Assembly (NCBI GenBank): GCA_021792615.1
Contig: JAJYUJ010000006.1
Coordinates: 15,700-79,699 of the forward strand
Length of the DNA: 64,000 nucleotides
Direction of reading: 5' to 3'
From: a bacterium
GTDB taxonomy: Bacteria > JAMCPX01
This document shows, piece after piece, positions 1 to 64,000 of this stretch (positions are counted from its first letter, which is position 1; every line of letters starts with the position of its first letter). The translations under genes were made by a program, and so were the position numbers. Below the pieces are notes generated by a model, which saw only the letters and a program-made list of their open reading frames with translations, made no database searches and was not told the DNA's origin.

Positions 1-371
1 ACCATAGCGGTAACATAGGACACCGAATAATGCGGCAGAGGGAGGTTCAGTATATTGAGAATATTGTTATACTTTATCTCCACATCTCCGAGCATGCTTA
101 ATTTTAACTTGAGCATGCCGATCTGCTTCTTGAGAGCGGTATTTTCTTTTTTGACATGAACAAGATCGATATAGTTCGTCCAGATTTCTTTCAGTCCGTT
201 TGCGCCACGAGCTGCAGTGGACATAACGAGTGCGCCGCCCTGAAAAATGATCCTGGAAGGATAAACAAGCGGTCCCCTGGAAAAAATATCCGAATAGGCA
301 AGCTGAAAAGATACGACGAGAATCAGTATCGCAATAATATGCCGGTGATGTTTGACAAGCCAGTCCCACAT
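1..371 (-). CDS. mreC: rod shape-determining protein MreC, N-terminal portion (gene continues beyond window start)
   Basis: Minus-strand frame opening with ATG at 371-369 stays open to position 1. Translation MWDWLVKHHRHIIAILILVVSFQLAYSDIFSRGPLV...ENTALKKQIGMLKLKLSMLGDVEIKYNNIL shows an N-terminal TM anchor followed by a coiled coil, as in MreC. It lies directly downstream of mreB in the canonical order. It is absent from the ORF track because there is no stop codon in the window. Confidence 0.6.
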   Translation of the reverse strand, partial: MWDWLVKHHRHIIAILILVVSFQLAYSDIFSRGPLVYPSRIIFQGGALVMSTAARGANGLKEIWTNYIDLVHVKKENTALKKQIGMLKLKLSMLGDVEIKYNNILNILNLPLPHYSVSYVTAM

Positions 372-487
372 AGTATTATCTCTTCGTTACGCAAAAAAAT
401 ACCGGCACATCAAAAGGGATAAAAGGCCCTCTTTATGCTCCCGGAATACATGCGACGGATAATGGGTTATGTGATGCACCGGATCCT

Positions 488-1525
488 TCATGTAACCAGG
501 ACCTTGCCGAGCCTTCCCAGTTCATCGAGTACTTTACCGCTTCCCTTTACGACGCTCGTCAGCGGATCGTCGACAAGGATCACCGGCAGTCCGGTGTGTT
601 CCCGTATCAGCACGTCAAGGTTTCGGAGCATGGAGCCTCCGCCGGAAAGCACGATACCTCTTTCAACAATATCCGCGGCAAGTTCCGGCGGAGTATGCTC
701 GAGCGCTTCTTTGATAACATCGATGATCGATTCAAGAGGTTCCTGAAGGGCCTCCCGTATTTCCTCGTCCGTTATCTCGAGTACCTTCGGTATACCGGTG
801 AGCAGGTCCCTTCCGCGCACGTCAAACTTCAGAGGAGTATTGAGCGGATAGGCGCTGCCTATGGATATTTTTATCTCTTCAGCCGTCGACTCTCCGATCA
901 GCATGTTGTATTTTTTCTTCATGTAATTGACCATGGCCGTGTCCATCTTATCACCGCCTACCTTTATCGATCTCGAATAGACAATGCCCGACAAGGATAT
1001 CACGGCAACACCCGTGGTCCCGCCGCCTATATCCACAATCATGTTTCCCGAGGGCTTTGTTATATCAAGCCCTGCCCCGATAGCGGCTGCCATCGGTTCT
1101 TCTATAAGAAACACTTCTTTTGCGCCCGCGGATTCGGCGGATTCCTTGACCGCCTTCTTCTCCACCGGCGTGAGGCCGAGCGGAATGCAAACAATGATCC
1201 TCGGTCTCATCAACGTGTAGTGGTTATTCTGTGCCTTGTTTATGAAGTACTTGAGCATCTGCTCCGTAACGTAAAAATCCGCTATCACACCCTCCCGGAG
1301 AGGCCGTATCGCAGATATGTTTCCCGGGGTCCTTCCCAGCATTTTCTTTGCATCATTCCCCACGGCAAGTATTTTTTTGATGCCATGACTGTCCGTATAG
1401 ATTGCAACAACCGATGGTTCATTCGCAACAATGCCCTTCCCCTTTACATAGACAAGCGTGTTTGCGGTCCCGAGGTCTATGCTCAGATCGTTCGAAAATA
1501 AACTTACAAAGAATCCAGTCATCAT
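488..1525 (-). CDS. mreB: rod shape-determining actin-like protein MreB
   Basis: 345-aa ORF with N-terminus FSNDLSIDLGTANTLVYV and actin-fold motifs (DIGGGTT, LSGGG) throughout; typical MreB length. Confidence 0.9.
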   Translation of the reverse strand: MMTGFFVSLFSNDLSIDLGTANTLVYVKGKGIVANEPSVVAIYTDSHGIKKILAVGNDAKKMLGRTPGNISAIRPLREGVIADFYVTEQMLKYFINKAQNNHYTLMRPRIIVCIPLGLTPVEKKAVKESAESAGAKEVFLIEEPMAAAIGAGLDITKPSGNMIVDIGGGTTGVAVISLSGIVYSRSIKVGGDKMDTAMVNYMKKKYNMLIGESTAEEIKISIGSAYPLNTPLKFDVRGRDLLTGIPKVLEITDEEIREALQEPLESIIDVIKEALEHTPPELAADIVERGIVLSGGGSMLRNLDVLIREHTGLPVILVDDPLTSVVKGSGKVLDELGRLGKVLVT

Positions 1526-1530
1526 ATCTC

Positions 1531-2715
1531 CTAAAACCGTTTTAGTCTCAATGCATTGATCTTGATAAATCCCTCTGCATCTTTCTGATTATACACGTAT
1601 TCCTCTTCGAAGGTAGCCAGTGACTGATTGTAGAGCGAATACGGGGATCTTCTTCCGGCAACGGTTACATTCCCCTTGTATAATTTCAGCCGTACATCCC
1701 CGGTCACCCTCTGTTGTGTTTCATCGATGAACTTCTGCAGCGCTATCCTTTCGGGTGAAAACCAGTAACCGTAATAAACCATTTCGGCATAGCGTGTAAT
1801 CATGCTGTCCTTCATATGGTAAACTTCCCTGTCGAGTGTTATGGATTCCATGGCCCTGTGCGCGTAATGCAGAATGGTGCCGCCCGGCGTTTCATAAACA
1901 CCCCTTGATTTTATACCGACATACCTGTTCTCGACGAGATCGACCCTTCCGATTCCGTTCCGGCCGCCAATCTTGTTGAGTTCCTGAAGCAGGGCAAGCG
2001 GTTTCATCTTCCTGCCGTTCAAAGCCACCGGATTCCCTTTTTCGTACGATACCTGCAGGTAGGCAGGCCTGTCAGGTGCTTTTTCCGGCGGGGTCATAAG
2101 GGTGTACATGTCTGACGGGGGCTCTGCCCATGGGTCTTCCAGGATACCTCCTTCGTAGCTTATATGGAATATGTTCCTGTCGCTCGAATACGGCTTATCT
2201 TTTGTTGCGGCAACCGGGATGCCGTGTTTTTTGGAATACTCGATGAGCTGTGTACGCGATTTGAATTCCCATTCCCTCCACGGCGTTATAACGCGGATCT
2301 TGGGATTTATCGTATAGTACGTCAATTCGAATCTGACCTGATCGTTACCCTTCCCCGTCGCACCGTGCGAGACCGTATCAGCCCCGACCTCTTTCGCCAG
2401 TTCCATTTGTGTTTTAGCGATTAAGGGCCTTGCGATAGATGTTCCCAGCAGATACGCACCTTCATATATTGCATCTGCTCTGAGCATCGGAAAAATATAA
2501 TCCGATACAAAAACATCTTTAACGTCTTTTATGTAAGCTGCTTTTGCACCTGTCTTCAAAGCCTTGGCTTTAATAGCTTTCAGGTCTTCACCCTGGCCAA
2601 GGTCCGCTATAAATGCGATGACCTCGCAATGATACGTTTCCTTCAGCCAGCTCAGGATAACGGACGTATCCAGGCCGCCTGAATATGCTACAACAACCTT
2701 CTTTACCTCTTTCAC
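1531..2715 (-). CDS. argG: argininosuccinate synthase
   Basis: 394-aa ORF. The N-terminal PP-loop AYSGGLDTS and overall length and sequence are typical of ArgG. It is separated by 5 bp from mreB and 2 bp from the upstream gene. Confidence 0.9.
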
Positions 2716-2717
2716 TT

Positions 2718-3308
2718 CTACCTCCTTGGATTATGAAAAGTAACGATACCATTCCTCAACAACATAGTAAGATTCCTCATAAAAAGAAATCTGTCAATAC
2801 CGCTTAAAGCAAGCAGTTCGTCGACGCTTGAATCGCCGTCTATCATGGAAATAATGTATGCAGACTCTTTTGTTAAATTGATCTTCATGATATCTTCCAT
2901 GTTTTTTTTCAATTTTACGGCTGAGCCGGTATCACCAACCTCGCTTAAATAATCTTTCAACAACAATCCCTTCGTCGTATCAAGGAATTTCTGCGCTTTC
3001 TCGTCTTCGGGATTTTCGTGAATGATCATCTGGAGCAGTTCATAAGCGGGATCGAATTGGTTCTTGCCTATCAACCGTATGGCCTCCTCAAGCAATTCCC
3101 TGTAAATTACTTTTTTATCTTCGAACGGCACTTCTTCCTCTATCGAACGGATGTAATCCATCGCGAGTTCGTTGCCGGGATCGGCCGCAAGCACTTTTTT
3201 CCACATTTTCTGGGCAGCAACAAAATCTCCCTGGGCGAAGCTGTCGAGTCCGGATTCGAAAATGTGCAGGATCTTTTCGTTTTTTAAAATGTCTTCGGGA
3301 TTGTTCAT
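2718..3308 (-). CDS. TPR-like protein with C-terminal ~45-aa domain shared with the upstream J-domain protein; putative co-factor of the adjacent Hsp70 paralog
   Basis: 196-aa ORF. Its start overlaps the Hsp70 paralog stop by 4 nt. The N-terminal region is helical and TPR-like ([32 protein letters not shown]). The C-terminal segment [30 protein letters not shown] aligns with the N-terminus of the 4888-6036 protein (LTPIEGYLLSRVDGVSSVDDLASLSGLPYD). Confidence 0.55.
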
Positions 3309-4891
3309 TCTTCGTCTTTCAGATCGATTTCGTACAGGTGAGCTTCGTCCGACATGACCTTTATTTCGTCATCGGTAAGCTTGCTGCTCGACATTATCTC
3401 GATTTTACTCTCGAGCCCCGTGTCTATATCGACCGCCGATACGTTTACTATCCCGTTATTGTCGATATCGAAGCTCACGTCTATTCTGGGCTCACCTTTT
3501 TTCGTCATTCGTATACCGGAGAGTATAAATTCCCCGAGCAGTTCGTTCTCCTCTGCCGATTGGTTTTCTCCCTGGAAAACCCTTATTCTGACAGCGGTCT
3601 GGTTATCGTAGGATGTTGTAAAGGTATGACTCTTTTTTACCGGGATGGTGGTATTCCGCTCTATTATCTTTGCGAATTCCCCGCCGTGCGTTTCAATGCC
3701 GAGAGACAGGGGCGTAACATCGAGAAGCAGCATATCGCTCGAACCTTCCGAAAGCGCTGCTCCGTCTATTGCCGCTCCTATGGCTACCACTTCGTCAGGA
3801 TTTACACCCTTATGTGATGCCTTTCCAAAAAATTTTTTTACCCTTTCGACGAGCAAGGGCATCCTGGTCTGTCCGCCGACGAGAATGATCTCATTGATAT
3901 CGGTCGATTTGATACCGGCATTCTTCAGTGCTTCCTGAACGATGTCTATGGTTTTGCTGATGAGGTCCTCGGATAATTGCTCGAGTTCGTTACGGGTAAT
4001 CCTCCGGGTATAGTGCCGCGGCCCTGTCTTATCATAAGCAATGAAAGGGAGATTGACCGTCGATTCCATGGCACCGGAAAGTTCTATCTTCGTTTTCTCC
4101 CCCGCCTCTTTTAACCGCTGCAGTGCCATTCTGTCCGAACCGAGGTCCGCACCAATGGTCTCTTTTATTTCCTTTATAAAAAGCTGGATAAGCCTGTTAT
4201 CGATGTCCTCACCTCCGAGGTACGTATCGCCGGCCGTCGATATAACTTCGAACACACCTTTATGAATTTCCAGTATCGAAACGTCGAATGTCCCTCCGCC
4301 GAAATCATAAACAAGCACCTTCTCGTTATCGACGTGTCTGTTCAATCCATACGCTATCGCAGCGGCCGTCGGTTCATTGATGATCCTCATGACATCGAGT
4401 CCTGCGATCTTCCCTGCGTCTTTCGTTGCCTGCCGCTGATTATCGTTAAAATAAGCAGGTACCGTTATAACCGCCTCCTTCACTTCTTCGGAGAGGTATT
4501 CCTCGGCCACTTTCTTCATCTCTATGAGAATCATGGCGGAGACTTCCGGAATGCTGTAGTCTTTACCGCTGATAGTGATCCGGACATCTTCGTTGGGTCC
4601 CTGGGTCAGCTTGTACGCTATATTTTTTTTGGCAACCTCGACCTCCTGAGAATCGAACCTCCTGCCGATGAGCCTCTTAAAGGCAAACACCGTGTTGTCC
4701 GGGTTGATAACGGCCTGACGTTTTGCCAGATTGCCGACGAGCTTTTTGTTATCCTTTGTTATCGCAAAATACGATGGTGTTATCCTGTAACCGGCCTTAT
4801 TTGGAACCACGATAGGTTGTTTGTTTGCCATGACTGCAACACATGAATTTGTCGTACCAAGATCTATTCCAATAACTTTACTCATAATCAA
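3305..4891 (-). CDS. Hsp70-family ATPase, short paralog (HscC-like: NBD + substrate-binding beta domain, truncated lid), not canonical DnaK
   Basis: 528 aa. It carries Hsp70 signatures IDLGTTNS, DFGGGTFDVS and VLVGGQTRMP, and the SBD beta segment LLDVTPLSLGIET. It is about 110 aa shorter than DnaK at the C-terminus. No grpE or dnaJ-type Zn-finger protein is adjacent; instead it is flanked by a J-domain/TPR protein and a TPR protein with 4-nt overlaps on both sides. Confidence 0.8.
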   Translation of the reverse strand: MIMSKVIGIDLGTTNSCVAVMANKQPIVVPNKAGYRITPSYFAITKDNKKLVGNLAKRQAVINPDNTVFAFKRLIGRRFDSQEVEVAKKNIAYKLTQGPNEDVRITISGKDYSIPEVSAMILIEMKKVAEEYLSEEVKEAVITVPAYFNDNQRQATKDAGKIAGLDVMRIINEPTAAAIAYGLNRHVDNEKVLVYDFGGGTFDVSILEIHKGVFEVISTAGDTYLGGEDIDNRLIQLFIKEIKETIGADLGSDRMALQRLKEAGEKTKIELSGAMESTVNLPFIAYDKTGPRHYTRRITRNELEQLSEDLISKTIDIVQEALKNAGIKSTDINEIILVGGQTRMPLLVERVKKFFGKASHKGVNPDEVVAIGAAIDGAALSEGSSDMLLLDVTPLSLGIETHGGEFAKIIERNTTIPVKKSHTFTTSYDNQTAVRIRVFQGENQSAEENELLGEFILSGIRMTKKGEPRIDVSFDIDNNGIVNVSAVDIDTGLESKIEIMSSSKLTDDEIKVMSDEAHLYEIDLKDEE

Positions 4892-6036
4892 TCCTCTATT
4901 AAAGATTTTATTTCTTGTATCATTGTCTCTGCATGAGAATCAGCAGGCTTTATGTTTTTAATAGTCTCATACACCTTTAAGGCGTTTCTGTATAGCTTAA
5001 ATTTCATATATATTTCTCCGAGCAGTTCGTATGCCCTTACATTGTTCGCATCGTATTCTATTGCCATCTGGGTATAATCCCTGGCATTCAGCAAGTCATT
5101 ATGTTTTAGATAATAATGTGCCATGAGTAAAGGTATTCTTGAGTCCCGGACATCCTTCAATGCAGCCATTTCACCCAGGACCTGCTGCAGCATATTTTTG
5201 TCCAGCCTTTCCTTCATAAGAGCAATCTTCTGTTCCAGTGCGGATTCAAGGGACCGGGGGTTCTCGATTTTTACCGTCTCCTCACTCTGCACGGATTGCA
5301 TGGGCTCGACAAAGGGCGGCTCTTGAAACTTTACCGTCTCTTCGGTATTTGCCGATTTTATCGTCTCTTCTCTCCTGACGGACTGAGCGGATGTGATACG
5401 CGGCGGTTTTTGATACTCTGCCGTCTCTTCGGTATTCACTGATTTTATCGTACGGGCACCTGTATTGTCCGGTGGTGCAGCCCTCTGCGTCCGGGATGCC
5501 GGTGTGTTTGCATTTACCAGTGCGGCATCATACCATTGTTTTTTCTGCGGATCGTAAAGAACTTCATACGCCTCCGAAAGCTTCTTAAAAATTGCGTTGA
5601 GTTTGACCTTATAATCGCCTATATTTTTTTTGAAATACCTGTCCGGATGGTAAATCTTCGATAGTTCAAAAAATTTTGCCTTCACCTGATCAGGCTTTAC
5701 CTGAAGAGGTACGGATAGTATCTGATAAAACGTTCCGTTTTTTACGGTATCGGTCATTTTTTCTATGGCGCTCTTTTCATCTTCACTCAGGTCAACATCG
5801 TTATTTTCTTTATTGCCCGCAGGTTCCAACCCGTCGATCAGAAAAACTTTTTTATTCCAGAGACCCTTGATAACTTCAAGCGCCTGGTCATAGGGCAACC
5901 CGCTCAGAGAGGCAAGGTCGTCAACGGAACTTACACCATCTACTCTCGACAGCAAATATCCCTCTATCGGCGTCAGCTTCAGAGTGTTGTATGATAGCGA
6001 AGAATTCAGTTTTGGCACCCCTTTTATAAATTCCAT
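4888..6036 (-). CDS. J-domain (DnaJ-like) co-chaperone with N-terminal shared domain, tandem 29-aa linker repeats and C-terminal TPR
   Basis: 382 aa. It has a J-domain with HPD motif (FYQILSVPLQVKPDQVKAKFFELSKIYHPDRY...YEVLYDPQKKQWYD) but no DnaJ Zn-finger or C-terminal domains. The linker carries two to three tandem ~29-aa units (IKSVNTEETAEYQKPPRITSAQSVRREET / IKSANTEETVKFQEPPFVEPMQSVQSEET), visible as ~90-bp DNA repeats at about 5270-5500. The C-terminal region is TPR-like. The N-terminal 60 aa share a domain with the 2718-3308 protein. Confidence 0.75.
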   Translation of the reverse strand: MEFIKGVPKLNSSLSYNTLKLTPIEGYLLSRVDGVSSVDDLASLSGLPYDQALEVIKGLWNKKVFLIDGLEPAGNKENNDVDLSEDEKSAIEKMTDTVKNGTFYQILSVPLQVKPDQVKAKFFELSKIYHPDRYFKKNIGDYKVKLNAIFKKLSEAYEVLYDPQKKQWYDAALVNANTPASRTQRAAPPDNTGARTIKSVNTEETAEYQKPPRITSAQSVRREETIKSANTEETVKFQEPPFVEPMQSVQSEETVKIENPRSLESALEQKIALMKERLDKNMLQQVLGEMAALKDVRDSRIPLLMAHYYLKHNDLLNARDYTQMAIEYDANNVRAYELLGEIYMKFKLYRNALKVYETIKNIKPADSHAETMIQEIKSLIED

Positions 6037-6086
6037 ACGATAAGATCTCTACCTCTCTCCATGAATAAACCCAGGATATTCGCAAC

Positions 6087-6317
6087 CTATCCTATAATCT
6101 CAAGGTTATATCTTTTCCCCCTTTTACCGCTTGCGGCGAGAAGGATCGTCCGAATGGCTTTGGCATGATTGCCTTCTTTCCCTACGATTTTCCCGACATC
6201 GTTTTTGGCGACCTTCAGTTCGAGTACAACAGTATGCTCACCCTCAATTTCCGTAACATTAACCTCCTCCGGATTATCCACCATGGCCTTCGCTATCTTT
6301 TCTATGAGCTCCTTCAT
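6087..6317 (-). CDS. KH-domain RNA-binding protein (YlqC/UPF0109-like)
   Basis: 76 aa with KH core [22 protein letters not shown] (GXXG loop); size and pattern match the small KH-domain family. Confidence 0.7.
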
Positions 6318-6327
6318 CTTACCCTCC

Positions 6328-6618
6328 TTATTTTTTTATACTCCCTATTTTCTGCCTTTTGAGCATTTCTTCTTTGTACTTTGAATAAAGTATCTTCCAT
6401 TCCTCGCTTCCCTCCGGAACCCTTTTGGATAATGAGGCTATTTTATCCCTCACTGAGTTATCGATGGATTCATTGAAGTTTTCAAAGTCCGCAAATCCGT
6501 TTTTAATAAGGGCGAGTATTTCCCCTCTTCTGGTAGGATCGATAAGGTTTTTTTCCATAAGCCGGCTGACGATGTCATGGGAAAGTTTGCTTATTCTTTC
6601 ATCACTCAAGCGGCTCAT
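6328..6618 (-). CDS. DUF507 family protein
   Basis: 96-aa charged helical protein ([14 protein letters not shown]...). It is a paralog of the adjacent 6615-6896 ORF, overlapping it by 4 nt; DUF507 genes typically occur as such pairs. Confidence 0.55.
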
Positions 6619-6896
6619 ATGATGAGCTTCCTTTCTTTTATAAGCTGCTGCTTGATCATATTGAAAAGTTTGTTGTAATCCAGCTTTCCCGACTTGAGTT
6701 CCGAATCATACCTTTCCATAATGTCCTTAACTTCTTCATTCAGCCTGTCTTCCAATTTCATATCCTCTGCAATGATGGCATAAATGGCAAGGCTTATATC
6801 TTCCCTTTTGGCCTGTTTCAGGAGCAGATTCTTGTCCACGATCATCTTGGACAAAAAGTCGCTTAATCCTCTCATCTCTTCACTGTTCAACTTCAT
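6615..6896 (-). CDS. DUF507 family protein (paralog)
   Basis: 93 aa with the same architecture as its neighbour (LSDFLSKMIVDKNLL vs [15 protein letters not shown]). Confidence 0.55.
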   Translation of the reverse strand: MKLNSEEMRGLSDFLSKMIVDKNLLLKQAKREDISLAIYAIIAEDMKLEDRLNEEVKDIMERYDSELKSGKLDYNKLFNMIKQQLIKERKLII

Positions 6897-6945
6897 TTTA
6901 TTTTACAACCTTTTCTATTTCTTTCTTAAGCAAGAATTTAACCGC

Positions 6946-7422
6946 TTACACGTACATTTTCTTCCAACCCGGTTTCACCTTTTTCTTGCCGCACTGCTTG
7001 CAGATACCGAATATCTCCAATCTGTGAAAAATGGGCGCAAAGCCCGTGTTGCTGGATGCCTTATCTTTTAATTTTTCTATTTCTGCATCTTTAAATTCTG
7101 TGACCGAGCCGCACCGGATACAGATCAGATGGTCGTGCTGAACAGAGGGTTCGTCATTGATTTCATATCTGGTAAAACCGTCCTTAAAATCAACCTCACG
7201 AGCAAAGCCGTACCTGACGAGGAGTTTGAGTGTCCTGTAAACCGTAACGAAACCTATGCCTGCCCGGATTTTTTTTACTATTTCATACAGTTCGTCTGCA
7301 TTGAGATGCTTATTGCTTGCAACAAAGGCACGGATAATGGCATTCCTTTTTTCACTGTTTCTGAACCCTTTTTTATCAAGTTCTGAAATGATTTTATTCT
7401 GAAAAATCAACTTTCTATCCAT
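6946..7422 (-). CDS. Fur-family metal-responsive transcriptional regulator
   Basis: Sequence from MDRKLIFQNKIISELDKKGFRNSEKRNAIIRAFVASNKHLNADELYEIVKK... shows a winged-helix N-domain and the C-terminal metal site HDHLICIRCGSV...CKQCGKK (HxH and CxxC motifs), as in Fur/Zur/PerR. The start is taken at ATG 7422; the ORF-track start at 7533 adds 37 non-Fur-like residues. Confidence 0.75.
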   Translation of the reverse strand: MDRKLIFQNKIISELDKKGFRNSEKRNAIIRAFVASNKHLNADELYEIVKKIRAGIGFVTVYRTLKLLVRYGFAREVDFKDGFTRYEINDEPSVQHDHLICIRCGSVTEFKDAEIEKLKDKASSNTGFAPIFHRLEIFGICKQCGKKKVKPGWKKMYV

Positions 7423-7548
7423 AGTATGCCTTTTACCAGAAATACGGTGTATGTCAACTCTGCCGGTCCGTATCATGGAGGATTTTAAAACGTTACCTGC
7501 CCTTTCTGCCGGTAATTGTTCAAAGAAAAACAATCACCGTAAACGATA

Positions 7549-7577
7549 TTGACAATATAGTTATTGTTTGTATTTAA
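7549..7577 (+). promoter_or_regulatory. candidate sigma70 promoter (TTGACA-N16/17-TATTTA) for the C1 peptidase gene, with a 16-bp palindrome ACAATATAGTTATTGT (7552-7567) in the spacer
   Basis: The -35 match TTGACA is at 7549-7554 and the -10-like TATTTA at 7571-7576. RBS AAAGGAGG lies at 7594-7601 and the ATG at 7606. The palindrome overlaps the spacer, which is the classic position for a repressor operator, and the fur-family gene is divergently adjacent. Confidence 0.3.
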
Positions 7578-7605
7578 ATTGTTACAAACCTTAAAAGGAG
7601 GCTTT

Positions 7606-8346
7606 ATGATAAAAAGACATTACGGGTGGCGGCCGGACGTACCGGATCAAAGGGATTTTTTGTACTCGAGGGTGGTCAGGATACCGAAAAAACTGCCTGG
7701 TATAATCGATCTGAGGGTGCACTGTTCTGCCGTCGAGGATCAGGGTGATCTTGGAAGCTGCACGGCCAATGCACTTGCCGGAAATATCGAATATCTTGAA
7801 AACATCCAGGCCCGGAAATTCGAGGATAAAAGCAGGCTTTTCATCTACTACAACGAACGATCCCTGGAAGGACATGTGGGGGAAGACAGCGGTGCCATGC
7901 TCAGGGACGGGATTAAGGTATGTGCAAAGTACGGAGCATGTGACGAACGTATATGGCCATATACCATAAATAAATTCGCACTTAAACCGGATAAAAAGGC
8001 ATACGCGGACGGAAAGAAACATCTGATCGTATCGTATCACAGGATTCTGACCACAGACGAGATGCGTACATGCCTTGCGGAAGGATTTCCTTTTGTGTTT
8101 GGTTTCGCGGTTTATGAGAGCTTCGAGACACAGCGGGTCGCAAGCACCGGTGTCGTCAATATGCCCGGAAAGTCGGAAAGGATGCTCGGCGGGCATGCTG
8201 TCATGGCCGTTGGCTACGTTGATAAAGTAAAGAGGTTCATTGTGAGGAATTCATGGGGCGAAGACTGGGGTGTGCGCGGATATTTCACGCTGCCGTATAA
8301 ATACATGCAGACACTCGCCGATGACTTCTGGACCATACGGAAGTAG
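7606..8346 (+). CDS. papain-like cysteine peptidase (family C1), no signal peptide
   Basis: Active-site Cys context QGDLGSCTANA, His context GGHAVMAVGY and the Asn/Trp motif NSWGEDWG are all present. The start is chosen at ATG 7606, which is preceded by AAAGGAGG. There is no N-terminal hydrophobic signal, which predicts a cytoplasmic location. Confidence 0.8.
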   Translation: MIKRHYGWRPDVPDQRDFLYSRVVRIPKKLPGIIDLRVHCSAVEDQGDLGSCTANALAGNIEYLENIQARKFEDKSRLFIYYNERSLEGHVGEDSGAMLRDGIKVCAKYGACDERIWPYTINKFALKPDKKAYADGKKHLIVSYHRILTTDEMRTCLAEGFPFVFGFAVYESFETQRVASTGVVNMPGKSERMLGGHAVMAVGYVDKVKRFIVRNSWGEDWGVRGYFTLPYKYMQTLADDFWTIRK

Positions 8347-8405
8347 ATAAACCCGGAAAATGCTTAGGTGACGGGAAAGCTAAAAGAACGGGCGATTGAG
8401 AAATC

Positions 8406-8429
8406 AGGGGCTTAAAAATCTAAGCCCCT
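8406..8429. terminator. bidirectional rho-independent terminator hairpin between convergent C1 peptidase and ilvC genes
   Basis: AGGGGCTTA-AAAATC-TAAGCCCCT is a perfect 9-bp stem. It is followed by TAATTTGATT on the plus strand and a T-containing run on the minus strand. It sits 60 nt after the peptidase stop and 23 nt after the ilvC stop. Confidence 0.55.
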
Positions 8430-8452
8430 GTAATTTGATTGTTTGTCGGGAA

Positions 8453-9469
8453 CTAATTCTTGTTCTTGTCTACCAGCTTTTCTTTCTTGAGCCACGGCAT
8501 CATCTCTCTCAACTTCTGTCCGGTTTTCTCCGCAAGGTGCTCTTCGCCCTTCCTGGTCAGTGCGTTGAATACGGGCCTGTTCGCCTTATTCTCGAGGATC
8601 CATTCCTTTGCAAAACTGCCGTCCTGAATTTCCTTCAGAATCGACTTCATCTCGCACTTGACCGCGTCCGATATAACTCTCGGACCACGGGTCAGATCTC
8701 CAAATTGCGCGGTGTTGCTGACAGAGTATCTCATGTTCGACATGCCTCCTTCGTAGACAAGGTCGACGATGAGTTTCATCTCGTGAATACATTCGAAATA
8801 TGCCATCTCGGGTGCATAGCCGGCGTTAACGAGTGTCTCGAAACCGCCGAGCATAAGGGCTGTAACGCCGCCGCACAGAACAGCCTGCTCGCCGAACAGG
8901 TCGGTTTCCGTTTCTTCTTTAAAAGTCGTTTCAATAATACCTGCCCTGCCCGCACCGATGCCTGCGGCATAAGCAAGTCCTACCTCTTTCGTGTCTCCCG
9001 ATGGGTCCTGGTGTATTGCAAGCAGCGATGGCACTCCCCTGCCCTTGGTGTATTCACCTCTGACGAGATGCCCTGGACCTTTGGGAGCAACCATAAATAC
9101 GTTGACATCCGGAGAAGGGATAATCTGTCCGTAGTGTATATTAAAACCATGAGCAAACGCGAGATATGCCCCTTTCCTGAGGTTGGGTCCTATCTCTTTA
9201 CTATAAATGTCGGCCTGCAGTTCATCCGGAAGCAGGATCATGACGACATCCGCCTGTTTTACGGCATCCGCAATGTTGTACACCTTAAATCCGGCAGCCT
9301 CGGCCTTGGCCCATGATTTACCTTCCTTCCTTCCGCCTATAATAACATTCATCTTGCTTTCCTTCAGGTTGTTGGAATGACCGAATCCCTGACTTCCGTA
9401 ACCGATAATGGCTATAGTTTTACCCTTTAGCGGTTTCGTATCGATATCTTTTTCGTAATAAACTTTCAT
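8453..9469 (-). CDS. ilvC: ketol-acid reductoisomerase
   Basis: 338 aa with Rossmann motif [15 protein letters not shown]; length and sequence are typical of class-I KARI. Confidence 0.9.
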
Positions 9470-9632
9470 ACTGCCTCCTTTTATATTTTCATTTTTTTTA
9501 ATTACTTGTTTTTGTCATTCCGCACTTGATGCGCAATCCGGTTGTTTCTCTTTCTCTGGTTTCCCCTTTTCATGTGAATGACAGGAAAGACCGCTCTGGA
9601 ACGGAACAATCATATTTTTATTGTTTTACTCT

Positions 9633-10133
9633 CTATTTGTTGTCTATAGAATTATGCTGGATTGACCGCTGCATTGCAACTTTTCCGGTCCTCACGATGT
9701 CCTTCACCCCGAGCGGTTTCAAAAGATTGAGAACTGCACCAATCTTCTCTTCATCGCCCGTGAGTTCTATAACAAAAGTATCGGGACTCACGTCGACGAT
9801 CTTGCCCCGGAATATATCAACCAGCCTCAGCACCTCTGTCCTGTTTTCACCGGAAGCCGATACCTTTATCAGCACCATCTCCCTTTCTACATGTCCGGTA
9901 ACCGTCAGATCGACGACCTTGATAGTATTGATAAGCTTGTTCAATTGCTTGATAATCTGCTCGATAATTTTATCTTCACCGTTGGTTACTATCGTCATCT
10001 TGGATACGGAAGGATCCAGCGTCTCTGCCACGCTCAAACTTTCTATGTTATAACCTCTGCCGCTGAACAATCCAGCAACCCTTGCAAGTACACCGAACTT
10101 ATTCTCGACGGTTAGCGATATCGTATGCCTCAT
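9633..10133 (-). CDS. ilvN: acetolactate synthase small (regulatory) subunit
   Basis: 166 aa with ACT domain ([33 protein letters not shown]), positioned directly downstream of the large subunit. Confidence 0.85.
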
Positions 10134-10142
10134 TATTCACCC

Positions 10143-11831
10143 CTATGCTAATAACATCTTTTTCAGAGAAGCCCCGGACGGTACCATCGGGTAGACGTCC
10201 TCTTCCTCTTCAACGCGAAAATCGATCAGTACCGGAAGTTTACTCTTGAGCGCTTCCTTCAATACCGGAAGAACATCGTTTTTCTTTTCTACTGCATATC
10301 CTTTGGCACCATACGCATCGGCAAGTTTCACAAAATCGGGTTTATGGGACATATCGGTATGCGAGTATCTCTTGCCGTAAAAAAGGCTCTGCCACTGCCT
10401 GACCATTCCGAGATAGTTGTTGTTCAGGATTGCCACGACCACATTCACCTTGTACTGCACGGCCGTTGCAAGCTCCTGAATATTCATTTGAATGCTTCCG
10501 TCTCCCGCGATGTCGATAACGGTTGCTTCCGGCATGGCGACCTTTGCGCCGATGGCTGCGGGAAAGCCGTAGCCCATGGTCCCGAGTCCGCCGGATGTTA
10601 CGAAGGTCCTTGGCTTGCCGAACTTATAAAACTGGGCTGTCCACATCTGGTTCTGACCGACCTCCGTTGTGATAATGGCATTGCCTTTCGTCAATTCGTA
10701 AATCCGTTCTATGACAAACTGCGGCTTGAGCTTGCCGGTCTCCTTGTAGGTCAGCGGATGAGATTCTTTCCACTGGTTTATAAGCGTCTTCCAGTCCTCA
10801 CTCTCGCGGACAAAGCCTTTAAGCCTCTTATCCTGTTTTAAAAGCTTGTTCATCTCTGCCAGAATACTTTTTGCATTTCCGACAATCGGTATGTCCACCT
10901 CTACGTTTTTACTGATGGAAGTCGGGTCTATATCGATATGCACAATCTTCGCCTCGGGCGCAAATTCACTGATATCGCCGGTTACCCGGTCATCGAACCG
11001 TGCGCCGATTGCAACAAGCATATCGGTATGCGTAACAGCCATATTTGCCGCATAGGTTCCGTGCATGCCGAGCATGCCCAGAAACAACGGGTGCTCGCCC
11101 GGAAATCCTCCAAGCCCCATGAGCGTATTGGTCACCGGTGCCTTCAACAATTCCGCAAATGCAAACAGCTCTTTTGAAGCACCGGAGCTTATAATACCTC
11201 CGCCGGTATAGATAACCGGTTTTTTCGAAGCGAGGATCATGTCTATTGAACGTTTGATCTGGTTTGTATGGCCTTCGTACGTCGGTTTATATCCCGGCAA
11301 TTCAATATCATCGGGATAAGAGAACTCGGCTGAATCCATGGTGACATCCTTGGGGATATCCACAACGACAGGCCCCGGCCTGCCGGTCCTTGCTATATAG
11401 AACGCCTCTTTTATGGTTTTTGCTATGTCCTTGACATTTTTAATGAGAAAATTGTGTTTTGTGCATGACCGTGTGATACCGACAATATCTGCCTCCTGGA
11501 ATGCATCGTTGCCGACCAGATTTGTAGGCACCTGTCCCGTAAATACAACGATAGGTATGGAATCCATGTATGCCGTGGCCAACCCCGTCACCGTATTTGT
11601 AGCACCGGGACCGGATGTTACAAGGGCAACCCCAACCTTTCCTGTTACCCGTGCGTAACCGTCTGCCATGTGAGCTGCGCCCTGCTCATGTCTGACGAGA
11701 ATGTGCTTTATATCGCTGTGATAAAGCTCATCATATATGTATAGTACGACGCCGCCGGGATATCCGAAGATCGTATCCACACCCTCTTTTTTGAGACTCT
11801 CCACAAATATTTTTGCGCCATTCATCTTCAT
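10143..11831 (-). CDS. ilvB: acetolactate synthase large (catalytic) subunit, ThDP/FAD-dependent
   Basis: 562 aa with ThDP-binding GDG...NN motif ([18 protein letters not shown]...[12 protein letters not shown]); typical AHAS. Confidence 0.9.
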
Positions 11832-11962
11832 GTGTTCTCTATCCTTTCCTTCGATCTATTTTCAGCATCCCTTTAAAATACGAAGGGCTTCGGGCGTTAT
11901 GACCTTGCTTTTGCAGCTCCGTCCCTGTTGTGCACGAGGGTTAACGCAGAAGCGCCTGCGAA

Positions 11963-13624
11963 TCACCTCAGTACAGCACCGGTGTTCGCCGATGTCACCA
12001 GCTGAGCGTACCGGGCAAGCCAGCCACTCTTGAATTTAGGTTCGGGAGGCTTGAATTCCATTCGCCTTCTTTTAATTTCATCATCATTGATATCAATATC
12101 AATAGATTTTTTCTTAAGGTCTATAATAATGGTGTCGCCATCCCTGACCAGAGCGATGGGTCCGCCAGCGGCTGCTTCAGGAGAAACATGTCCTATGGCA
12201 AGCCCCCGCGTCCCTCCGGAAAACCTCCCATCCGTAATCAGGGCGACTTTGTCTCCCATACCCATACCCGATATCGCCGAAGTCGGCGACAGCATCTCAC
12301 GCATACCGGGACCGCCCCTGGGTCCTTCATACCGCACGAAAATGGCATCTCCGGCTTTTATCTGCTTGCCCATGATAGCCTTCATCGCGAGCTGCTCCGA
12401 GTCAAAGACCTTTGCCGTACCTTTAAAATATTCGAGCCCTGCTTCTATGCCTGCGACCTTGATCACCGCACCGTCCGGTGCGAGACTGCCTTTCAACACC
12501 GCAATACCGCCGCTTTTACTGTAGGCTTTGTCGAGCGATCTTATAACCTCTTTATCGTAGACCGTGCCTCTCTTTGCAAGCTCCAGTATGGATGGTCCGG
12601 TAACAGTCGGGTTGTCCTTGAGCATGTCTTTTAACCTGTTTAACACCGCCGGAATACCGCCTGCATATTCGATATCCTCCATCATATAATCACCCGATGG
12701 CCGGATGCGGGTAATGTTGGGCGTTTCACTGCTGATCCTATCGAACAAATCCAGGGGGAGTTCTATGCCGGCTTCATGCGCAATCGCAGTGATGTGCAGT
12801 ACCGTATTCGTGGAACCGCCGAGAGACATGTCCACGCGTATTGCATTCTCAAATGCATTCTTCGTCATGATCTGCCGTGCCGTAATATTGTTTTTAACAA
12901 GTTCAACGATTCTCTTGCCGGTTTCAAAAGCAAGGTGCCTTTTCTTCGAGGATACTGCAAGTGCTGTTCCGGCACCGTACAATGACATGCCCAGCACCTC
13001 GGTAAGACACGCCATGGTGTTTGCGGTAAATAATCCCTGGCAGGATCCTTCACCCGGACATGAACCGATCTCCATCGCCACAACATCATCTTCCGTAAGC
13101 TCGCCCCTGTTGTATTTACCGACTGCTTCAAATGCATCATGAACAAGATCGAGCCGTTCGCCCTTATATCTTCCCCCGAGCATGGGTCCTGCCGTCAAAA
13201 CGATTGCGGGTATATCGAGCCGTGCAGCAGCCATAAGCATGCCCGGTGTTATCTTGTCGCAGTTCGTCAGCAGTATCATACCGTCAAGCCTGTGCGCGGA
13301 AATCACCGTTTCGACGGAGTCGGCAATAAGCTCCCGTATGGGGAGGGAGTAATGCATACCAACATGTCCCATTGCTATACCGTCACAAATACCGGGTATA
13401 CCAAAGAGAAATGGGTGGCCGCCGCCTGCGTAAACTCCGTTCTCGAGAAATCTCTCCAGTGTCCTCATGCCGACATGACCGGGGATCAGATCGGTAAAAC
13501 TCGATGCTATTCCGATAAACGGCTTTTCGAATTCAGAACGTGCAACACCGGTCGCATGCATCAGCGCACGGTGCGGTACTCTTTCGATTCCCTTTTTTAT
13601 TTCATCACTGCGCATGAGGGTCAA
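11963..13624 (-). CDS. ilvD: dihydroxy-acid dehydratase
   Basis: 553 aa with Fe-S cluster Cys ligands ([17 protein letters not shown]) and an ILVD/EDD C-terminal region. Confidence 0.9.
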
Positions 13625-13851
13625 TTCTCCTTCACGGTATATTTCTTGAGGAGTTCAAACATCTTATCCTTGCCGGAAAGCTTGAGTTTTTGCAGTCTTT
13701 TCTTTTCCATTTCTTCTTCCGGCGACAAATGAACCTTTTTTTCCAATTCTCTCAGTTTTTGTTCATAATCAAGATGCTCTGTCCACAGCTTTTTTAACTC
13801 GGGATCCCCCTCTGAAAACTTCATAACAAGCAAACGCTCTTTTTCTTCCAC
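13621..13851 (-). CDS. DUF465 (YdcH-like) small coiled-coil protein
   Basis: 76 aa ([26 protein letters not shown]) matching the DUF465 pattern. Its stop overlaps the ilvD start by 4 nt, so it heads the ilv operon. Confidence 0.5.
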
Positions 13852-13991
13852 TTTTTTTTGCCTCCTTTCGTACTATTCTTAATCCATTACCATATATGCA
13901 ATGAATGCCAAACTGTCAAATATAAACGGCGGTATAAAACGTGCGGGCTGTAGAAATAAGAAGATCGGGATAAAGAAGGGCCGCTGCCGAA

Positions 13992-14696
13992 TCAGAATTG
14001 AGAACCAAGCGTTTCTATTGCATTCCTTACTTTCTCTATCAGGGCTTCCTTGATGTCCAAGGTATACCCCGACATACTGATAGGCTCTCCGACATTGAGG
14101 TGGATCAGTCCTGGTTTTATCTTCAGGCTGTGGGGCGGTAAAAGCTCGAAACTCCCCTGTACCGCCATAGGGACAATGGGTATTCCGGTTTCGAGGGCAA
14201 GCACAAACCCGCCCTTTTTGAATTCACCCATCTTCCCTGTCATACTCCTTGTTCCTTCAGGAAACACCAATACGGACAATTTATACTTTCGTATTAATTC
14301 CTTAGCTTTTTCAATACTTTTCTTGGCACTCTCGATATTTTTTCTGTCAATAACAATGTGCCGCGACATATAAAGCGCCTGTCCGAATATGGGTAGTTTG
14401 ATGAGCTCTTTTTTAACAAAAAATCTTATCCTGAAAGGAAGGTTTGGTGCCCATGCAACAGCATCGAGATGGCTCTGATGATTGGACATAAATATATATG
14501 ATTTGTCTTTATCGAGATGATCCAAACCTTTTATGTCTACCTTTATTCCTGCACAGAATCTGATGGCCAGTGCCCATAACCGTGCACCGACATCATAAAC
14601 CCTGCCTCCCCGGTCAAAGATACCGGCCAGAGCAACAAGGGAACCGATCACTATGGTATTGATGATAATGACAATGACTGTTATAAAGGATCTCAT
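13992..14696 (-). CDS. plsC: 1-acyl-sn-glycerol-3-phosphate acyltransferase (PlsC-family), paralog 1
   Basis: HX4D acyltransferase motif FMSNHQSHLD and the FPEGTRS motif, with an N-terminal TM anchor. Confidence 0.8.
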   Translation of the reverse strand: MRSFITVIVIIINTIVIGSLVALAGIFDRGGRVYDVGARLWALAIRFCAGIKVDIKGLDHLDKDKSYIFMSNHQSHLDAVAWAPNLPFRIRFFVKKELIKLPIFGQALYMSRHIVIDRKNIESAKKSIEKAKELIRKYKLSVLVFPEGTRSMTGKMGEFKKGGFVLALETGIPIVPMAVQGSFELLPPHSLKIKPGLIHLNVGEPISMSGYTLDIKEALIEKVRNAIETLGSQF

Positions 14697-15415
14697 ACTG
14701 CTGGGTGGTCTCCCTTGCCAAGCCCCTCTATCTCCGAGCGTACCTTATCCATGAGTTCCTGTTTTCTTTCGACGGTATAGGTATCAACCGGTATGGGGTT
14801 GCCGACCTTTATGTGTATGGCTCCGGATTTTATCAGCAATGTATGGGTGGGCAGCAGCTTGAAGCTCCCGCTAATCTCGATAGGCGCAATAGGAATACCC
14901 GTTTCAATGGCAAGTACAAACCCTCCTTTTTTGAAATCCCCCATCTTCCCGGTCTTACTTCTTGTTCCCTCGGGGAATACGAGAACGCTGAATCCGTATT
15001 TTTTTATCCTCTTCTTCGCTTCATTGATACTCCTTTTGGCTTTCTCCGTATTCTTTCTGTCTATGATGATATGCTTACCCATATAAATCGCCTGACCAAA
15101 GATGGGAATGCTAAGAAGTTCTTTCTTTGTGAAGAATCTTATTTTAAACGGCAATTTTGCCATAAAAGCAGGCGTATCAAGATGGCTCAAGTGGTTCGAC
15201 ATGAATATGTAAGAAGTATCTTTATCGAGATGTTCGAGTCCTTCAATAGTAACTTTTATCCCTGCCGCAAAGAAGATGATGCTTGACCACGCAATAGATA
15301 TGAGATCATAGATGCCGCCGGTAAAGTCGAAGAATCCGGTCACGATTACGAGGGTCCCGGCAACGATGGTATCAAGAATAACAACAAGAGCGGTAATGTA
15401 CGATCGTATTCGCAT
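14693..15415 (-). CDS. plsC: 1-acyl-sn-glycerol-3-phosphate acyltransferase (PlsC-family), paralog 2 (tandem duplicate)
   Basis: FMSNHLSHLD and FPEGTRS motifs. It is roughly 55-60% identical to its neighbour by eye across the full length, with a 4-nt overlap between the genes. Confidence 0.8.
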   Translation of the reverse strand: MRIRSYITALVVILDTIVAGTLVIVTGFFDFTGGIYDLISIAWSSIIFFAAGIKVTIEGLEHLDKDTSYIFMSNHLSHLDTPAFMAKLPFKIRFFTKKELLSIPIFGQAIYMGKHIIIDRKNTEKAKRSINEAKKRIKKYGFSVLVFPEGTRSKTGKMGDFKKGGFVLAIETGIPIAPIEISGSFKLLPTHTLLIKSGAIHIKVGNPIPVDTYTVERKQELMDKVRSEIEGLGKGDHPAV

Positions 15416-15430
15416 CGGTATAGATTTCGT

Positions 15431-15838
15431 TTATCCCTTTTTGACAACAATGGTATCAGCGAGGGTATCGCCGATACGCATACTGCCGAGGTCCGTGTAT
15501 AAGAAGTAGGTCTCAACGCAGATAATACTCAAGCCGATAAAAATGAATAAGAAAAAGCCGATGACCGGGACGATGAACATCAAGATGGCAAAGCCGAACG
15601 GAATGTTCCTCAAGATGGATTTATGAATTGAACAGGGTTTGTTCGTCGTGATATCTATAACCTTAATACCGACAAGCCACTTACCAATAGACCTCCCTTC
15701 CATAAGTCCGTCTGCTATCAGGCTGTAAACAAGGCCGACTGCAGGACCTATAGGAGATACTACACTGGCGAGTATCAATGCGAATGCAACATCGATAAAC
15801 TTGGCTGAAGCCCTCTCGAGGAATGTAGCTTTAGTCAT
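15431..15838 (-). CDS. RDD-family membrane protein
   Basis: 135 aa with an N-terminal RDD-like segment (ERASAKFIDVAFALIL) and 3 predicted TM helices. Confidence 0.55.
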   Translation of the reverse strand: MTKATFLERASAKFIDVAFALILASVVSPIGPAVGLVYSLIADGLMEGRSIGKWLVGIKVIDITTNKPCSIHKSILRNIPFGFAILMFIVPVIGFFLFIFIGLSIICVETYFLYTDLGSMRIGDTLADTIVVKKG

Positions 15839-16025
15839 CTTTGCGCTGTCCTTTTTTCGACGTAAATACTACAAAAGCCATCGAAGGCCTTTTCTGACTT
15901 TCCCGCATAGCAAAGGTAATCCTGTCCAATTCCCATCCCTTTATACTCCATTCATTCAGCACAGTCTCTATCTCCGTATCAGTCACTGTGCTTATCTCAA
16001 CGACCTTATACTCTACAGTATCCAT
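15831..16025 (-). CDS. DUF4177-like small protein
   Basis: 64 aa (MDTVEYKVVEI...EWSIKGWELDRIT...VVFTSKK) matching the DUF4177 pattern. It overlaps the RDD gene by 8 nt and lies 5 nt after the radical SAM gene. Confidence 0.45.
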   Translation of the reverse strand: MDTVEYKVVEISTVTDTEIETVLNEWSIKGWELDRITFAMRESQKRPSMAFVVFTSKKGQRKDD

Positions 16026-16029
16026 AATG

Positions 16030-17148
16030 CTATAAGCTGCTGCCGACGCTTATCTTTATGCTGCTCTTTTTGGACTTTGGATCGTACCCTTCCGGAACAT
16101 ATATGCAATACGGCTCTTCGTCAAGATAATTACCGGTCTCGTAATAAGCACGAGCCCTGCATCCTGCGCAAACAGCCCTGTATTCGCAGGCACCGCATTT
16201 GTCCTTCAACAGTGCGGGCTCCCGCATTTCCTTAAAGACCGTCGAATGTTCCCATACCTCTTCAAATGTTTGTTTTTTCAGATTACCGGCTGCCACAGGC
16301 AGGTAACCGCAGGGCTGGACAACCCCGAGTCTTGATATAAACGCAACAGCACTTCCCGCAAGGCACCCTTTTGTCATGGCAGCCATACCGTGGGTTTCAA
16401 AACTCAGCTTTATGCCGTCCTTTTTCGCCCTCTGGCGTATGATCCTGTAATAATGGGGAGCACAGGTCGCTTTCAGCTCGATCTCCTTGTGCGCTGTGAA
16501 CTGGTCGTACATCCAGTTCAGAACATCCTCATACTGTTGTGCGGGCAGCATCTCGCTGTCAGCGATCATGACACCGCAGCCAACAGGCACGAGCATGAAA
16601 TAATGCACTGCATTCGCCTTCATGTTCAGCGCAAGATTGAATATATCAGCCACCTGATGGACGTTATGTTTTGCAATCGTACTGTTGATCTGAATTTCGA
16701 CTCCTGCCTTTTGGACAAGCTTAAGACCGTTTATTGCGGCATCGAATGAGCCCGGAAGCGCCCGGAAGCTGTCATGGACATTTGCGTCCCCTCCGTCGAT
16801 GCTGATCGCAACCCTGAGGATGCCGGCATCCTTGATCTTTTTTGCGATCGCCTCGGTGATAAGTGTGCCGTTCGTGGCAAGTGCGACCCTCAGACCTTTT
16901 GAAACCGCATGTGAAGCGATATCAAATATGTCCTCCCTGAATAGCGGCTCTCCGCCGGTCAGAACGAGGATGGGCTTATAAACCTTTGCTATATCGTCTA
17001 TGATCTTGAAGATCTCCCCGGTAGCAAGTTCGCCCTTCATCTTTTCCGGCATGGCAACCGCCCTGCAGTGGACGCACTTTAAATTACACTGGGCTGTCAG
17101 TTCCCAGAATATCAGTCTTGGCACGTGTTTCATGTTCATTCTTTCCAT
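16030..17148 (-). CDS. radical SAM / SPASM-domain enzyme, AhbC/AhbD (NirJ)-like; putative alternative heme biosynthesis
   Basis: CX3CX2C motif CNLKCVHC near the N-terminus and a C-terminal Cys cluster (CGACEYRAVCAGCRARAYY) typical of a SPASM/twitch domain. It lies immediately downstream of hemB in the same operon. Confidence 0.65.
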   Translation of the reverse strand: MERMNMKHVPRLIFWELTAQCNLKCVHCRAVAMPEKMKGELATGEIFKIIDDIAKVYKPILVLTGGEPLFREDIFDIASHAVSKGLRVALATNGTLITEAIAKKIKDAGILRVAISIDGGDANVHDSFRALPGSFDAAINGLKLVQKAGVEIQINSTIAKHNVHQVADIFNLALNMKANAVHYFMLVPVGCGVMIADSEMLPAQQYEDVLNWMYDQFTAHKEIELKATCAPHYYRIIRQRAKKDGIKLSFETHGMAAMTKGCLAGSAVAFISRLGVVQPCGYLPVAAGNLKKQTFEEVWEHSTVFKEMREPALLKDKCGACEYRAVCAGCRARAYYETGNYLDEEPYCIYVPEGYDPKSKKSSIKISVGSSL

Positions 17149-17220
17149 AGCGTTTTCTTCTTTCTTATTGTTGATGTACTATCATACAACCCTGTACCAT
17201 TGCAAACAGAGTCATTCTTT

Positions 17221-17297
17221 CTTTAATCTTGAATCTTTAATTTTTAATTTTTAATCTTTAATTTCTTATTTTGAATCTTTAATTTCTTATCTTTAAT
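17221..17297. repeat. degenerate heptanucleotide tandem array (CTTTAAT)x11
   Basis: The array reads ctttaat cttgaat ctttaat ttttaat ttttaat ctttaat ttcttat tttgaat ctttaat ttcttat ctttaat. It spans the last 6 codons of hemB (..ILKIRN*) and the whole hemB/radical-SAM intergenic region. Confidence 0.8.
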
Positions 17298-18262
17298 ATG
17301 CCCGCCGCCTGCTTTGCGAAGTACGTCAGGATCATATCCGCCCCTGCCCGTTTGATCGAGTACAGTACCTCCATCATCGCGGACTGTTCGTCAAGCCACC
17401 CGAGCCGTGCAGCAGCTTTTATCATGGAATATTCGCCGCTCACATTGTATGCGGCAACAGGCAGGTTCGTTGCCTGCTTGACCCGGTAAATAACGTCAAG
17501 ATAGCTCAACGCGGGTTTTACCATGACAATATCAGCGCCTTCCTCGACATCGGTCAGAGCCTCCGCCACTGCCTCACGGGCATTCCGGTAATCCATCTGA
17601 TAGGAACGCCGGTCCCCGAACTGCGGAGTCGATTCTGCCGCATCCCTGAACGGCCCGTAAAAACTGCTCGAGTACTTTGACGAATAACTCATGATCGGTA
17701 TGCCGGTAAAATTATTTTTATCCAGTCCGTTTCTTATTGCCTTGACCATCCCGTCCATCATGCCCGAGGGTGCCACGATGTCAACGCCCGCCTTTGCCTG
17801 AGCAACGGCTATCTGGGAAAGGTATTCCAGGGTTTTGTCGTTATCGACTTCGCCGCCGTCGATGATGCCGCAGTGACCGTGCGACGTGTACTCGCACATA
17901 CAGAGGTCGGCAATAACGAGGATGTCCTTGACCCTCTTCTTTATTTCCCGGATCGCCTCCTGTACAACACCGGTTTCGCAATAGGCATCCGAACCCGTCG
18001 TGTCTTTTGTCTTTGGAATTCCAAAAAGTATTATCGCAGGTATACCAAGTTCTTTTACCTCCTGAGCCTCTGCGACAGCATAATCAATGGATTCCTGATA
18101 ACAGCCCGGCATGGACGGGATCTCTTTCTGGATATGCTTCTCATGGGTCACAAATAAAGGATAGATAAAATCGTCCGCACTCAGGTGCGTTTCCGAAACC
18201 AGATTGCGCATCTGCTTTGAGGACCTTATTCTCCTGCCTCTGTGTATAGGGTATACAGACAT
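17279..18262 (-). CDS. hemB: porphobilinogen synthase (delta-aminolevulinate dehydratase)
   Basis: 327 aa with Zn-site Cys triad ([14 protein letters not shown]) and conserved PSGMMDG and VKPAL(S)YLD segments. Confidence 0.9.
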
Positions 18263-18458
18263 AAACCAAGCTCCTTTTTATTATGAAATATAATACCATT
18301 ACTCAATAAAAGGCAATGAATGAGGCACGTCTTTGATAAAATAAACAGGATCAACAACCTATTCACTTCAGTTGCTTTCATCTTTTAGAGAAGGTAATCA
18401 TGGGGGCACGTGCACTATAGAAAGTTACAGAGAGAGCAGTTTATTGTCCCTGTCATCC

Positions 18459-19757
18459 TCAGTAATACTTATACACGCCATCGGCAGCGAGATATAAGGT
18501 ATTATAGTTACTGGTGTCTATTGCGAATCCCAACGGATACTGACTGACGAGAATATATTGAGGCAGATTTGTTGGACCAATCGTGGTTGTAGTATTACCA
18601 CCATCTAAACTCATAACTACACCCAGGGCACCAACTGAATAAACTATGTTGGAATCTACTGGATTTACATATATATTACCTGACAGTAATGCAGTATTAG
18701 TCCATGTAATACCTCCATCCACGCTCTTACCTGCATATAGAGATCCGTTCATAGGAGTACCATATAATGTCTGAGTATTGTTAGGATCTATTGCTATATT
18801 TAAAAATGATGACACAGGATTGCTTGCGTATAATTGCCATGTACTACCTCCATCTGTGCTTTTATAGATACCTTCGCTGAACACAAGCACGTACACTATC
18901 TGATAGCTCGGATCGACGACAATACTGAGTATCTGACTGGTTCCTGTCATGGTTGATAAAGCCGTCCACGTTAGTCCGCCATTCGTAGATTGGCTTAAAG
19001 ATTGGCTAAAACGACTGCCGATAGCCTGATAAAGGATGGATGAATTCTTCGGGTCTATGGTAAGAATACTCACAGGAATATCCTCTATCACCTGCCACGA
19101 TTGGCCTGAGTTTGTGCTTTTATACAATGCACTGTCAGTGCCTACAACACCGGCATAAACCGTGCTTGGATTCTTAGGATCAACCTCCAGTATCGTTACT
19201 ATATCGGTAGAGCTTGTAAGATACAGACCTGTACTTGTAGTTACCCATGTACTTCCCCCATCTGTTATTTTGTATATTCCATCGCTGAAGCCAGAGCCTG
19301 CATAAAGAGTGTTTGTATTTACCGGGTCTATTGCAATGCTGTATATCTGGCGGTCAGAGGGTATGCCTGTGAGATGGTGCCATGTAGCGGATGAAGCTAT
19401 ACCTGTCACGCTTACAGTCGAGGATGCACTCACGCCGCCCTGCGAAGAAACGGTAAGGTTTATGCCATACTTCCCTATCTGGTCTATCAAGAATGTAGGC
19501 TGACTTGGATTCGTGCTCAAAAGAGTGGCGTTGCTTCCAACGGGCTTTTGCTCAATCTTCCACCAGTAGGTAAGTGGATAGCCATTCGGATCGTAACTTT
19601 TACTTCCATCGAGGGTCACAGAACTCCCAACAGAGATGGTCTGGTTCTGTCCCGCATTCGCAATAGGTAGATTACTATTCCCGCCCCCGCTGCTGCCTTT
19701 GCAACCGGACATTAATAAAATAACAATCAAAATGAGAATTTTCTTTATACAATCCAT
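18459..19757 (-). CDS. lipoprotein with N-terminal PKD-like domain and BNR/Asp-box beta-propeller repeats
   Basis: Lipobox LLMSGC. It has a PKD-like segment (ANAGQNQTISVGSSVTLDGSKSYDPNGYPLTYWW) and multiple Asp-box repeats (STDGGSTW, STNSGQSW, STNGGLTW, SVDGGITW). The gene has lower GC than its flanks. Confidence 0.7.
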   Translation of the reverse strand: MDCIKKILILIVILLMSGCKGSSGGGNSNLPIANAGQNQTISVGSSVTLDGSKSYDPNGYPLTYWWKIEQKPVGSNATLLSTNPSQPTFLIDQIGKYGINLTVSSQGGVSASSTVSVTGIASSATWHHLTGIPSDRQIYSIAIDPVNTNTLYAGSGFSDGIYKITDGGSTWVTTSTGLYLTSSTDIVTILEVDPKNPSTVYAGVVGTDSALYKSTNSGQSWQVIEDIPVSILTIDPKNSSILYQAIGSRFSQSLSQSTNGGLTWTALSTMTGTSQILSIVVDPSYQIVYVLVFSEGIYKSTDGGSTWQLYASNPVSSFLNIAIDPNNTQTLYGTPMNGSLYAGKSVDGGITWTNTALLSGNIYVNPVDSNIVYSVGALGVVMSLDGGNTTTTIGPTNLPQYILVSQYPLGFAIDTSNYNTLYLAADGVYKYY

Positions 19758-19797
19758 GTTCCCTCCTTATTTGCTAAAAGTGTTACAGGATAAGAGA

Positions 19798-20856
19798 TCA
19801 AAAACATATGTTTTTGATCTCAGTGATTAAGGGATACACAAGAATCACTACATTATTTTCGCTTTTTAAAGTAACGGCTACTTCTGAAGGCCACACGTTT
19901 TCATATGTTGGACCTAGAACACCTATATCATAAGGTAGTTTCCCTATAGAAACATCTTCTATAACAGCCGGGCCTGAACCAGTTATCAATGCATCTTGCG
20001 AGATTAAAGAAACATTGCCAGAATTATACTCGCTTACAAGTCCATAGGCGCACTTATAAGTTAACGCTATTCTTTGTGGATTGTTAAAGCTTGTATCAGT
20101 TACTGTTCTTGCTACTATCAATGAATTGGTATTTATAACCGATATACTGTTGGAGCCGCTGTTAACTACGAACAACCAGTTACCGTCTGTAGTCTCAGTC
20201 ATGCCGTTCGGTGAGATACCTACTCCTATTGTCTTTACAACGGTGTTGGTTGTCATGGAAATAACCGATACTGCATTTCCCCTCGACTCGCTCACAAAAA
20301 CATATCTATTAAATGCATCGGCAACGAGATGCGCAGGATAATTGAAGCTCGGGTCTGTGAATGTTGTAATAACTTTGTCCGTGGTAGTAGAGATAACAGA
20401 GACCGCATTTGTATCTGTTGCTACATAGAGATACCGGCCGTCTGCTGTAACAATTGCATCACCCATGTTATGAAAAGAAGTATTTGTAATTGAATCAACT
20501 ACGTTGTCGTTTGATAAGTTATCTGAAACCGCTATAACTGATATGCTCAATCCTCCATTGTTGATAGCATAAACCCTATTGCCGTTTTGCCATACGGCAA
20601 TGCCTACTGGCTGATTGCCAACTTTTATTAATTGAGTAGATTGTCCACTGCCAAGTGTCATAACCGCGTTATCGGTAGTTAAAGTTGTATATCCAAACCA
20701 AATTTTACTTCCGCTCCACGTCACTACTTCACTTTGATTATATCCTACAGGTACTTTTGAGATAAAACCAACGCGTGGGTTTCGATCTGGGCAGCCCATT
20801 AACAGTAACAGTATCAAAAATAACGTTAACCCTATCTCTAACTTCATTACTCGCAT
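19798..20856 (-). CDS. YVTN-family beta-propeller repeat lipoprotein
   Basis: Repeated YVTN-type units (VYAINNGGLSISVIAV, YVATDTNAVSVIST, VFVSESRGNAVSVISM, LFVVNSGSNSISVINT). The lipobox LLLMGC follows the internal Met chosen here at 20856; the ORF-track start at 20952 would overlap the upstream gene. Confidence 0.7.
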   Translation of the reverse strand: MRVMKLEIGLTLFLILLLLMGCPDRNPRVGFISKVPVGYNQSEVVTWSGSKIWFGYTTLTTDNAVMTLGSGQSTQLIKVGNQPVGIAVWQNGNRVYAINNGGLSISVIAVSDNLSNDNVVDSITNTSFHNMGDAIVTADGRYLYVATDTNAVSVISTTTDKVITTFTDPSFNYPAHLVADAFNRYVFVSESRGNAVSVISMTTNTVVKTIGVGISPNGMTETTDGNWLFVVNSGSNSISVINTNSLIVARTVTDTSFNNPQRIALTYKCAYGLVSEYNSGNVSLISQDALITGSGPAVIEDVSIGKLPYDIGVLGPTYENVWPSEVAVTLKSENNVVILVYPLITEIKNICF

Positions 20857-20863
20857 CTTAGTT

Positions 20864-21304
20864 TTAGTAGGTACAATCATACGCTTCACTATATGTCTCA
20901 CCCGGAGGCGGTGGATATTTTTGCTCTTCTGCTTTATACGCCTGTGCTTCAAAGAATATATGACAGTATGCAGCAGGAGTTCCCCAATTTTTGTTGTTGA
21001 TAGCTCCTATTACATAGTCCGAAACGTAAATGGGTATGAACGACGGATCCCATATTCTGTATTGTTTTAAATATTGTACTTGGGGAATATCCTTTTCTTG
21101 TTTTGCTTCTTTTAAAATAGGGACTTGTTGTTGTAATAAAATGTTCTGGTAGGTTAGATTATTATTTTTTGCGAGCAGATTTATTATATAAGAAACCGAA
21201 GCTATAGAGGAGAGAACACATAGAGATATAAAGATGATGGATAGAAACCTCCATCTCCTATCCTCATGATGAAGCACAACTTTCTCTTCGTTCTGTGCCA
21301 TCAA
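20864..21304 (-). CDS. hypothetical single-pass membrane protein (PPPP motif)
   Basis: 146-aa ORF with one N-terminal TM helix (FLSIIFISLCVLSSIASVSYIINLL). It is co-oriented and contiguous with the two lipoprotein genes. No recognisable domain. Confidence 0.4.
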   Translation of the reverse strand: MMAQNEEKVVLHHEDRRWRFLSIIFISLCVLSSIASVSYIINLLAKNNNLTYQNILLQQQVPILKEAKQEKDIPQVQYLKQYRIWDPSFIPIYVSDYVIGAINNKNWGTPAAYCHIFFEAQAYKAEEQKYPPPPGETYSEAYDCTY

Positions 21305-21785
21305 TTTTCCCTCCGGATGAGAAGTATATTACCAGATACAAAACAGATGTCAATAGTATTATAATTTTTATTTGCTTTTGAGCATGCGATCGTGTCTCTT
21401 GCATTCGTAGGCTTGCCGGCAGCAGCTCCCCGTTCAATAAACGTCCGTTATTTCATCATCTCCCTCAGGCCCTCACCAGAAGCGGATCAGCTGGCGGCTG
21501 TCTTTTCAGAGGTACATGATAGACTATAGACAGCTTTGAGATCGCCCCGCAGGATCGATTTAAGGAAGCCGTTTTGTCCGGATAGACCTTCTTTCACATC
21601 CGCAGGCCTGCCGGCGGACGTCCTTACCCTGCAGTGACACGTTGCAGCACATTGTGCGTATTCCCAACTTGAGATTTTAAATTGAATAGACTATAAAGGT
21701 ACCCCGACGACAAAGGGGAATTTTATAAGAAGTGTACGGAAGACTTTACGCAAAAGAAATTTAAAGAATTAGAGGAAATTTATAT

Positions 21786-22109
21786 ATGGTTGACAAAGAA
21801 ATTACAGAAATAATTAAAAGATTTGCAGATGTCTTAATAAGAAACGGTATCCGCGTGGAAAAAGTCGTGCTTTATGGATCATACGCAACCGGCAGCGCAC
21901 ATCCGGACAGTGATATAGATCTTGCCATAGTTTCACCGGACTTTGGCAAGGATAGATATGAAGAAGGCACGATGCTGCTACAGGCGGCATGGCGGGTTGA
22001 CCCGAGAATTGAGCCTGTGCCCATTTCGTCTGAATCCTATAAGAATGATACGTGGCTACCGCTTATCTATGAAATAAGACAAAAGGGCGTCGAGCTGAAA
22101 GTAGCATAA
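21786..22109 (+). CDS. minimal nucleotidyltransferase (MNT/KNTase-type, toxin-antitoxin-associated family)
   Basis: 107 aa with NTase signature GSYATGSAHPDSDIDL (G-S-x9-D-x-D). RBS AGAGGA lies 9 nt upstream. No HEPN partner is present on either side. Confidence 0.75.
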   Translation: MVDKEITEIIKRFADVLIRNGIRVEKVVLYGSYATGSAHPDSDIDLAIVSPDFGKDRYEEGTMLLQAAWRVDPRIEPVPISSESYKNDTWLPLIYEIRQKGVELKVA

Positions 22110-22142
22110 GGGGCGGGGAACTCGCGCTAAATTAGAGTCTTG

Positions 22143-22862
22143 TTACAGCGATTTGTAAATCTTCCTGAATTTTATCAGGCTTTTGAAATAATAGATTGAA
22201 TCTTGTATCAGTTTTACCGTCGATTTTTTATGTCTGTTCCTCGCGTAAATACACGGTATTTCTTTTATCGTATACCCTGCTTTGTACATCCTGGCACATA
22301 TCTCCGTATCCCAGAACCAGTGAGGGTCCTGGACGCTGTCAACGATAGACACCAGCTTTTGCCTGTCGAAAAACTTGATGCCGGATTCCGTATCGTGCAG
22401 CGGGAGGTCTATAAATACCCTCATGAGCATGTTGTAGCTTCTGCCCGTGAAAATCCTCGCGATGGAATGCAGACCGAGGCGCGACACCCTTTCGCCGATT
22501 GCTGCATCGTACCCTTCATGGATTGCATGATAAAAGGCATACAGGTAAACCGCATCTATTTCGAGGTCCACATCTATATAACCGGCGATATCCGCCTGGG
22601 CAGCCTTAAACCCGTCGGTCACTGCCCTGCCCCGGCCTGTATTGCGGTCGTGCGTGATTAGCTTTATCTGCATATCCGGATGCTGTTTGATGATGTCCTG
22701 CAGTATCTCCGGCGTACTATCCGTGCTTTTATCGTCTACCATGATGATTTCGTACGTGAAATTCGCATGAGACAGCATGTCTTTTAATGCCTGAAAACTC
22801 TTTTGCAGGTGCGAAGATTCGTTATAACAGGCAAGTATTATACTGAGCTTCGGTTTATCCAT
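22143..22862 (-). CDS. GT2-family glycosyltransferase (ArnC/DPM1-like polyprenyl-phosphate sugar transferase)
   Basis: 239 aa starting LSIILACYNE, with VDDKSTDST and DVDLE (DxD-like) motifs; length and motifs fit polyprenol-P glycosyltransferases. Confidence 0.8.
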   Translation of the reverse strand: MDKPKLSIILACYNESSHLQKSFQALKDMLSHANFTYEIIMVDDKSTDSTPEILQDIIKQHPDMQIKLITHDRNTGRGRAVTDGFKAAQADIAGYIDVDLEIDAVYLYAFYHAIHEGYDAAIGERVSRLGLHSIARIFTGRSYNMLMRVFIDLPLHDTESGIKFFDRQKLVSIVDSVQDPHWFWDTEICARMYKAGYTIKEIPCIYARNRHKKSTVKLIQDSIYYFKSLIKFRKIYKSL

Positions 22863-24000
22863 TGAAGATCCGCTTTACCGATTGTATCACCCTGATTACC
22901 TCGTGCTCTGTCATTCCCGACGCGAGCGGGAGCGAAAGTGTCTGACGTGAAATCCTCAGGGCGTTCGGGAAATCACCGGGCTTCAGATGATAGGTATCCC
23001 TGAAATAGGAATGGAGATGCAATGATACGAAATGAATCCCTGTGCCGATACCCGCGGCATTCAGCCGTTCCCTGGCCGTTTCCCTGTCCATGCCGGCCTT
23101 TTCCCGGTCCACGGCTATTGCGTACAGGTGCATCCCGTGGTTACCCTCGTTATACAGCGGCGGTAGTCCGATCGGGAGCTGCTGAAAATGTCTGTTGTAC
23201 CGGTCCCATATCCATTCTCTTCGCGCACGCTTCCGCGAATATTCTTTCATTTGTGAGAGCGCGATAGCCGAAAGCAGGTCCGGGATTTCAAAATTATAAC
23301 CAGGTACCAGCGTATCGTACGGCATTGAATGGCCCTTTTTCCCGAACCTCGACCATGCCGTCTTTGTTATACCGTATGACCTCAAAAGCCTGATCCTATC
23401 GGCAATCTTTTTATTGTTCGTCGTCACAACCCCACCTTCTGCAGCAGTAATATTTTTTGTGGCATACAAGCTGAAAACGGTCGTGTCACCGATATTCCCG
23501 ATGCTTTTGCCCCGGTAGGTTGCTCCAAACGCGTGGGCTGCATCCTCAATGACCATCAAGCCATGCTTGCGTGCCAGGCCAATGATAGCGCTCATGTCGC
23601 ACGGCCTTCCATGCAAATGGATGGGTAGTATGGCTTTTGTCTTTCGCGTTACAGCCCTTTCTATTTTTGCAGCATCCATATTGCCGGTACTGTCGACATC
23701 CACAAACCTCACCCGAGCACCTGTATGGATAACCTCGCTCGCCGTGGCGGGGAACGTCATCGGAGATGTGATGACTTCATCGCCCTTCCCGATGCCGGAT
23801 GCAAGCATGGATAAGAACAGACCGCCGGATCCGCTTGATACTGCTACCGCATACCGTGCTCCGGTAAACTTTATAAAGGCGCGCTCCAGCGCTTCCGTCA
23901 CCGCCCCCATGCCTATCCATCCGCTCCTGAGTACATCGACCGCGGATTGTATGTCCTCTTTCTTTATGTCAGGCTTTCCAAAAATAACCTTATTCCCCAT
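22855..24000 (-). CDS. DegT/DnrJ/EryC1/StrS-family PLP-dependent sugar aminotransferase (ArnB/PglE-like)
   Basis: 381 aa with conserved blocks GDEVITSPMTF, IEDAAHAFGATYRGK and SLYATKNITAAEGG (PLP-binding Lys in the S-x-x-x-K context). Confidence 0.85.
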   Translation of the reverse strand: MGNKVIFGKPDIKKEDIQSAVDVLRSGWIGMGAVTEALERAFIKFTGARYAVAVSSGSGGLFLSMLASGIGKGDEVITSPMTFPATASEVIHTGARVRFVDVDSTGNMDAAKIERAVTRKTKAILPIHLHGRPCDMSAIIGLARKHGLMVIEDAAHAFGATYRGKSIGNIGDTTVFSLYATKNITAAEGGVVTTNNKKIADRIRLLRSYGITKTAWSRFGKKGHSMPYDTLVPGYNFEIPDLLSAIALSQMKEYSRKRARREWIWDRYNRHFQQLPIGLPPLYNEGNHGMHLYAIAVDREKAGMDRETARERLNAAGIGTGIHFVSLHLHSYFRDTYHLKPGDFPNALRISRQTLSLPLASGMTEHEVIRVIQSVKRIFNG

Positions 24001-25717
24001 GTATTTTCCCCGTCAGTTCCTGTATTTTAAAATTCAATCCCCTGTCATTATACGAAGGGTGCGGCTCTTTCAGCGCCATGGCATAAGCCTCCGCTGCATG
24101 CCGGTAATCATGCATCTTTTCGTACAATCCGGCAATAATGATGTAATCCGACGACCTGAAAGAGTTCAGATCAACTTTCACAGCCTTTTGATAAAGCGCT
24201 ATGGCCTTTTCATATTCACCCTCATTGGCGTACACATTGCCGAGTTCCTTGAGTGCAGGCGTATAATCCGGCGCTCTCTCCAGCACGAACGTGGTGTACT
24301 CCTTGTCCTTTGCATAATTCCCCTCTTCACCGTATGCATTGCCCAGCATGGCATACCCCCACAATGATTTATCGACACCCGGCATGTAAGGCCTTGTCTG
24401 GATCTGCCGCGTCCACAGGGTAACACCGTTCTGCCAGGTCAGATCCAGCATAAAGCTGATGGTTCCGTATGACAGTATAACAAGGAACGCGACCGGCATA
24501 AAGAATTTTTTGAACGCGGCTGTATCCCGTGTTGCCGTGATGATTATCCGCGCAAACATCAATCCGAACCCTGCAAGTGATAGGTAGGCAAAGCGGTCGG
24601 CGATCTTGATCTGCAAGCCTACGACATTGGATGCAGGCACCATATTCAACAGGATCCATGCAAATCCGAAAAACAATGCCTTGTCTTTCCGAATGAATTT
24701 TATGCATGCGTACAGCAGCAGGATAACAAACGGAACGGAAAGGACAAACAAGGGTTCGAGCATACTCCGGTTTGCGGGCTCTATGTACAGTGCCGCATTG
24801 TTGAACGGAAATAAAAAGTGGACCGTATATATGACGAACAGCTCCGGCATAAACATCAGCAGCCAATCCCTGCTATAGACAGTTTGGAGCGTACTGGTAC
24901 CGAAGTAACTCGTCGAATAGCTGTAGAGGTTAATGGTATACAGGGCCATAATGACAACGGGAACGATAAGATATGCCGCGTATTTCTTAAAACTCCTCTC
25001 GTCCTCGATGATAAACATGTATGCCGCAAGTACACCCGGAAAAGGAAGGGCTGACGCCTTTGAAAGCAGCGCTGCAAGAAACAGAACGGATGACAGAACG
25101 AGATATTTCCCCGGAGACGGCCCCCGCTGCCCCGTACCCGCGGACTGCATGCCCCGTGTCCTGCCCGTACTATGCCTGTAAAAATCCACAAAAAAGATAA
25201 AAGCAAGCAGGTAAAAGGTCATTGCCATAAGGTCTTTCCTGCTCGACACCCACGACACAACACCTGCGGTTAACGGATGGAGTGCAAAGATCAGCGCAGA
25301 CAAGAAGGCAAGAGGGGTATCATCAAAAAGTTTCAGGAAGAGCACGAAGACGAGGATGGCATTCGCTGACTCGTATAAGAGATTGCTCAGATGATAGACG
25401 AACGGATGTAAACCTCCGATGGCGTAATCGATCATGTAACTCAGATCGCGCACCGGATAATACTCGGTAAACTTATCGGTATAAACACTATGCGGATCGA
25501 ATATATGCATAATGCTTCTGATAGAAAGATGCATGATCCTCGGGTTGTTGGCGATCATCATTTCATCGTCCCAGTTGACAAAACCGTCACGCAGGGAAAT
25601 ACCGTGTACCGCAACAACGGTCAGAACAAGCAGGACAATAAACCATATCTGTTTTTTGTCAGCGTTATTGTTCATAAGATGTTCCCTACTATATCCTGCC
25701 TGACCCGGAAAATGCAA
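23990..25717 (-). CDS. GT-C-fold membrane glycosyltransferase of the TMTC/PMT_2-like family with C-terminal TPR repeats
   Basis: 575 aa. The N-terminal half is polytopic with the TMTC/PMT-like signature YYPVRDLSYMIDYAIGGLHPFVYHLSNLLYESANAILVF. The C-terminal ~150 aa are TPR (AMLGNAYGEEGNYAKDKEY..., ALKELGNVYANEGEYEKAIALYQKAVKV). Confidence 0.65.
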   Translation of the reverse strand: MHFPGQAGYSREHLMNNNADKKQIWFIVLLVLTVVAVHGISLRDGFVNWDDEMMIANNPRIMHLSIRSIMHIFDPHSVYTDKFTEYYPVRDLSYMIDYAIGGLHPFVYHLSNLLYESANAILVFVLFLKLFDDTPLAFLSALIFALHPLTAGVVSWVSSRKDLMAMTFYLLAFIFFVDFYRHSTGRTRGMQSAGTGQRGPSPGKYLVLSSVLFLAALLSKASALPFPGVLAAYMFIIEDERSFKKYAAYLIVPVVIMALYTINLYSYSTSYFGTSTLQTVYSRDWLLMFMPELFVIYTVHFLFPFNNAALYIEPANRSMLEPLFVLSVPFVILLLYACIKFIRKDKALFFGFAWILLNMVPASNVVGLQIKIADRFAYLSLAGFGLMFARIIITATRDTAAFKKFFMPVAFLVILSYGTISFMLDLTWQNGVTLWTRQIQTRPYMPGVDKSLWGYAMLGNAYGEEGNYAKDKEYTTFVLERAPDYTPALKELGNVYANEGEYEKAIALYQKAVKVDLNSFRSSDYIIIAGLYEKMHDYRHAAEAYAMALKEPHPSYNDRGLNFKIQELTGKIHGE

Positions 25718-25796
25718 TAAGGAAGTCTGTTCATTCCTCAGGACAAAGAGTTTGAAACGATGCGAAGGAAAATACCGGGAAAATTCCCGGATAGCA

Positions 25797-26378
25797 TTAT
25801 TCCTGGATATCCAGGGTATAAATGATTTTCGCCTGACTGCCCGCCAGCACGGATTTATCCGGTACGTCTTTCACAACAACCGTCCCGCTGTGCACCACGG
25901 CATACCTGCCGATCTTTACCCCGGGAATTACCATGCAGCCGCTTAAAACAAAGCTGTAGTCGCCTACGATCATCGGCATATGACGGTCGGGTAAGAATTT
26001 TTTGAGCGGGTGATCGACATGGCTGCCTTTGAAATGCGTGAACAGCATAGTTCTGAAGCCGATGGTCACATACTTTCCGATGGTCATGGTGTCGTACAGA
26101 TCGATCAGGGCATCATCGTTGATATACGTACAATCCCCTATGGTCAGGCCCGGAAAGGACGCTTTGTGATAATTTTTGAACTGCACCTTCCCGATAAATA
26201 CGTTTTTCCCGATTTTTGCTCCCAGCATTCTGAGATAATAGACCCGCAATTGCGGCAGGGGTATCCAGTTAAAAAAGAATACGGCAACAGAATAAAAGGC
26301 ATATTTGAACAGGCCTTTAAACCCAACCTGTTTGATTGCAGCCACCAACAAAGAGCTATTTTCAGAATCCTGCGTCAT
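25797..26378 (-). CDS. left-handed beta-helix (hexapeptide-repeat) acetyltransferase, sugar N/O-acetyltransferase-like
   Basis: 193 aa with hexapeptide repeats (IGKYVTIG, VIPGVKIGRYAVVHSGTVV) and an N-terminal hydrophobic segment. Confidence 0.7.
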   Translation of the reverse strand: MTQDSENSSLLVAAIKQVGFKGLFKYAFYSVAVFFFNWIPLPQLRVYYLRMLGAKIGKNVFIGKVQFKNYHKASFPGLTIGDCTYINDDALIDLYDTMTIGKYVTIGFRTMLFTHFKGSHVDHPLKKFLPDRHMPMIVGDYSFVLSGCMVIPGVKIGRYAVVHSGTVVVKDVPDKSVLAGSQAKIIYTLDIQE

Positions 26379-26412
26379 GGATGTTTATTGCATGGATGTG
26401 CCGGAATTGTCA

Positions 26413-26432
26413 ACCCAGGCATTTATCATTGT
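26413..26432 (+). repeat. 20-bp direct repeat, copy 1 (ACCCAGGCATTTATCATTGT)
   Basis: An exact 20-mer shared with 26840-26859, with CAAC also shared just upstream. The two copies bracket a ~410-bp segment carrying two hairpin repeats. Confidence 0.8.
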
Positions 26433-26525
26433 CATTTAAAGTTGAAAAGTGGACTTATATAAATTATACAAATTTGTTTAGCGGAAGAAATTGATTGCTA
26501 GAAACATATCAAACTCAACGAGTTT

Positions 26526-26579
26526 GTCATTCCTGCCCGTGGGCTTCTCCGCAGATATGCTTGAGCAGGAATCCAGTTC
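26526..26579. repeat. hairpin repeat, family GTCATTCC-(stem-loop)-GGAATCCAGTT, copy A
   Basis: gtcattcctgcccgtgggcttctccgcagatatgcttgagcaggaatccagttc; the arms are CATTCCTGC and GCAGGAATC. Confidence 0.7.
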
Positions 26580-26651
26580 TTCAAAATAGTTCCCCGATTT
26601 CGCAGGGACAATGTCCATATTCTTAATGACCCGGTAATGACGGAGGTGTGA

Positions 26652-26684
26652 GAAACTGGATTCCCACTTTCGTGGGAATGACAC
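26652..26684. repeat. hairpin repeat, same family, copy B (inverted orientation)
   Basis: gaaactggattcccactttcgtgggaatgacac. Its reverse complement is GTGTCATTCCCACGAAAGTGGGAATCCAGTTTC, with a perfect inner stem CCCAC/GTGGG. Confidence 0.75.
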
Positions 26685-26839
26685 AAAACCAGTGTAGATA
26701 GATGTACATAATCTCTGTCACAGACGGTGATTTCCTCTCTTATTCTCAATGGAGCAGAGATAAGATTGAGAAACGGCATTATTTAGTAAACGAAGGATTA
26801 TTCGATCAAAAGTCAATCCACTTTAGAATTTTAAGCAAC

Positions 26840-26859
26840 ACCCAGGCATTTATCATTGT
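26840..26859 (+). repeat. 20-bp direct repeat, copy 2 (ACCCAGGCATTTATCATTGT)
   Basis: Exact match to 26413-26432; it lies 73 bp upstream of the yggS start. Confidence 0.8.
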
Positions 26860-26931
26860 TTCCTCAAAGGCGGAAGCGTGCTTCATCAAAAATAAATACA
26901 TCGATAATTGCATTAAAGAGTTACTTATACT

Positions 26932-27636
26932 ATGCATGATCCCAATATGGAAAACATCATAACCAGGATCAAAAGTTTACGGGAGGATATATCCGGCACA
27001 TGCCTCAAATCAGGCAGGGACATAAAAGACGTCAGGCTTATCGCTGTTTCAAAGACCGTTGGGATAGATAGGATAAAAGAGGCCGTTGATGCAGGACTCG
27101 ATACATTCGGGGAGAACTATGTCCAGGAAGCGCTTGAAAAGATCACCACGCTTCCTCCCTCTGTCCACTGGCACTTCATCGGCAATATTCAGAAAAACAA
27201 GGTACGGCATATCGTTCAATCGTTCGAGCTTATCCATTCCGTAGGCAGCAGCGACATTGCCGTGGAAATAGACAAACGTGCAGAGCAAAAAGGACATGTC
27301 CAGCCCGTGCTGTTCGAAATCAATGTCGCGGGTGAAGCAACAAAATCCGGCTTCCGCCCGGAGCAGTTTTTCAATGCACTGCAGCTCCTGAAAACACTGA
27401 AGCACCTGCGGCCGTCCGGACTCATGACCATGCCCCCGCCTGGCAACAGCGAAGCACAGCTGTCAAACTATTTTACCACACTGCGGGAACTCAGGGACAA
27501 GCTCCTGAAACAAGGGGTGTTCGGACAATCGTTCAAAGAACTGTCCATGGGTATGTCGTCCGATTTTAAAATTGCTATAAAAGAAGGGGCGACTATGATA
27601 AGAATCGGGACAGCACTATTCGGTCCAAGGGGGTAA
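26932..27636 (+). CDS. yggS: YggS-family pyridoxal-phosphate homeostasis protein
   Basis: 234 aa with the PLP-Lys context LIAVSKT plus HFIGNIQKNK and a TIM-barrel alanine-racemase-like N-terminal fold signature. Confidence 0.85.
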   Translation: MHDPNMENIITRIKSLREDISGTCLKSGRDIKDVRLIAVSKTVGIDRIKEAVDAGLDTFGENYVQEALEKITTLPPSVHWHFIGNIQKNKVRHIVQSFELIHSVGSSDIAVEIDKRAEQKGHVQPVLFEINVAGEATKSGFRPEQFFNALQLLKTLKHLRPSGLMTMPPPGNSEAQLSNYFTTLRELRDKLLKQGVFGQSFKELSMGMSSDFKIAIKEGATMIRIGTALFGPRG

Positions 27637-27638
27637 TT

Positions 27639-28451
27639 ATGGATAAAACAATAAGCTTTATCGGTGCGGGAAAAATGGCTGAAGCCATCATAGCAGGCCT
27701 GCTCTCCTCTAAAAAGGTCACCGGCAAACAGATCATCATCAGCGATAAATTCGATAAGAGGCGCATAGAGATAGAGGAGACCTACAATGTCAGAACGGTC
27801 ACAGCCAATACCGTGTGCGTGACCGAAGGAGATATATCTTTTCTGGCAGTGAAACCGCAGGACATGGCCGATGTCCTCGAGCAATGCAAAGAAACACTGG
27901 CGCAAAAACTGGTCGTGTCGATTGCAGCAGGAATAGAGATCTCCTTTTTGGAAGGATATATCGGCCAGCAAACACGCATCATACGGGTGATGCCCAATAT
28001 AGCGGCAACCGTGGGTGAGGGCATGAGCGTTATTATGAAAAATAACGCGGCTGATGCAACGGATATCAATCTTGTAAAAGAGCTGCTTGCGGGCGCCGGC
28101 GATGTGATTGAGATAAAGAACGAAGGCCTCTTTCATGCGGTAACGGCATTGAGCGGGTCCGGCCCTGCATACGTATTTGCATTCCTCGAAGCGCTTTCCG
28201 ATGCGGGTGTAAGAATGGGGCTGTCGAGGGACGTGTCCAACAAGCTGGCAGTGCAAACGGTCATCGGCGCAGGGAAGATGGCAAAAGAATCCGAGCTTTC
28301 ATTCGCGACATTGCGGGAGGCCGTTACCTCACCTGCAGGGACAACTGCAGAGGCGTTGGCAATACTCGAAGCAAAAGGCGTGAGATCCGCAGTCATCGAA
28401 GCCGTCAAAGCGGCGGCCCTGAGATCGAAAGAGATCAGCACCAAATCGTAA
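27639..28451 (+). CDS. proC: pyrroline-5-carboxylate reductase
   Basis: 270 aa with NAD(P)-binding IGAGKMAEAI and the C-terminal P5CR dimerisation region (SPAGTTAEAL). It starts 2 nt after the yggS stop. Confidence 0.9.
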   Translation: MDKTISFIGAGKMAEAIIAGLLSSKKVTGKQIIISDKFDKRRIEIEETYNVRTVTANTVCVTEGDISFLAVKPQDMADVLEQCKETLAQKLVVSIAAGIEISFLEGYIGQQTRIIRVMPNIAATVGEGMSVIMKNNAADATDINLVKELLAGAGDVIEIKNEGLFHAVTALSGSGPAYVFAFLEALSDAGVRMGLSRDVSNKLAVQTVIGAGKMAKESELSFATLREAVTSPAGTTAEALAILEAKGVRSAVIEAVKAAALRSKEISTKS

Positions 28452-28479
28452 ATTTACGGAACTGATAACGAACCGTGCG

Positions 28480-29004
28480 ATGGAAAGTGATTTCAGAATG
28501 AACGAACGGAAAGATAAAAAGGCCTTTGAAAGACCGCCATGGGACGATTATTTTATAGAGATTGCGAAGGCCGTCTCCTCGCGTTCGACGTGCCTGAGGA
28601 GAAAATATGGCGCCGTGATCGTCAAGGACAACGTGATCATAAGCACGGGCTATAACGGCTCGCCCAGGGGCATGCCGAACTGTTCCGACATCAATACCTG
28701 TAAACGCAAGGAACTCAATATCCCTTCCGGAGAACGCTATGAACTGTGCGAGGCTGTACACGCCGAGCAAAATGCGATCATAAACGGCACACCCGAGAGG
28801 ATGAAGGACGCAACGATCTATATTGCCGGGATCGAGGTCGAACAGCCCGGGTTTGCCGATGGAAGGCCGTGCCTTCTGTGCAGACGCATGATCCGGAACG
28901 CGCAGATTAAAACGGTCATCTACCTGTCAAAGGACGGCAGGATCGTACAAACAAGCAATATGAACACGCTGGAAGACCCTGTTCCCCTTCGTGGACTTAA
29001 ATAA
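28480..29004 (+). CDS. dCMP deaminase (ComEB-like cytidine/deoxycytidylate deaminase)
   Basis: Zinc-binding motifs HAEQNAI and PCLLCRRMI, with N-terminal WDDYFIEIAKAVSSRSTC. Confidence 0.8.
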   Translation: MESDFRMNERKDKKAFERPPWDDYFIEIAKAVSSRSTCLRRKYGAVIVKDNVIISTGYNGSPRGMPNCSDINTCKRKELNIPSGERYELCEAVHAEQNAIINGTPERMKDATIYIAGIEVEQPGFADGRPCLLCRRMIRNAQIKTVIYLSKDGRIVQTSNMNTLEDPVPLRGLK

Positions 29005-29177
29005 GCTCTATTCTGCAATCTCCACGCATTCCCCTCCCGTCAAGTTCCAGACAGAGCGGAACATGGTTTGCCTTTGAACCGAAGAGTTTTCCATGGGAAT
29101 GAAGAGCGCTCCCACCCTTCCAGTCTTTCCCCCTCGTTCAGGAAAGGATTTCTTACCTGCGATCAGCCCGTGCACGA

Positions 29178-30536
29178 TCAGAACACATAGCTTGCCTTCA
29201 GAAATACCTCGGAGTTGCCGATGATATTGCCGAAGACCGTTCCGCTGTCGCCTGCAAAAATGTATCCTCCGACGGCCATGGTTATGTTGTCATACGGCAT
29301 CCAGTCAAGCTCCGGATAAAACATATAGCTGGTAAGATTATGCTGGGCCAATTCCGTGATAATCGCTATCTGTGCCTTCAGCTTATCGTACAAGAAGCTG
29401 CGGTTCGCCATGAGACTCAGGTAATTCTGGAGCTGATTGCCTATTTCATAAAACTCTCCATGGAGGAACTGGAGGTTTGCATAGGTACCGTCGTTGAATG
29501 TATAATCGGTACCCAACACATATTTGACGAACGGTGAGGTTGCTATATCGTACGATGCTGCGGGATACGGCATATTCAGGACATAACTGTTGAACCTCAC
29601 CGGCTGCTGCGGTATGTTCAAAGCTATCTCGCCCCATACTCCGTGGTCCCCGATCGAACCTGCGAAATCCGCACCTATGATAGAAAGTCTCGGAAAATCG
29701 AGATTCGCATTTGCTATGATACTGTTTCCCGATGTCGTAATATTTGCAGAGGCGAGCTCGGGCAGTGTGTAGAAACCGTTATAATAGCTCAATGAAATGT
29801 CATAGCCATACAAAGCCTTCTTCGCCACCCTGAAGCCGTAACTCAAATCGCCGGGCATTGACTGCGCCGGCTCGGTCAGTCCTATGTTGATCTGATTGAG
29901 GTGCAACCATGGAGGTATCGGTTCGGAAGGTATAAATGCCGTTACCCATTTGTCTGAAGGAAGGACCGATGGAACAAACAGGGGTTCTATGACACCGGTC
30001 AACGAGATCTCGTGCGGGAAATAATATTCTGCAACAAGCAGAGGTACCGGCAGTTTATTGTTGAAGGCAAAAGGGTCTTCAAGGTCATAAGGGTTCACGT
30101 TGTTCGTAACATTCAACTCATCCGCTGTGCCCCAGTTGAGGATCTGTTTGCCGATTTTGACATCGAGGTTCTCCAGTAAAAAGCTGTAAAACTCGACATA
30201 CACCTGTCTGACGTCGAGATAGGTCGGCGGTTCTGAACTATACTGCTGCAATTGCGGCAGGTAGGTGGTCGGCTGTGTTATGCCGAAGCCCCGGAACCAA
30301 ACCTCGCCGTAAGCGTACAGTTCGTGTATCCTTTTTGCGGCAGTCAGGGTTACTCTGTATTCCTCCCTGCTGATATTTCCGTTCCCGGTCTCTGCCCGTG
30401 TATCCACGAGCAGGCTCCCGGAAACAGGGTTGTCCGCAAACACGGCATGAGATATCGACAGTAAGAGTATCGTCATTCCTGCGAAAGCAGGAATCCAGCG
30501 TTTTAGTATAGTCATCATAACTGTTTTGTTCTTCAT
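29178..30536 (-). CDS. putative outer-membrane beta-barrel protein; 5' end contains a dispersed hairpin repeat
   Basis: 452 aa. The N-terminal signal-peptide-like region and the C-terminus (..LKASYVF, aromatic terminal residue) are typical of OM beta-barrels, with alternating hydrophobic beta-strand patterns. Residues 14-22 (WIPAFAGMT) are encoded by repeat copy C. An alternative start is Met21 (30476) within the repeat. Family not assigned. Confidence 0.5.
   Translation of the reverse strand: MKNKTVMMTILKRWIPAFAGMTILLLSISHAVFADNPVSGSLLVDTRAETGNGNISREEYRVTLTAAKRIHELYAYGEVWFRGFGITQPTTYLPQLQQYSSEPPTYLDVRQVYVEFYSFLLENLDVKIGKQILNWGTADELNVTNNVNPYDLEDPFAFNNKLPVPLLVAEYYFPHEISLTGVIEPLFVPSVLPSDKWVTAFIPSEPIPPWLHLNQINIGLTEPAQSMPGDLSYGFRVAKKALYGYDISLSYYNGFYTLPELASANITTSGNSIIANANLDFPRLSIIGADFAGSIGDHGVWGEIALNIPQQPVRFNSYVLNMPYPAASYDIATSPFVKYVLGTDYTFNDGTYANLQFLHGEFYEIGNQLQNYLSLMANRSFLYDKLKAQIAIITELAQHNLTSYMFYPELDWMPYDNITMAVGGYIFAGDSGTVFGNIIGNSEVFLKASYVF
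30472..30498. repeat. hairpin repeat, same family, copy C (inside CDS 5' end)
   Basis: gtcattcctgcgaaagcaggaatccag, with a perfect 8-bp stem CATTCCTGC/GCAGGAATG-like. On the minus strand it translates to WIPAFAGMT. Confidence 0.8.
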
Positions 30537-30636
30537 ATATTTTTGGTTAAAAAGAGCGGCGATGGATCACATTGTCCATCACCCCGGATTGTTTTTTCAT
30601 AGCATCTCCCGGTTTTGTTTGCAATCATCTTTCCGT

Positions 30637-32406
30637 TCATAGAAACGCCTTTTTAGGGTCGAACAGCCGCATGGTAACGAGCGTCTCCTGCGATGGATAC
30701 GCTACGGGTTTCAGATTGCTCGCTATGCCCACATTCCATCCGGTCTTTTCCTTAACAGCCCTCACGTGTGCATCGATGTCCATACCGGGCTTTTGCGGAT
30801 ACCGGGTAAAAACAAATTCGTTCTTTTCGTCTTTTTCGAATACCCCCATATCCGTTACCAGCGTACTCACCTTTTTGCCGGGTCCCGTTATATAAGACAC
30901 CCTGTCGACAAAACGCATCTGGTTCAACGGACACACAACGATGGTTTCCTGCGCCCCCGCAGTAACATCGTTCCCGCCGCCGGACCCGACCAGGAATATG
31001 CCGTCACCGACCCTCGTCGAATTGATATTGCCGAACCTGTCGACCTGGCCTGCCCCGATGATACCGATTGTTTTGTTTGAATAACCCCCGACCATCAAGC
31101 CGAGTGCATCGAATGCGCTCGTCAGCATTTTACACGTCGGTATGTTCGCAAAATTAAAAATAAAAGGATTCCCTGGCCGCGGGTAATACCCGTAGAAACC
31201 TACCTCTGCTATGAGCTCCACATCGACCTTCTCCTGTTTCAACTTCACGGCGGACAGCCATGCCGCGATGTTCGAGTTCCCGATTCCCGCGAGCACGGCC
31301 CTGTATGATTTGTCGCGTATTTTCTCTTCAAGGACAACCGATGCCATTGCGGTCATGAGCTCATTTTTCGACGGCTGGTCCGATGGAGATATGGTGTCCT
31401 GAACATCCTTGATCTCATCGGCCCATGAAAGGGGTTTTGCCTTTCCTTTCAGATACAGCTGCTTTTGACTGCCGAGCTTATGAAGATACCCGTCATGGTC
31501 CTGTACTCCCGTTATCCAGTCGTGGATCCACGTATCGAGGGTGTCCAGGGATTTTGCCGCTTCCCTGAACCCGAGTATAAAATCATAATCTTCGCTGTAC
31601 CCGTCAAACTCGGAAAACCCGCTTTCTGCCATACCGCTGGGATGTGAGCCGAACTCCATAGGTACAACCGCCTTTACGAGGTACGACGGCAGCTTTGAAA
31701 GGTGGGAATATTTGCGTATAACGTCCTCATCGACGATATGCTCTGCCGAAAGAATCACGCCGTTGCGGCTTGCATAGGCGCCATAGAACTCCTCTGCATA
31801 GGGCGGTGTGAATATCGCATGACCCGATTTGTCCGCAACAAAGGCATGATACAGGGAAATATCCGGGTTCACGGCTTTCAGCGCACCTATCTCTTTCGAC
31901 GGCTCGAACGGCATCGGTATTCTTTTGAAACTGCCGGCGTTTTCTGTCTCCATGGTGCTGTCCATAATGGAGTTTACCGGTAAAAAGCCGACCCCCAGTG
32001 CACCTGCCATAAGCCTGAGCGTAAATGCAAGAATACTCCAATTCTCGATGTCCACCTGCTTGTTCAGATAGAGGTTTTGAACGACGATGTTCGGGGTCGG
32101 AGACGGATAGGGATCCCCGGCGTACGTTGTTATGACCTTTTTTACCATGCCGAGATGCATCATAACGATAATGTGGTTGATGGCACCAAGGGTTATTATG
32201 TCAAACCCAGGTTTTGTCTTATAAAACTGCCGGATCAGTTCATAGGAAAGTCCGTACGGAATGCTGTTCGTTATACCGATATGGATTGCCATACCGGGTT
32301 TGATGAAATTTCTTATCGCTGCATCCGCACTCATTATCTTGTCCGTGCCGTCTTCCTTCGGAAGACTCGTGAAAGATTCAAGTACATTTTTAACGAATTT
32401 GTCCAT
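30637..32406 (-). CDS. family-I CoA-transferase, fused A+B subunits (glutaconate/3-oxoacid CoA-transferase-like)
   Basis: 589 aa. The N-terminal half is CoA-transferase subunit-A-like. The C-terminal half is subunit-B-like (IGIIGAGQVDRFGNINST, GSGGGNDV). Confidence 0.65.
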   Translation of the reverse strand: MDKFVKNVLESFTSLPKEDGTDKIMSADAAIRNFIKPGMAIHIGITNSIPYGLSYELIRQFYKTKPGFDIITLGAINHIIVMMHLGMVKKVITTYAGDPYPSPTPNIVVQNLYLNKQVDIENWSILAFTLRLMAGALGVGFLPVNSIMDSTMETENAGSFKRIPMPFEPSKEIGALKAVNPDISLYHAFVADKSGHAIFTPPYAEEFYGAYASRNGVILSAEHIVDEDVIRKYSHLSKLPSYLVKAVVPMEFGSHPSGMAESGFSEFDGYSEDYDFILGFREAAKSLDTLDTWIHDWITGVQDHDGYLHKLGSQKQLYLKGKAKPLSWADEIKDVQDTISPSDQPSKNELMTAMASVVLEEKIRDKSYRAVLAGIGNSNIAAWLSAVKLKQEKVDVELIAEVGFYGYYPRPGNPFIFNFANIPTCKMLTSAFDALGLMVGGYSNKTIGIIGAGQVDRFGNINSTRVGDGIFLVGSGGGNDVTAGAQETIVVCPLNQMRFVDRVSYITGPGKKVSTLVTDMGVFEKDEKNEFVFTRYPQKPGMDIDAHVRAVKEKTGWNVGIASNLKPVAYPSQETLVTMRLFDPKKAFL

Positions 32407-32478
32407 GATACTTCTCTCCTTGACTATTGTATGTATCTGATCAGACTTGTTCCCGTAGAAGCAGTTTCCCGGCAGCCC

Positions 32479-33081
32479 CTAACCTTTTTGACGCGTGATC
32501 GTGTTCCAGATATCTTCTGCCTGCTTTTTTGTTTGTTCCGTACCGGAGGAATTGTCTATGATAAAGTCTGCTTTTTTTTGTTTTTCCTCGATAGGCATTT
32601 GGGCACGGATCCTTTCGAGTATGTGTTCATACGGCATCTCCGGTGTCCTGCTCTGTATACGCTTTATCTGGGCATCCCGGCTGCAAACGACAACAATGAC
32701 GGGACGTAACCAGCTGTCCGCACCCGATTCAAACAGCAGCGGCACATCAAGGATAATGATGCCTTCCTTATCTTTCCTGAGATTGATTTCATCCCGGATT
32801 TTCTCAAACACGTAGGGATGAATAAGCTGCTCAAGCCATCTTCTCTCTGTTGAGTCGCTAAATATGATCTCTGCTATCTTTTGCCGGTCGGCTTCAAGAT
32901 CGTTGTTCAGTATTTTTTTCCCATACCTGTTTACGACCTGATCATACCCCGGCATACCTTTTGATAAGTATGTCCTGGCGATCTCGTCAGAATCGATGAC
33001 AACAGCCCCGAGCGATTCGAATATACGGGCAACCGTGGATTTGCCTGTACCTATTCCGCCTGTCAATCCGACAATTTTCAT
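32479..33081 (-). CDS. coaE: dephospho-CoA kinase
   Basis: 200 aa with P-loop GLTGGIGTGKST and typical CoaE length. Confidence 0.85.
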   Translation of the reverse strand: MKIVGLTGGIGTGKSTVARIFESLGAVVIDSDEIARTYLSKGMPGYDQVVNRYGKKILNNDLEADRQKIAEIIFSDSTERRWLEQLIHPYVFEKIRDEINLRKDKEGIIILDVPLLFESGADSWLRPVIVVVCSRDAQIKRIQSRTPEMPYEHILERIRAQMPIEEKQKKADFIIDNSSGTEQTKKQAEDIWNTITRQKG

Positions 33082-33269
33082 GGCACGAACTTATGTTAAA
33101 TTGACATATATGTCAAGAATATGAAGAGGATGGAAACAGAGGGTACCGTTAGCAAGGGGTAAAGAAATAAGAGTGAGGAGCGGACAATGATGGTCCGAGG
33201 GGACAAGAAAAAGAGTCCAGAGTCAGGATTTTTTACCCGGCATTCCTGACTCCGGACTGCGAAACCATC

Positions 33270-34586
33270 TTACATATTGTATCCTTCTTCGCCATGCTGG
33301 GTGATATCAAGTCCCATGACCTCTTCTTCCTGGGTAACCCTCAATCCCATGGTCCAATCCAGCACCTTCAGAATGATAAATGTTACTACAAAGCCGTACA
33401 CAATGGTAGCTGCGACAGCGATAAACTGTACCAGTAATTGTTTCGGATTGCCGTAAAACAGTCCGTTTGCACCGCCGGCATTAATGGCAACGCTTGCAAA
33501 AAGTCCTGTCGCAAGCGCCCCAAACGTACCGCCGACACCATGCACACCGACAACGTCCAGCGCATCATCGTAGCCTAACTTCGGCTTCAAGCTTACGGCA
33601 TAGTAGCACAGCATACCGGCAATAAAGCCTATAATGATGGCCGGTATGGGCCCTACATACCCGGATGCAGGTGTAATTGCGACGAGCCCTGCCACAGCAC
33701 CACTCGCTGCGCCAAGCATGGTCGGTTTTCCGCTCTTTTTCCATTCTGCAGCAAGCCATCCGAGTGTTGCTGCTGCTGCAGCTATGTTCGTTACGACAAA
33801 TGCGGACCCCGCAAGTGCACCGGCAGAAAGGGCACTGCCTGCATTGAACCCGAACCATCCGAACCACAGCAGCGATGCACCGATAACCGTCATGGTAAGA
33901 TTGTGGGGCGGGTTGTGTTCTTTACCATAGTTGTGCCGTTTACCGATGATAAGAACAGCGGCAAGCGCGGATATTGCAGAGCTTATGTGGACGACGGTAC
34001 CGCCTGCGAAATCAAGCGCTCCAAGGTTGTGTATCCATCCTCCGGTGCCCCATACCCAGTGGGCAATGGGATCATAAACCAGGGTGGCCCATAAAATGAT
34101 AAATACCAGAAAGGTCTTAAATTTCATTCGTTCGGCAAAGGCACCCGTGATCAGCCCGGGCGTTATTACGGCAAACATCATCTGGAACATCATAAATACC
34201 TCATGAGGTATTGTAGGAGCGTAATTGGGGTTTGGTGCAAACCCGACATGGTTAAGCCCGAACCATTTCAGGCTTCCTATAATCCCATGGATGTCCGGAC
34301 CGAAGGAAAGGCTGTAACCCCATAAAACCCATTGGATACTAATAACCGCAAGGAGAATAAAGCTCTGCATGATTGTTGCAAGCACATTCTTTTTTCTGAC
34401 CATACCACCGTAAAACAATGCAAGCCCCGGTGTCATCAGCATGACCAGTGCCGTTGCAATAAGCACGAACGCGGTATCCCCTGCACTAACCCTGTTCACT
34501 GCAGTTCCGGTTGCGTCAGCGTTCGCTATTGCAGGCGTGAGCAGAGTCATAAGGAATAAAGGTGTTTTTGCCATATATTTTTTCAT
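33270..34586 (-). CDS. amtB: ammonium transporter (Amt family), paralog 1, with signal peptide
   Basis: 438 aa. After the signal peptide come DTAFVLIATALVMLMTPGLALFYGGMVRKKNVLA and the twin-His and Phe-gate regions typical of Amt. Confidence 0.9.
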   Translation of the reverse strand: MKKYMAKTPLFLMTLLTPAIANADATGTAVNRVSAGDTAFVLIATALVMLMTPGLALFYGGMVRKKNVLATIMQSFILLAVISIQWVLWGYSLSFGPDIHGIIGSLKWFGLNHVGFAPNPNYAPTIPHEVFMMFQMMFAVITPGLITGAFAERMKFKTFLVFIILWATLVYDPIAHWVWGTGGWIHNLGALDFAGGTVVHISSAISALAAVLIIGKRHNYGKEHNPPHNLTMTVIGASLLWFGWFGFNAGSALSAGALAGSAFVVTNIAAAAATLGWLAAEWKKSGKPTMLGAASGAVAGLVAITPASGYVGPIPAIIIGFIAGMLCYYAVSLKPKLGYDDALDVVGVHGVGGTFGALATGLFASVAINAGGANGLFYGNPKQLLVQFIAVAATIVYGFVVTFIILKVLDWTMGLRVTQEEEVMGLDITQHGEEGYNM

Positions 34587-34733
34587 TTTTTCTCCTCTAA
34601 CGATCTTAAGAGTACAAAATTGTAATGAGCAGTTTATATGCCAGCGCCCGTACGGTCATTCTATGACAATTTTGTTGCACTTAATCTACAAGTTTGTATG
34701 GCGGTAACATAAAAGGCCGGGAGAAAAAGGGGG

Positions 34734-35459
34734 TCAAAGGATTAAGCCGGAAAATGCGGTAAACACCTGCTTACTCGTTTTGTTCAACAGACCGCTATAT
34801 TTTTTTGTATCTCCGAGTATCATGGAAACATCGATGCTCGTTTTCAAGGTATCCAACTCTGCTTTGTATTCATGAATCCATGCCTTTATATCCGCTTCTC
34901 TGGTCTCAATATGAAACTGCAGGCCATAGATAGTGTCTATTCTGAACGCCTGATTCGCATAGAGCTGCGAACCCGCAAGCACAACGGCGTCGCCGGGAAG
35001 ATCAAAGGTGTCCCCATGCCATTGAAACACCTTCATGGTTGCAGGATTGCCTTTGGCAGCTTCAACTGAAGCAAAAAGACTGTCGTTTGGCGCCTGCGCT
35101 GTAAAATGTATATCATACCACCCGATCTCTTTTGTTCCGCCTTTGTATACCCTTCCGCCCAGTGCCTGGGCTACCATCTGGGAACCAAGGCATATCCCGA
35201 TAACCGGCAGTTTTGCGTCCCGCGCCTTCCTGATAAGCGAGAGTTCTTTTTCGATAAACGGATATTTATCTTGTTCATAAACACCCATGGGACCTCCGAG
35301 GATGATAAGAGCGCGGTAATCCGCTGCATCGTGCGGAATCCTGTCCTTCCACGTATCTATATAAATGTAGGGAATACCTCTGTCTGCCAGGACATTTTGT
35401 ATCGTGCCGAGTCCCTCAACGCTTATATGCCGTATGACTGCTACCGGTTTATTCATCAT
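34734..35459 (-). CDS. class-I glutamine amidotransferase-like protein (GATase1, GMP-synthase N-domain-like)
   Basis: 241 aa with catalytic triad context GICLGSQ (Cys) and HIE near the C-terminus (QFHIETR). It lies between the two amt genes and ends 2 nt before the next. Confidence 0.7.
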   Translation of the reverse strand: MMNKPVAVIRHISVEGLGTIQNVLADRGIPYIYIDTWKDRIPHDAADYRALIILGGPMGVYEQDKYPFIEKELSLIRKARDAKLPVIGICLGSQMVAQALGGRVYKGGTKEIGWYDIHFTAQAPNDSLFASVEAAKGNPATMKVFQWHGDTFDLPGDAVVLAGSQLYANQAFRIDTIYGLQFHIETREADIKAWIHEYKAELDTLKTSIDVSMILGDTKKYSGLLNKTSKQVFTAFSGLIL

Positions 35460-35461
35460 GG

Positions 35462-36781
35462 CTACATATTATATCCTTCTTCACCGTGCTGTGTTACATC
35501 AAGTCCGGATATTTCATCTTCACGCGATACCCTGATGCCCATCGTTTTATCAAGCACCTTAAGGATTATTATGGTCAGGACAAAGCAGTATACTGCTATC
35601 ACCAAAACAGCCATTACCTGTGTAAAGAACAGCTTATCGCCTCCGTAAAACAACCCGTTTGCACCTGCAGCGTTGACTGCTAAACTTGCAAAAAGTCCCG
35701 TTGCCAATACGCCCAATACACCGCCGACGCCATGAACACCGACAACATCAAGGGCATCATCATAACCAAATTTGAATTTTAAATTCACCGCATGGTAACA
35801 TAAAGCTCCTGCTGCAAATCCGATAATGATAGCTGCAACCGGAGAAACGAACCCGGATGCAGGAGTAATCGTTGCAAGACCAGCAACAGCACCACTTGCC
35901 GCACCCAGCATAGTAGGCTTTCCATTTTTGAGCCATTCAAAAACAACCCAGCCCAGTGTGCCTGCAGCCCCTGCAATATTGGTAACGACGAATGTTGATG
36001 TTGCCAGCGCACCTGCCGATAGGGCACTGCCTGCATTAAACCCGAACCATCCGAACCACAGCAATGCGGTACCGAGCATGGTCATGGTAAGGTTATGCGG
36101 CATATACCGTGCTTTCCCATAATTATGCCTCTTGCCAATGACAAGGACAGCGGCAAGCGCGGATATACCGGAACTCAGATGAACGACCAGTCCCCCGGCA
36201 AAATCAAGGACGCCGAATGATTTTAACCAGCCGCCATTCCCCCAGACCCAGTGCGTTACCGGATCATAGACGATTGTCGACCATACGATGGTAAATACCA
36301 AAAAGGTGCTGAACTTCATCCGCTCTGCAAATGCACCGGTTATCAGTCCGGGCGTTATAATTGCAAACATCATCTGGAATACCATAAATGCCTGATGGGG
36401 AATGGTCGGTGCATAAACAGGATCAGGGGTAAGTCCTACATGGTTAAGGCCAAACCAGCTTAAACTGCCGATAATACCATGGATGTCGGGACCGAAAGAA
36501 AGGCTGTACCCCCAGAGGACCCATTGAATGCTGATCACCGCAAGGAGTATAAAACTGTGCATAATGGTAGCAAGGACGTTTTTTTTACGTACCATACCGC
36601 CGTAAAACAGAGCGAGCCCGGGTGTCATGAGCATGACGAGTGCTGCGGCTGCAAGTACAAACGCAGTATCTCCGGAATTTATTGTATGCGCGGTATCGAT
36701 GGTCCCCGATACATTTGCGAATGCAATTGACGGTATGGATACAACGATAAAACTCATGATCCCTGATAAAATTTTTTTCAT
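35462..36781 (-). CDS. amtB: ammonium transporter (Amt family), paralog 2
   Basis: The start is chosen at MKKILSG (36781); the ORF-track start adds 16 aa. It is very similar to paralog 1 (DTAFVLAAAALVMLMTPGLALFYGGMVRKKNVLATIMHSFILLAVISIQWVLWGYSLSFGPDIHGIIGSL is nearly identical). Confidence 0.9.
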   Translation of the reverse strand: MKKILSGIMSFIVVSIPSIAFANVSGTIDTAHTINSGDTAFVLAAAALVMLMTPGLALFYGGMVRKKNVLATIMHSFILLAVISIQWVLWGYSLSFGPDIHGIIGSLSWFGLNHVGLTPDPVYAPTIPHQAFMVFQMMFAIITPGLITGAFAERMKFSTFLVFTIVWSTIVYDPVTHWVWGNGGWLKSFGVLDFAGGLVVHLSSGISALAAVLVIGKRHNYGKARYMPHNLTMTMLGTALLWFGWFGFNAGSALSAGALATSTFVVTNIAGAAGTLGWVVFEWLKNGKPTMLGAASGAVAGLATITPASGFVSPVAAIIIGFAAGALCYHAVNLKFKFGYDDALDVVGVHGVGGVLGVLATGLFASLAVNAAGANGLFYGGDKLFFTQVMAVLVIAVYCFVLTIIILKVLDKTMGIRVSREDEISGLDVTQHGEEGYNM

Positions 36782-36894
36782 CTCTCTCCCCCTTGTGCAT
36801 TCACGGTCATCATCTCTTGATCTATTCATAGGGTGAAAAAGGCATAGATAGAGACTGACACGGTTTACAAATACTGTTCTTTTCTTATGGTAGA

Positions 36895-36916
36895 GGGGCG
36901 GTTCAGGAACCGCCCC
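36895..36916. terminator. GC-rich hairpin (terminator/attenuator-like) between glnA and amt
   Basis: GGGGCGGTTC-AG-GAACCGCCCC is a perfect 10-bp inverted repeat, followed by TTTCTT on the plus strand. On the coding (minus) strand the downstream U-tract is weak, so readthrough into amt is plausible. Confidence 0.4.
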
Positions 36917-36934
36917 TTTCTTACAAACGCTAAT

Positions 36935-38347
36935 TTATGCGTCGAAATATAAACTAAACTCCAGCGGAACCGGTCTCAGTTTAACCGGGTTAACCTCTGC
37001 TTTGGTTTTATATTCGATCCATGTTTCAATAACATCAGACGTGAACACATCGCCTTTCAGCAGGAATTCGTGGTCCTTCTTCAATGCATTGAGTGCTTCT
37101 TCGAGGCTGCCGGGTGTGCTCGGTACATTCTTCAATTCCTCGGGTGAAAGCCCGTAGATATCCTTATCGAGCGGCTCACCGGGCTTGATCTTGTTCTGGA
37201 TACCGTCAAGACCCGCCATGAGCATGGCTGAAAATGCAAGGTAACTGTTGGATGCCGGGTCCGGGAACCGTACCTCTATTCTCTTTGATTTCGGACTCGG
37301 TGAGTACATCGGTATTCTGATGGAGGCCGACCTGTTCCTGCTCGAGTAAGCGAGGTTTACCGGTGCCTCAAACCCCGGGACAAGTCTCCGGTAAGAATTC
37401 GTGGTCGGGTTGGTAAATGCACAGATTGCCGCCGCATGTTTGAGTATGCCGCCGATATAATGCATCGCAAGCTCACTCATGCCGCCGTATCCGTTTCCTG
37501 CAAACAAGGGCTTGCCGCCTTTCCAGATGCTCTGGTGCGTGTGCATACCCGATCCGTTGTCTCCGAAGAGGGGCTTGGGCATAAATGTTGCCGTTTTACC
37601 ATTTTTGTGTGCGATGTTCTTGACGACATGCTTATACCACATGACACTGTCACCCATGCGCAACAAGGAATCGAATACCATGTCTATTTCCGCCTGTCCG
37701 CCTGTTGCAACCTCATGGTGATGCTTTTCTATCTTCAGTCCTACATTCTCCATTGCTGTTACAATCTCGCTCCTGATGTCCGTCTGTGAGTCGGTCGGGG
37801 ATACGGGGAAATAACCTTCCTTATACCGCGGCTTGTAACCGAGGTTCGGGTTCTCTATCCTGCCGGTGTTCCACTGTCCTTCCACCGAGTCTATAGAGTA
37901 ATATCCCTCGTTAACGCTCTGGCTGTATCGTATGTCATCGAATATAAAAAACTCCAGCTCCGGACCAAAATAAGCTATGTCACCAATGCCTGTTGATTTT
38001 AAATAATTCTCTGCCTTTCTGGCTATATTTCTCGGATCCCTTGTATAATATTCCTTTGTTATCGGGTCCTGTATGTTGCAGATGATGCTGATCGTCGGTT
38101 CCTGCATAAAAGGGTCGACCATAGCGGTTGATGCGTCCGGTATAACGAGCATATCACTTGCGTGAATCGGCTGCCATCCCCTGATACTGCTGCCGTCGAA
38201 ACCCAGACCTTCTTCAAAAATATCCTCATTTAATTCGTGTACCGGTGCCGTAAAATGCTGCCATGTCCCGATGAAGTCCAGGAACTTCATGTCTACATAA
38301 CGTATCTTCTTCTCCTCGATAAGCTTTAAAACATCTTTTGGTGTCAT
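36935..38347 (-). CDS. glnA: glutamine synthetase type I
   Basis: The start is taken at ATG 38347 (MTPKDV...), preceded by AGGAGG (rc of 38352-38357). GS-I signatures include the ATP-binding region [16 protein letters not shown] and the C-terminal catalytic domain. Confidence 0.9.
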
Positions 38348-38378
38348 AGTACCTCCTCTTTTTTTATACAAATTTTAA

Positions 38379-38394
38379 TGCACATAACATGCCA
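38379..38394 (-). promoter_or_regulatory. candidate sigma54 (-24/-12) promoter for glnA
   Basis: The minus strand reads TGGCATGTTATGTGCA. The GG and GC elements are spaced exactly as in TGGCAC-N5-TTGCA, with one mismatch in the -12 region. It lies ~30 nt upstream of the glnA ATG, with the RBS in between. A sigma54 activator gene is adjacent upstream. Confidence 0.4.
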
Positions 38395-38499
38395 TTTCCC
38401 GGTGTCAACAATAATATCCGGCTAACGCGATAAAATACATTTTTGTTACAATATAACAACAATTTTGTACATATACAACATTATTGTTGCTTTACTGTA

Positions 38500-40101
38500 T
38501 TATTCCCGGTCAATGGTGTGGACAGCTGCATCTACCGCAATCTCGATACTGTATTTCTGTATCTTGTACCCGAGTTGTCTCTGGGTAATACCGAGCAGCC
38601 GGGCAGCCTTTGCCTTGATGCCGCCGGTCTTTTTCAGCGCATCTATAATCCTGCTTTTTTCCATGTCCTCTACCATACTGTCGAGTTTGTAATGTTCCGG
38701 TATTGTCCGCTGGGCATGTGCCGTGGAGGTTTTTTCAATCTCGCTGCTTATCACCGGCAGCGGGATATCGGTTACGTTGATCACACTGCCCTTTGTCATG
38801 ATCACGGTCCGTTCTATCATGTTCTCAAGCTCTCTTACATTGCCGGGCCAGTTGTAGTTTATCATAAATTCCATCGCCTGCCCGGACAGTTTTAACGATT
38901 TACCATGTTCCTTGTTGAACCGTGTCAAAAAATGCTCGACCAATAAAGGAATATCCTCTTTACGCTCGCGCAAAGCCGGCATAAATATCGGTACGACATT
39001 CAGCCTGTAATAAAGATCTTCCCTGAATACCCTGTTTTTTATCCCTTTCTCGAGATCGCTGTTCGTGGCTGCTATAATCCGGACATCCGCTTCGATGGTC
39101 TTATTTCCGCCTAACCGTTCAAAACGTTTTTCCTGGATTACCCGTAAAAGCTTTGCCTGTGTCGAAAGGCTTATCTCGCCTATTTCATCCAGGAAAATCG
39201 TCCCTTCATTGGCAAGCTCGAACCTGCCCTTCTTGGTTTCAAAAGCACCGGTGAATGACCCTTTCTCATGTCCAAACAATTCACTTTCAAGCAGGGTATC
39301 CGGCAAGGCTGCGCAGTTCATTTTAACAAACGGTTTTCCTGCTCTGGGGCTGTGAAAATGGATCGCCCTCGCCACGAGCTCCTTGCCCGTTCCGCTCTCA
39401 CCCCTGAGTAGTACCGTTGCCTTAGTCGGGCTCACCCGGTCTATGATCTCGAACACCTCTTCGATGCCCGGGCTGATACCTATGATGTTCTCCGGCCGGT
39501 ATTTGGATTTCAATTCTTTGATCAGGACGGACTTTTCTTGCTCCATATCCTGACGCTGCTTTTCTATTCTCTGGTTCAGGCTCATAGCCTGGCCTATCAG
39601 TGCTGCTATCATGGACAGCAGGTTAACGTCTTCCTCAAAAGAGCTCTCATCGGTAAGCAGCTTTTGAACGCTTAAAACCGCTACAACCTTTTTATCTGTT
39701 TTGACCGGTACTGCGATATACGATAGATTATCTTTGACGAGCTCTTTGCCTGTTTTATTCATAAACATCGGCTCATCTTTCACATCGGGCAGAACAATCG
39801 GCACACCGCTTTTCCCGACCTTGCCGGTTATGCCTTCGCCCATCTTATATCTGCCCTTCTGCCGTTCTTCGTGGGTAAATCCGTACGCATAATGAATGAC
39901 AAACTCTTTTGTCTCAGGCTCGAAAACAAACAATGCAATCCTCTGGATATCAAGATATGTCGCAAGTAATTTCAGGCTCGAATGAATAGATGTCCCGAAG
40001 TCCATGGCAGATGCGAGCTGCTTGCTTATCTCGTACAGCACGGTCAACTGTTTTTTCCTATTGTTCAGTTGTTTTATATAACCATTCGGCGTTTTAGGCA
40101 T
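38500..40101 (-). CDS. sigma54-dependent transcriptional activator with N-terminal GAF domain (NifA/NtrC-like nitrogen regulator)
   Basis: 533 aa with an N-terminal GAF-like domain and an AAA+ sigma54-interaction domain (GESGTGKE, GAFTGA-equivalent FTGAFETKKGRFELANEGTIFLDEI, ESELFGHEKGSFTGA). A C-terminal Fis-type HTH is present (AARLLGITQRQLGYKIQKY). Confidence 0.85.
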   Translation of the reverse strand: MPKTPNGYIKQLNNRKKQLTVLYEISKQLASAMDFGTSIHSSLKLLATYLDIQRIALFVFEPETKEFVIHYAYGFTHEERQKGRYKMGEGITGKVGKSGVPIVLPDVKDEPMFMNKTGKELVKDNLSYIAVPVKTDKKVVAVLSVQKLLTDESSFEEDVNLLSMIAALIGQAMSLNQRIEKQRQDMEQEKSVLIKELKSKYRPENIIGISPGIEEVFEIIDRVSPTKATVLLRGESGTGKELVARAIHFHSPRAGKPFVKMNCAALPDTLLESELFGHEKGSFTGAFETKKGRFELANEGTIFLDEIGEISLSTQAKLLRVIQEKRFERLGGNKTIEADVRIIAATNSDLEKGIKNRVFREDLYYRLNVVPIFMPALRERKEDIPLLVEHFLTRFNKEHGKSLKLSGQAMEFMINYNWPGNVRELENMIERTVIMTKGSVINVTDIPLPVISSEIEKTSTAHAQRTIPEHYKLDSMVEDMEKSRIIDALKKTGGIKAKAARLLGITQRQLGYKIQKYSIEIAVDAAVHTIDRE

Positions 40102-41044
40102 AAAAGGCCTTTTCTATAATCTCGCTTAATCTTTTATTCCTGTCATTCATATCAATCCATAATGCATCTTTTATGCCTTTAAACCAGGTAATCTGCCTTT
40201 TGGCATAAGCCTTCGTATGTCTTTTTATGAGCTCCACAGCTTCGGAAAGGTCGGTTTTCTTATTCAGGTAATCGATTATTTCACTGTATCCGACGGTCTT
40301 CATTGCGGGGAGATCACTACTATAACCTTTATGGATCAACGACTTAACTTCATCTATCAACCCATCTGAAAGCATTTTATCGACACGTTTGTCTATAATT
40401 TCATGATACTGCTGTTTGTCCGGATTATAAAGAACGATGTACACGTATTCATATTTTGTACGGGAAAAGCCGTGCCGCTCCGTATATTCATACAGCGGCT
40501 TGTTTGTTGCAGTGAAAACCTCCAGTGCGCGTATCAACCGGTAACTATCGCTTTTTTTTATATGTGCGGCATCTACGGGATCCAATTGTTTGAGACGTTC
40601 ATAGAGGGCGTCGTTGCCATAAAGCTTTTGCTGCTGTCTGATGGAATCCCTTATCGCCGCATCAAGCGGGGGTAGCGGAGCAAGGCCGTGCAGCAGCGCT
40701 TTAATATAAAATCCCGTTCCCCCTGTGACGAAGGGAACGCGGCCCTTGCGGATAATTCCATGAATGCATGTATCAGCCATGGTAACGTACTGTGCAGAAC
40801 TGAAACGCACCGAAGGTTCAACCACGTCTATCATGTGGTGCGGAACAGCATGTAACTGTGTTTTGCCGGGCTTTGCAGTTCCTATATCCATATACTTGTA
40901 TACCTGCCTTGAATCGCAGTTCACTATCTCCGCGCCGAATGATGCGGCAAGATCAAGTGCACATCCGGTTTTTCCGGCAGCCGTCGGACCTGCTATGATA
41001 ATAATTTTTTGTTTGGCAGGCGGTATATCGGGATTATGCGCCAT
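40094..41044 (-). CDS. miaA: tRNA dimethylallyltransferase
   Basis: 316 aa with P-loop GPTAAGKT and typical MiaA length. It overlaps the regulator start by 8 nt. Confidence 0.85.
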   Translation of the reverse strand: MAHNPDIPPAKQKIIIIAGPTAAGKTGCALDLAASFGAEIVNCDSRQVYKYMDIGTAKPGKTQLHAVPHHMIDVVEPSVRFSSAQYVTMADTCIHGIIRKGRVPFVTGGTGFYIKALLHGLAPLPPLDAAIRDSIRQQQKLYGNDALYERLKQLDPVDAAHIKKSDSYRLIRALEVFTATNKPLYEYTERHGFSRTKYEYVYIVLYNPDKQQYHEIIDKRVDKMLSDGLIDEVKSLIHKGYSSDLPAMKTVGYSEIIDYLNKKTDLSEAVELIKRHTKAYAKRQITWFKGIKDALWIDMNDRNKRLSEIIEKAFYA

Positions 41045-41423
41045 CGCTGCTTTTGAATCTATAGGAGCATTTATATTCTATATCATCCATATCATGTTCA
41101 TACAATGGGAACGCCCTGCACTGGAGGGGCCTGAATTTATAAATACGGCACGATGTATGACCGTCTTTCCCGGACAGAAAAGGACAATGGACAACAATCT
41201 TACAGCACTGGCCGCATTGATCACACGTCCCTTCCCTTAAGTTTATACTTTCCCTGACATACCGCCTCCTGAAGTGTACTAAAACAAACCGTTTTATCTT
41301 GTGGTAGAACAGAATCATGGTATTGTTGAGTATGTCCCGTTTCTGGATAACGACATCTACGAATGCAGATTTTGACGATGAGTTTTTTATTTTAATCCCC
41401 CTTGAGTCATAAAATCTATCCAA
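41034..41423 (-). CDS. YkgJ-family (CxxCxxCC) putative Zn/Fe-chelating protein
   Basis: Motif CDQCGQCC plus downstream Cys residues (CPF, CRIY, CRAF). The true start may be internal (for example Met at 41318), since the listed start overlaps the upstream RND gene. Confidence 0.45.
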   Translation of the reverse strand: MDRFYDSRGIKIKNSSSKSAFVDVVIQKRDILNNTMILFYHKIKRFVLVHFRRRYVRESINLREGTCDQCGQCCKIVVHCPFLSGKDGHTSCRIYKFRPLQCRAFPLYEHDMDDIEYKCSYRFKSSDGA

Positions 41424-44400
41424 CCTTTTGCCGATTGGTCTGTCCCCGGCTTAAGTATTTATCAATTAGCACATATATGCCCGGTAAGGCAATAAGGGTA
41501 AAAATCGTTGATGTTATCAGCCCGCCGATAAGAACGATTGCCATGGGCTTGTCTATCTCGGCACCAGTGCCTATACCGAGTGCCAGCGGTAAAACAGCCA
41601 CGGATGCACTCATGGCTGTCATTAAAACAGGCCGCATCCTCGTTACACCGGCGTGCCGTGCGGATTCTATATCGTCCATACCCGCGGCCTTATTATAAAT
41701 AATATATTCCACGAGCAGTATCGCTTTCTGAACCGACAACCCGAAGTGGGCAAGAAAGCCTATGATAGAGGAAATATTCAGGCTCGTATGTGTTATGATC
41801 AGTGCGAGCACCCCGCCGATAAGAGAGAAGGGTATGAACAAAAGTACGAGCCCTGCTATGGCAAACGAATCGAAGGCAACATACAGGATAATAAATATCA
41901 GGGCAGCGATAATACCCATGATAAGTAAAATCCTTTTTACCATATCACTCTGTGTTCTGTATTCACCACCGAGTGCGACGGAATAGCCCGCCGGGAGATT
42001 GAGCCTTTTTATCGTTCTCTTTATATCGTTTATCACGGTACCGGTTGATCTTCCCGCAATGTTGCACGAAAGCTGAAGCACCCTTTCCATGTTCTCCCTT
42101 CTTACGATAAACGGCGCAGCCTGATAGCGCACATTTGCAACATACGACAGCGGTATCTTCTTGCCGCTACCTGCGTCGATAAGAAGGTTCGAGATGCTTT
42201 TCAGGCTGTCCCTGAATTGCGGCATGGCACGGACATATACCTCATACTGCCGGATCCCCTGCCGGTATATTGTCGCAACCCTGCCAGCAAGTGCGGTTTG
42301 AATATCGCCTCCGACTTGCTGCGGCGTAACACCGTATATTCCGAGCTTTGCCCTGTTGATATCTATTGCTATGCCCGGCGCACTCTTTGTCTGTTCTATG
42401 TAGAGATCTTGAATGCCACGAATCTTTGAAAGCATCGCGTACAACCGCGCTCCGTTTTCATCCAGGACATGCTGATTATTGCCGAATATTTTTATGGCAA
42501 GGGAGCCTCCGACAGCTATGCCTGATAATGCTTCCTGGAGCCGCTCTGTCAGAGGTGTCGTAATGATAATGGCTACGTCTTTCGTAGAAGGTACATGGAT
42601 GCGGATCCAGTCATCAATCTGTGCAATGGTATATTTTCTTTTTGACCACGGCACAAGCTTTAAAAATATCCCTGATTTTCTGATACCCTCGTCCTTGGGG
42701 GCATTCTCCGGTCTGCCCATATGGGCAATAACATCTTCAACATCCGGCGCATGCCTGAGAATACCGGAGATTGCCATTGCTCTTTTTGTTGTCTCTGCCA
42801 ATGCCGTGCCAGGCGGCATGTGTATCTTTACGAGGATTGCGCCCTCATCTATGGATGGAAGAAAGCCTGTCGTTATGAACCTCGATAATCCGATAACAAG
42901 GACCAGGGACACGAGCATAAAGCCGATAATATAAAAGGGATGCTTTAATGAGAATGTCAATGCCGGCTTGTAGATGCGTTTCAGATTTCTGTCGACAAGA
43001 CCTTCTTTTTCCTGCAAATTCGCAGGGGCGGGTTTTAAACCGGCCCCTGCCTTTGGTTTGAGCAACATATAGGCAAGCACCGGTGTCAGGGTAAGCGAGA
43101 GAACAAATCCTATAATGATAGATGCTACAACCGTAAAACTGAAGTCTTTAAAAATAGCTCCGGTGAAACCCGGCAGCGTATAGAGCGGCAGGAACACCAC
43201 AATGATAATGACGGTCGAATAGATAACAGGCCTTCTCACCTCGAGGGAGCCTTCCAGAGTCGCCATGAGCGGGTCATCAGGCTTCATCTTCAGATGTCTG
43301 AAGATGTTTTCCGTATCTATGATAGCCGCGTCTATCATGATGCCGAGTCCGACAACCAGACCCCCGAGGCTCATGACGTTAAGGCTCTCGTTGAAAAGCT
43401 TCATGAAGATGAATGTTATGATAATGGCTGTGGGAATAATGATCGCAATGACCAGTGTCGTAGAGATGTCCGCCATGATCAGAAATATGATGATGATAAC
43501 GGCAATCGTACCTATGATAATGGCATCCCTGAGGTTCGTTATTGCGGCATCGATAAGCGTTGATTGATCGTTATACGTATGCAGGGTTACACCCCCGGGC
43601 AAGGATTTCCGGATGATTTCGAGCTTGTCACTGACAGCTTTCATAATGGGCATTGCATTCAATCCGTACTGCTTGACCACGGTGCCGAGTACGGCAGGCC
43701 TGCCGTCAACCATAGCATTGCCCTGTCTGATATGATGACCTATGCGAATATCTGCAATCGTATCGAGATAAACGGGAACGTTGGCACGTGTTGCGACAAC
43801 AATATGCGAGATATTGCGGAAGTTTTTTATCAATCCGTTCCCCCGTATGGAGTAGGCAACAGGCCCCTTGATCAGGTACCCTCCTGTAAAGATAACATTG
43901 TTATCCCTCACCGCCCTCACCACCTTGTCGATGGGAATGCCATAAGATTTCAGGCGATCCATATTGACGAGGATTTGATACTGCGCAACCTCGCCTCCGA
44001 TATTTGTGATATCATAGATGCCGGGGATCATTTCGAGCTGATATTTGATATCGTACTCGGCAATGGCCCTTAATGCCTTGGGATTTTCATCGCCGGTCAG
44101 ATAATACTGGATAATCTCGGACATCCTGTCTGCAGCATTCGATATAATGGGCGGCCTTATCTCTGGCGGGAGAAAGGGTGCGAGAGCGGATATGCGCTGG
44201 GACAGCAGTTCAAGCGCCTGAAAATAATTTGTCCCCCAAACGAATTTTACGATAACGACGGACAATCCTATCTTTGATTTCGACCATACCTTTTCAACCC
44301 CGAGTAGGCCGCGTGTCGACTGCTCCACGGGAAAAGTAATCTCTCTCTCAACATACTCTGATGGCAGTCCGGGATCCGTAATGAATATCTTAAAAATGGG

Positions 44401-44532
44401 TGAATTCAGGTCAGGCAGCAATGTCCTGTCAAGCCTGTTGTAGGTGAGTACGCCGCCGATGGTCAGCAGTGTAACCACCAGCAGGATCAAAAGCCTGTGT
44501 GTCAATGAAAAATGTATGATCTTCTTAAACAT
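41416..44532 (-). CDS. RND-superfamily efflux permease (AcrB/CzcA-type), paralog 2
   Basis: 1038 aa with 12-TM RND topology and two large periplasmic loops, and conserved TM4-region acidic residues. Confidence 0.85.
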   Translation of the reverse strand: MFKKIIHFSLTHRLLILLVVTLLTIGGVLTYNRLDRTLLPDLNSPIFKIFITDPGLPSEYVEREITFPVEQSTRGLLGVEKVWSKSKIGLSVVIVKFVWGTNYFQALELLSQRISALAPFLPPEIRPPIISNAADRMSEIIQYYLTGDENPKALRAIAEYDIKYQLEMIPGIYDITNIGGEVAQYQILVNMDRLKSYGIPIDKVVRAVRDNNVIFTGGYLIKGPVAYSIRGNGLIKNFRNISHIVVATRANVPVYLDTIADIRIGHHIRQGNAMVDGRPAVLGTVVKQYGLNAMPIMKAVSDKLEIIRKSLPGGVTLHTYNDQSTLIDAAITNLRDAIIIGTIAVIIIIFLIMADISTTLVIAIIIPTAIIITFIFMKLFNESLNVMSLGGLVVGLGIMIDAAIIDTENIFRHLKMKPDDPLMATLEGSLEVRRPVIYSTVIIIVVFLPLYTLPGFTGAIFKDFSFTVVASIIIGFVLSLTLTPVLAYMLLKPKAGAGLKPAPANLQEKEGLVDRNLKRIYKPALTFSLKHPFYIIGFMLVSLVLVIGLSRFITTGFLPSIDEGAILVKIHMPPGTALAETTKRAMAISGILRHAPDVEDVIAHMGRPENAPKDEGIRKSGIFLKLVPWSKRKYTIAQIDDWIRIHVPSTKDVAIIITTPLTERLQEALSGIAVGGSLAIKIFGNNQHVLDENGARLYAMLSKIRGIQDLYIEQTKSAPGIAIDINRAKLGIYGVTPQQVGGDIQTALAGRVATIYRQGIRQYEVYVRAMPQFRDSLKSISNLLIDAGSGKKIPLSYVANVRYQAAPFIVRRENMERVLQLSCNIAGRSTGTVINDIKRTIKRLNLPAGYSVALGGEYRTQSDMVKRILLIMGIIAALIFIILYVAFDSFAIAGLVLLFIPFSLIGGVLALIITHTSLNISSIIGFLAHFGLSVQKAILLVEYIIYNKAAGMDDIESARHAGVTRMRPVLMTAMSASVAVLPLALGIGTGAEIDKPMAIVLIGGLITSTIFTLIALPGIYVLIDKYLSRGQTNRQKVG

Positions 44533-44555
44533 AGTATCTCACATTTCTCGTGGTT

Positions 44556-44629
44556 GTCATTGTGAGCGAAGCGAAGCAATCTTCCTCTCTACGAGTAGAT
44601 TGCTTCGTCATTTTATTCCTCGCAATGAC
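44556..44629. repeat. nested-palindrome intergenic repeat (GTCATTGTGAGCGAAGCGAAGCAATC ... GATTGCTTCG...CTCGCAATGAC) between the two RND genes
   Basis: The outer arms GTCATTGTGAG / CTCGCAATGAC and the inner arms GAAGCAATC / GATTGCTTC are reverse complements. It encodes the spurious peptide CHCERSEAI in ORF 44444-44665. A related arm, GTCATTGCGA...GAAGCAATCTC, appears at 54424-54458. Confidence 0.8.
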
Positions 44630-44633
44630 CCTT

Positions 44634-47600
44634 TCATTTTGTTGTCCTTTTCTGATTACGCATAAACAAATAATACATCACCGGCAGAACGATAAGAAGC
44701 AGGAATATCGACAGCGAAAATCCGCCGATAATCGCTATGGCGAGGGGCTTGTGCATCTGTGCTCCTGCCCCAAGGCCCAGTGCAAGCGGCATTAAGGCGA
44801 GTATTGCCGCAAGTGCCGTCATCATTATAGGACGTATCCTCAGGCTGCCGGCCTTGATGACAGCCTCTTTTAAAGGAAGACCGCTCTGTAAAGCATCCTG
44901 AATGTAATGTACAACGAATATGCCGTTTTCAGCCACAATGCCGACGATCATAATCATGCCCATAAGGGATGAGATATTGAGAGGGGTCTTCGTCAAATAT
45001 AAGAGACCGAGCACACCGAAAAATGACGGCAGGATAACACTGTAGATGATAATCGGCACAGCGAGCGATTCGAACTCAAGGATCATAATGGTAAATACCA
45101 GAGCAACGGCCATAAGCAAAACCATGAGCAGGCCCTTGAATGATTCCTGCTGGTTCCGGTAAACACCGCCATAGCTGATGCTCGTACCCGGCGGCAAGGT
45201 AAGTTTCTTCACCAATTCAGCCTTGACATCACGCATGACGCTTCCCAGGTCCCTTCCGCTTATCCTGCCGGTAACCGCCAGCATCCGCCGCAGATTTTCC
45301 CGGTCGATCTCCGCCTCGCCTCCGATCACCTGAATAGTGGCAATAGACTTCAGAGGGACGACGAGCCCGCTGGGCGTAACGATCTGCATGGATGCAAGCT
45401 TCTTTATGGTATTCGTTTCGGATGCAGGCATCAGCACCCTTATATTGATGACCTTTTCCCCCTCCCGCACGCTGGTTGCTACCGAACCCCACAATGCGGT
45501 GGTAACATAATCCGATACATACTGCGGCGTAACACCGACAAGCCCCGCCTTCAGATAATCGACATTGACGTTTATTGCAGGACCACTGATCGTAATGCCG
45601 TTGAACACATCGACAACGCCCTTTATCTTCGTGATAATAGCCGCTATTTTATTTGCTATGGTATCGAGAACACCGGTATTGTCGGAAAATATTTTTATAT
45701 CGATGGGCATAGGAGAGCCGGTCATGTCCCCGATCAAGTCCTGCATGATCTGTCCAAAATCTACATACACCTTGCCGGGTTCTGCCTGGTAGACCTTCTG
45801 CCTCAGTTCATTGATTACCTGCTCGATGGATTTATTCCTGTGATTTCTCAGACGTATCAGGAAGTCGCCCGTGTTCGGCTCGGTTATGAAAAACCCGAGC
45901 TGGGTGCCTGTCCTGCGTGAAAACGACTTGACCTCTCTGATGCTGAGGATGATCTTTTCTATCTTTTTTAGAATCCGGTTCGTTTCCTCAAGCGTTGTCC
46001 CGGGCGGCGTAAAATAATCCATGACAAATGCTCCCTCATCCATTGCCGGCATGAACCCTGTCCCTATATGCCGCTCCAGCATCCACGCTCCCGCAACCAG
46101 CACGATAATGGCCAGCACAACATACAAAGGTTTGCGAATAATCTTATGCATTGCAGTCTCATAACTGCCGGTCAATGCTTTCATGACCTTCCCTTCTTTT
46201 GCCTCTTTTTCCGTATCCTTGAGAAATATCGTAGCAAGTACGGGAGTCAGGGTAATCGAGACAATCATGGAGACGGTCAGCGCAGATGCCATGGTCAGGG
46301 CAAGAGCCTTAAAAAATGCACCTGTTACACCGCCGAGAAATGCGAGCGGGAAGAAAACGACGATCGTACTCAGGCTTGAACCGACGATAGCAGGCAGTAT
46401 CTCTTTCACACCGGTTTCGACCGCACGTTTCTTCGACCCATGCGCATGAAAATGCCTGATAATATTTTCCAGCACAACGATAGAATCGTCGATGATAAGC
46501 CCGATGGATGCAGCCATGCCTCCCAGGGTCATAAGGTTCAGGGTCTGGCCAAAGAGCTTCATCAAAACGACCGTTATAATGAGCGTAATAGGCAGCGTGA
46601 TGGCGGTAATAAACATGATCCGCACATTTCTCAGGAACAGAAACATGATGATAATGGCGATAAGCACACCAAACAGTATCGCGTCACGGACACTCCCGTA
46701 GGACTGCTCGATCAGGCTGGACTGATTATACCACGTCGATATATGCAGCGACGGGGGCAATTGAGACTTGAGCTCTTTAAGCTTGTTCTTGAGCTCTTTT
46801 GCTATTGCTATGGTATTCGCACCCGGCTGGCGCAGGACGTTCATTAAAACGGCATTATGGCCATTACTGGTTATGCGGATGTATTGCTTTTTCACCGATG
46901 TTTCTACCTTTGCCACATCCCGCACGTAGATAGGCACGCCCTTTTTATTCGCTATCAGGGTATCTTTCATTGCCGTCGTCGACGTGAAAAGTCCTGTCGG
47001 CTGAACCATGTAGAGCTCATAATCCTTGCCGATGTAACCCGAGGATGAAATGATATTCGTTTCCTTCAACCCGCGGATCACATCATCGAGCGTAAGGTGG
47101 TATGCAACAAGCCTCTGCGGATTTACGACGACGTGGTATTCCTTGATCTTCCCTCCCTGCACCACGACCTGAGAAACACCCTTTAACCTGCCGAGTATGG
47201 GTCTGAGTGTATAATAACCGATATCCCGTAACTGGACCATGTTGAGTGTATCCGAGGTCAGGCTGAGCCCTATAATAGGGAACTGACTCGGCCGCATCCA
47301 GTTTACTGTGACCGATGCGGTTTGCGGTAATTTGGATCGGATCTGGTTTATGGCGTTCTGGGTCAACTGAAGAGACTTGAACATATCCGTACCCCAGACG
47401 AAGTTTACGAAGATCTGCATGGAACCGCGGCTTGTTGCAGACCGCACGTCCGTTACGCCCGGGACAGAGTAAACCGCCTCTTCGATCGGCTTTGTCACCT
47501 CTATCATCATCTTTTCGATGGGCATGTCCCCGTTGTCCGCAAGAATGACAAGTCTTGGAAAGGTGATCTCCGGAAAGATCGCGACCGGCATGGTATTGAG

Positions 47601-47684
47601 CAAAATAATACCGATTGCCGCCAATACGACGGAGAGGAAGATTATTCCCTTTCTATGCGTCTCAAAGAATTTAGAAATGTCCAT
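44634..47684 (-). CDS. RND-superfamily efflux permease, paralog 1
   Basis: The start is taken at MDISKFF (47684). 12-TM RND architecture. It is only distantly similar to the second RND gene. Confidence 0.85.
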   Translation of the reverse strand: MDISKFFETHRKGIIFLSVVLAAIGIILLNTMPVAIFPEITFPRLVILADNGDMPIEKMMIEVTKPIEEAVYSVPGVTDVRSATSRGSMQIFVNFVWGTDMFKSLQLTQNAINQIRSKLPQTASVTVNWMRPSQFPIIGLSLTSDTLNMVQLRDIGYYTLRPILGRLKGVSQVVVQGGKIKEYHVVVNPQRLVAYHLTLDDVIRGLKETNIISSSGYIGKDYELYMVQPTGLFTSTTAMKDTLIANKKGVPIYVRDVAKVETSVKKQYIRITSNGHNAVLMNVLRQPGANTIAIAKELKNKLKELKSQLPPSLHISTWYNQSSLIEQSYGSVRDAILFGVLIAIIIMFLFLRNVRIMFITAITLPITLIITVVLMKLFGQTLNLMTLGGMAASIGLIIDDSIVVLENIIRHFHAHGSKKRAVETGVKEILPAIVGSSLSTIVVFFPLAFLGGVTGAFFKALALTMASALTVSMIVSITLTPVLATIFLKDTEKEAKEGKVMKALTGSYETAMHKIIRKPLYVVLAIIVLVAGAWMLERHIGTGFMPAMDEGAFVMDYFTPPGTTLEETNRILKKIEKIILSIREVKSFSRRTGTQLGFFITEPNTGDFLIRLRNHRNKSIEQVINELRQKVYQAEPGKVYVDFGQIMQDLIGDMTGSPMPIDIKIFSDNTGVLDTIANKIAAIITKIKGVVDVFNGITISGPAINVNVDYLKAGLVGVTPQYVSDYVTTALWGSVATSVREGEKVINIRVLMPASETNTIKKLASMQIVTPSGLVVPLKSIATIQVIGGEAEIDRENLRRMLAVTGRISGRDLGSVMRDVKAELVKKLTLPPGTSISYGGVYRNQQESFKGLLMVLLMAVALVFTIMILEFESLAVPIIIYSVILPSFFGVLGLLYLTKTPLNISSLMGMIMIVGIVAENGIFVVHYIQDALQSGLPLKEAVIKAGSLRIRPIMMTALAAILALMPLALGLGAGAQMHKPLAIAIIGGFSLSIFLLLIVLPVMYYLFMRNQKRTTK

Positions 47685-47881
47685 CGCTCTTGACGCTCTC
47701 ATTCCCGAACTTCGGCGTTATCCCCCTTACATTAGTGGGAGTAAGGGAGTTACTTTTTGCAGCTGTTATCAACCTACTCCGGGAATTCATAACGCCCCCT
47801 GCCCCTCTTTTCTTAAGTGGGGTGACGCTGAAGAATCCACCGTATATATCAATCCGTGTCCTCTCCATAGGGCGCTGCCCG

Positions 47882-48949
47882 TTATTTCGGCTTGTTCATG
47901 ATGGTATCCGTTACCACCTTTACTGCTGTTCCGCCTGCCAATGCGTAATTTCCCTGGGTGATGACAAGCTGTCCCTGACTCAGTCCGCTGAGGACTTCGA
48001 CCTTGCCGTCTTCTTCATAACCAGTCGTAACGCTAACTTCCCGTGCGATAAGATCCTGTCCGACGACCATAACGTATTCCTTCCCTGTGTCCGGATCAAA
48101 GAGGATAGCGTCTTTCGGTACAATAAGCGTGTTTTTATGGGTATTGCTGATAATATCTACAACAGCGAACATGCCGTCCTTTATCTCCTGGTCTTTGTTG
48201 GGAAAACTTACATTGAGCGCTACAGTCTGGGTTTCCTGGGACACGGTGGGGTTGATCGTTACAATCCTGCCGGTGAACACGTCATTCGGAAAAGATAAAA
48301 AATGGATAAGCACGGTATCGCCGATCTTGACCTGCTCAAGATACAGGGAAGGCAGGTCCACATGCAGATAGGTGCTCGATAGATCTTCCACCGCTACAAT
48401 GGGTGCATTTGCCTGAACGAGGGCATTGCTGCTGACATACCGCCTGCTCACATACCCGTTAAATGGTGAAGAGAGCGATAGTATGCCGAGTCTTAAAAAA
48501 TACTGTTTTTTTGCATTGGGTACAGCCGCACTGCCCCGGATAGCCGCTTCAGCTTCAATAGGCCTCAACCGTGCAACCACACTGCCCCTCCTGACAAAAT
48601 CTCCTTCTTTGACCAGCAGCTCCGTAACGACGCCCTCTACAGGGGAGTTGATCTCCACCTTCTTTAAAACATCCACCCTTCCCGTTGCCTGAATAAGGTG
48701 ATTGACGTTCCCGCGTACTACCCGGGCAGCCTTGACCTCGACCTGCGGGGCCTGCTCCGCGACCTGCGGTTTTGAAGAACAGGAAGCAAGGAGGAGTGAG
48801 GCAAGCAGGAATATAAACGCTGAAGAACATTGCCGGACAGGTCTGACAAGCCGGACACGTCCGACCTGTCCAATTGAGCCTGACAATGTTCTTTCTTCCG
48901 ACTTCAGTCCTCCAACTCTCTGTATATTTTTATCTCCCATATATTTCAC
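47882..48949 (-). CDS. RND efflux periplasmic adaptor (membrane fusion protein, HlyD family), lipoprotein
   Basis: Lipobox LLLASCSS. It carries biotinyl-lipoyl-like and beta-barrel MFP domains (VTELLVKEGDFVRRGSVVARL). Its start overlaps the TolC-like gene end. Confidence 0.8.
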   Translation of the reverse strand: MKYMGDKNIQRVGGLKSEERTLSGSIGQVGRVRLVRPVRQCSSAFIFLLASLLLASCSSKPQVAEQAPQVEVKAARVVRGNVNHLIQATGRVDVLKKVEINSPVEGVVTELLVKEGDFVRRGSVVARLRPIEAEAAIRGSAAVPNAKKQYFLRLGILSLSSPFNGYVSRRYVSSNALVQANAPIVAVEDLSSTYLHVDLPSLYLEQVKIGDTVLIHFLSFPNDVFTGRIVTINPTVSQETQTVALNVSFPNKDQEIKDGMFAVVDIISNTHKNTLIVPKDAILFDPDTGKEYVMVVGQDLIAREVSVTTGYEEDGKVEVLSGLSQGQLVITQGNYALAGGTAVKVVTDTIMNKPK

Positions 48950-50225
48950 CTCTCAAAAACTGTAGTTCGTAAAATGCCTTGTAAAAATCAGCCTGGGCAG
49001 TTGCCATATCCATCTGGGTAGTCGTCATGAGCTGCCTGTCCAGCAGGACCTCGTAACTGCTTATCCGGCCTCCGCCGGTGTACCGTGCCTCGGAATACTC
49101 GAAATTTTGTTTGGACAGCTTTATGTCCTTCTGATAAAGGTTTATGCGTTCAACAGCGCTTGCCAGATTTTTTAAGGCATTGCGATAGGAAAGCTCCAGC
49201 TGGTTGACAAGCAATTGTTCGTTAAACTGCACCTTTTCGAGCCGCATTCTGGCTGCTTCCACCCCGTAGGAAACAGCGCCCCACTCGAAAACCGGCAGGT
49301 TAAGCATGGCAAGATAAGAATAGCCGCGGTATTGGCCATAGGCCATGGGCTGCGGCTCAGCCAGCCATCCGGCGTCAGCCTCGATACTCAAGGTGGGCAG
49401 GTGCTTCGCCCTCTGTGCGCTGACATTATATTTCTGAGACCGTTCTTCATACCGTACGGCTTGTAACGCGGGATTCTTGCTGAATATCTGTTCGTTAATT
49501 TCAGAAGAAGCAGATACGGTGAACGGTACCGGTTCGAGCGCCAATACGGTTTGAGGTGTAATGGGAATACCGGTCAAGGACGACAGGGTGTTGAGCTGTG
49601 AAAGCAGTTTTATATCGAATGATTTGAGCCTTGCCCTTGTATTGTCAAGCTCTATCTGCGTCCTGAGCACATCATTCTCCGTCACCAGCCCCGTGGAAAG
49701 AAGCCGCTTTGTCAACGACAGATAATCCCCGAGACTGTTGATATTCTCCTGAAGGATCTTGATCTCTTCTCCATAGGTTACGGCATCTACAAATATATTC
49801 TTGACCGTATAGGCAAGACCGCTCTCCATGGCCTTTTGTTCGTATCGCGCAGATTCAAACGACATCTTCAGTTGTTTTGCCGAAAGCCAGCGTGAAGGGC
49901 TGAACAGGTCTACCTGAGCTACTGCCTGAAGTGAGGCAATGCCTCCGTTCGTTACGGCGGGGTCATATCCATAGGCCCTGCCATAACTTGAGGACAGGCT
50001 TACCGACGGCAGCAGTAACGCACGGGATTGTTTGTATTCGCTGCTCAACAAACCGGTATTGGCACGCGCATAGCCGGACACGGGATAATTGCGGATCGCC
50101 TTCTCGATGCACACCTTCAAGGTAACCGGCGAATCAGCATAACCCGGGCCGGGCGCGGTAACAAAGAGTATTATATTCGTTACCATGAATATCAGGACCA
50201 ACAGCCCCTGCCTTCTTATTTTCAT
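48930..50225 (-). CDS. TolC-family outer-membrane efflux protein
   Basis: Two-repeat TolC architecture with a signal peptide. The start is chosen at MKIRRQG (50225); the ORF-track start is at 50258. Confidence 0.8.
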   Translation of the reverse strand: MKIRRQGLLVLIFMVTNIILFVTAPGPGYADSPVTLKVCIEKAIRNYPVSGYARANTGLLSSEYKQSRALLLPSVSLSSSYGRAYGYDPAVTNGGIASLQAVAQVDLFSPSRWLSAKQLKMSFESARYEQKAMESGLAYTVKNIFVDAVTYGEEIKILQENINSLGDYLSLTKRLLSTGLVTENDVLRTQIELDNTRARLKSFDIKLLSQLNTLSSLTGIPITPQTVLALEPVPFTVSASSEINEQIFSKNPALQAVRYEERSQKYNVSAQRAKHLPTLSIEADAGWLAEPQPMAYGQYRGYSYLAMLNLPVFEWGAVSYGVEAARMRLEKVQFNEQLLVNQLELSYRNALKNLASAVERINLYQKDIKLSKQNFEYSEARYTGGGRISSYEVLLDRQLMTTTQMDMATAQADFYKAFYELQFLRGEIYGR

Positions 50226-50437
50226 ATCCTCTCGTAAATATTTTATTCTTGTATGCATATATTTAGTAAAATTATACCGTAATCATTAAATTTTCAATAA
50301 AATAAGATTAATTTTTTTTAATTTTCCCCTTTTCCCGCTCTGATCCTTTATCCATTTCCCATCACTACTTCCCCCTGCTCTCCTTGTTCCTTGATTATAT
50401 CTGGAATTGTGCTATTGAAGGAAAGCTATATCAGTGC

Positions 50438-53086
50438 ATGAAGGAGGCACAATACGTGAGATGTTTTAAATGTCTTACAGAAGTACCGACAGGAACAGAA
50501 GTCTGTCCGAATTGCGGTCAAGTTCTTATACCAAAGGCAGCAAAGAAGAACAAAGAGACAAAAGACCCTGCCGGTACCCAGATTAAACAAAAAGAGTATC
50601 AGATAGGCGACACGATAAAGGACCGCTATGAGGTCAGGGGGGAACTGGGCAAAAAAGGTACGGGATTCACGTATAAGGTTCGGGATAAAGAAAAGAAAAA
50701 GACCTTCGTGCTCAAACAGATACATTCTTCACTGATAACTTCGGATGAATCAAAGGCGCGTTTTTTTGATATTATAAAAGAAGTAATCAAGATGAACCTG
50801 CATGAGGTCGTCTCAATCCATGATTACGGGGAAGACAATGGAGCAATCTATTTTGTTTCCGAATACATAGAAGGACTCACGCTGAGAAAGCTGCTGGACG
50901 TCAGAAAAGAGATGAAACAGTTTTTCAAAGGCGAAGAACTCGAATCCATACTCACGCAGATATGCAAGGCACTTATTACAGCCCATAATCACGGGGTTAT
51001 ACACGGAGATCTGAAACCCGAGAATATATTCATATTGCCCAGCGGTCTTAAGATTACGGAATTCGGTATAACCGGCTCTTTCTCACCGCTCGATTTTACA
51101 TCGATCCAGCAGGACATGGGTGACGCTTACAAGTATATAGCACCCGAAATCGTTATCGGCGGTAACCTGTCAAAATCAAGCGATATCTATTCACTCGGCG
51201 CTATAGTTTATGAGATGCTTACCGGTGTAATACCCGGAAGTGTCGTAAATCCGCTGAACACTTACAACAGTGAACTTCCTCCGGCTGCTAACGATATCGT
51301 CCTCAAAGCACTACGTCAGGATCCTGAACAGAGAACTCAATACGTATTTGAATTTTACAAAAATTTACTCGAAAGTCTCGATCAAAAAGCAGGTATTTTC
51401 GAAGAAAAGCCGTGGATAACGAAACAAACGGCAGAAACAGAACAGACCGGAAAACTACAAACTGAGGTAGACGAAGAACTACTCATGTACGTGGAGACCG
51501 GCAGGACAGCCCCGGCACCTGCATCTGACAAACAAGGACCTGTTTCAAAAGAAGAGAAACCTGCACCACCGGCACCGGAAAAAAATGAAGTACCGCAACC
51601 TGAACCGCCAAAACCGTCAACCTCCGCACAACCGGAGCAGGAACAACAACCGGAAAAAGAAAAATCAGCGGAAGAAATCAAAGAATCAACCCGGGAACCG
51701 GGTCCGCAGGCCGCAGAAGCAACAAAACAGATTCCTCCTGCTGAACATCAACACGGTAATGAGGAACGTGTCATCGCAAAACCCGCAGAGCAACCCGTAA
51801 AAGAAGAAATTTCGGGAGAAAAGATAGAAGCAGAAAAAATACAACCCGCGCCTGAACCTGCTGTCACAGAGCAGCCAAAACAAGAAATGTCAAAACAACA
51901 GGAAGAAATCTCCAGGACAATTCCGGAGGTAATTCCGGAAAAGATTGAACAAACAAAGCCTGAACCGGAACAAACCGGGATAGATGATATTGCCAAACAT
52001 CTGGGGATAATCACCGAAGAGCTCCAGGGCACAAAACCAATTAAACCAAAACCAGCGGGACCTGTTCAGGAAAAGCCTCCTGTTTCTCAAAGTCAGGTTG
52101 ACAAGTCTGCTCCTCAGAGGGTCGAACCTGCTCCGGCCAGGCAGATACCGCCAAAATCAGCACCGGTGGCAGCTACCTTGGAGACGAAGAAAAAACCGGC
52201 AGTACTGTTGATTGCAGGTACCATCGTACTCGCTGCCGCGGCATTAATAGTTACCGGATGGTTTTTGTTAAAATCTCCTTCAAAAGAGGTTTCCGGTGTT
52301 ACACCTCCAAAAACGAATAAAGCAATCGAGACGAATACGAAACCAGTCACGGCTGCAGAACATGCGGTTACCGGAACTGTGGTACAAGCCAAACCTCCTG
52401 TCGAAAGGCAGGAAGTGAAAAAACAGGAGATAAAAAAACCGGTTGAACGGCCGCGCCGGGAAAAAAAGATTGCAGCGGCACCAAAACCATTACCCCCGAA
52501 ATGTCCTGCCGATATGGCATATATACCCTCGGGCAGCTTCATCATGGGTAGCAGCCCTTCGGACCCGCTGAGGGACTTTTCCGAAAAACCTGACGTACGG
52601 ACATACGTCCGGTCATTCTGCATCGATAAATACGAGTATCCTGACCAGGAAGGCGTTATTCCGCAAACGAATGTAAGCTTCTATAAGGCAGAAAGGTTGT
52701 GCAGGGCTGAAGGCAAACAATTGTGTTCAGAGGATGAGTGGGAAAAGGCATGCAAAGGTCCCTCTTCATTAAAGTATCCTTACGGTAATGTATGGAATTC
52801 CGCGAAATGTGACACGCAGAACAAGGATGGAACAAACAGATCCATAGTGCCGTCAGGCACCTACAGAGCATGCGTAAGCGGCTATGGAGTATATGATATG
52901 AGCGGAAATGTGATGGAATGGACCGACAACATTTTTTCGCCACAGGATACAACTGATAAGGTCGTCAAAGGCGGATCTTTCACGAAACCCGATTGGGCAA
53001 CACGATGCGCATACCGGTACAATATGCTTCCGACCTCAACGAGCAATGAGGTTGGCTTCAGATGCTGCAAACCGCCGGAAAGATAA
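50438..53086 (+). CDS. multidomain membrane protein: Zn-ribbon + Ser/Thr-kinase-like domain (atypical HGD/EFG motifs) + P/E/K-rich linker + TM helix + extracytoplasmic FGE-sulfatase (SUMF1-like) domain
   Basis: The Zn-ribbon is CFKC...CPNC. The kinase subdomains are present (GELGKKGTG, VLK, HGDLKPEN, ITEFG, APE) but with R->G in HRD and D->E in DFG. A ~300-aa low-complexity linker (PEPPKPSTSAQPEQEQQPEKEK...) follows, then a TM helix (VLLIAGTIVLAAAALIVTGWFLL). The C-terminal FGE domain has GNVMEWT and the paired Cys signature TRCAYRY...GFRCC. The start is either ATG 50438 or GTG 50456 after AAGGAGG. Confidence 0.8.
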   Translation: MKEAQYVRCFKCLTEVPTGTEVCPNCGQVLIPKAAKKNKETKDPAGTQIKQKEYQIGDTIKDRYEVRGELGKKGTGFTYKVRDKEKKKTFVLKQIHSSLITSDESKARFFDIIKEVIKMNLHEVVSIHDYGEDNGAIYFVSEYIEGLTLRKLLDVRKEMKQFFKGEELESILTQICKALITAHNHGVIHGDLKPENIFILPSGLKITEFGITGSFSPLDFTSIQQDMGDAYKYIAPEIVIGGNLSKSSDIYSLGAIVYEMLTGVIPGSVVNPLNTYNSELPPAANDIVLKALRQDPEQRTQYVFEFYKNLLESLDQKAGIFEEKPWITKQTAETEQTGKLQTEVDEELLMYVETGRTAPAPASDKQGPVSKEEKPAPPAPEKNEVPQPEPPKPSTSAQPEQEQQPEKEKSAEEIKESTREPGPQAAEATKQIPPAEHQHGNEERVIAKPAEQPVKEEISGEKIEAEKIQPAPEPAVTEQPKQEMSKQQEEISRTIPEVIPEKIEQTKPEPEQTGIDDIAKHLGIITEELQGTKPIKPKPAGPVQEKPPVSQSQVDKSAPQRVEPAPARQIPPKSAPVAATLETKKKPAVLLIAGTIVLAAAALIVTGWFLLKSPSKEVSGVTPPKTNKAIETNTKPVTAAEHAVTGTVVQAKPPVERQEVKKQEIKKPVERPRREKKIAAAPKPLPPKCPADMAYIPSGSFIMGSSPSDPLRDFSEKPDVRTYVRSFCIDKYEYPDQEGVIPQTNVSFYKAERLCRAEGKQLCSEDEWEKACKGPSSLKYPYGNVWNSAKCDTQNKDGTNRSIVPSGTYRACVSGYGVYDMSGNVMEWTDNIFSPQDTTDKVVKGGSFTKPDWATRCAYRYNMLPTSTSNEVGFRCCKPPER

Positions 53087-53098
53087 GAACGTTATTGT

Positions 53099-54352
53099 AT
53101 GAACACCTCTGCCTCGTATATTTTGATCGCGTATGTGTTTGTAGCGATATGCGGCTATTGGCTTGAACACCTGAAACTTTCATACCTGAAAAGATACGGT
53201 ACTGTTGTTCCGCCTGAATTTGCAGGCAGTATCGATCAAAAGCTGCTGGACAGCTCAAGCAGGTATACCATCGAATCGACAAAGTTCGGCATCGCTTCAT
53301 CCCTGTTCAGCAATGTTCTGCTTATAGCGTTTTTCTTTACAGGCATTCTCGGCACCTTTACTGCATGGATCGCTTCCCTCCATCTGAACTTTATCGTGGC
53401 TGGTATTGTCTTTTTTTTACTGCTTGTTTACGCAGATACCTTCCTGACAATCCCTTTCAGCGTGTATCAGACATTTAAGATAGAAAAAAAATTCGGCTTC
53501 AATACGATGACGGCAAAATTATGGCTCACGGATTTCGTAAAATCCCTTCTCGTATCGACGGTGCTTCTCTCTTTAATCACAGCAGCCGGTCTCTGGCTTA
53601 TTGAAAAAAGCCCCTTGCATTGGTGGCTGTGGGTATGGCTTTTCTTTCTCATATTCAGTATCTTCATGATGTATATCTCTCCCTATGTGATAGAGCCGTT
53701 GTTTAACAAGTTTCGTCCTGTTGAAGATGAAAACCTCAAAGCGGGCATTCAGGAACTGACGGAAAAGGTCGGCGTTAAGATCAGCAAGATCCTCAAAATG
53801 GACGCATCGAAAAGGACAAAGCATACCAACGCCTATTTCACCGGCATCGGAAGGGTCAAAAGGGTCGTCCTCTTTGATACACTCCTGAACTCGATGAGCA
53901 CGGAGGAGATCATCGTGGTCCTGGGACACGAGCTCGGACATTGGAAAAAGAAGCATGTCTTAAAGCAATTGGTCCTTATGGAGGCGATTTCTCTGGCAGT
54001 GCTCTACCTGTCCTTTCGGTTGATGCAGGGCAGCCTTTTGCTCAATTGGTTCGGTATCTCCACAAACAGCCAGTTTGCAAAGATAGCGATCCTTATGTTT
54101 CTTGGTACGATTGCGGCATTCCCGTTTACGCCGGCGTTTAACCTCTTCTCCAGAAGGCATGAAAGGGAAGCAGACACCTTCGCCTGTGAACTCACCGACA
54201 ATCCGGACGCCATGATCAGCGCACTGGTAAAGCTTTCAAAGGACAACCTCTCAAACCTCCACCCCCACCCGGTATACAGCGCCTTCTACTATTCCCACCC
54301 GCCGGTAACCGAGAGAATACAACACATCAAGGAGTGGAAAAAATCCCGGTAG
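53099..54352 (+). CDS. M48-family Zn-metalloprotease, Ste24/CAAX-prenyl-protease-like (multi-TM)
   Basis: 417 aa with 6-7 N-terminal TM helices, then HELGHW (HEXXH) and the downstream E of the zincin motif. It lies 12 nt after the kinase-FGE gene. Confidence 0.8.
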   Translation: MNTSASYILIAYVFVAICGYWLEHLKLSYLKRYGTVVPPEFAGSIDQKLLDSSSRYTIESTKFGIASSLFSNVLLIAFFFTGILGTFTAWIASLHLNFIVAGIVFFLLLVYADTFLTIPFSVYQTFKIEKKFGFNTMTAKLWLTDFVKSLLVSTVLLSLITAAGLWLIEKSPLHWWLWVWLFFLIFSIFMMYISPYVIEPLFNKFRPVEDENLKAGIQELTEKVGVKISKILKMDASKRTKHTNAYFTGIGRVKRVVLFDTLLNSMSTEEIIVVLGHELGHWKKKHVLKQLVLMEAISLAVLYLSFRLMQGSLLLNWFGISTNSQFAKIAILMFLGTIAAFPFTPAFNLFSRRHEREADTFACELTDNPDAMISALVKLSKDNLSNLHPHPVYSAFYYSHPPVTERIQHIKEWKKSR

Positions 54353-54423
54353 CTCCCCGTTCCTGCTTCCCCCAATAAGATTCTTCAATTCCCCTTTACC
54401 TAGAGTGGCGAGAATTGTATTCC

Positions 54424-54500
54424 GTCATTGCGATGCGTCATCGGTGCAGAAGCAATCTCTCCCTTCCCTGTCATTCCCGTAAAAACGGGAATCCAGTTCC
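54424..54500. repeat. composite hairpin repeat copy E (GTCATTGCGA...GAAGCAATCTC + GTCATTCCCGTAAAAACGGGAATCCAGTTCC)
   Basis: It joins both repeat sub-families and has a perfect stem CCCGT/ACGGG. It generates the spurious ORF 54400-54612 (..IPVFTGMTGKGE..). Confidence 0.75.
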
Positions 54501-54633
54501 AACCCAGTTCTTTCTTATTCTCTATGCTCAATCTTTGAAAGCCTTGTTTCGTGATCATCAAGCTTAGCGGAGGGTTTTTTATCCCCGATTCATTCTCTTG
54601 CCTTTTCCGCATGCATCATGCTATCTGCAAATC

Positions 54634-55959
54634 ATGCGTTCCAATGCCCTTGTATACGTAATCTCCATCTTAATGGCTCTCTTCATCGGCTGGTCAATGT
54701 TCAACCCCCATTTCAGCGGTTCGATGGAATACCTGCTCATGGTTGTATTCTTCGTCATGCTCGCATGGATTATCCTTGTAATCTTCGTCCCTGACCGCAG
54801 GGAAAGAAACTATATTTTCTCCATATTCCTATTGGCTCTTTTTCTAAGAATACTCGTCTCTTTTCTTATTCATACCTTACTTCCGCTTGGCTATTTTGCA
54901 CCGGATGAGCCGGGTACGATCTTGAACGGAAGAATAACTGCAGAATATTGGAGAGGATCTACCACAATACAGGGCGTAAAAGGGAGTGTATTTGATATTG
55001 CCGGAATCGTTTTTTATATCTTCGGTTACAACCCAAATATCTTATTTTTACTTGCGAACTTCCTCGGTGCAATGACAGTTCTGAATGCCTATTTTATAAC
55101 AAAGCGCCTGTTCAATGAGCAGTCAGCACGTTATAGTGCATTGGCAGTAACCATTTTGCCATCACTTATACTCTGGTCTTCCATGCCTTTAAAGGATGTA
55201 TACTCACAGTTCTTAATTACATCCATCATGCACATGACTTTAAGAGTCAAAGAACGCTTCAGACTCAATAATGTTGCAATTATTATAGCCTTGATAGCAT
55301 TGATTGGGTTTGTACGGGCATATCTTATGTTCATCGTCTTAGTTGCTATTGCAGGGACATTTATCCCTGTACGCAAAGAAACCTTTTTAAGGAATACAAT
55401 TATTATTACTATTTTTGCTATGGCATTTGTTGTGTTTTTTTCATCATACTCGTCAAAACAAGCCTCTCTCTTTGGGAATACCCCGGAAACCACATTCCAA
55501 ACACTGCAACAAACCAGACAAGGCTTTTATTCGGGTGGATCTAAAATGCTCGGACATATCAATGTTGCAAGCCCTGTCAATGCTTTATTGTATTTACCTC
55601 TCCTTTTAGCTGCTTTTTTTCTTGCTCCCTTCCCATGGGACGTAACCGGAAGTATATTGCATAACCTTGCAACTGCAGAAAGCATCGTATGGTATTATCT
55701 TTTCTATTACGCAATAAAGGCCATTATTCGATCATTTAAAGAAGGCAATTTCGATACATTGCCTGTGCTCGTCATGGTTGGCGTTTTATCTATTGCTTAT
55801 GCGCTTGCAATCAGTAATATGGGCGCGGCGTATCGTTTCCGTGGACAGGTTTCTGTCCTGCTGCTGGTCTTCACAGGCTATGGACTTTATTTAAGGAAGC
55901 AGAAACACCTAATAAAACATGCCCTGCCTGATGAACCAAACTCCCCTTCTTCCCCCTGA
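54634..55959 (+). CDS. polytopic membrane protein, putative GT-C-type glycosyltransferase or glycan polymerase (family unassigned), tandem paralog 1
   Basis: About 441 aa with ~11 TM helices and an acidic periplasmic-loop motif YFAPDEPGT after TM3. It is a paralog of the next gene. The start is taken at MRSNALV. Confidence 0.55.
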   Translation: MRSNALVYVISILMALFIGWSMFNPHFSGSMEYLLMVVFFVMLAWIILVIFVPDRRERNYIFSIFLLALFLRILVSFLIHTLLPLGYFAPDEPGTILNGRITAEYWRGSTTIQGVKGSVFDIAGIVFYIFGYNPNILFLLANFLGAMTVLNAYFITKRLFNEQSARYSALAVTILPSLILWSSMPLKDVYSQFLITSIMHMTLRVKERFRLNNVAIIIALIALIGFVRAYLMFIVLVAIAGTFIPVRKETFLRNTIIITIFAMAFVVFFSSYSSKQASLFGNTPETTFQTLQQTRQGFYSGGSKMLGHINVASPVNALLYLPLLLAAFFLAPFPWDVTGSILHNLATAESIVWYYLFYYAIKAIIRSFKEGNFDTLPVLVMVGVLSIAYALAISNMGAAYRFRGQVSVLLLVFTGYGLYLRKQKHLIKHALPDEPNSPSSP

Positions 55960-56135
55960 TATGGGGGATTTAAGGGGGTTGAGAGCCCGGACTGAAGAGT
56001 CACCACTGTTCTGTCATTATGATGCTCAGTCAAAGAATCTGCCTTTTCTCTCCGGAATTATAATCTCCGGCGACATTCCTCGCTCCTCCATTCCTTCTTC
56101 TTGCCTTTTCTGCAAGCAACATGCTATCTGAAAAC

Positions 56136-57482
56136 ATGCGTTCGAACCTCGTTATAAACATAATCTTTATTACAAGTGCCATGGTACTTGGATGGTTTCT
56201 GTTCAATCCGAGTTACAGCGATCCTATAGAATACCTTCTTATGCTTGTATTTTTTGTATTGATTGCATGGATTATATTGGTAACTTTTGTCCCTGATCAA
56301 AAAGAACGGGGCTACCTTATATCTATTTTCTTAATTGCGCTGGCATTAAGGATGCTTGTATCCCTGCTTGTCCATGCACTGCTTCCCCCGGGCTATTTTG
56401 CACCGGATGAACCCGGCACACTCATGAATGGAAGGATGATTGCTGAATCATGGTCAGGCAATGCCATGCCGTATAACTTTCATGGAGGTATATATGCTAT
56501 TGCCGGGGCTGTGTTTTATATCTTCGGCTATAAACCAAATATCTTATTTTTACTTGCGAACTTCCTCGGTGCATTGACTGTCTTAAATGCCTATTTTATA
56601 ACAAAGCGCCTGTTCAATGCGCAGTCGGCACGCTACACCGCTATGGTTGTAACCATATTACCGTCGCTTATTTTATGGTCGTCCATGCCATTAAAAGACA
56701 TTTATTCGCAGTTTGCTATTACATCCATCATACACCTGACTCTGAGGATTAAGGAGCACTTCAGAATAAGCAATCTTATGCTTATTTTATTCTTGATTGC
56801 ATTTGTTGGATTCATTAGAGAATATCTTGTGATTATCGTTTTAATGGCTATTGCAGCTACCTTTATTCCTGTACGCAAAGAAACCTTTATCCGGAATGCA
56901 ATTGTTATAGCGGTTTTTGCCTTGTCATTTGCATTGTTCTTTTCATCGTATGAGGCGAAACAGGTGCCCAATCATGGAGAAAAATCAGGAGGTACATTTC
57001 AGACACTGCAACAAACCAGACAGGGGTTTTATCAGGGGGGCTCAAAGATACTTGGACACATAAATATATCCAATCCAATCAATGCACTTCTGTATTCGCC
57101 TTTGCTCTTAGCAGTTTTTTTTCTTGCGCCCTTCCCGTGGCAGATCTCGGGCAGTATATTGCATAACCTCGCAACAGCAGAAAGTCTCGTATGGTATTAT
57201 TTTTTTTATTACGCAATAAAAGCTATTATACGATCATTTAAAGAAGGAAAATTTGACGTGATGCCTGTGCTGGTTATGATCGGAGTATTATCAGTTGCTT
57301 ACGCACTTGCAATATCGAATATCGGTGCGGCATACCGTTTCAGGGCACAGGTTTCAGTGCTTTTTTTGGTCTTTACAGGCTATGGACTTTATTTAAGGAA
57401 GCAGGAACATCTAATAAAATATGCCCTGCCTGATGGACCAAAAGTTTCTTCCGCTTATCCGACAACCCCAAATAAGATGTAA
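56136..57482 (+). CDS. polytopic membrane protein, tandem paralog 2 of 54634-55959
   Basis: About 70% identical to paralog 1 over its full length (YFAPDEPGTLMNGR, FLLANFLGA.TVLNAYFITKRLFN.QSARY..., NLATAES.VWYY.FYYAIKAIIRSFKEG.FD). Confidence 0.55.
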   Translation: MRSNLVINIIFITSAMVLGWFLFNPSYSDPIEYLLMLVFFVLIAWIILVTFVPDQKERGYLISIFLIALALRMLVSLLVHALLPPGYFAPDEPGTLMNGRMIAESWSGNAMPYNFHGGIYAIAGAVFYIFGYKPNILFLLANFLGALTVLNAYFITKRLFNAQSARYTAMVVTILPSLILWSSMPLKDIYSQFAITSIIHLTLRIKEHFRISNLMLILFLIAFVGFIREYLVIIVLMAIAATFIPVRKETFIRNAIVIAVFALSFALFFSSYEAKQVPNHGEKSGGTFQTLQQTRQGFYQGGSKILGHINISNPINALLYSPLLLAVFFLAPFPWQISGSILHNLATAESLVWYYFFYYAIKAIIRSFKEGKFDVMPVLVMIGVLSVAYALAISNIGAAYRFRAQVSVLFLVFTGYGLYLRKQEHLIKYALPDGPKVSSAYPTTPNKM

Positions 57483-57670
57483 TACCCCAAGTGAATATCC
57501 AAAATCTACTGAACCATCATCCAATGGTATGTGATCAACACTTGCCCGATGGAATACACAATTATTAACCCGAAAAATGCGTCTGAAAAATAAGGAAGTT
57601 TATGCAATGAGCGATAAGCCCGCGTCAAACAAAGGTATGCTTCGAAAATCCGATAAGGAAACCATACCGG

Positions 57671-58181
57671 GTAATAGCATATAAACCCCGTTAGAAATGT
57701 TAGAATAATACAGATATTTTAATGAACGGGTGTTCGCCGCAATCCACGCTATTTATAGCGTGGTAAAGGCGAACTATTCGATTGATATATTCCATACCGA
57801 CGAAGAATTCATGCCGTTTACGGCGTGGTTCTTCAATTTTAAATCTATTGTTGTACAAATTATCGTCTGCTGAGTTTCTAACGGGGTAAACATACAGAGG
57901 ACTAAAAGCTCGTTCCTATAAGGAAACTTATAGATATCAGGTGGATCGCGGGATTGAGCGAATAAGGAAACTTCCTTATTGCATTTTTCAGGTTAAACAA
58001 TTTTAGATTTCCCCGCGCTACATTTAATGCTTCTTCACTGGGATCTATACAGTACAAAGTTCCAATGCGGGGAGCTACAAACTTTGCCTACCTAACCGTT
58101 TGAAAATAATGGTGTTTTTGAAATCACCATCATCGCAAGTCTTTATAGTACTTTGTTCTCTAACGGGGTTTACAGAATACC
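57671..58181. repeat. ORF-free hairpin-rich segment bounded by inverted copies of a TCTAACGGGGTTT motif (MITE-like or structured-RNA locus)
   Basis: The motif copies are at 57671-57697 (inverted), 57875-57897 and 58156-58181. Internal perfect hairpins include GTTCGCC..CCACGCTAT-TT-ATAGCGTGG..GGCGAAC (about 57725-57775), GCCGTTTACGGC and AATAAGGAAACTTCCTTATT. No ORF of at least 60 aa lies on either strand. Confidence 0.45.
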
Positions 58182-58190
58182 GCCTCTCTA

Positions 58191-59699
58191 TTACTTAAAA
58201 GAAACCTGATAAGCTAAGCCTATTTTTCGAATATCAAAAGTTTTCTGCAGATCAGGAATAAAATAGTATTGAGCATTATTATCGGCAAGAAACACTGTCC
58301 TTTTGTCCTTCAACTCTGCTGAAATATAACGAGTTAGAGCACTACCGCCATCCTTGCCCATAAAAACATATTGATCCTCATCCACGATAGTTACATCTTT
58401 TCTTAAGCCGTAAGCATTCTGATAATACCGTAAAACCTCTTCCGGGGTAAAATCCGAGATTAAAATCGCATTTTCTGGCAATGCTGCAAATATTTCGTTT
58501 GAATATTTCATAGGACCATAATTTCTATTTTTGTTTGGAACAAGGAAATATTCAACATTATTCCTAAAAGGCAGTGTCCGTGCATGAACAACCATCATCT
58601 TAGGATGACTCAATAAATATGCTGAAACGGTATTATAAAAAGCTATTGGAGTAACAAATAATAGGACCAACAATAAAACAGAGACAGTATTAGTTTTGGT
58701 AAATGAAAAATGTTTATTTAACCATTTTATCCCGTATCCAATAATAATAGAAAAAATCATAAAACTTGGAACCAAAAGGTTAAAAGCACGCTGTAGCATA
58801 TAAACGGATGCGAAGAAAACATCTAAAATAAATACTATAGCTAATGAGTAAAAGAATATTTTTTCTGTTTTAAGACTTTCGTATATTCCCATAACACCTA
58901 TTATGAGACCCCATACAGGGAATTGATAGAACAGGTAAGCCGGATATAAGATTAGTTGTTTAACAAAATGCTGAAATGACATAAAATAGGCTTTTATGCC
59001 CAAATTTATTTCCAAAATTATACTTTCAAATGGATGAGTATTGAATACATGTGATGCTGCATATATTTTTAACAACGAAAGAGGCAAAACAAAACCAAAA
59101 AGAATTCCAATAAATATTGCAGCTATTTTTCTATTGTTCAATATGATCTTTTTATCTATTGATAAAAAGAAATATAAATATGCCGGTAAAAATACCACTA
59201 ATAACATGTTTGCAAAAACACTGAGAGCGTACGACAGCGTAAATAAAAACAGATATAGCGGTTTATGATTCTCCTTATATTTGATCATGATGAAAAGTAA
59301 TATTGCAAAAAAGAAATAGGTTAAAGAATAACTTTCATTTACGACAGACATAAACCAAAACATTTGTGATACAGCAAGTGAAATTACAGCCGCTAATGCG
59401 GCAATCTTAGAACCTAATATCTTCTCGCTATCAAGGTAGAATATACCAAGAGTTAAAGACCCCCAAAATGCTGACATGAGATTTTGCTTATAAGCAATAT
59501 CCCTAATCGGCAATAGATTAAAAAGTAATCCAAGCAGTGTATGAAGGTTGTGTCCACCAACAAAATCGAAAGTGAATTTTTTATTTATAACATAATTTAC
59601 AAGCTTAGCACTATCTCCCCATGTTATGCCCGGAGATAATGTGTATAAATAAAGGCCAAAGCTGAAAATTGTTACCAATATCCAGAAATATTTACGCAT
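58191..59699 (-). CDS. DUF2723/TMEM260-like GT-C-fold protein (putative protein O-glycosyl/mannosyltransferase family)
   Basis: The start is taken at MRKYFWILV (59699), which makes a TAATG overlap with the upstream GT4 stop. The N-terminal signature YLYTLSPGITWGDSAKL fits DUF2723. There are ~10 TM helices and a soluble C-terminal domain. Confidence 0.55.
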   Translation of the reverse strand: MRKYFWILVTIFSFGLYLYTLSPGITWGDSAKLVNYVINKKFTFDFVGGHNLHTLLGLLFNLLPIRDIAYKQNLMSAFWGSLTLGIFYLDSEKILGSKIAALAAVISLAVSQMFWFMSVVNESYSLTYFFFAILLFIMIKYKENHKPLYLFLFTLSYALSVFANMLLVVFLPAYLYFFLSIDKKIILNNRKIAAIFIGILFGFVLPLSLLKIYAASHVFNTHPFESIILEINLGIKAYFMSFQHFVKQLILYPAYLFYQFPVWGLIIGVMGIYESLKTEKIFFYSLAIVFILDVFFASVYMLQRAFNLLVPSFMIFSIIIGYGIKWLNKHFSFTKTNTVSVLLLVLLFVTPIAFYNTVSAYLLSHPKMMVVHARTLPFRNNVEYFLVPNKNRNYGPMKYSNEIFAALPENAILISDFTPEEVLRYYQNAYGLRKDVTIVDEDQYVFMGKDGGSALTRYISAELKDKRTVFLADNNAQYYFIPDLQKTFDIRKIGLAYQVSFK

Positions 59700-60793
59700 T
59701 ACAATGATCCGTCTTCTCCACCGACTTTCCTTAAAACCTCCACATATTTGGGTGCCCATACTTTGACAGAATATCGTTCTTCTACTGTTTTCCGCCCAGC
59801 CTTTCCAAGACTCTGTCTTAACTCAGGATTTTCTATCAGTAACGTTAATTTCTTAATCCATTCTTCTTCATCTTTAGCCAGAAATCCATTTACCCCATCC
59901 TGTATGATCTCTGTATTTACACCAACCGGAGACGCCACGCATGGTATCTCCATAGCCATATACTGCAATGCCTTCAATCCGCACTTGCCCTTTGCCCACT
60001 CGTCATCAGGTAATGGCATAATGCCTATATCAAATTCAGCCATCTCTGCCAATTCCGTATTCAATGACCACTTAATGCAATTTGTTTGAATACCAGAAGC
60101 ATTGTATGTTCCACCTATAACATTCAGTCTGTAATGTTGAGGCAGGTGCTTCCAAATATTATCAAGCAATTTAAGATACATAGCTGTAGATCCGCTGCCT
60201 ATCCACCCAATCACAAGATTTTGTTGCTGTTTTTGTACCTGTGCAACAGGTTTGTAATAATCCGTATCAACCACAGTGGGTATAACGGAAACATTATTAT
60301 TGAATAACCTTGAATGCCGGGCAAGATATTCATTGCCGGCAATTATATGCGTGAAAAGCTTCATGATCTTGTCAAACTTCTTCTCGGATTTTACAATTTT
60401 TTTAATAAAAGGGCTTATACCTGTCTGGCTTTTAACCGGTATCCATATTGCATCGTCAAAATCAAATATGGTTGGTATACCTTTTCTTGAGATGTATCTT
60501 TCTATCCATGGTCTACCGAACAGCATCGCTTCTCTATAAACCACTACAACATCATAAGATTGGATATTGGATAAACTCCGCATCTGCCGTATTATACCAT
60601 TTATGAGGATGCTGATCTTTGTAAACAGTGAAGAGGTTGATTCATTATATATCCGCATATATTCCCCACCATTAAGAAAAGTACTTATTGTATATTCGAT
60701 GCCTGCCTTCTTAAAATATGGCAGATATTGATATATACGGAACCTTGGACCGGGAGATTCAATTGGATGCGGTAAAAGTATTAAGATCTTCAT
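59699..60793 (-). CDS. GT4-family glycosyltransferase (GT-B fold)
   Basis: 364 aa. The C-terminal domain carries the EX7E-like region (EFDIGIMPL...GLKALQYMAMEIPCVASPVGVNTEIIQDGVNGFL). Confidence 0.8.
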   Translation of the reverse strand: MKILILLPHPIESPGPRFRIYQYLPYFKKAGIEYTISTFLNGGEYMRIYNESTSSLFTKISILINGIIRQMRSLSNIQSYDVVVVYREAMLFGRPWIERYISRKGIPTIFDFDDAIWIPVKSQTGISPFIKKIVKSEKKFDKIMKLFTHIIAGNEYLARHSRLFNNNVSVIPTVVDTDYYKPVAQVQKQQQNLVIGWIGSGSTAMYLKLLDNIWKHLPQHYRLNVIGGTYNASGIQTNCIKWSLNTELAEMAEFDIGIMPLPDDEWAKGKCGLKALQYMAMEIPCVASPVGVNTEIIQDGVNGFLAKDEEEWIKKLTLLIENPELRQSLGKAGRKTVEERYSVKVWAPKYVEVLRKVGGEDGSL

Positions 60794-60811
60794 TGCTTTT
60801 CTTTATTCGTT

Positions 60812-61681
60812 TTAGACCTCTACTTTGAATTTCGTCCTTTTTATAAAAGCAGCTACATCTTTCACTGCTATCAGATTCTCTAAATGAGAAGATACATAAT
60901 GAGATGTGTCCTTAATTTCACAAATGTGTTCTTTCCCCACTATTCTAAATATCTTATAGCCTTTTGTGGTAAGAAAGGATAACACATCCTGAGTCCCATA
61001 AGCAAATCTGTTGTACTGCCCTTCATATGATTCATAATAAATACAATCCGTTTTATCCAATACATCTCCCGCACCTTTTAAAACAAATAATTCGTACCCC
61101 TCTGTATCTATTTTAAGAAGATTAATCCTCTGAATCGTAGAAGGTATCAAATCCTCTAATTTTGAAAGTTTTGTTTTAACAGTTTTGATGTTATTTGATT
61201 TGCCTGCCACAATATAGTTACAACCGTCAGACCTCAAATCTGCCAATTCAGCAACTGAATTTTGATCCCCAAGAGCCATACAGAAGGGTTCTATATTGCG
61301 GAACTCGTTTAATTTTATATTCTTTAATAGATATTTATTGTATGTTTTGGGATTAGCTTCAAAAGCATACACTTTACCATTCTCTTTTGCCAATGAAGCA
61401 CTCAATAAGGTTAATTCCCCAATATTGGCCCCAATGTCTACAATTATATCTCCACTTTTGAGATAACTTATAAAAAAGTTTTCGTCGTATTGTCTATCGC
61501 TTGGGATTGTATACAGTCCTCTTGAATATGTAGTTGAATAAAACTTTATCTTATATCTTCCACGATCTATCAAAAACGGCATGGAAATCCCTATTTTTCT
61601 GAGCAATTCAGCTATAATTAGCTTACATGAATGTTCATGACTTAATAATCTTTGAACTTTCTTTAAAAGTATATTCCCCAT
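60812..61681 (-). CDS. FkbM-family SAM-dependent methyltransferase
   Basis: SAM-binding motif VDIGANIGELTL and FkbM-type core (VYAFEANP). Confidence 0.75.
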   Translation of the reverse strand: MGNILLKKVQRLLSHEHSCKLIIAELLRKIGISMPFLIDRGRYKIKFYSTTYSRGLYTIPSDRQYDENFFISYLKSGDIIVDIGANIGELTLLSASLAKENGKVYAFEANPKTYNKYLLKNIKLNEFRNIEPFCMALGDQNSVAELADLRSDGCNYIVAGKSNNIKTVKTKLSKLEDLIPSTIQRINLLKIDTEGYELFVLKGAGDVLDKTDCIYYESYEGQYNRFAYGTQDVLSFLTTKGYKIFRIVGKEHICEIKDTSHYVSSHLENLIAVKDVAAFIKRTKFKVEV

Positions 61682-61729
61682 ATCCTCTATCCTCTTTTAA
61701 TTTTCTTATTGTATTTTATATAATGCAAG

Positions 61730-62560
61730 TTACTCTATATTTCTCATATCTTCGCGAGAAATCAACCTCTCATATATCGGTGAGGCTTCATTGACAAGTT
61801 CAAATTTGCTAAGACCTTTGATGAACTGTTTCCTTTTAAAAGTCAACATTTGATACAAAGCTGGTATCTTATATTTATCAATGACAGCGGTAATTTTTCC
61901 TATCATACTTCCAGAGGCAACATAATCTATCGAAGATTTAAAATATTCAAGTTTGACAGGGGGCGGGTATAGACAACGAAATGAGGCAATACCACCATAG
62001 TTATAGAATTTATGCCATGCATCAGAAGTTGTTATAAGTGGGGTGTTAACTTTAATCATACCTTTTGCTGCTTCCTTATGGACTACGTACGCTGTTGCTG
62101 CTGCTACATCCTGAATATTAATGGGATATAATAATTTCCCTGATTTTAACGTCTCTGCCCCTTTTAAGGATAATTTTATAATCTGATGAGAGGTATAAAA
62201 AAGGGATATAACTTCATTTTTCCCGATCACATGGCTAAGTTCGGTTAATATATCGTTTATGTTTTTGGGCAATAAAGCATCGTCCTCTATAATAAAGGCA
62301 TATTCTAAATTTTGTTCCACCATTTTATTTAATACAAGATAGTGAGATATTGAACAACCAAGCATTCCGTTTGATGCATAATATCCACTGTGATTCCTTA
62401 CAGCGTTAATATCACAATAATGAGATATTTCACCTTCGGTTAGTAACTGTCCGTCTACAGCATCAAAAAGCTCATAATCTACATGCAATCTATTGCATTG
62501 ATCAACCATAAATTCTCTTCTTCGCTTAGACCTTTCTAAACTAATTATGAATGTTTTCAT
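61730..62560 (-). CDS. GT25-family glycosyltransferase (LPS/LOS beta-glycosyltransferase Lic2B-like)
   Basis: N-terminus MKTFIISLERSKRRREFMVDQ...ELFDAVDG is typical of Glyco_transf_25. Confidence 0.8.
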   Translation of the reverse strand: MKTFIISLERSKRRREFMVDQCNRLHVDYELFDAVDGQLLTEGEISHYCDINAVRNHSGYYASNGMLGCSISHYLVLNKMVEQNLEYAFIIEDDALLPKNINDILTELSHVIGKNEVISLFYTSHQIIKLSLKGAETLKSGKLLYPINIQDVAAATAYVVHKEAAKGMIKVNTPLITTSDAWHKFYNYGGIASFRCLYPPPVKLEYFKSSIDYVASGSMIGKITAVIDKYKIPALYQMLTFKRKQFIKGLSKFELVNEASPIYERLISREDMRNIE

Positions 62561-62592
62561 GTATAACTCTTTGAGACTATTTTAATTGGAAT

Positions 62593-63852
62593 TTATAAGT
62601 TTTCATATATCCCCTTATACCTCTCAACACCAACTTCCACAGACATCTGTTTGATTACAAATTCTCGTGCACGGTTTTGAAAGTCATGCTCTCTTGTATA
62701 TGACAGTGCTATTTCAAACGCCCGTTTAAACTCCTCATCGTTAAACCTATAAACAATAGATCCAAGATTATTTCCAAGAATTATTTCTTCCGTATCTCCT
62801 ACTCCTGAGTTCCCAATCACCGGCAATCCACATGCAAGATATTCCGCAAGCTTGGTTGGAGATGATGACTGTTTTGCAAAACTGGGTTTAATAAAGAATA
62901 TACCTATATCAGTTGCCCATAGATATTTGTAGACAACATCAGGACTTACAACTTTAATCAGATAATCTGACACTTCCACTCCACTGCTTTCGAGAAACTG
63001 TTTCGCATATTTATGTTCACTCTTATTAAGTATAAGAAAGAACGCCTTAGGGTATGCATTTTTTACTGCATTAAAGTACTCTACCATTTTATCAAACATA
63101 TACCATGTTCCGAGAGACCCGGAGTAAACGACCACAAGTCTATCTGATACATCAAGTTCTTTCCGAATTCTCTCCCTTTCTGGCAGATCTCTTGCAGGAA
63201 AACGTTTACTGTCAACGCAGGTTGGGATAACAGTAATTGGAGCATTAATATAAGCAAATGGTTTTAGATATGTACTTATATTATTTGTAAGCACCACTAT
63301 CGCATCTGCATTTTTAAGCATCTTCTTTTCAGCCAATTTTGTAATTTTGTAGCTTATACTTTTTCTTGTCCATTGCCCTGCATCCACCTTCTCATCAGCC
63401 ATCATACCACGCATATCAAATATGATTTTTGTACTTATGAGCTTTTTTAAAAGCAATGCCATCATTCCTGGCACATAACTCCGTGCATGAATAATGTAAT
63501 ATGGCTCCTGAGTATAAAAGAGGATTGCTTTTACGATGCCATGCGAGATGTCATACACAGAGGAGAAAAAATGAGGATATTTATGGTATTTCAGGGCAAT
63601 CCATCCAATACCGGCTTCATCAAGCTGTATTTTAACCTTTTGATATTCCTTTTCAAAATCCTTTTCATAATGGTGCTCAAAAGATAATATTGTAAACTTA
63701 TAGCCCTGTTTAGAAAGCCCGATTATATACGGTATCACCTGTGATTGTCCCAGCGGCTGACACAGACCATTATAGGTGAAATAAAGTACTCTATTAAAAC
63801 GCCGGTTGAAATTAACAAAAGGGAATAAAAAGATTCTGACCGCCCATTCCAA
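62593..63852 (-). CDS. GT4-family glycosyltransferase; N-terminal boundary uncertain
   Basis: N-domain VLYFTYNGLCQPLGQSQVIPYIIGL and C-domain PTKLAEYLACGLPVIGNSGVGDTEEI (EX7E-like). The listed start is a TTG codon. The same frame has no stop up to the window end at 64000. Confidence 0.7.
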   Translation of the reverse strand: MEWAVRIFLFPFVNFNRRFNRVLYFTYNGLCQPLGQSQVIPYIIGLSKQGYKFTILSFEHHYEKDFEKEYQKVKIQLDEAGIGWIALKYHKYPHFFSSVYDISHGIVKAILFYTQEPYYIIHARSYVPGMMALLLKKLISTKIIFDMRGMMADEKVDAGQWTRKSISYKITKLAEKKMLKNADAIVVLTNNISTYLKPFAYINAPITVIPTCVDSKRFPARDLPERERIRKELDVSDRLVVVYSGSLGTWYMFDKMVEYFNAVKNAYPKAFFLILNKSEHKYAKQFLESSGVEVSDYLIKVVSPDVVYKYLWATDIGIFFIKPSFAKQSSSPTKLAEYLACGLPVIGNSGVGDTEEIILGNNLGSIVYRFNDEEFKRAFEIALSYTREHDFQNRAREFVIKQMSVEVGVERYKGIYENL

Positions 63853-64000
63853 AAATCGCGATGTAAATAATATGTTGGGATCAGAGAGTAATGCCTTTTT
63901 TACGAAAGGCTTGGCATTGTCCAGATCATTTTTAGAAAAATAAGCTATTGCTATATATAAATAACCGTATGCATAAGCTTTATGTTTGTATTTTTTTATA

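Follow-up and report, generated by a model that had tools for sequence, protein, structure and literature searches.

A conserved gene cassette that encodes a lid-truncated DnaK-like Hsp70 and two partner proteins with a shared, predicted winged-helix domain

Open reading frame calls in a 64-kb window of bacterial DNA (the whole stretch that was analyzed) identified a three-gene chaperone module, all on the minus strand, encoding a class-C J-domain protein of 382 aa (4888-6036), a lid-truncated DnaK-like Hsp70 of 526 aa (3305-4885), and a TPR-winged-helix (TPR-WH) protein of 196 aa (2718-3308). Comparison of sequences and gene neighborhoods supported the view that the three genes are a dedicated conserved unit and not a chance neighborhood. 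On balance, we favor the reading that this widespread cassette encodes a dedicated, J-protein-targeted lidless Hsp70 machine, which would act on specific native clients or signaling partners.

The start of the Hsp70 gene was settled by alignment of orthologues. The ATG of the TPR-WH gene overlapped the Hsp70 stop codon as ATGA, and the conserved start of the Hsp70 was the ATG at 4885 (MSKVIG...), 2 nt beyond the stop of the J gene. An earlier note on this DNA had placed 4-nt overlaps on both sides of the Hsp70 gene; the downstream overlap stood, but the upstream one did not, because its TTG start was not kept by the orthologues, and the length of 528 aa given there was corrected to 526 aa. Downstream, argG (argininosuccinate synthase, 1531-2715, minus strand; NCBIfam PRK00509, 3.8e-190), the conserved neighbor of the cassette, began 2 nt past the TPR-WH stop, and a gap of 5 nt separated it from mreB (488-1525, minus strand; NCBIfam MreB, 1.4e-156), which is a neighbor in this lineage only. 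The mreC start was located at 3-371, and no minus-strand terminator-like site was found within 1-7700, so the proposed co-transcription of the module with argG-mreB-mreC is consistent with the layout. Upstream, a KhpA-type KH-domain gene (6087-6317, minus strand; Pfam KH_KhpA-B, 2.5e-23), by synteny a lineage-specific neighbor, lay 50 nt from the J gene. No second Hsp70 and no second J-protein were found in the 64-kb window. The locus itself and the ORFs scanned in the window yielded neither grpE, in agreement with the earlier note, nor a class-A dnaJ, the GrpE family scan being confined to ORFs of 150-270 aa.

The match of the Hsp70 to Pfam HSP70 (1.7e-209) spanned positions 1-517 of the 599 in that profile, and on the NCBIfam DnaK model PRK00290 it scored 764.7 bits against a cut-off of 648 over positions 1-515 of 625. 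Its alignments to PDB entries stopped at about residue 530 of E. coli DnaK, which indicates that the protein lacks the C-terminal tail and the greater part of the helical lid; the earlier note had already claimed the loss of most of the lid. The protein stopped inside lid helix B, and the lid (SBD-alpha helices B-E) was lost beyond the first turns of this helix. Alignment with DnaK showed a C-terminal stub (3308-3370, minus strand) made of helix A, the start of helix B, and a conserved tail, whose motif LYE[VI]xLK[DE] was found again in distant loci.

Functional residues were compared among 44 members of the family, the window protein being one of them, in the numbering of an E. coli DnaK reference sequence, which agreed at the catalytic sites. 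The catalytic, J-interface, and interdomain-linker residues were all invariant, including D8, K70, E171, D194, T199, and D201 of the actin-fold ATPase, R167, N170, and T173 (44/44), and the linker L390-D393 (44/44). In the beta-sandwich substrate domain, I401, T403, F426, Q433, and I438 were invariant and V436 was kept in 43 of the 44. In comparison with DnaK, the substrate-arch positions were replaced in every member, M404 by F, Y, or H and A429 by T or S. The Hsp70 and E. coli DnaK shared about 55% identity, and the Hsp70 was only marginally closer to its distant lidless relatives (56-61%) than to DnaK (54-58% with this reference sequence). Among the MAGs its identity was 86-96%, a slow evolution like that of a housekeeping gene. 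NCBIfam HscA models gave scores below their cut-offs (530.5 against 708.55, and 528.6 against 620) and no isc genes were present near the module, and assignment to HscA was thus rejected. By NCBIfam score the Hsp70 sides with DnaK (765 bits) and not with HscA (530 bits), and its identity of about 55% to DnaK, where HscC has a published 28% (PMC8215388), makes it an unlikely member of the HscC clade. As one part of our preferred explanation taken as a whole, the Hsp70 is probably a DnaK-derived paralogue that keeps the ATPase, the J-docking surface, the linker, and the hydrophobic substrate pocket.

Full synteny of the cassette was observed in 9 related MAGs, and the arrangement was shared by distant loci (L016, L019, L013, L015, L018, and L020). 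In a distant high-GC group, the lid-truncated Hsp70 gene was directly before the TPR-WH gene in all 66 metagenomic loci with upstream sequence, a J-protein was encoded upstream of the Hsp70 in 27 of the 28 loci having room for one, and 20 of 24 such J-proteins showed an N-terminal winged-helix; the trio is thus kept well beyond the window. Among the loci with a recognizable linker motif, 50 had 136 aa between linker and stop, 1 had 135 aa, and 3 had 144 aa, in comparison with about 250 aa in E. coli DnaK. Since an identical truncation point, the tail motif, and the same two partner genes recurred across lineages with 46% to 71% GC, the lidless protein appears to form a distinct orthologous group. 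The commonest order was argB-argF-J-Hsp70-TPR/WH-PAS-like-argG, with argG downstream of the cassette in 23 distant loci and in L016, and the PAS-like gene downstream in 69 of 74 loci. The suggested link to morphogenesis through mreB and mreC was lineage-specific: mreB adjoined the cassette in L001-L009 and in none of L021-L100, and elsewhere the neighbors were argB, argF, the PAS-like gene, and argG. In one variant locus, L012, the Hsp70 had a full lid and the J-protein lacked the winged-helix. Hundreds of environmental bacteria carry the cassette.

The lidless protein could instead be the main housekeeping DnaK, flanked by ordinary co-chaperones or unrelated genes and served by GrpE and DnaJ from elsewhere. 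The PRK00290 score, the PGAP name DnaK, the identity to E. coli DnaK with every functional residue kept, the very slow evolution, and the lack of another Hsp70 in the 64-kb window would all fit this reading. However, the protein failed the stricter cut-off of NCBIfam TIGR02350 (738.8 against 822.55), the same truncation, tail motif, and partner genes were found from 46% to 71% GC, and no grpE or class-A dnaJ stood beside the Hsp70 gene. We therefore regard a housekeeping role as unlikely.

The J-protein was organized as winged-helix, J domain, variable linker, and TPR region, as judged by Pfam matches and orthologue alignment, and PGAP labeled it 'DnaJ domain-containing protein'. The J domain (aa 103-170, 5527-5730, minus strand; Pfam PF00226, 52.5 bits, 5.2e-14) carried the HPD motif, and H130, P131, and D132 were invariant in orthologues. 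No DnaJ_C or DnaJ_CXXCXGXG match was found with Pfam or NCBIfam, and the protein had the composition of a class-C J-protein, i.e., an HPD J domain without G/F region, Zn-finger, or DnaJ C-terminal domain. The earlier description of this protein, with no Zn-finger or C-terminal domain but with tandem 29-aa repeats and TPRs, was borne out. A repeat search gave two tandem 87-nt (29-aa) copies with 70% identity in the variable linker (5269-5442, minus strand), TRF at its thresholds reported no repeat in this stretch, and the stretch was missing or variable in orthologues. The C-terminal TPR region (aa ~270-382, 4891-5229, minus strand) was strongly conserved among orthologues; several TPR-type Pfam matches fell on residues 271-376 with E from 1e-3 to 6e-6, each under its gathering score. 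HscB models matched weakly and in the J-domain region only; their scores of 17.2 and 14.0 bits were below the respective cut-offs of 169 and 189.

The third protein was, as first described, a small TPR protein, with a TPR_19 match of 26.4 bits against a cut-off of 25. Its AF2 model (pLDDT 83.8) and the family alignment divided it into an N-terminal TPR-like helical domain (aa 1-124, 2937-3308, minus strand), with the tandem helix-turn-helix repeats seen by TPR models, and a C-terminal acidic winged-helix (aa 136-192, 2733-2903, minus strand). The latter was homologous to the N-terminus of the J-protein (aa ~13-68, 5833-6000, minus strand), also an acidic winged-helix. BLASTP between the two partners gave 14 identities in 29 positions (E=7e-6), and hhalign of the two domain families gave 98.2% probability (E=3.7e-14, 48 columns), which confirms that a segment is common to both partners at opposite termini.

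We analyzed the fold of the shared domain with AF2 and Foldseek. The winged-helix part of the 196-aa protein was modeled as a strand, three helices, and a strand, and the isolated J-protein domain as three helices (pLDDT 80). Almost all of the top 50 Foldseek matches were wHTH domains, including the DNA-binding regulators Lrp/AsnC, MarR, ArsR, and IclR, with probability up to 0.91 and a non-significant E of 0.46 or worse. The models thus have the three-helix bundle and beta wing of a winged-helix fold, and the shared domain is, on these predictions, a divergent acidic member of it. The window proteins matched no named wHTH family in Pfam or NCBIfam at E up to 0.1, HTH_47 matched 2 of 20 family members (best E 0.051), and multi-copy relatives gave weak matches to TrmB, MarR_2, HTH_IclR, and DUF4423. 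The 'novel ~45-aa domain' that had been claimed is therefore not new in fold, but no dedicated Pfam or NCBIfam model for it was found. The domain is widespread (1334 protein clusters). The relatives included tandem arrays with up to 11 matched stretches in one protein, fusions to PATAN, REC, J, and TPR modules, and PATAN-WH-WH-J-TPR proteins. Within one genome, the winged-helices of the two partners were 23-35% identical, no higher than across lineages, and thus gave no signal of co-evolution.

The fold raises the possibility that the winged-helices bind DNA, with the J-protein and the TPR-WH protein acting as transcription factors, for example of arginine genes, whose oligomeric state is switched by the Hsp70. 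DnaK and DnaJ switch the oligomeric state of the winged-helix initiator RepA in this way. The predicted fold and its top structural matches, the weak TrmB, MarR, and IclR Pfam matches of relatives, and the position of the cassette inside an argB-argF...argG cluster would agree with such a role. However, the net charge was -2 for the J-protein domain and -1 for the TPR-WH domain, as counted over the whole domain and not over its surface; by the same count, the mean was -4.3 in 66 relatives, and mean values ran from -3 to -4.3, with 93% of 153 domains at zero or below, and a basic DNA-contacting surface was not indicated. As both are acidic, the winged-helices are most likely protein-binding and not DNA-binding. 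The Foldseek E-values, the lack of an Arg_repressor match, and the long tandem arrays and PATAN/REC/J/TPR fusions, as are typical of protein-protein scaffolds, also stand against transcription factors, and we consider this reading quite improbable.

Just as improbable is a lidless Hsp70 that assists canonical DnaK in the manner of Hsp110 or Ssz1, as its co-chaperone or exchange factor, while the J-protein recruits canonical DnaK, because the linker, J-interface, and substrate sites that are invariant in the 44 sequences are degenerate, one or other of them, in Hsp110 and Ssz1, and because translation of the Hsp70 gene is coupled to that of its own J-protein. For DnaK derivates of bacteria in general, such a role has been suggested (PMC13580251), and the M. 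xanthus J-proteins MXAN_3015 and MXAN_2745, whose J domains are similar, co-purified with canonical DnaK1 (PMC11019930). The J-protein may thus serve more than the neighboring Hsp70, which counts against a dedicated pair.

In the dedicated machine that we favor, the J-protein would trigger ATP hydrolysis by means of its HPD J domain, and its N-terminal winged-helix and C-terminal TPR region would provide the targeting. The lidless clamp would bind and release fast and would accept segments of folded proteins, by extension from published work on lid-truncated DnaK. Both winged-helices would serve as protein-interaction modules, most likely without binding DNA, and could recruit the J-protein and the TPR protein to a common partner or to one another. 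In that case, the third component may be an adaptor, or may itself be a regulated client remodeled by the Hsp70. A PAS-domain kinase-like protein is predicted to be encoded next in most lineages, and the TPR-WH family was also present beside c-di-GMP receptor proteins (MshEN, PilZ), so the likely job is the control of a signaling or assembly complex and not bulk folding. MshEN-PilZ-TPR/WH-PAS/HATPase_c loci were observed, and the TPR-WH family also occurred with no Hsp70 nearby. A more far-reaching version, which we put forward as speculative and rather doubtful, is that the J-protein, the lidless DnaK, the TPR-WH protein, and (mostly) the PAS-like protein form an undescribed signaling chaperone machine, with the acidic winged-helix as an address tag that assembles J-protein and adaptor on a sensor complex, and with the argF-argG placement tied to arginine or nitrogen status or growth.

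The proposed analogy to HscC-DjlC or HscA-HscB as substrate- or localization-specific machines held for the logic and failed for family membership. HscA and HscC have dedicated J-proteins and no nucleotide exchange factor (PMC8215388), and HscC with DjlB/DjlC of E. coli resembles the module as a DnaK paralogue with a shortened lid, dedicated class-C J-proteins, and a narrow client set (PMC8215388, PMC13580251). In contrast, HscC is far less similar to DnaK, and HscC/DjlC has another genomic context and neither a TPR-WH third component nor a shared winged-helix. HscA/HscB of Fe-S cluster assembly is likewise a specialized Hsp70 with one dedicated J-protein delivering a single native client, but the window proteins fell below the HscA and HscB cut-offs and had no isc context. 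Lid-shortened DnaK derivates are common in Myxococcales, with function unknown (PMC13580251). The M. xanthus pairs MXAN_3015/3016 and MXAN_2745/2747 are likely relatives, as matched on their J domains: those of MXAN_3015 and MXAN_2745 had an HPDR[YF]F motif with a long insert after it, like the window J domain, and scored 129-149 against the window and L016 J domains (canonical DnaJ, 114-120), as high against the window J domain as its distant orthologues. By locus-tag numbers, the J gene is beside (MXAN_3015 with MXAN_3016) or near (MXAN_2745 with MXAN_2747) an Hsp70 gene. MXAN_2747 has a much shorter SBD-alpha, and deletion of the Hsp70 genes of these pairs lowers sporulation and oxidative resistance (PMC8265645, PMC11019930); in the passages searched, neither report mentions a third TPR-WH partner or a shared domain. 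MXAN_3016 is full-size (65.5 kDa), like the Hsp70 of the variant L012 and unlike that of the window. M. xanthus StkA, a DnaK homologue of 540 aa, is not induced by heat and regulates exopolysaccharide instead of serving as a general chaperone; however, its downstream partners are SCP2-like and PhaE-like rather than TPR-WH, and no adjacent J-protein was described (PMC4319316). Eukaryotic Hop, CHIP, DNAJC3/P58IPK, and DNAJC7, as TPR co-chaperones or TPR J-proteins, combine TPR and J in one co-chaperone, and Ssz1 of the Ssz1-zuotin pair is a lid-less atypical Hsp70 bound to one J-protein, but the domain order of the eukaryotic TPR systems differs and the window is of bacterial origin. No evidence of a carboxylate clamp reading the Hsp70 tail was found in the window module.

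Work on Hsp70s in bacteria has centered on three systems, DnaK, HscA, and HscC, and the more far-reaching machine proposed above, if real, would be a new class alongside them. Reviews list many further DnaK derivates with shortened lids. One DnaK derivate is now defined by a fixed truncation point, a conserved tail, and altered arch residues, and further by two fixed partner genes, a shared unnamed winged-helix, and a stable genomic address, which turns a vague class of lid-shortened derivates into a testable system in hundreds of environmental genomes. The analysis also flagged a large acidic winged-helix family that lacks a family model; its members occur in fusions with J, TPR, and PATAN modules and are encoded beside c-di-GMP receptor genes.

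The three genes of the cassette are closely packed on the minus strand (2718-6036). The middle gene (3305-4885) encodes an Hsp70 of 526 aa, which was recognised by the Pfam HSP70 profile (1.7e-209). Of the 599 positions of the Pfam profile, the match spanned only 1-517; the NCBIfam DnaK model PRK00290 was matched over 1-515 of 625, and a comparison with solved structures aligned the protein with residues 1-530 of E. coli DnaK, so that only the first few turns of lid helix B are kept. All three alignments ended early, in agreement with the claim of an earlier note that most of the lid is lacking. The same note had described a 528-aa protein with 4-nt overlaps on both sides. This held downstream, where the ATG of the third gene overlaps the Hsp70 stop codon (ATGA). 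Upstream it did not, because the TTG at 4891, the source of these figures, is not kept in the orthologues; the conserved start is the ATG at 4885 (MSKVIG...), 2 nt past the stop codon of the J-protein gene. Judged from the sequence, translational coupling ties the Hsp70 both to its own J-protein, which carries HPD, and to the TPR-WH protein.

Residues of the Hsp70 were checked in 44 family members against an E. coli DnaK reference, the numbering of which was verified at the checked sites. The catalytic residues, the J-domain docking residues R167, N170 and T173, the linker L390-D393 and the core of the substrate pocket were invariant, while the arch residue M404 was replaced by F, Y or H, and A429 by T or S. 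Judged from these residues, the ATPase, the J-interface, the linker and the substrate pocket are all intact in this lidless Hsp70. Its identity was about 55% to E. coli DnaK in comparison with 56-61% to distant lidless relatives, which points to a slowly evolving, DnaK-derived protein. Its NCBIfam score (764.7 bits) was over the cut-off of PRK00290 and under that of TIGR02350, and by these scores it is placed with DnaK, not HscA. That it is simply the housekeeping DnaK would accord with this placement, with its PGAP name ('molecular chaperone DnaK') and with the finding of no second Hsp70 in the 64-kb window; set beside the recurrence of the same truncation with the same partner genes in other lineages, this reading is unlikely. 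No second J-protein was found in the window either, and no GrpE was found among its candidate-sized ORFs, in line with the earlier note's statement on grpE.

The J-protein (4888-6036, minus strand; 382 aa) has a Pfam DnaJ domain at residues 103-170 (5.2e-14) and TPR-type matches at about 271-376, and no match to the DnaJ Zn-finger or C-terminal domains was obtained in it with Pfam or NCBIfam. The orthologue alignment divided it into four parts: near the N-terminus a conserved stretch of residues from about 13 to 68, next a J domain in which HPD is invariant, then a linker of low conservation and lastly a C-terminal TPR region that is highly conserved. A repeat search located two tandem 87-nt (29-aa) copies, 70% identical, in the linker (5269-5442); unlike this search, TRF at its thresholds reported none for the J gene. 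The domain content and repeats read earlier in this protein were thus recovered. The repeat stretch was missing or variable in orthologues, which indicates a lineage-specific expansion of the linker. The invariant LIED C-terminus was considered as a TPR-binding tail and rejected as unsupported, since GAGGA, from which ribosomes would start on the Hsp70 gene, falls within these last codons of the J gene as its ribosome-binding site.

The third gene (2718-3308, minus strand) encodes the TPR-WH protein of 196 aa, which passes Pfam TPR_19. The argG gene starts 2 nt past its end, and mreB starts 5 nt past argG. The N-terminal 123 residues of MreC (3-371, minus strand), 66% identical to the MreC of the close-relative locus L006, run off the window start and confirmed the mreB-mreC order that had been assumed.

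The gene order Fur-DUF507-DUF507-KhpA-J-Hsp70-TPR/WH-argG-mreB was kept in nine MAGs of one uncultivated clade, labelled 'Deltaproteobacteria bacterium', 'uncultured Pseudomonadota bacterium' or 'bacterium', and compared with the window proteins the Hsp70 was 86-96% identical, the J-protein 54-67% and the TPR-WH protein 67-88%. In distant relatives, the DNA of which is about 70% GC, the TPR-WH protein was 25-34% identical and the cassette was arranged alike. Locus L016 had the order argB-argF-J (408 aa, with N-terminal WH)-Hsp70 (524 aa)-TPR/WH (196 aa)-PAS-like-argG, and L013, L015, L018, L019 and L020 were consistent with it as far as their contigs extend. A metagenome scan gave 446 stretches encoding relatives; the best 80 were analysed and 74 loci parsed. 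Among these best 80, the Hsp70 gene lay immediately before the TPR-WH gene in 66 of 66 loci with upstream sequence, a J-protein was upstream in 27 of the 28 with room, and a winged helix was detected in 20 of 24 upstream J-proteins. Where the DVTPLSLG motif was located, the distance from linker to stop was 136 aa (50 loci), 135 (one) or 144 (three), versus about 250 aa in E. coli DnaK. These Hsp70s ended in ELYEVQLK followed by D or E, and the last 10 residues of the window Hsp70 are similar. A PAS-like gene followed the cassette in 69 of the 74 loci, argG was downstream in 23, and 18 had argB or argF upstream. The gene orders show that the three genes stay linked across large evolutionary distances, and the synteny survey proposed in the earlier note thus found the trio both in the nine MAGs and in distant loci.

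In the high-GC lineages (L016:1301-8797; metagenomic loci L021-L100, e.g. L024:18-7973), the cassette lies inside an arginine biosynthesis cluster (argB-argF-J-Hsp70-TPR/WH-PAS-like-argG), of which the window lineage retains argG adjacency alone. Adjacency to mreB was confined to the window's clade. The link to the arginine cluster is conserved, but the link to morphogenesis that had been drawn from mreB and mreC is not.

A dedicated chaperone module, as proposed earlier by analogy to HscC-DjlC or HscA-HscB, is well supported by synteny. It follows the logic of those systems, in which a specialised Hsp70 has its own J-protein and works without an exchange factor (PMC8215388); however, membership of either family is unsupported for the window Hsp70. 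StkA, which is partnered by an SCP2-like and a PhaE-like protein (PMC4319316), was for that reason rejected as a known counterpart. A 2026 review describes many lid-shortened DnaK 'derivates' of unknown roles in Myxococcales and states that none was seen where a bona fide DnaK was lacking (PMC13580251). That the window protein is an Hsp110-like co-chaperone of canonical DnaK is a reading we regard as very unlikely next to the invariant linker, J-interface and substrate-pocket core and the coupled J-protein. Of two M. xanthus class-C J-proteins (PMC8265645, PMC11019930), judged by their locus-tag numbers, MXAN_3015 adjoins the Hsp70 MXAN_3016, and MXAN_2745 lies near MXAN_2747, the SBD-alpha of which is 'much shorter'; the searched passages of the two papers make no mention of a TPR-WH partner, the common domain or an arginine-cluster position. 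Both J domains share the HPDR[YF]F motif and a long insert with the cassette J domain. Against the J domains of the window, L016 and L012, MXAN_3015 scored 140-149 and MXAN_2745 scored 99-131, where the three scored 127-150 among themselves and canonical DnaJ 86-120. The two M. xanthus proteins are plausible relatives.

The segment common to the two partners, first seen by the earlier note, proved real: BLASTP gave 14/29 identities (E=7e-6), and a profile-profile comparison built on segments from many genomes aligned all 48 columns of the J-protein N-terminus and TPR-protein C-terminus profiles (98.2% probability, E=3.7e-14). In the AlphaFold2 model of the 196-aa protein (pLDDT 83.8), residues 4-124 form a TPR-like helical region, after which come a strand, three helices and another strand; the isolated J-protein segment was modelled as three helices (pLDDT 80). 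The best Foldseek PDB matches of the latter were nearly all winged helix-turn-helix proteins (Lrp/AsnC, MarR, ArsR, IclR), with probabilities up to 0.91 and E-values that were not significant, as expected for only 58 residues. By these models, the shared segment is a winged-helix (WH) domain. Pfam and NCBIfam have no dedicated model for it, and what the earlier note described as a novel ~45-aa domain is an acidic branch, so far without a name, within the winged-helix fold. Its net charge was -2 and -1 in the window, on average -4.3 in 66 relatives, and zero or below in 93% of 153 copies; this acidity, together with long tandem arrays, argues for protein interaction, so that DNA-binding regulators, which the Foldseek matches might call to mind, are a highly improbable reading of the WH proteins.

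Searched exhaustively with a profile, 1.84 billion representative proteins yielded 1334 clusters with the WH domain at E <= 0.001, the best 148 of which were classified with custom HMMs. Among these 148, 44 had an N-terminal TPR domain and C-terminal WH, as in the TPR-WH protein, about 15 were WH(-WH)-J(-TPR) proteins, six had two WH copies and no detected J domain, and in 81, many of them short fragments, WH alone was detected. Some relatives had an added PATAN/DUF4388 domain, and their repeated WH gave weak TrmB, MarR_2, HTH_IclR, HTH_47, HTH_Crp_2 or DUF4423 matches. The proteins P0043, P0034, P0038, P0057 and P0068 from this search show WH in fusions with PATAN/DUF4388, J and TPR modules as well as in giant multi-copy proteins, one of 1897 aa with 11 matched stretches. 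The N-terminal DUF4388/PATAN region of P0043 scored 36.5 bits (cut-off 38) with the NCBIfam MshE-type c-di-GMP motif. A literature search on PATAN, DnaJ, TPR and winged helix found nothing relevant. The two WH copies of one genome were 23-35% identical, no closer than copies across lineages and less alike than orthologues (35-39%), which indicates ancient paralogues rather than a recent duplication; a test for concerted evolution within genomes found none.

The TPR-WH gene also occurred without Hsp70 or J-protein. In L010 (1286-4668), L011 (396-3778) and L014 (2882-6258), the order was MshEN-PilZ-TPR/WH-PAS/HATPase_c, the last a kinase-like protein, and this context suggests a tie to c-di-GMP signalling. 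In L017, a WH-WH-J-TPR protein adjoins an MshEN-HD-REC-PATAN protein. In a variant cassette in L012 (4223-7951), which lies after coaE and argD and beside hslVU-like genes, the Hsp70 (611 aa) has a full lid, the J-protein (311 aa) has no detectable WH and the TPR-WH protein is 316 aa long; this variant may be of the M. xanthus MXAN_3015/3016 type.

On balance, we lean slightly towards a dedicated, J-protein-targeted lidless Hsp70 machine. From published work on lid-truncated DnaK, the lidless clamp would work with fast kinetics on specific partners in a native or partly folded state, and the J-protein would direct it to them via its winged-helix and TPR domains. With less confidence than in the machine itself, we propose that the acidic WH domains gather the J-protein and TPR-WH protein onto a common partner or one another, which would make the TPR-WH protein an adaptor or a regulated client. 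Control of a signalling complex, not bulk folding, is the likely job, to judge from the PAS/kinase-like gene that recurs beside the cassette and from the c-di-GMP receptor associations of the family (MshEN, PilZ, PATAN).

No terminator-like sites were found on the minus strand across 1-7700. Two adjacent small genes at 6328-6896 (minus strand), each matching half of Pfam DUF507 (1-92 and 95-180), look like a split DUF507 and are kept upstream of KhpA in all related MAGs. A Fur-family regulator gene (6946-7533, minus strand) heads the minus-strand array and adjoins a divergent papain-family C1 cysteine peptidase gene (7564-8346, plus strand). Farther along the minus strand, translations read by eye showed an ilvC, ilvN, ilvB and ilvD-like branched-chain amino-acid cluster (8453-13624), and two tandem paralogous acyltransferase (PF01553) genes overlap by 4 nt at 13992-15415.

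Follow-up and report, generated by a model that had tools for sequence, protein, structure and literature searches.

What are the short inverted repeats scattered through this locus, and with which protein do they belong? The window, by which we mean the whole 64,000-nucleotide stretch analysed here, carries two kinds of small oriented hairpins, families A and B. An earlier note, made from the letters of the sequence, had considered them to be either an active or recently active MITE- or REP-like element system or a set of protein-binding sites. We think it highly probable that both families are Ssn-related motifs (SRMs), i.e., recognition and cleavage sites of small single-domain GIY-YIG endonucleases (Ssn) that act only on single-stranded DNA (ssDNA). 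This reading builds on the NTS/dRS3 identity of the motif, the covarying stems, the link between gene and hairpin for both types in other genomes, and the presence or absence of copies at the strain level, all of which we observe here. An explanation of family A was published in 2025, its core having been known since 2000; to this family we add only a new host. What is new is this deltaproteobacterial host, the apparent pairing of family B with a second Ssn clade, and the gain and loss of hairpin-bearing segments between strains.

Four full copies of family A lie in the window (Table 1), all at the places where they had been reported, with the form GTCATTCC-stem/loop-GGAATCCAG; their common form can be written YGTCATTCC-NNN-GAAA/AAAA-NNN-GGAATCCAG. 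The full pattern is found four times against an expectation of approximately 2e-4, and not once in 300 dinucleotide shuffles. The three inner stem pairs vary from copy to copy in a compensating manner (TGC/GCA, CAC/GTG, CGT/ACG). When folded as ssDNA, the three compact copies each form an 8-bp stem with a 4-nt loop, with dG from -7.5 to -8.9 kcal/mol and z-scores from -2.4 to -4.8. The remaining copy (26526-26579) has an enlarged loop, and large-loop variants of this kind flank Ssn genes in other genomes. Further copies of the 72-nt spacer that separates it from its inverted neighbour were looked for and none was found.

Family B is represented by three full copies of the form GTCATTGYGA-(7-15 nt)-GAAGCAATC (approximately 2e-5 expected; none in 300 dinucleotide shuffles), again at the two sites reported before, one of which is an inverted pair of units between two RND efflux permease genes (44556-44629). 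The stem, ATTGC/GCAAT, is followed by a GA/GAA internal loop and then by a variable inner module, which is usually a mini-hairpin of the GCGNAGC type (GCGAAGC, GCGCAGC or GCCGAAGGC). Strong hairpins had been claimed for all copies. The claim is right for family A and for the inverted B pair, which folds strongly as ssDNA (dG -22.3; z -6.9), and is overstated for single B units, which fold weakly by nearest-neighbour energies (z from +0.25 to -1.3). Families A and B share one oriented frame, YGTCAT...ATC, which is present in all four A copies and all three B copies of the window, and in 197 A and 182 B copies listed from other sources. With at least 197 A and at least 182 B copies in other collections, the repeats are dispersed families, as had been proposed, and not local duplications.

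Among the less complete candidates, 9514-9541 is plausible as a degenerate copy, with GTCAT, a stem with one mismatch, and ATC; only faint remnants of it are seen in more distant relatives. The stretch 29020-29125, which had been named beside it, was rejected as a repeat copy: it has ATTCCC/GGGAAT half-sites only, without GTCAT. Two GTCATTCC 8-mers, at 9374 and 22910, were also set aside; both lie within genes and look like chance matches. A loose scan of the window for GTCAT plus stem plus ATC returned noise only and added no copies.

Table 1. Hairpin copies of families A and B and the segments associated with them (positions are those of the window).
Feature	Position	Strand	Sequence and remarks
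Decayed SRM-like copy	9514-9541	+	GTCATTCCGCA-CTTGA-TGCGCAATCC; stem with a single mismatch; in the ilvH-ilvC gap
Decayed family A copy, inverted partner of 9514-9541	9562-9588	-	GTCATTCaCatGAAAaggGGAAaCCAG; 5 of 8 stem pairs left
Strain-specific segment holding the A pair	26433-26859	.	427 nt; direct repeat CCCAGGCATTTATCATTGT at 26414-26432 and 26841-26859
Family A hairpin with 28-nt loop insert	26526-26579	+	GTCATTCCTGC-[28 nt]-GCAGGAATCCAGTT; 8-bp outer stem
Spacer between inverted A hairpins, GTCAT ends outward	26580-26651	.	72 nt; NIME-like layout
Family A hairpin	26652-26684	-	GTCATTCCCACGAAAGTGGGAATCCAGTT; fits dRS3 ATTCCC-N8-GGGAAT; DNA fold dG -7.5 kcal/mol
Family A hairpin	30472-30498	+	GTCATTCCTGCGAAAGCAGGAATCCAG; within 5' end of minus-strand DUF1302 ORF; dG -7.8, z -4.0
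Family B unit	44556-44581	+	GTCATTGTGAGCGAAGCGAAGCAATC; canonical TGCGAG in related strains
Family B unit, inverted	44598-44629	-	with 44556-44581 forms a B(+)/16 nt/B(-) pair
Family B hairpin	54424-54458	+	GTCATTGCGA-TGCGTCATCGGTGCA-GAAGCAATC; stands 10 nt upstream of the A copy at 54469-54500, in tandem with it
Family A hairpin	54469-54500	+	TGTCATTCCCGTAAAAACGGGAATCCAGTT; dG -8.9, z -4.8
Family B hairpin sequence form			GTCATTGCGAGCGAAGCGAAGCAATC

To which known repeats do these hairpins correspond? The copy at 26654-26682 (CTGGATTCCCACTTTCGTGGGAATGAC) is identical at 27 of 27 positions to a gonococcal dRS3/NTS copy (PMC7593972), and the gonococcal layout, dRS3(+)/approximately 75 nt/dRS3(-), is the same as that of the window at 26526-26684. 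The RS3 primer CATTCCCGCGCAGGCGGGAATC (PMC2527323) also matches family A. The 20-bp dRS3 pattern ATTCCC-N8-GGGAAT, with no mismatch, is found at 26660-26679 and 54473-54492, and the other two A copies have ATTCCT...AGGAAT instead. Chenal et al. (Nat Commun 2025; PMC11893778) extended dRS3 to an oriented 28-nt motif, the NTS (CGTCATTCCCGCGMAVGCGGGAATCYRG), and generalised it to the SRMs. No window copy matches the strict NTS consensus with one mismatch or fewer; the compact copies differ from it at two to four positions, mostly by compensating stem changes. The published SRM pattern, HGTCWYN(0-2)YYVSBRHN(0-5)WNVSBRGN(0-2)RNCYNB, drawn by hand from 29 genomes, matches only 54469-54496; the remaining three A copies deviate from it at one or two positions of the stem, and no B copy fits. 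Because the pattern is hand-drawn, a copy outside it may still belong to the class. The A copies of the window are of the SRM class, and not NTS in the strict sense. In 197 A-type copies listed from viral contigs (10-nt centre), pairing at the three inner positions of the stem is kept in 98-99% of cases through several pair types, and the flanks YY-GTCATTCC...GGAATC-YAG are conserved.

The biochemistry of the partner protein was described in the same 2025 paper (PMC11893778). SsnA is a 94 amino acid long single-domain GIY-YIG protein that binds and cuts the NTS as ssDNA only; neither the double-stranded form nor RNA is bound or cut. Cutting depends on the GTC that precedes the palindrome on its 5' side, and binding on the C that directly follows on its 3' side; cleavage persists when the loop is extended. 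Cleavage of SRMs as ssDNA was shown for four Ssn/SRM pairs; an SRM lies near the ssnA homologue in 71% of cases and on both sides in 42%. The authors raised the possible mobility of hairpin/ssn units as a hypothesis, and dRS3 is given as the target of the recombinase (transposase) of Neisseria filamentous prophages (PMC11893778). In the window, the GTC 5' of the palindrome and the C 3' of it are kept in all A and B copies.

Does a single-domain GIY-YIG gene of this (cd10448-like) kind accompany family A elsewhere? GIY-YIG ORFs (Pfam: PF01541) are found directly between or beside A hairpins at loci L115, L052 and L006. A protein-first scan of viral contigs gave 12 Ssn-like loci; A-like hairpins (GTCAT-N-CC...GG-N'-ATC) are present within approximately 125 nt at nine of them and within approximately 180 nt at ten, and a B hairpin is near none of the 12. 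The Ssn protein family comprises 13,232 clusters (50% identity, E-value at most 1e-3). A protein search with a consensus seed led to a Firmicutes UPF0213-like clade and was unhelpful.

For family B, an HMM search for GIY-YIG genes over 120 listed B-bearing genome loci gave two clear cases. In a Planctomycetota MAG (L467) the gene stands between B(+) and B(-), and the B array of L495, a Pedobacter MAG, stops 38 nt upstream of the gene. The canonical 26-mer of our lineage at the 44556-44581 site is identical, at 26 of 26 positions, to the B(+) copy beside the GIY-YIG gene of L467. Proteins of the L467/L495 type (alignment A8) were used to fetch 80 metagenomic relatives. A B hairpin lies within 150 nt in 51 of these 80 loci and on both sides in 35, mostly with B(+) upstream and B(-) downstream; an A-like hairpin is present in one of the 80. 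Aligned by hhalign, the proteins linked to A and those linked to B prove homologous along their whole length (probability 99.8%, 40% identity) and fall into distinct clades, of which the B-linked one has the signature YILTN...IKGGSRxKK. Judged by genomic association, family B looks like the SRM of a second Ssn clade. The homology of the partner proteins and the common GTCAT...ATC frame both bear out the suspected kinship of A and B. By analogy with the Ssn link in other genomes, the hairpins of the window are plausibly the protein-binding sites that had been considered, and the wider view of them as protein-bound, perhaps mobile hairpins is sound; the partner gene is not in the window. In viral contigs, no GIY-YIG gene adjoins B at the 119 B loci listed, and scans for B(+)/approximately 300-350 nt/B(-) gave approximately 60 matches each, about the chance number; the two of these matches with full B units are B arrays without a gene.

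Among the matches listed from species-representative genomes, family B occurs in more than 15 phyla with 19 bases exactly conserved. The hosts listed are Chloroflexota, Alpha- and Gammaproteobacteria (many Bradyrhizobium), Desulfobacterota, Nitrospirota, Omnitrophota and Patescibacteria, and further Bacteroidota, Cyanobacteria, Zixibacteria, Planctomycetota, Chlorobiota, Ignavibacteriota, Helicobacter, Sporomusa and other groups. Close B pairs with a spacer of approximately 23-26 nt have a preferred orientation: among the matches listed, '+-' pairs outnumber '-+' pairs by 20 to 0 in viral contigs, and close pairs in genomes do so by 36 to 4. The window pair has the same B(+)/B(-) form as these dominant pairs. 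A literature search for B-type sequences, and for the spurious peptides discussed below, found no match. An A-like hairpin is also present in nine of the 120 B-chosen genome loci (L397-L516; e.g., L401, L409, L415), so that A and B co-occur in several unrelated phyla and not only in the host genome. On phage-like viral contigs (L126-L244; e.g., L141, L162), B lies between structural genes, often as several copies of the same orientation. Phages may help to carry B motifs between hosts.

The host is an uncultured deltaproteobacterium, and the proteins found to be at least 90% identical to window proteins belong to MAGs named 'Deltaproteobacteria bacterium'. The approximately 55 window genes are all housekeeping genes, among them ilv, glutamine synthetase, ammonium transporters, RND efflux and glycosyltransferases; none is a transposase, recombinase or GIY-YIG gene. 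Searches for GIY-YIG ORFs with phmmer and HMMs found no GIY-YIG/Ssn gene in the window, in 8.5 kb more of the contig, or in the related-strain loci fetched, and the additional 8.5 kb, on one side of the contig, hold no further hairpin copies. The copies had been described as intergenic or at the 5' ends of genes, and this is what we find in the window: they lie in a divergent promoter region (26.5 kb), in gaps between co-directional genes (9.5, 44.6 and 54.4 kb, the last between the M48 and PMT genes) and at a gene 5' end (30.5 kb). No copy in the window is at a convergent operon end, and the idea that the copies mark operon ends finds no support. A terminator scan called no hairpin in 26300-31000 as an intrinsic terminator, and a separate true terminator-like site is located at 30583-30558. 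Rfam gave no family over the whole window at gathering thresholds and, at relaxed thresholds (26380-26930 and 57400-58250), one chance-level snoRNA match only; a tRNA scan of the window found none.

The copy at 30472-30498 gives an example of a hairpin inside a coding region. It reads in frame as ...KRWIPAFAGMTILLLSISHAVFA within the minus-strand ORF 29178-30536 (DUF1302). In the inferred translation, the in-frame reading MKNKTVMMTILKRWIPAFAGMTILLLSISHAVFA followed by DNP resembles a signal peptide, of which the repeat would encode the hydrophobic core. The stretch is 100% conserved in related strains; the start of the gene differs among gene callers (452, 446 or 432 amino acids). Rickettsia palindromic elements, which are 100-150 bp in length, are inserted in frame into genes. 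Our copy likewise seems, by inference, to keep the gene intact and to contribute in-frame residues to a signal peptide, but it is a single 27-nt hairpin of unrelated sequence.

Are the copies stable among related strains? Those at 30.5 kb and 44.6 kb are fixed. The A pair at 26.5 kb, on the other hand, is part of a 427-nt segment that is absent in seven related-strain contigs, whose empty sites have a single copy of CCCAGGCATTTATCATTGT. The segment reaches 93 nt and approximately 175 nt past the hairpin pair, and the hairpins are not its borders. Its 19-nt direct repeat is too long for the usual target-site duplication and could be an att-like core or a recombination product. L252-L254 have the B+A tandem of 54.4 kb, which the more distant L255 lacks together with approximately 180 nt around it. 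At 29.08 kb, an insertion of approximately 590 nt, bracketed by B(+) and B(-), is found in L248-L250 only; its 440-nt core, as compared in L248 and L249, is 92% identical to window positions 57562-58001, which there stand without B flanks. Both this insertion and the 54.4-kb indel have fuzzy borders. Intergenic mosaics of the Neisseria type behave in this way. The comparison shows turnover, and it does not show a mechanism because the borders of the segments do not coincide with the hairpins. The suggestion of an active MITE system stays a hypothesis: segments are gained and lost between strains, but the 26.4-26.9 kb segment is not bounded by hairpins.

The region that shares its sequence with the 29.08-kb insertion has features of its own. 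Positions 57562-58001 form a non-coding cassette of approximately 440 nt with terminal inverted repeats of approximately 30 nt, evidently mobile or recombining. Nested in it is a 217-nt element (57686-57902) with terminal inverted repeats of 12-13 nt (CCCCGTTAGAAA) and two strong internal hairpins (RNA fold z = -6.2; no Rfam match), a solo end of which lies at 58160-58177. This element is missing from L250 and thus represents a separate MITE-like insertion. The surrounding 56000-64000 has a GC content of 35-37% versus approximately 47% elsewhere, and encodes mannosyl- and glycosyltransferases and an FkbM methyltransferase. Downstream of PMT_2 its gene content departs from that of relatives, and the stretch probably represents a variable surface-polysaccharide cluster.

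Could the same observations be explained without Ssn cleavage sites, or with a different mode of spread? The alternative nearest to our reading differs from it only in how the copies spread: the hairpin pairs would be non-autonomous MITE-like derivatives of an IS-like hairpin/ssn/hairpin unit that is actively moving, transposing through ssDNA by means of the GIY-YIG nuclease. The order hairpin(+)/gene/hairpin(-), with GTCAT ends outward for both A and B, would suit such a unit. So would the excess of gene-less '+-' pairs with a fixed short spacer (20 versus 0 and 36 versus 4, among the matches listed), the presence or absence of hairpin-bearing segments between close strains, and the exact conservation of 19-26 nt over more than 15 phyla (among the matches listed), which implies horizontal spread; the idea was also raised by the authors of PMC11893778. 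We nevertheless regard this mode of spread as unlikely. We know of no strand-transfer or joining activity for Ssn, which has cleavage alone to its name. The 427-nt segment, which overshoots the hairpin pair by 93 nt and approximately 175 nt and has a 19-nt direct repeat, is not a clean hairpin-to-hairpin insertion; the remaining indels have fuzzy borders, and several copies are fixed, their sequence unchanged from strain to strain. The 19-nt direct repeat that flanks the 427-nt segment has no explanation in any known activity of Ssn. Equally doubtful, in our opinion, is the wider proposal that hairpin/ssn/hairpin is an unrecognised class of mobile element moving via ssDNA, with at least two co-evolving specificities across most bacterial phyla, and that the mosaics of the window are its non-autonomous offspring, still being gained and lost.

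Other explanations depart further from the Ssn system. An RNA-level role, with the hairpins acting in termination, in mRNA stabilisation or in processing between cistrons and their abundance resulting from selection for gene regulation, would fit the several copies that separate co-directional neighbours (ilvH-ilvC, the two RND permease genes, M48-PMT), and the stems would form in RNA too. It is nonetheless improbable: the copies lack a T tract and hence do not score as intrinsic terminators, no Rfam family matches, either orientation to the direction of transcription is found, RNA is not bound by SsnA (PMC11893778), and the cross-phylum identity of the GTCAT/ATC flanks points more readily to a site recognised by a protein than to a generic stem. 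We give about as little weight, or slightly less, to the idea that the hairpins are mainly places where site-specific recombinases or phages attach or find their target, in the manner reported for dRS3 and the Neisseria filamentous prophages (PMC11893778). The motifs are common on prophage-like contigs of IMG/VR, sometimes at contig ends, and the 19-nt direct repeat around the 427-nt segment resembles an att-core duplication; but that repeat is not the hairpin itself, the window copies have no recombinase gene in their vicinity, and the segments inserted are short and without coding sequence. Such use would be an additional use of the sites and not an explanation of the family. The least credible candidate, to which we attach hardly any probability, is a REP/BIME-type system in which the hairpins are bound and mobilised by a RAYT of the IS200/IS605 Y1 family. 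The general likeness is real: in both cases short, oriented extragenic palindromes work as single-stranded hairpins, often in inverted pairs and clustered in mosaics, a gene is flanked by inverted repeats, and gene-less copies far outnumber the gene; the loop, moreover, is often GNAG or GTAG. However, the gene that lies repeatedly between or beside the hairpins, both in our scans and in PMC11893778, is the single-domain GIY-YIG nuclease Ssn (approximately 100 amino acids) and not an HUH/Y1 transposase, so that the RAYT/IS200-like partner named in the earlier note has to be replaced. Ssn is known as a cleaving enzyme and not for any transposition chemistry; the hairpins here have no conserved 5' GTAG tetranucleotide, and there is no transposase of any kind among the approximately 55 window genes.

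The reading of A and B as SRMs would work as follows. An SRM is an oriented DNA hairpin made of YGTCAT, a palindromic stem and ATC(Y); A is the dRS3/NTS type first seen in Neisseria, and B would be a second type paired with a second Ssn clade. According to published experiments, the hairpin forms once the DNA is single-stranded, e.g., in incoming transforming DNA, and Ssn binds the stem and the C just after it, its cut falling a few bases from GTCAT on the 5' side. As the ancestral unit we would propose hairpin(+)/ssn gene/hairpin(-). Gene-less inverted pairs and solo copies would accumulate in intergenic mosaics like the NIMEs of Neisseria, and these mosaics would be gained and lost between strains. 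We infer that the genome of the host deltaproteobacterium has, outside the window, genes for one or two Ssn nucleases, and that these would cut the window copies. Their role would presumably be the control of ssDNA, in transformation or horizontal transfer, or else the spread of the repeats themselves. The window copies could also be orphan sites, without a cognate nuclease in the host.

How closely do the hairpins resemble the systems described before? With the SRM/NTS motifs (PMC11893778) they share the oriented frame of YGTCAT, palindrome and ATC(Y)RG, the ATTCC(C)...(G)GGAAT stem of family A (with one copy identical to a gonococcal copy), the intergenic and multi-copy occurrence, and the link between gene and repeat, which we reproduced for A and B in other genomes. 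They differ in the host, an uncultured deltaproteobacterium with no ssn gene in the part of the genome available, and in that three of the four A copies and all B copies are outside the published search pattern, itself hand-drawn from 29 genomes. Family B differs further in its ATTGC stem, GA/GAA internal loop and inner mini-hairpin, and in its pairing, judged by genomic association, with a different Ssn clade. The likeness to dRS3 and the NIMEs (Parkhill 2000; Bentley 2007, PMC1797815) consists in the 20-bp ATTCCC-N8-GGGAAT core of two window copies, in the inverted pairs that bracket spacer cassettes, and in the mosaics that differ between strains. In contrast to Neisseria, the cassettes here are larger (72 to approximately 590 nt) and share no sequence kinship with the RS elements of that genus, there is approximately one copy per 9 kb as against hundreds per 2.2-Mb genome, and the mosaics contain hairpins of a second type as well.

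Recognition of these motifs has consequences for annotation. The repeats account for the spurious peptides that had been connected with them: GTCATTCCCGCGAAAGCGGGAATCCAG reads VIPAKAGIQ, and its complement reads WIPAFAGMT. The A and B motifs together yield many spurious 'hypothetical proteins' (WIPAFAGMT, SFPRKRESS, CHCERSEAI, LLAMT and similar), which can be masked once they are recognised. The same motifs flag genomes that are likely to carry Ssn nucleases, and the apparent pair of family B and the second Ssn clade could offer a new cleavage specificity for ssDNA tools. Finally, the presence or absence of copies among near-identical strains provides natural material for testing the movement of these elements, which was a hypothesis only in the 2025 paper.

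Follow-up and report, generated by a model that had tools for sequence, protein, structure and literature searches.

A predicted single-pass receptor with a kinase-like module and an FGE-like ectodomain that lacks the catalytic cysteine pair

A gene within a 64-kb stretch of bacterial DNA (the whole stretch that was analysed, from here: the window) encodes a protein in which a kinase-like domain is fused to a domain resembling formylglycine-generating enzyme (FGE). The best explanation of this protein is probably that of a single-pass receptor composed of a non-catalytic, FGE-like sensor ectodomain and a degenerate kinase module. This reading is based on the observed domain content, the absence of the active-site cysteine pair, the kinase motifs, the patterns found across the family and the gene neighbourhood. 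The receptor gene is directly followed by a gene for a Ste24-type protease, a pairing that is restricted to a narrow clade among the loci compared.

Gene, start site and domain layout

The coordinates of the receptor and protease genes and of the individual receptor segments are given in Table 1. The ATG at position 50438 lies within an enclosing open reading frame (ORF) at 50384..53086 (+), and translation from it yields 882 aa. The GTG at position 50456, which would yield 876 aa, is probably the likelier start, because it is preceded at a distance of 9 nt by the sequence AAGGAGG, the orthologues start with MRCFKC, and members of 876 aa share the 90% cluster of the window protein. The gene is real: six public contigs encode an identical protein (P0001), and orthologues were found at 53–71% identity. 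The window also contains an AhbD-like gene (oxygen-independent haem pathway), which hints at an anaerobic lifestyle.

Table 1 Features of the receptor–protease locus, in window positions
Feature	Residues	Position	Strand	Basis
Kinase-FGE receptor gene		50438..53086	+	ORF and translation; Pfam Pkinase, FGE-sulfatase
N-terminal zinc ribbon, CFKC...CPNC	9–26	50462..50515	+	Sequence; weak Pfam DZR match
Hanks-type kinase-like domain	64–301	50627..51340	+	Pfam Pkinase (E 3e-36); alignment to StkP/PknB
Cytoplasmic E/P/K/A/Q-rich low-complexity linker	321–585	51398..52192	+	Composition, alignments
Single transmembrane (TM) helix	~586–611	52193..52270	+	Kyte-Doolittle scan
Extracytoplasmic K/P/E-rich spacer	612–688	52271..52501	+	Composition
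Shortened FGE / C-type-lectin-fold domain (~194 aa)	689–882	52502..53083	+	
Intergenic spacer, 12 nt		53087..53098	+	Sequence; terminator scan
Ste24-type (M48A) integral-membrane zinc metalloprotease gene, 417 aa		53099..54352	+	Pfam, phmmer, hydropathy

From the N-terminus, the receptor consists of a Zn-ribbon, the kinase-like domain, an E/P/K-rich linker of ~265 aa, one TM helix, a spacer of ~75 aa and the FGE-fold domain, to which the Pfam FGE-sulfatase model was matched at residues 739–877 (E 7e-30). The Pfam matches and the hydropathy analysis support the domain order and topology of the original prediction, with the Zn-ribbon and the kinase-like domain in the cytoplasm, one TM helix, and an extracytoplasmic FGE fold. 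In the Kyte-Doolittle scan, the TM helix was the sole receptor segment that reached at least 1.6. It has a KKK cluster on its N-terminal side, and a helix was placed at the same residues in a low-confidence model of the full-length protein. All 10 cysteines beyond the TM helix fall within the FGE-fold domain. Hence, we infer a single-pass topology with the N-terminus inside and the C-terminus outside.

The two conserved cysteines C23 and C26 of the zinc ribbon were retained in at least 90% of 28 relatives, and 59 of the 106 kinases of the family carry a CxxC...CxxC motif. The cytoplasmic linker is free of cysteine and contains 16% E, 15% P, 11% K and 11% A. Two motifs within it, EEKPWxTKQ..ETEQxGxLQTExDEELxMYxE and GxxDIAKHLExxTxEIQ, are conserved in the clade. 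In the full-length model, the confidence of which is too poor for proof, the linker has no secondary structure except for a helix at the second of these motifs.

Kinase-like module

Kinase residues were assigned by residue-level alignment to StkP/PknB, and their conservation was counted by column in 107 kinase domains fused to an ectodomain of this type and, with the same alignment model, in 84 control kinases. In the window protein, the glycine-rich loop reads GKKGTG, with Lys in place of the second Gly, and thus deviates from GxGxxG. The position of the αC-Glu is occupied by Ile, a call that depends on the alignment, though the control alignment supports the column. HGD replaces HRD, which means that this is not an RD kinase, and the DFG motif is changed to EFG, with loss of the metal-binding Asp. 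According to the StkP alignment, the VAIK-Lys (K93), the HxD Asp (D191) and the catalytic-loop Asn (N196) are retained, and the catalytic-loop Lys, the APE motif and the αF Asp are present as well. Twelve of 28 close relatives and 4/107 family representatives likewise have Glu in place of the DFG-Asp. Judged by these motifs, the kinase-like module is catalytically degenerate. Metal binding by the Glu of EFG is still conceivable, and a residual or atypical kinase activity is possible.

Degeneration extends to the family. The HRD-Asp was conserved in 49/107 fused kinases compared to all 84 controls, the αC-Glu in 28/107 compared to 75/84, and the HRD-Arg in 4/107 compared to 74/84, while the second Gly of the glycine-rich loop was found in 95/107 and 82/84, respectively. 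The complete Lys/Asp/Asp triad was intact in 47 of the 107 fused kinases (44%) and in 83 of the 84 controls. Because fewer than half of the family members keep the triad, the lineage can evidently do without phosphotransfer.

These patterns make it unlikely that the protein is a conventional, active PknB-like Ser/Thr receptor kinase, in which the FGE-like domain would replace PASTA domains as the sensor and signalling would proceed by autophosphorylation and substrate phosphorylation. The retained catalytic residues fit such a kinase, as do the best PDB sequence matches of the domain, StkP and PknB, which are active kinases. However, the four substitutions in the window protein and the family-wide loss of the triad stand against it; moreover, the close orthologues P0005, P0010 and P0011 carry HGN, and no PP2C or FHA partner was detected by Pfam among the ORFs of the window neighbourhood.

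Pairing with a Ste24-type protease

The two-gene arrangement described in the original prediction was confirmed, with the receptor ORF separated by 12 nt from the protease ORF on the same strand. The protease matched Peptidase_M48_N (1.8e-51) and Peptidase_M48 (1.7e-41) in Pfam, and a phmmer comparison with the yeast Ste24p structure 4IL3 gave an E-value of 6e-62 over residues 28–409. HELGH, at residue 277, was aligned to HEIGH, and HEREAD, with the distal Glu, to HEYQAD; in addition, a YSHPP motif is present. With this near-full-length match, the HExxH, distal Glu and YSHP motifs and ~7 hydrophobic segments in common with the M48A CaaX protease Ste24/ZMPSTE24, the window protease is a bacterial homologue of that enzyme, and from its motifs it looks catalytically intact. 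To our knowledge, bacterial Ste24 homologues have no known prenylated CaaX substrate, and their role in bacteria is not established.

No terminator-like site was found by the terminator scan between the two genes, consistent with co-transcription. The pair occurs in four lineages (59–68% receptor identity) with gaps of 12, 11, −4 and 35 nt, and the genes upstream and downstream of it differ among these lineages. The next closest relatives P0014, P0015 and P0016 lack the M48 neighbour, and no M48 match was obtained at the other 51 distinct kinase-FGE loci among those listed. For 48 of the 58 distinct loci listed, a set that is not an unbiased sample, the sequence extends 1.3 kb or more downstream. 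The protease is probably co-transcribed with the receptor in a narrow clade; the pair is at most a clade-specific operon and not a property of kinase-FGE proteins, and the protease is not a core component conserved across the receptor family. The suggestion that receptor and protease may form a functional unit is thus supported narrowly, by the adjacency in four close lineages, and does not extend to the next three relatives or the other loci listed.

We doubt that the two genes constitute a signalling unit in which ligand binding controls the protease or the protease processes the receptor, in loose analogy to BlaR1. The adjacency despite differing flanks, the terminator-free spacer and the preserved protease motifs are what such a unit would lead one to expect. 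Against it, the adjacency in four related genomes could result from descent alone, the pairing is missing elsewhere as described, and the receptor, with the C-terminus ...RCCKPPER, does not end in a CaaX box.

FGE-like ectodomain

The ectodomain fits the FGE / C-type-lectin-like fold (Pfam PF03781). In human FGE, Cys346–Cys235 and Cys365–Cys218 form the structural disulfides, whereas Cys336 and Cys341 are the Cu(I)-ligand pair of the active site (PMC4505483). In the HMMER alignment to this protein, the cysteines of the motifs RCA and GFRC corresponded to Cys346 and Cys365, and those of ERLC and EKAC to Cys218 and Cys235. Hence, C755, C772, C857 and C876 match the cysteines of the structural disulfides, and they are invariant in the subfamily. 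Opposite Cys336 there is a deletion of three residues or, in a second alignment, a Lys, while Cys341 is replaced by Asp. Between GGS and RCA, cysteine is absent from all 27 close relatives in which this segment is covered, and 131 of 132 subfamily domains lack a cysteine in the catalytic segment.

The domain had been described as apparently catalytic, with both signature cysteines (RCA...GFRCC) retained for the conversion of Cys to formylglycine. The alignment that had been named beforehand as its refutation places these residues at Cys346 and Cys365, away from the catalytic positions, and this claim has to be given up. In the absence of the catalytic pair, the ectodomain is predicted not to make formylglycine.

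Ten ectodomain cysteines were invariant in all 132 subfamily domains. Because their number is even and the domain is extracytoplasmic, five disulfides are the simplest reading, and the ectodomain probably holds the two structural ones together with others formed by the six further invariant cysteines. The vicinal pair C876–C877 was likewise invariant (132/132), and the Asp of a PDW motif was conserved in 92/132 domains; given their conservation, it is conceivable that these residues make up an active site or metal site that has escaped recognition. The ectodomain of the window protein contains no His, which rules out a metal site of the EgtB/OvsA type.

In our view, it is very unlikely that the ectodomain is an enzyme whose chemistry has gone unrecognised, for instance an oxidoreductase similar to PvdO, or one with a metal-dependent or thiol-disulfide activity based on the Cys-Cys pair or the PDW Asp. 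Its substrate would lie in the envelope, and the kinase-like module would either regulate the enzyme or respond to it. The structural neighbours EgtB, OvsA, SenA, PvdO, CalU17 and ToxD do illustrate that the FGE fold can support non-FGE chemistry, and the conservation of C876–C877 and of the PDW Asp would be in line with an active site. Conversely, the lack of His, the lack of an EgtB-style DinB-like partner domain and the simple assignment of all ten cysteines to disulfides argue against it, as does the domain being ~80 residues shorter than FGE-fold enzymes, with deletions that include the active-site loop.

It is hardly conceivable that the ectodomain is a working FGE for the maturation, in the periplasm, of sulfatases or of some other CxPxR substrate, and that it reports to, or is controlled by, the kinase: the Pfam match, the fold and the many cysteines, including RCA and GFRCC, speak for this, but the catalytic cysteines are absent in comparison to human FGE and throughout the subfamily, the cysteines cited in favour are structural (PMC4505483), no NCBIfam FGE-type model came near its cutoff (the best on this region, GldK/PorK, EgtB, SenA and PvdO, were all far below), the window has no sulfatase, and chemistry dependent on O2 and Cu would be unexpected in an anaerobe. 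The lack of a sulfatase gene had been stated before and was corroborated by 0 matches to the Sulfatase Pfam model among the ~50 ORFs of 100 aa or more in the window and by the absence of the [CS]xPxRxxxxTG motif from the 64-kb window.

Comparison with known systems

The kinase-FGE architecture has been on record since 2005. The same order as in the window protein, with an N-terminal kinase, a TM helix and an FGE-sulfatase (DUF323/NirV-like) domain at the extreme C-terminus, is found in the 'Proteo1' family of the 2025 bSTK atlas, in the chlamydial Pkn1-type kinases and in the cyanobacterial cbSTKII-DUF323 proteins. These groups were catalogued by genomics only, and their C-terminal domain has no assigned function. 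The literature surveys thus agree with the earlier statement that kinase-FGE fusions are annotated yet uncharacterised. Among the best 150 cluster representatives, 106 were kinase fusions, and a hydrophobic segment between kinase and ectodomain was found in 105/105 family members. The window protein, with its N-terminal kinase, one TM segment and C-terminal FGE-sulfatase domain, most likely belongs to this catalogued but uncharacterised architecture, here as a receptor (pseudo)kinase. FGE-fused kinases are treated as canonical in bSTK surveys, whereas the family studied here often lacks the HRD-Asp and the αC-Glu and keeps the VAIK-Lys. In this it differs from the seven pseudokinase families of the atlas, all of which lose the VAIK-Lys in at least some members.

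With SUMF1 and bacterial FGEs, the ectodomain shares the fold, the equivalents of Cys218/235/346/365 and the GN(V/A)xEW motif, but not the Cu-binding pair, owing to the loop deletion at Cys336 and the Asp at Cys341. A close known system is the human non-catalytic FGE paralogue pFGE / SUMF2 (PDB 1Y4J). Known non-enzymatic binders of the FGE/C-type-lectin fold include the T6SS immunity protein Tsi3, PorK/GldK of the T9SS and the DGR proteins TvpA/Mtd ('FGS' domains). Compared to Tsi3 and PorK/GldK, the window receptor lacks a lipoprotein signal and a T6SS or T9SS context. A DGR variable protein was considered and rejected: there was no template/variable repeat pair or further indication of a DGR in the window, no direct repeat touching 52.5–53.1 kb and no reverse transcriptase among the window ORFs, and the C-terminus is strongly conserved among orthologues rather than hypervariable.

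Mechanistically, the PASTA receptor kinases PknB/StkP are analogous: in these, too, a Hanks-type domain in the cytoplasm is connected by a flexible juxtamembrane linker and one TM helix to a domain that binds ligands outside the cytoplasm. The window receptor has another sensor domain, much longer linkers and degenerate catalytic motifs, and it scored 170.8 bits with the NCBIfam model PknB_PASTA against a cutoff of 450.

Proposed mode of action

For a single-pass receptor with a non-catalytic sensor, the ectodomain would most likely be a disulfide-rich, lectin-like module that, within the periplasm or the cell envelope, binds a ligand or partner. A precedent is provided by Tsi3 and by FGS/DGR proteins, in which FGE-fold domains without catalytic function serve as binders. 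As the catalytic machinery of the kinase is degenerate, the inner module would probably signal chiefly by ligand-dependent clustering, dimerisation or scaffolding rather than by efficient phosphotransfer, and nucleotide binding may have a part in this. The long flexible linkers would fit such clustering better than a rigid conformational coupling.

A wider and quite speculative view, to which we assign little probability, is that these 'kinase-TM-deca-Cys FGE-like' proteins constitute a large family of receptor pseudokinases that has so far been overlooked in bacteria, with the catalytic Asp lost in more than half of them and the VAIK-Lys, the catalytic-loop Asn and the DFG-Asp kept. A ligand from the envelope or from outside the cell would be sensed by the disulfide-locked lectin-like domain, the response would consist, like that of HER3-type receptors, of scaffolding or dimerisation that depends on nucleotide, and in the window clade the output would be coupled to the co-transcribed Ste24-type protease. 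If this were true, the window clade would have a sensor–protease pathway.

Gene structure and domain layout of the receptor

The ORF at 50384..53086 (+) includes the ATG at 50438 from which the original prediction had been translated. It encodes a protein with an N-terminal zinc ribbon, a kinase-like domain, a linker, a transmembrane (TM) helix and a predicted ectodomain resembling the formylglycine-generating enzyme, FGE (from here: receptor; residue numbers refer to the 882-aa version). The next ORF, 53099..54352 (+), begins after a gap of 12 nt (53087-53098) and encodes an M48 protease (from here: Ste24 gene). An AAGGAGG box is located at 50440-50446 and the in-frame GTG at 50456 comes 9 nt after it. 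From this spacing, the MRCFKC start shared by the receptor orthologues and the 876-aa versions within its 90% cluster, we infer that the real product probably consists of 876 aa.

Both genes and the predicted domain order were confirmed by ORF calling, Pfam matches, orthologues at 53-71% identity and six public contigs encoding a protein identical to the receptor, the longest originating from a MAG labelled 'Deltaproteobacteria bacterium' at NCBI. The full-length AF2 model (mean pLDDT 41.5) is usable only as weak support for the disordered linker and the TM helix. Two motifs within the linker are kept across the close clade and may be docking or regulatory elements.

Features of the receptor and of other regions in the window
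Feature	Position	Basis and remarks
Zinc ribbon, receptor N-terminus		Pfam, weak match
Pkinase	residues 64-301	Pfam, E 3e-36
Linker		265 aa ahead of TM helix; E/P/K/A/Q-rich, without Cys
Linker motif EEKPWxTKQ..ETEQxGxLQTExDEELxMYxE	~51400-51560, residues ~322-375	clade-conserved
Linker motif GxxDIAKHLExxTxEIQ	~52040-52100, residues ~535-555	clade-conserved; helical in low-confidence full-length model
Membrane segment	residues ~586-611	hydropathy; KKK just before; sole segment in receptor
Spacer		75 aa past TM helix; K/P/E-rich
Ectodomain	residues 689-882	ten Cys, zero His
FGE-sulfatase	residues 739-877	Pfam, E 7e-30; covers profile positions 89-254 only
87-nt tandem direct repeat	5269-5442	two copies, 70% identity, within DnaJ-domain gene (ORF 4888-6036 (-))
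Peptidase_C1 gene	7564-8346 (+)	43 kb away, not adjoining Ste24 gene
Radical SAM/SPASM gene	16030-17148 (-)	480.8 bits against AhbD haem b synthase model, just below cutoff of 500
hemB (ALAD)	17279-18262 (-)	adjoins radical SAM/SPASM gene
Nitrogen-assimilation cluster	33270-40101 (-)	glutamine synthetase, GAF-domain sigma-54 activator; two paralogous ammonium transporters (69-72% nt identity) flanking class-I glutamine amidotransferase
RND efflux cluster	41416-50258 (-)	two tandem AcrB-type pumps (1038, 1022 aa), membrane-fusion protein, outer-membrane factor
PMT_2-like glycosyltransferases	54598-55959 (+), 56121-57482 (+)	tandem paralogues, 78% nt identity, multi-TM, 453 aa
TMEM260-like/PMT_2 protein	58191-59759 (-)	opposite strand, after tandem PMT_2-like pair
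Low-GC region	58000-64000	GC drops from about 0.44-0.50 to 0.34-0.35; glycosyltransferases (GT1/GT4, GT25), FkbM-type methyltransferase

The ectodomain lacks the catalytic cysteines of FGE

When the receptor is aligned to human FGE (1Y1E) with HMMER and residue numbers are assigned by counting back from the GFRC cysteine, its segment GGSFT---KPDWATRCA is placed opposite GGSYMCHRSYCYRYRCA. The cysteine of 'RCA' corresponds to Cys346 and that of 'GFRC' to Cys365, while the cysteines of 'ERLC' and 'EKAC' match Cys218 and Cys235. The position of Cys341 is occupied by Asp, and Cys336 lies in a three-residue deletion of the receptor, or opposite Lys when aligned to the C336S variant. The active-site pair of FGE consists of Cys336 and Cys341, and its structural disulfides are Cys346-Cys235 and Cys365-Cys218 (PMC4505483). 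Thus, the two cysteines in RCA...GFRCC, from which a catalytic FGE had been predicted, are structural and the catalytic pair is absent; on the level of sequence the catalytic reading is refuted by the very alignment proposed as its test.

This holds beyond the single protein. Not one of the 27 close relatives whose sequence includes the segment has a cysteine between GGS and RCA. A search with the ectodomain profile against 1.84 billion cluster representatives yielded 123,785 matches at E ≤ 1e-3 and 1,777 at E ≤ 1e-30, and residues were counted in 132 single-domain sequences in and around the top 150 matches. All ten ectodomain cysteines were invariant (132/132), the active-site segment was free of cysteine in 131/132 domains, and the position aligned with Cys341 was Asp in 92/132. 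The FGE-like domain of the receptor is ~80 residues shorter than true FGEs, it reached the cutoff of none of the NCBIfam models, and an EgtB/OvsA-type iron site is impossible because the ectodomain contains no histidine. As predicted, there is no sulfatase gene anywhere in the window.

FGE/CLec domains are typical variable proteins of DGRs. The receptor was rejected as a DGR target, with no template/variable repeat involving its gene and a conserved C-terminus.

Degeneracy of the fused kinase domains

In the alignment to StkP, an active bacterial Hanks-type kinase, the receptor retains the VAIK-Lys, the HxD Asp, the Lys and Asn of the catalytic loop, the APE motif and the αF Asp. The glycine-rich loop is off consensus (GKKGTG), the position of the αC-Glu is Ile, the catalytic loop has HGD instead of HRD, and EFG stands in place of DFG. 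Of 28 relatives, 12 have Glu for the DFG Asp, three close orthologues have Asn for the HxD Asp, and only one has kept the αC-Glu.

We compared 107 kinase domains fused to the receptor-type ectodomain subfamily with 84 control kinases without ectodomain, obtained from the same query and aligned with the same model. Among the fused kinases, the HRD-Asp position was D in 49, N in 25, A in 12 and G in 7, the αC-Glu was E in 28/107 and the HRD Arg was R in just 4/107, whereas the control kinases had D at HRD-Asp in 84/84, DFG-Asp in 83/84, E at αC-Glu in 75/84 and R at HRD Arg in 74/84. The Lys/Asp/Asp triad was intact in 47/107 fused kinases (44%) and in 83/84 controls. These counts argue that catalytic degeneracy is specific to the ectodomain-fused kinase lineage. 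By the triad criterion of the 2025 bSTK atlas, the receptor kinase is predicted to be a pseudokinase or, at most, an atypical kinase; it may have residual activity because Lys, HxD Asp and Asn are retained. We found no mention of the pseudokinase-rich or degenerate character of ectodomain-fused kinases in the literature searched.

Family architecture

Among the top 150 representatives matching the ectodomain profile, a kinase domain is present in 106 and the FGE-like domain forms the extreme C-terminus in 131. A hydrophobic segment lies between kinase and FGE-like domain in 105/105, and about half of the kinase-bearing representatives carry an N-terminal zinc ribbon. Related loci were found in Myxococcota, Bdellovibrionota, Nitrospirota, Planctomycetota and others. 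In scans of metagenomes and genomes, no receptor orthologue above ~50% identity was among the matches listed; the close clade rests on seven lineages found via contigs encoding orthologues. Kinase-FGE fusions are not new to the literature: they were listed among chlamydial kinases (2005, PMC1262709), in cyanobacteria (2007, PMC2176072) and, as one of the architectures within the 'Proteo1' family, by the 2025 bSTK atlas, in each case without an assigned function. Hence, the receptor is a further example of an architecture already catalogued but uncharacterised.

In some top profile matches (P0138-P0147, P0196, P0199, P0228, P0235) the module is used differently, as a repeat: these proteins, up to 4448 aa long, lack a kinase and contain 3 to 11 FGE-like domains in tandem.

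A Ste24 homologue next to the receptor gene

In Pfam, the product of the downstream ORF falls under Peptidase_M48_N and Peptidase_M48, and it has about seven hydrophobic segments. With the HExxH motif, the distal Glu and YSHP aligned to yeast Ste24p (E 6e-62), it is by sequence a clear Ste24 homologue. The proposed pairing of receptor and protease was recovered in four close lineages (the window and the relatives P0004, P0006 and P0007; receptor identity 59-68%) with gaps of 12, 11, -4 and 35 nt. It is absent at the next relatives P0014, P0015 and P0016, and tblastn detected no M48 gene near the kinase-then-FGE-like genes in the other 51 distinct loci listed; downstream sequence of ≥1.3 kb was available for 48 of the 58 distinct loci. 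The adjacency is therefore not a conserved feature of the kinase-FGE family.

Within the four lineages the pair is kept in differing surroundings, with an RND pump or an ABC transporter upstream and a PMT_2-like gene, a C1 peptidase gene or Mfd downstream. There is no terminator-like site between the two genes, and the promoter/terminator scan gave no more sites than shuffled sequence. The two genes probably form an operon in one narrow clade, but their adjacency could also be inherited synteny only. The receptor was rejected as a CaaX substrate of Ste24, as its terminus (…GFRCCKPPER) and those of relatives (RCCADPE, RCCASPL, RCCK) are not Cys-aaX.

A papain-family Peptidase_C1 gene is located directly 3' of the Ste24 gene in two relatives (locus L084, 10041-10781; locus L085, 10214-10960); in the window, a gene of this family is found 43 kb away instead. 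Clustering of stop-to-stop ORFs over the 58 listed loci gave no universal neighbour: apart from synteny blocks specific to single lineages, it produced numerous spurious high-GC ORFs.

Other genes in the window

PMT_2-like homologues occur near the receptor gene in the relatives' loci L085 and L088 and not in other relatives. As a conserved partner this glycosyltransferase was rejected: the neighbouring genes of similar size at L084 and L090 proved unrelated and none was found at L087. The RND efflux cluster is divergent from the receptor gene and also lies upstream in L085 and L087, not in L084. The low-GC region has the appearance of an island for polysaccharide or LPS biosynthesis acquired by horizontal transfer. 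The radical SAM/SPASM gene was rejected as an anaerobic sulfatase-maturing enzyme on its NCBIfam assignment and position beside hemB; the two genes point to a siroheme-dependent, oxygen-independent haem pathway and hint at an anaerobic organism. Scanning the window gave no match to Rfam and no tRNA.

Discussion

Most likely, the protein is a receptor that spans the membrane once. Its extracytoplasmic domain, lectin-like and locked by disulfides, would bind a ligand or a component of the envelope. Signalling through the cytoplasmic Zn-ribbon and kinase-like module would then rely on clustering, dimerisation or scaffolding instead of efficient phosphotransfer. Clustering is favoured over rigid conformational coupling by the great length and flexibility of the linkers on either side of the membrane. 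Precedents for non-enzymatic binders with an FGE fold exist in Tsi3, the FGS/DGR proteins, PorK and TvpA.

The practical outcome is an annotation correction, as public names such as 'bifunctional serine/threonine-protein kinase/formylglycine-generating enzyme' suggest an activity in sulfatase maturation for which the sequence offers no basis. The one unexpected result is that, by sequence, the attached kinase domains are degenerate in the manner of pseudokinases, which is worth a note. If this holds up, bacteria would possess a sizeable group of single-pass receptor pseudokinases that sense through a lectin-like domain, which, while settling no long-standing question, would be of interest for bacterial signalling.

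Follow-up and report, generated by a model that had tools for sequence, protein, structure and literature searches.

Positions 57483-58190 of the window, i.e., the whole 64-kb stretch of DNA that was analysed, consist of two MITEs nested in a methyltransferase remnant. Read as a whole, the segment is very probably a wrecked methyltransferase gene that was split by a non-coding MITE carrying a second MITE, with the nesting coming first and the deletions after. This accounts for an odd non-coding gap between two glycan genes: a transposon disrupted the gene of a glycan-modifying methyltransferase, which decayed afterwards. The region is mobile-DNA debris that is ordinary in kind, and since MITEs in decayed genes are common, the finding is unsurprising in this respect; both MITE families, however, seem to be undescribed so far. 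The features are collected in Table 1.

Table 1. Positions of the features discussed in the text (window coordinates).
Feature	Position	Strand	Basis or remarks
Solo E1-type end of the outer family (CCCGGAAAATGCAATAAGGAAGTCTGTTCATTC)	25704..25740	+	No partner end, no TTAA flank
Left flanking PMT_2-type membrane glycosyltransferase, 453 aa	56121..57482	+	Pfam PF13231
Methyltransferase pseudogene, distal piece	57477..57568	-	About residues 121-149 of the L003 protein; tblastn and blastn
Left TTAA duplication copy of the outer MITE	57565..57568		Sequence; single TTAA in L003
Outer MITE, composite, 424 bp	57569..57992	+	Inverted repeats; ends E2 = CCCGAAAAATGCGTCTGAAAAATAAGGAAGTTT... and E1 = ...AAACTTCCTTATTGCATTTTTCAGG, paired, with TTAA on both sides
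Cut-down 25-codon frame (MSDKPASNKGMLRKSDKETIPGNSI, then stop)	57607..57684	+	Frameshifted version of the family's 50-codon frame
Left TAAA duplication copy of the inner MITE	57682..57685		Sequence; single TAAA where the inner MITE is absent
Inner MITE, 201 bp	57686..57886	+	Perfect 12-nt TIRs, CCCCGTTAGAAA (57686-57697) and TTTCTAACGGGG (57875-57886), which are motif copies 1 and 2 of the first-pass annotation
Hairpin core, 120 bp	57716..57835	+	Absent from the otherwise collinear L059 copy
Right TAAA duplication copy of the inner MITE	57887..57890		Sequence
Right TTAA duplication copy of the outer MITE	57993..57996		Sequence
Methyltransferase pseudogene, proximal piece	57997..58094	-	About residues 87-120 of the L003 protein; in-frame stop
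Unassigned 96 bp	58095..58190		Hairpin ATGGTG...CACCAT and third motif copy
Right flanking TMEM260-like/PMT_2 membrane glycosyltransferase, 522 aa	58191..59759	-	Pfam PF11028, PF13231

An interrupted methyltransferase gene in a variable glycan locus

The segment was placed by the first-pass annotation between two membrane-protein genes of a glycan locus, and Pfam bears this out, both being PMT_2/TMEM260-like membrane glycosyltransferases. Their genes are convergent, with further glycosyl- and methyltransferases downstream, and the locus is a variable glycan locus. The left neighbour is the second of two tandem PMT_2 paralogues (54598-55959 and 56121-57482; 72% aa identity, P0016), of which the related locus L003 has one. 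Its exact protein is found on contig DAHVIG010000001.1 of GCA_027322025.1, and an exact-peptide scan of genome contigs with the flanking protein gave no relative. Over the upstream 7.9 kb, up to the M48 peptidase gene, L003 and the window share 94.8% identity; synteny stops right after this gene, at ~54363, from where the window has a different minus-strand gene set. The G+C content is 28-32% at 58400-59400, within the TMEM260-like gene, versus 40-50% upstream, a drop that suggests horizontal acquisition of the minus-strand glycan genes.

Other features of the locus were recorded alongside. Further upstream, 50384-53086 encodes a 900-aa fusion of a Ser/Thr protein kinase and an FGE-sulfatase domain that is conserved in the syntenic loci L003, L004 and L006. 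Other small palindromic repeats (GTCATTCCCG...CGGGAATCC and GTCATTGCGAGG...CGAAGCAATCC) lie at 54395-54490 of the window and at L003 9340-9400, L004 5165-5215 and 6300-6350, and L142 1860-1960, and one such repeat is found inside a 308-bp variant of the outer MITE. Additionally, an A+T-rich tandem repeat of the TTTAATCTTTAATTTTTAAT type occurs in intergenic regions of both the window (17222-17297) and L004 (1047-1098, 5234-5282 and 6155-6241).

Within the segment itself, the longest overlapping frames in the ORF list for both strands are 52, 51, 47 and 40 aa, in agreement with the earlier statement that no ORF of at least 60 aa is present. The intact counterpart is provided by L003, an ENA contig in which a 302-aa SAM-methyltransferase gene lies on the minus strand, next after the PMT_2 gene. 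By tblastn, residues 114-149 of this protein match window positions 57584..57477 (56% identity, E = 4e-9) and residues 87-120 match 58093..57992 (76% over 34 aa, E = 1e-10). Correspondingly, blastn aligns window 57472-57568 with L003 9971-10067 (75%) and window 58017-58094 with L003 10088-10165 (88% over 78 nt). In L003 the two remnant pieces are direct neighbours that flank a single TTAA (10064-10067): base by base, L003 reads ...caattaTTAAtatttttt... at this point, whereas the window reads ...caattaTTAA-CCCGAAAAATGC...GCATTTTTCAGG-TTAAacaatttt.... Therefore, the 424 bp at 57569-57992 are an insertion into the methyltransferase gene, accompanied by duplication of TTAA. A comparison of this junction in a relative, proposed by the first-pass annotation, thus yields an empty site, the intact L003 gene with its single TTAA. 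All sequences compared, the window included, come from metagenome assemblies, in which repeats can lead to misjoins; despite this origin, both insertion flanks match one contiguous L003 gene.

The gene was damaged beyond the insertion. On the left side, the equivalent of L003 9294-9970, comprising the C-terminal half plus the spacer, is deleted in the window; on the right side, homology to the L003 methyltransferase gene ends at 58094, and the sequence at 58095-58190 resembles the N-terminal part of the L003 methyltransferase at neither the protein nor the DNA level. The surviving part covers about residues 87-149 of 302, is interrupted by the insertion and bears an in-frame stop; it does not amount to a functional methyltransferase. 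A GT2-methyltransferase gene occupies the same position in L005 and was rejected as a homologue of the window remnant. The knockout sits where synteny with a 95%-identical relative fails; therefore, mobile elements reshape this surface-glycan locus.

Two nested elements and their families

The three motif copies reported by the first-pass annotation are real. The 64-kb window contains exactly three occurrences of the 11-mer TCTAACGGGGT, at 57685-57695 (-), 57877-57887 (+) and 58159-58169 (+); at up to one mismatch 0.64 occurrences per window are expected, and the three observed all lie within 500 bp, while at two mismatches the extra matches elsewhere in the window are at chance level only. 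The motif had been given a length of 13-26 nt, but the stretch common to all three copies is 11 nt and never 26 nt. Copies 1 and 2 form a perfect inverted repeat of 13 nt and copies 1 and 3 share 14-15 nt; the 13-mer TCTAACGGGGTTT is found in just two of the three, the middle one reading TCTAACGGGGTAA. The repeated TCTAACGGGG motif is the end of the inner element.

The pairing of these ends differs from the one first proposed, in which copies 1 and 3 were TIRs bracketing ~510 bp. Copies 1 and 3 are inverted, have 14-15 nt in common and can pair in a 33-nt arm with 73% complementarity; past the first 14 nt, however, the arms match only at the chance level for A+T-rich DNA. Moreover, the resulting span of ~483 bp would run over the right end of the 424-bp insertion and its TTAA, and would include 98 bp derived from the methyltransferase, which in L003 continue without a break into the left flank. 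Copies 1 and 2, by comparison, bracket 201 bp, have matching TAAA flanks and recur as a pair in L059 and L143, with an empty site in L111. It is thus extremely unlikely that copies 1 and 3 are the ends of one element, and copies 1 and 2 are the true partners. The insertion itself at 57569-57992 has other inverted repeats (beginning CCCGAAAAATGC), which had been missed. The earlier label of a MITE-like element is accordingly right in kind, given the TIRs, the 4-bp target-site duplications, the many copies in related genomes and the empty sites, but not in anatomy.

The inner family comprises four complete copies and one solo end with the 12-nt ends in ~0.85 Mb of related loci. Besides the window copy, L059 has a 78-bp copy that occupies the same position within an outer copy and has the same subterminal sequence, L143 has a 92-bp copy (3339-3430), again at the same site in an outer copy, with a different interior, and L004 has a 100-bp standalone copy (5004-5103) after the M48 gene. 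The flanks are TAAA/TAAA in the window, L059 and L004, and TAAA/TGAA in L143. Empty sites are available for both settings. L111 and ~20 other outer copies read GCATATAAACATACAG, with a single TAAA, where the inner element would lie, and the standalone copy has a paralogous empty site 1.1 kb away, at L004 6231-6234, whose right flank is 87% identical over 159 nt, beginning exactly at the single TAAA. In searches of viral contigs, a single 16-mer of the inner end gave 49 matches, all of them single chance matches, and unpaired short patterns were therefore left out of scans of larger collections.

The composite in L059 is 94% identical to that of the window and lies at a different locus, with TTAA and TTAT as flanks. 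Therefore, the composite moved as a unit by its outer ends, and the nesting predates the methyltransferase insertion. Removing the inner element and one TAAA from the outer MITE leaves 219 bp that are 94% identical to a 218-bp element at L111 5490-5707, a locus of MAG WY2.bin9, and this 219-bp version aligns end to end with the family. The outer ends pair over ~35 nt with an 11-nt indel.

The outer family was found with the pattern CCNGRAAAATGCAATARGRAAGT, scanning one genome per species. Among the matches listed, more than 112 stretches were obtained in seven other MAGs, labelled "bacterium", "Deltaproteobacteria bacterium" or "uncultured Pseudomonadota bacterium", with sizes of 93-268 bp, and TTAA flanks 95 of 123 ends (77%). 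The further copies that the first-pass annotation had proposed to search for are thus found in abundance for the outer family (more than 112 stretches, among the matches listed), and elsewhere for the inner family as well. Complete copies among the matches listed number 37 (93-424 bp) and have the same asymmetric ends, E1 = CCCGAAAAATGCAATAGGRAAGTTTG and E2 = CCCGAAAAATGCGTTTGCGAAATAGGGAAGTTTG; their sizes cluster at 93-94, 217-218, 238-240 and 250-261 bp. Identical 4-nt flanks are found in 28 of the 37 (23 TTAA, three TTGA, one TATA and one ATAA), and identical flanks of at least 5 nt in none. Therefore, the duplication is exactly 4 bp and not a TA of the IS630 type. With lengths of 93-424 bp and a longest frame of 57 codons, these elements have no transposase coding capacity. 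Members of both families have inserted, by cutting or copying, at TTAA-like sites and duplicated 4 bp in doing so; this happened repeatedly, in several species. A match in a Thermoplasmatales MAG (L167) was set aside as a chance match, with no TTAA flank and an unrelated interior, and plasmid and phage collections gave no match.

In MAG KM4348-15, the repeat lies at the edge of dozens of contigs, which begin or break off 50-70 nt into it with its end facing outwards; this is the signature of a high-copy repeat breaking the assembly. The 218-bp MITE is abundant enough in this MAG (L058-L169, JBMFUY01) to be a main cause of its fragmentation. Since the outer family fragments the assembly of at least one MAG, its sequence should aid in assembling and annotating this lineage. 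Other arrangements include back-to-back outer MITEs with one common TTAA (L156 1-200; L104 4165-4169; L137 1061-1065) and further size variants of about 116 bp with a GGGGCTTAAAATTTTAAGCCCC hairpin. The window also holds a solo outer-family end at 25704, of which 18 nt are identical to 57970-57987, and another such end is found in L002. This end lies just upstream of, or overlaps, the start of the minus-strand gene 23990-25717, and on the minus strand it contains TTGCAT-18 nt-TATAGT, a possible promoter.

The third motif copy belongs to neither element. It is a solo right end of the inner type (reverse complement of CCCCGTTAGAGAA, 58156-58168) followed by TTTA at 58169-58172, and in the simplest reading it represents a further inner-type element that was mostly lost in the deletion that took the 5' part of the methyltransferase gene. 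The decay of the gene had also been considered by the first-pass annotation as a possible source of the motif. The region does contain a decayed coding sequence, but the parts of it with protein homology include none of the three motif copies.

Taken together, the following course of events is proposed. A SAM-dependent methyltransferase gene originally occupied the minus strand between the two glycosyltransferase genes. A 201-bp (or originally 78-bp) element with CCCCGTTAGAAA ends entered the TAAA of a 218-bp MITE with CCCGAAAAATGC ends, and the composite then transposed as a single unit. One copy reached the methyltransferase gene at a TTAA, duplicating it, and subsequent deletions took the C-terminal half and the N-terminal third of the gene, with the solo end of another inner-type element remaining next to the remnant.

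RNA and peptide readings of the region

The hairpin density noted by the first-pass annotation is a property of the sequence on both strands. The 708 nt fold much more stably than shuffled sequences on either strand (z = -4.84 and -4.90), and the nested hairpin GTTCGCC/GGCGAAC is present at 57732-57774, enclosing CCACGCTAT/ATAGCGTGG at 57744-57763, together with several others. The core of the inner element is bounded by direct repeats ATTTTAA (57716-57722 and 57836-57842) and contains the nested hairpin (hairpin 1) and a related hairpin 2 (57802-57834); the two form a direct repeat whose units have diverged, including two compensatory pairs. Searches of the window and of 0.85 Mb of related loci, by degenerate pattern and by blastn, found no other copy of the core, and four matches of an exact 20-mer in JGI metagenomes were all unrelated palindromes. 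The core may represent a third insertion, again at a TTAA, or else ancestral sequence that the L059 copy lost by repeat slippage.

Such folding could be taken to indicate a large structured non-coding RNA, or several small RNAs, in which the motif copies are helix strands, copy 1 pairing with copy 2 or 3. Besides the very stable fold, this reading has in its favour that two compensatory pairs distinguish hairpin 1 from hairpin 2, along with two U-G wobbles able to pair on the plus strand only, and that compensatory changes affect nine of 54 predicted pairs in the outer-family alignment. The covarying pairs, however, sit in the TIRs, i.e., the terminal stem, where transposition requires matching ends, and the consensus fold of the outer family is one long terminal stem. 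Furthermore, the minus strand folds equally well, and the hairpin core is, in the sequences searched, found in the window copy only. The Rfam scan that had been suggested gave no family: no match at the gathering threshold of Rfam 15 in the 64-kb window and, at E up to 10 in 57000-58700, best scores of 12-18 bits against thresholds of 50-117. With target-site duplications, empty sites and more than 100 copies at unrelated loci, the region behaves as transposed DNA, and the structured-RNA half of the first-pass label is not supported; an RNA locus of this kind is very unlikely. In the transposon account, the hairpin density would be the plain palindromic build of MITEs. CRISPR, retron, riboswitch and attenuator readings were likewise rejected for 57483-58190, as was a tRNA-derived attachment site, no tRNA being present in the 64-kb window.

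A second alternative concerns the interior of the outer element, which could be a tiny protein-coding mobile element with a conserved ~50-aa peptide, frameshifted and dead in the window copy. A 50-codon frame preceded by the ribosome-binding-like GGGAAG/AAGGAAG is open in seven of the 218-bp copies, and a 57-codon frame is open in four of the 239-bp copies, whose extra module of 21 nt keeps it in frame. The stop codon is kept as a stop (TAA or TGA), and NCBI annotates the frames as hypothetical proteins (e.g., ACP5JP_06590). In terms of position, the frame spans most of the MITE (e.g., L088 4905-5122, L061 770-986 and L162 3715-3932). The substitution pattern speaks against a functional peptide: variable sites number 14, 29 and 26 by codon position, so that position 2 varies like position 3, and non-synonymous codon differences exceed synonymous ones 3-5 fold, without purifying selection. 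The frame is also disrupted in the subfamily of the window copy and among the 240-261-bp variants, and the 50-aa product has no Pfam domain and in a profile search gave only hypothetical proteins of 49-95 aa. To our knowledge, 50 aa is far below the size of any transposase. A peptide-coding element is therefore very unlikely, and the frame is taken to be either fortuitous or left over from the parent element.

Putative mobilising enzyme and comparison with known elements

We know of no parent IS for these MITE families. No transposase partner with these ends was found in the 0.85 Mb of related loci, the protein database, plasmids or phages; the ORFs inside 20 unpaired ends are ordinary genes and none is a transposase, and no long repeat is common to the related loci. 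The enzyme expected to move both elements, acting in trans, would be a DDE-type transposase that recognises the CCC-ended inverted repeats and cuts TTAA-like sites with a 4-bp stagger.

Several known groups come close to this profile. MITEs derived from IS630/Tc1-mariner duplicate TA, and IS5/IS701-type elements use 4-bp YTAR targets; the elements described here resemble both in their A+T-rich palindromic target centred on TA and in their short inverted repeats. Nevertheless, an IS630/Tc1-mariner origin with a 2-bp TA duplication is ruled out by the direct repeats TTGA/TTGA (three copies), TATA/TATA and ATAA/ATAA, and IS5-type ends begin with GG or GA, not CCC. REP/REPIN sequences, i.e., RAYT-mobilised short palindromes without a target-site duplication, are at odds with the clear 4-bp duplication and the long asymmetric ends.

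A closer match is offered by the IS1380/piggyBac group. Members of the IS1380 family carry CC ends, duplicate 4-5 bp and are not known to be strict about TTAA. ISEcp1, which belongs to this family, has the ends CCTAGATT... and ...AATTTAGG, i.e., CC...GG; the inverted repeats of both MITE families have no sequence similarity to ISEcp1, and tblastn with the ISEcp1 transposase gave no match in the window or in the 0.85 Mb of loci. Neither these loci nor the surroundings of any copy yielded an IS1380-like or piggyBac-like transposase. The eukaryotic piggyBac superfamily is characterised by a 4-bp TTAA duplication, with occasional TAAA-type variants, and by CCC ends (PMC10813416), and IS1380 is its prokaryotic relative, used as the outgroup in the same study (PMC10813416). 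The elements studied here are like piggyBac in that the ends CCCGAAAAATGC and CCCCGTTAGAAA begin with CCC, the duplication is 4 bp and TTAA is found at 95 of 123 outer-family ends. By this analogy, the mobilising enzyme is likely to be of the IS1380/piggyBac type, which should be taken as a lead. It is possible, if rather doubtful, that both families, with the complete piggyBac signature of a 4-bp duplication, a strong preference for TTAA and CCC...GGG termini, are the footprint of an unrecognised bacterial transposase with piggyBac-like TTAA specificity, either IS1380-related or of a new lineage, that has been highly active in an uncultured lineage (more than 100 copies in one MAG) and mobilises composites with a MITE at a fixed TAAA hotspot inside another. 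The combination of TTAA targets and CCC ends offers a concrete starting point in the search for a bacterial transposase that chooses its targets as piggyBac does.

With regard to MITEs themselves, Correia elements duplicate TA. Bacterial MITEs include the Correia/NEMIS elements of Neisseria and MITEAba12 of Acinetobacter (PMC6382973), and surveys are available (PMC3184786, PMC11602168). The elements described here share with them a small size (93-424 bp here), the lack of a transposase gene, TIRs, a short target-site duplication of fixed length and tens to hundreds of copies, as well as the long hairpin fold, insertion in or beside genes and the breaking of short-read assemblies. Unlike bacterial MITEs such as Correia, they show a 4-bp duplication with a strong preference for TTAA, and their ends are asymmetric, E2 having an extra 11 nt. 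They also differ from known bacterial MITEs in that one family is nested at a fixed site inside the other, in a composite that is still mobile.
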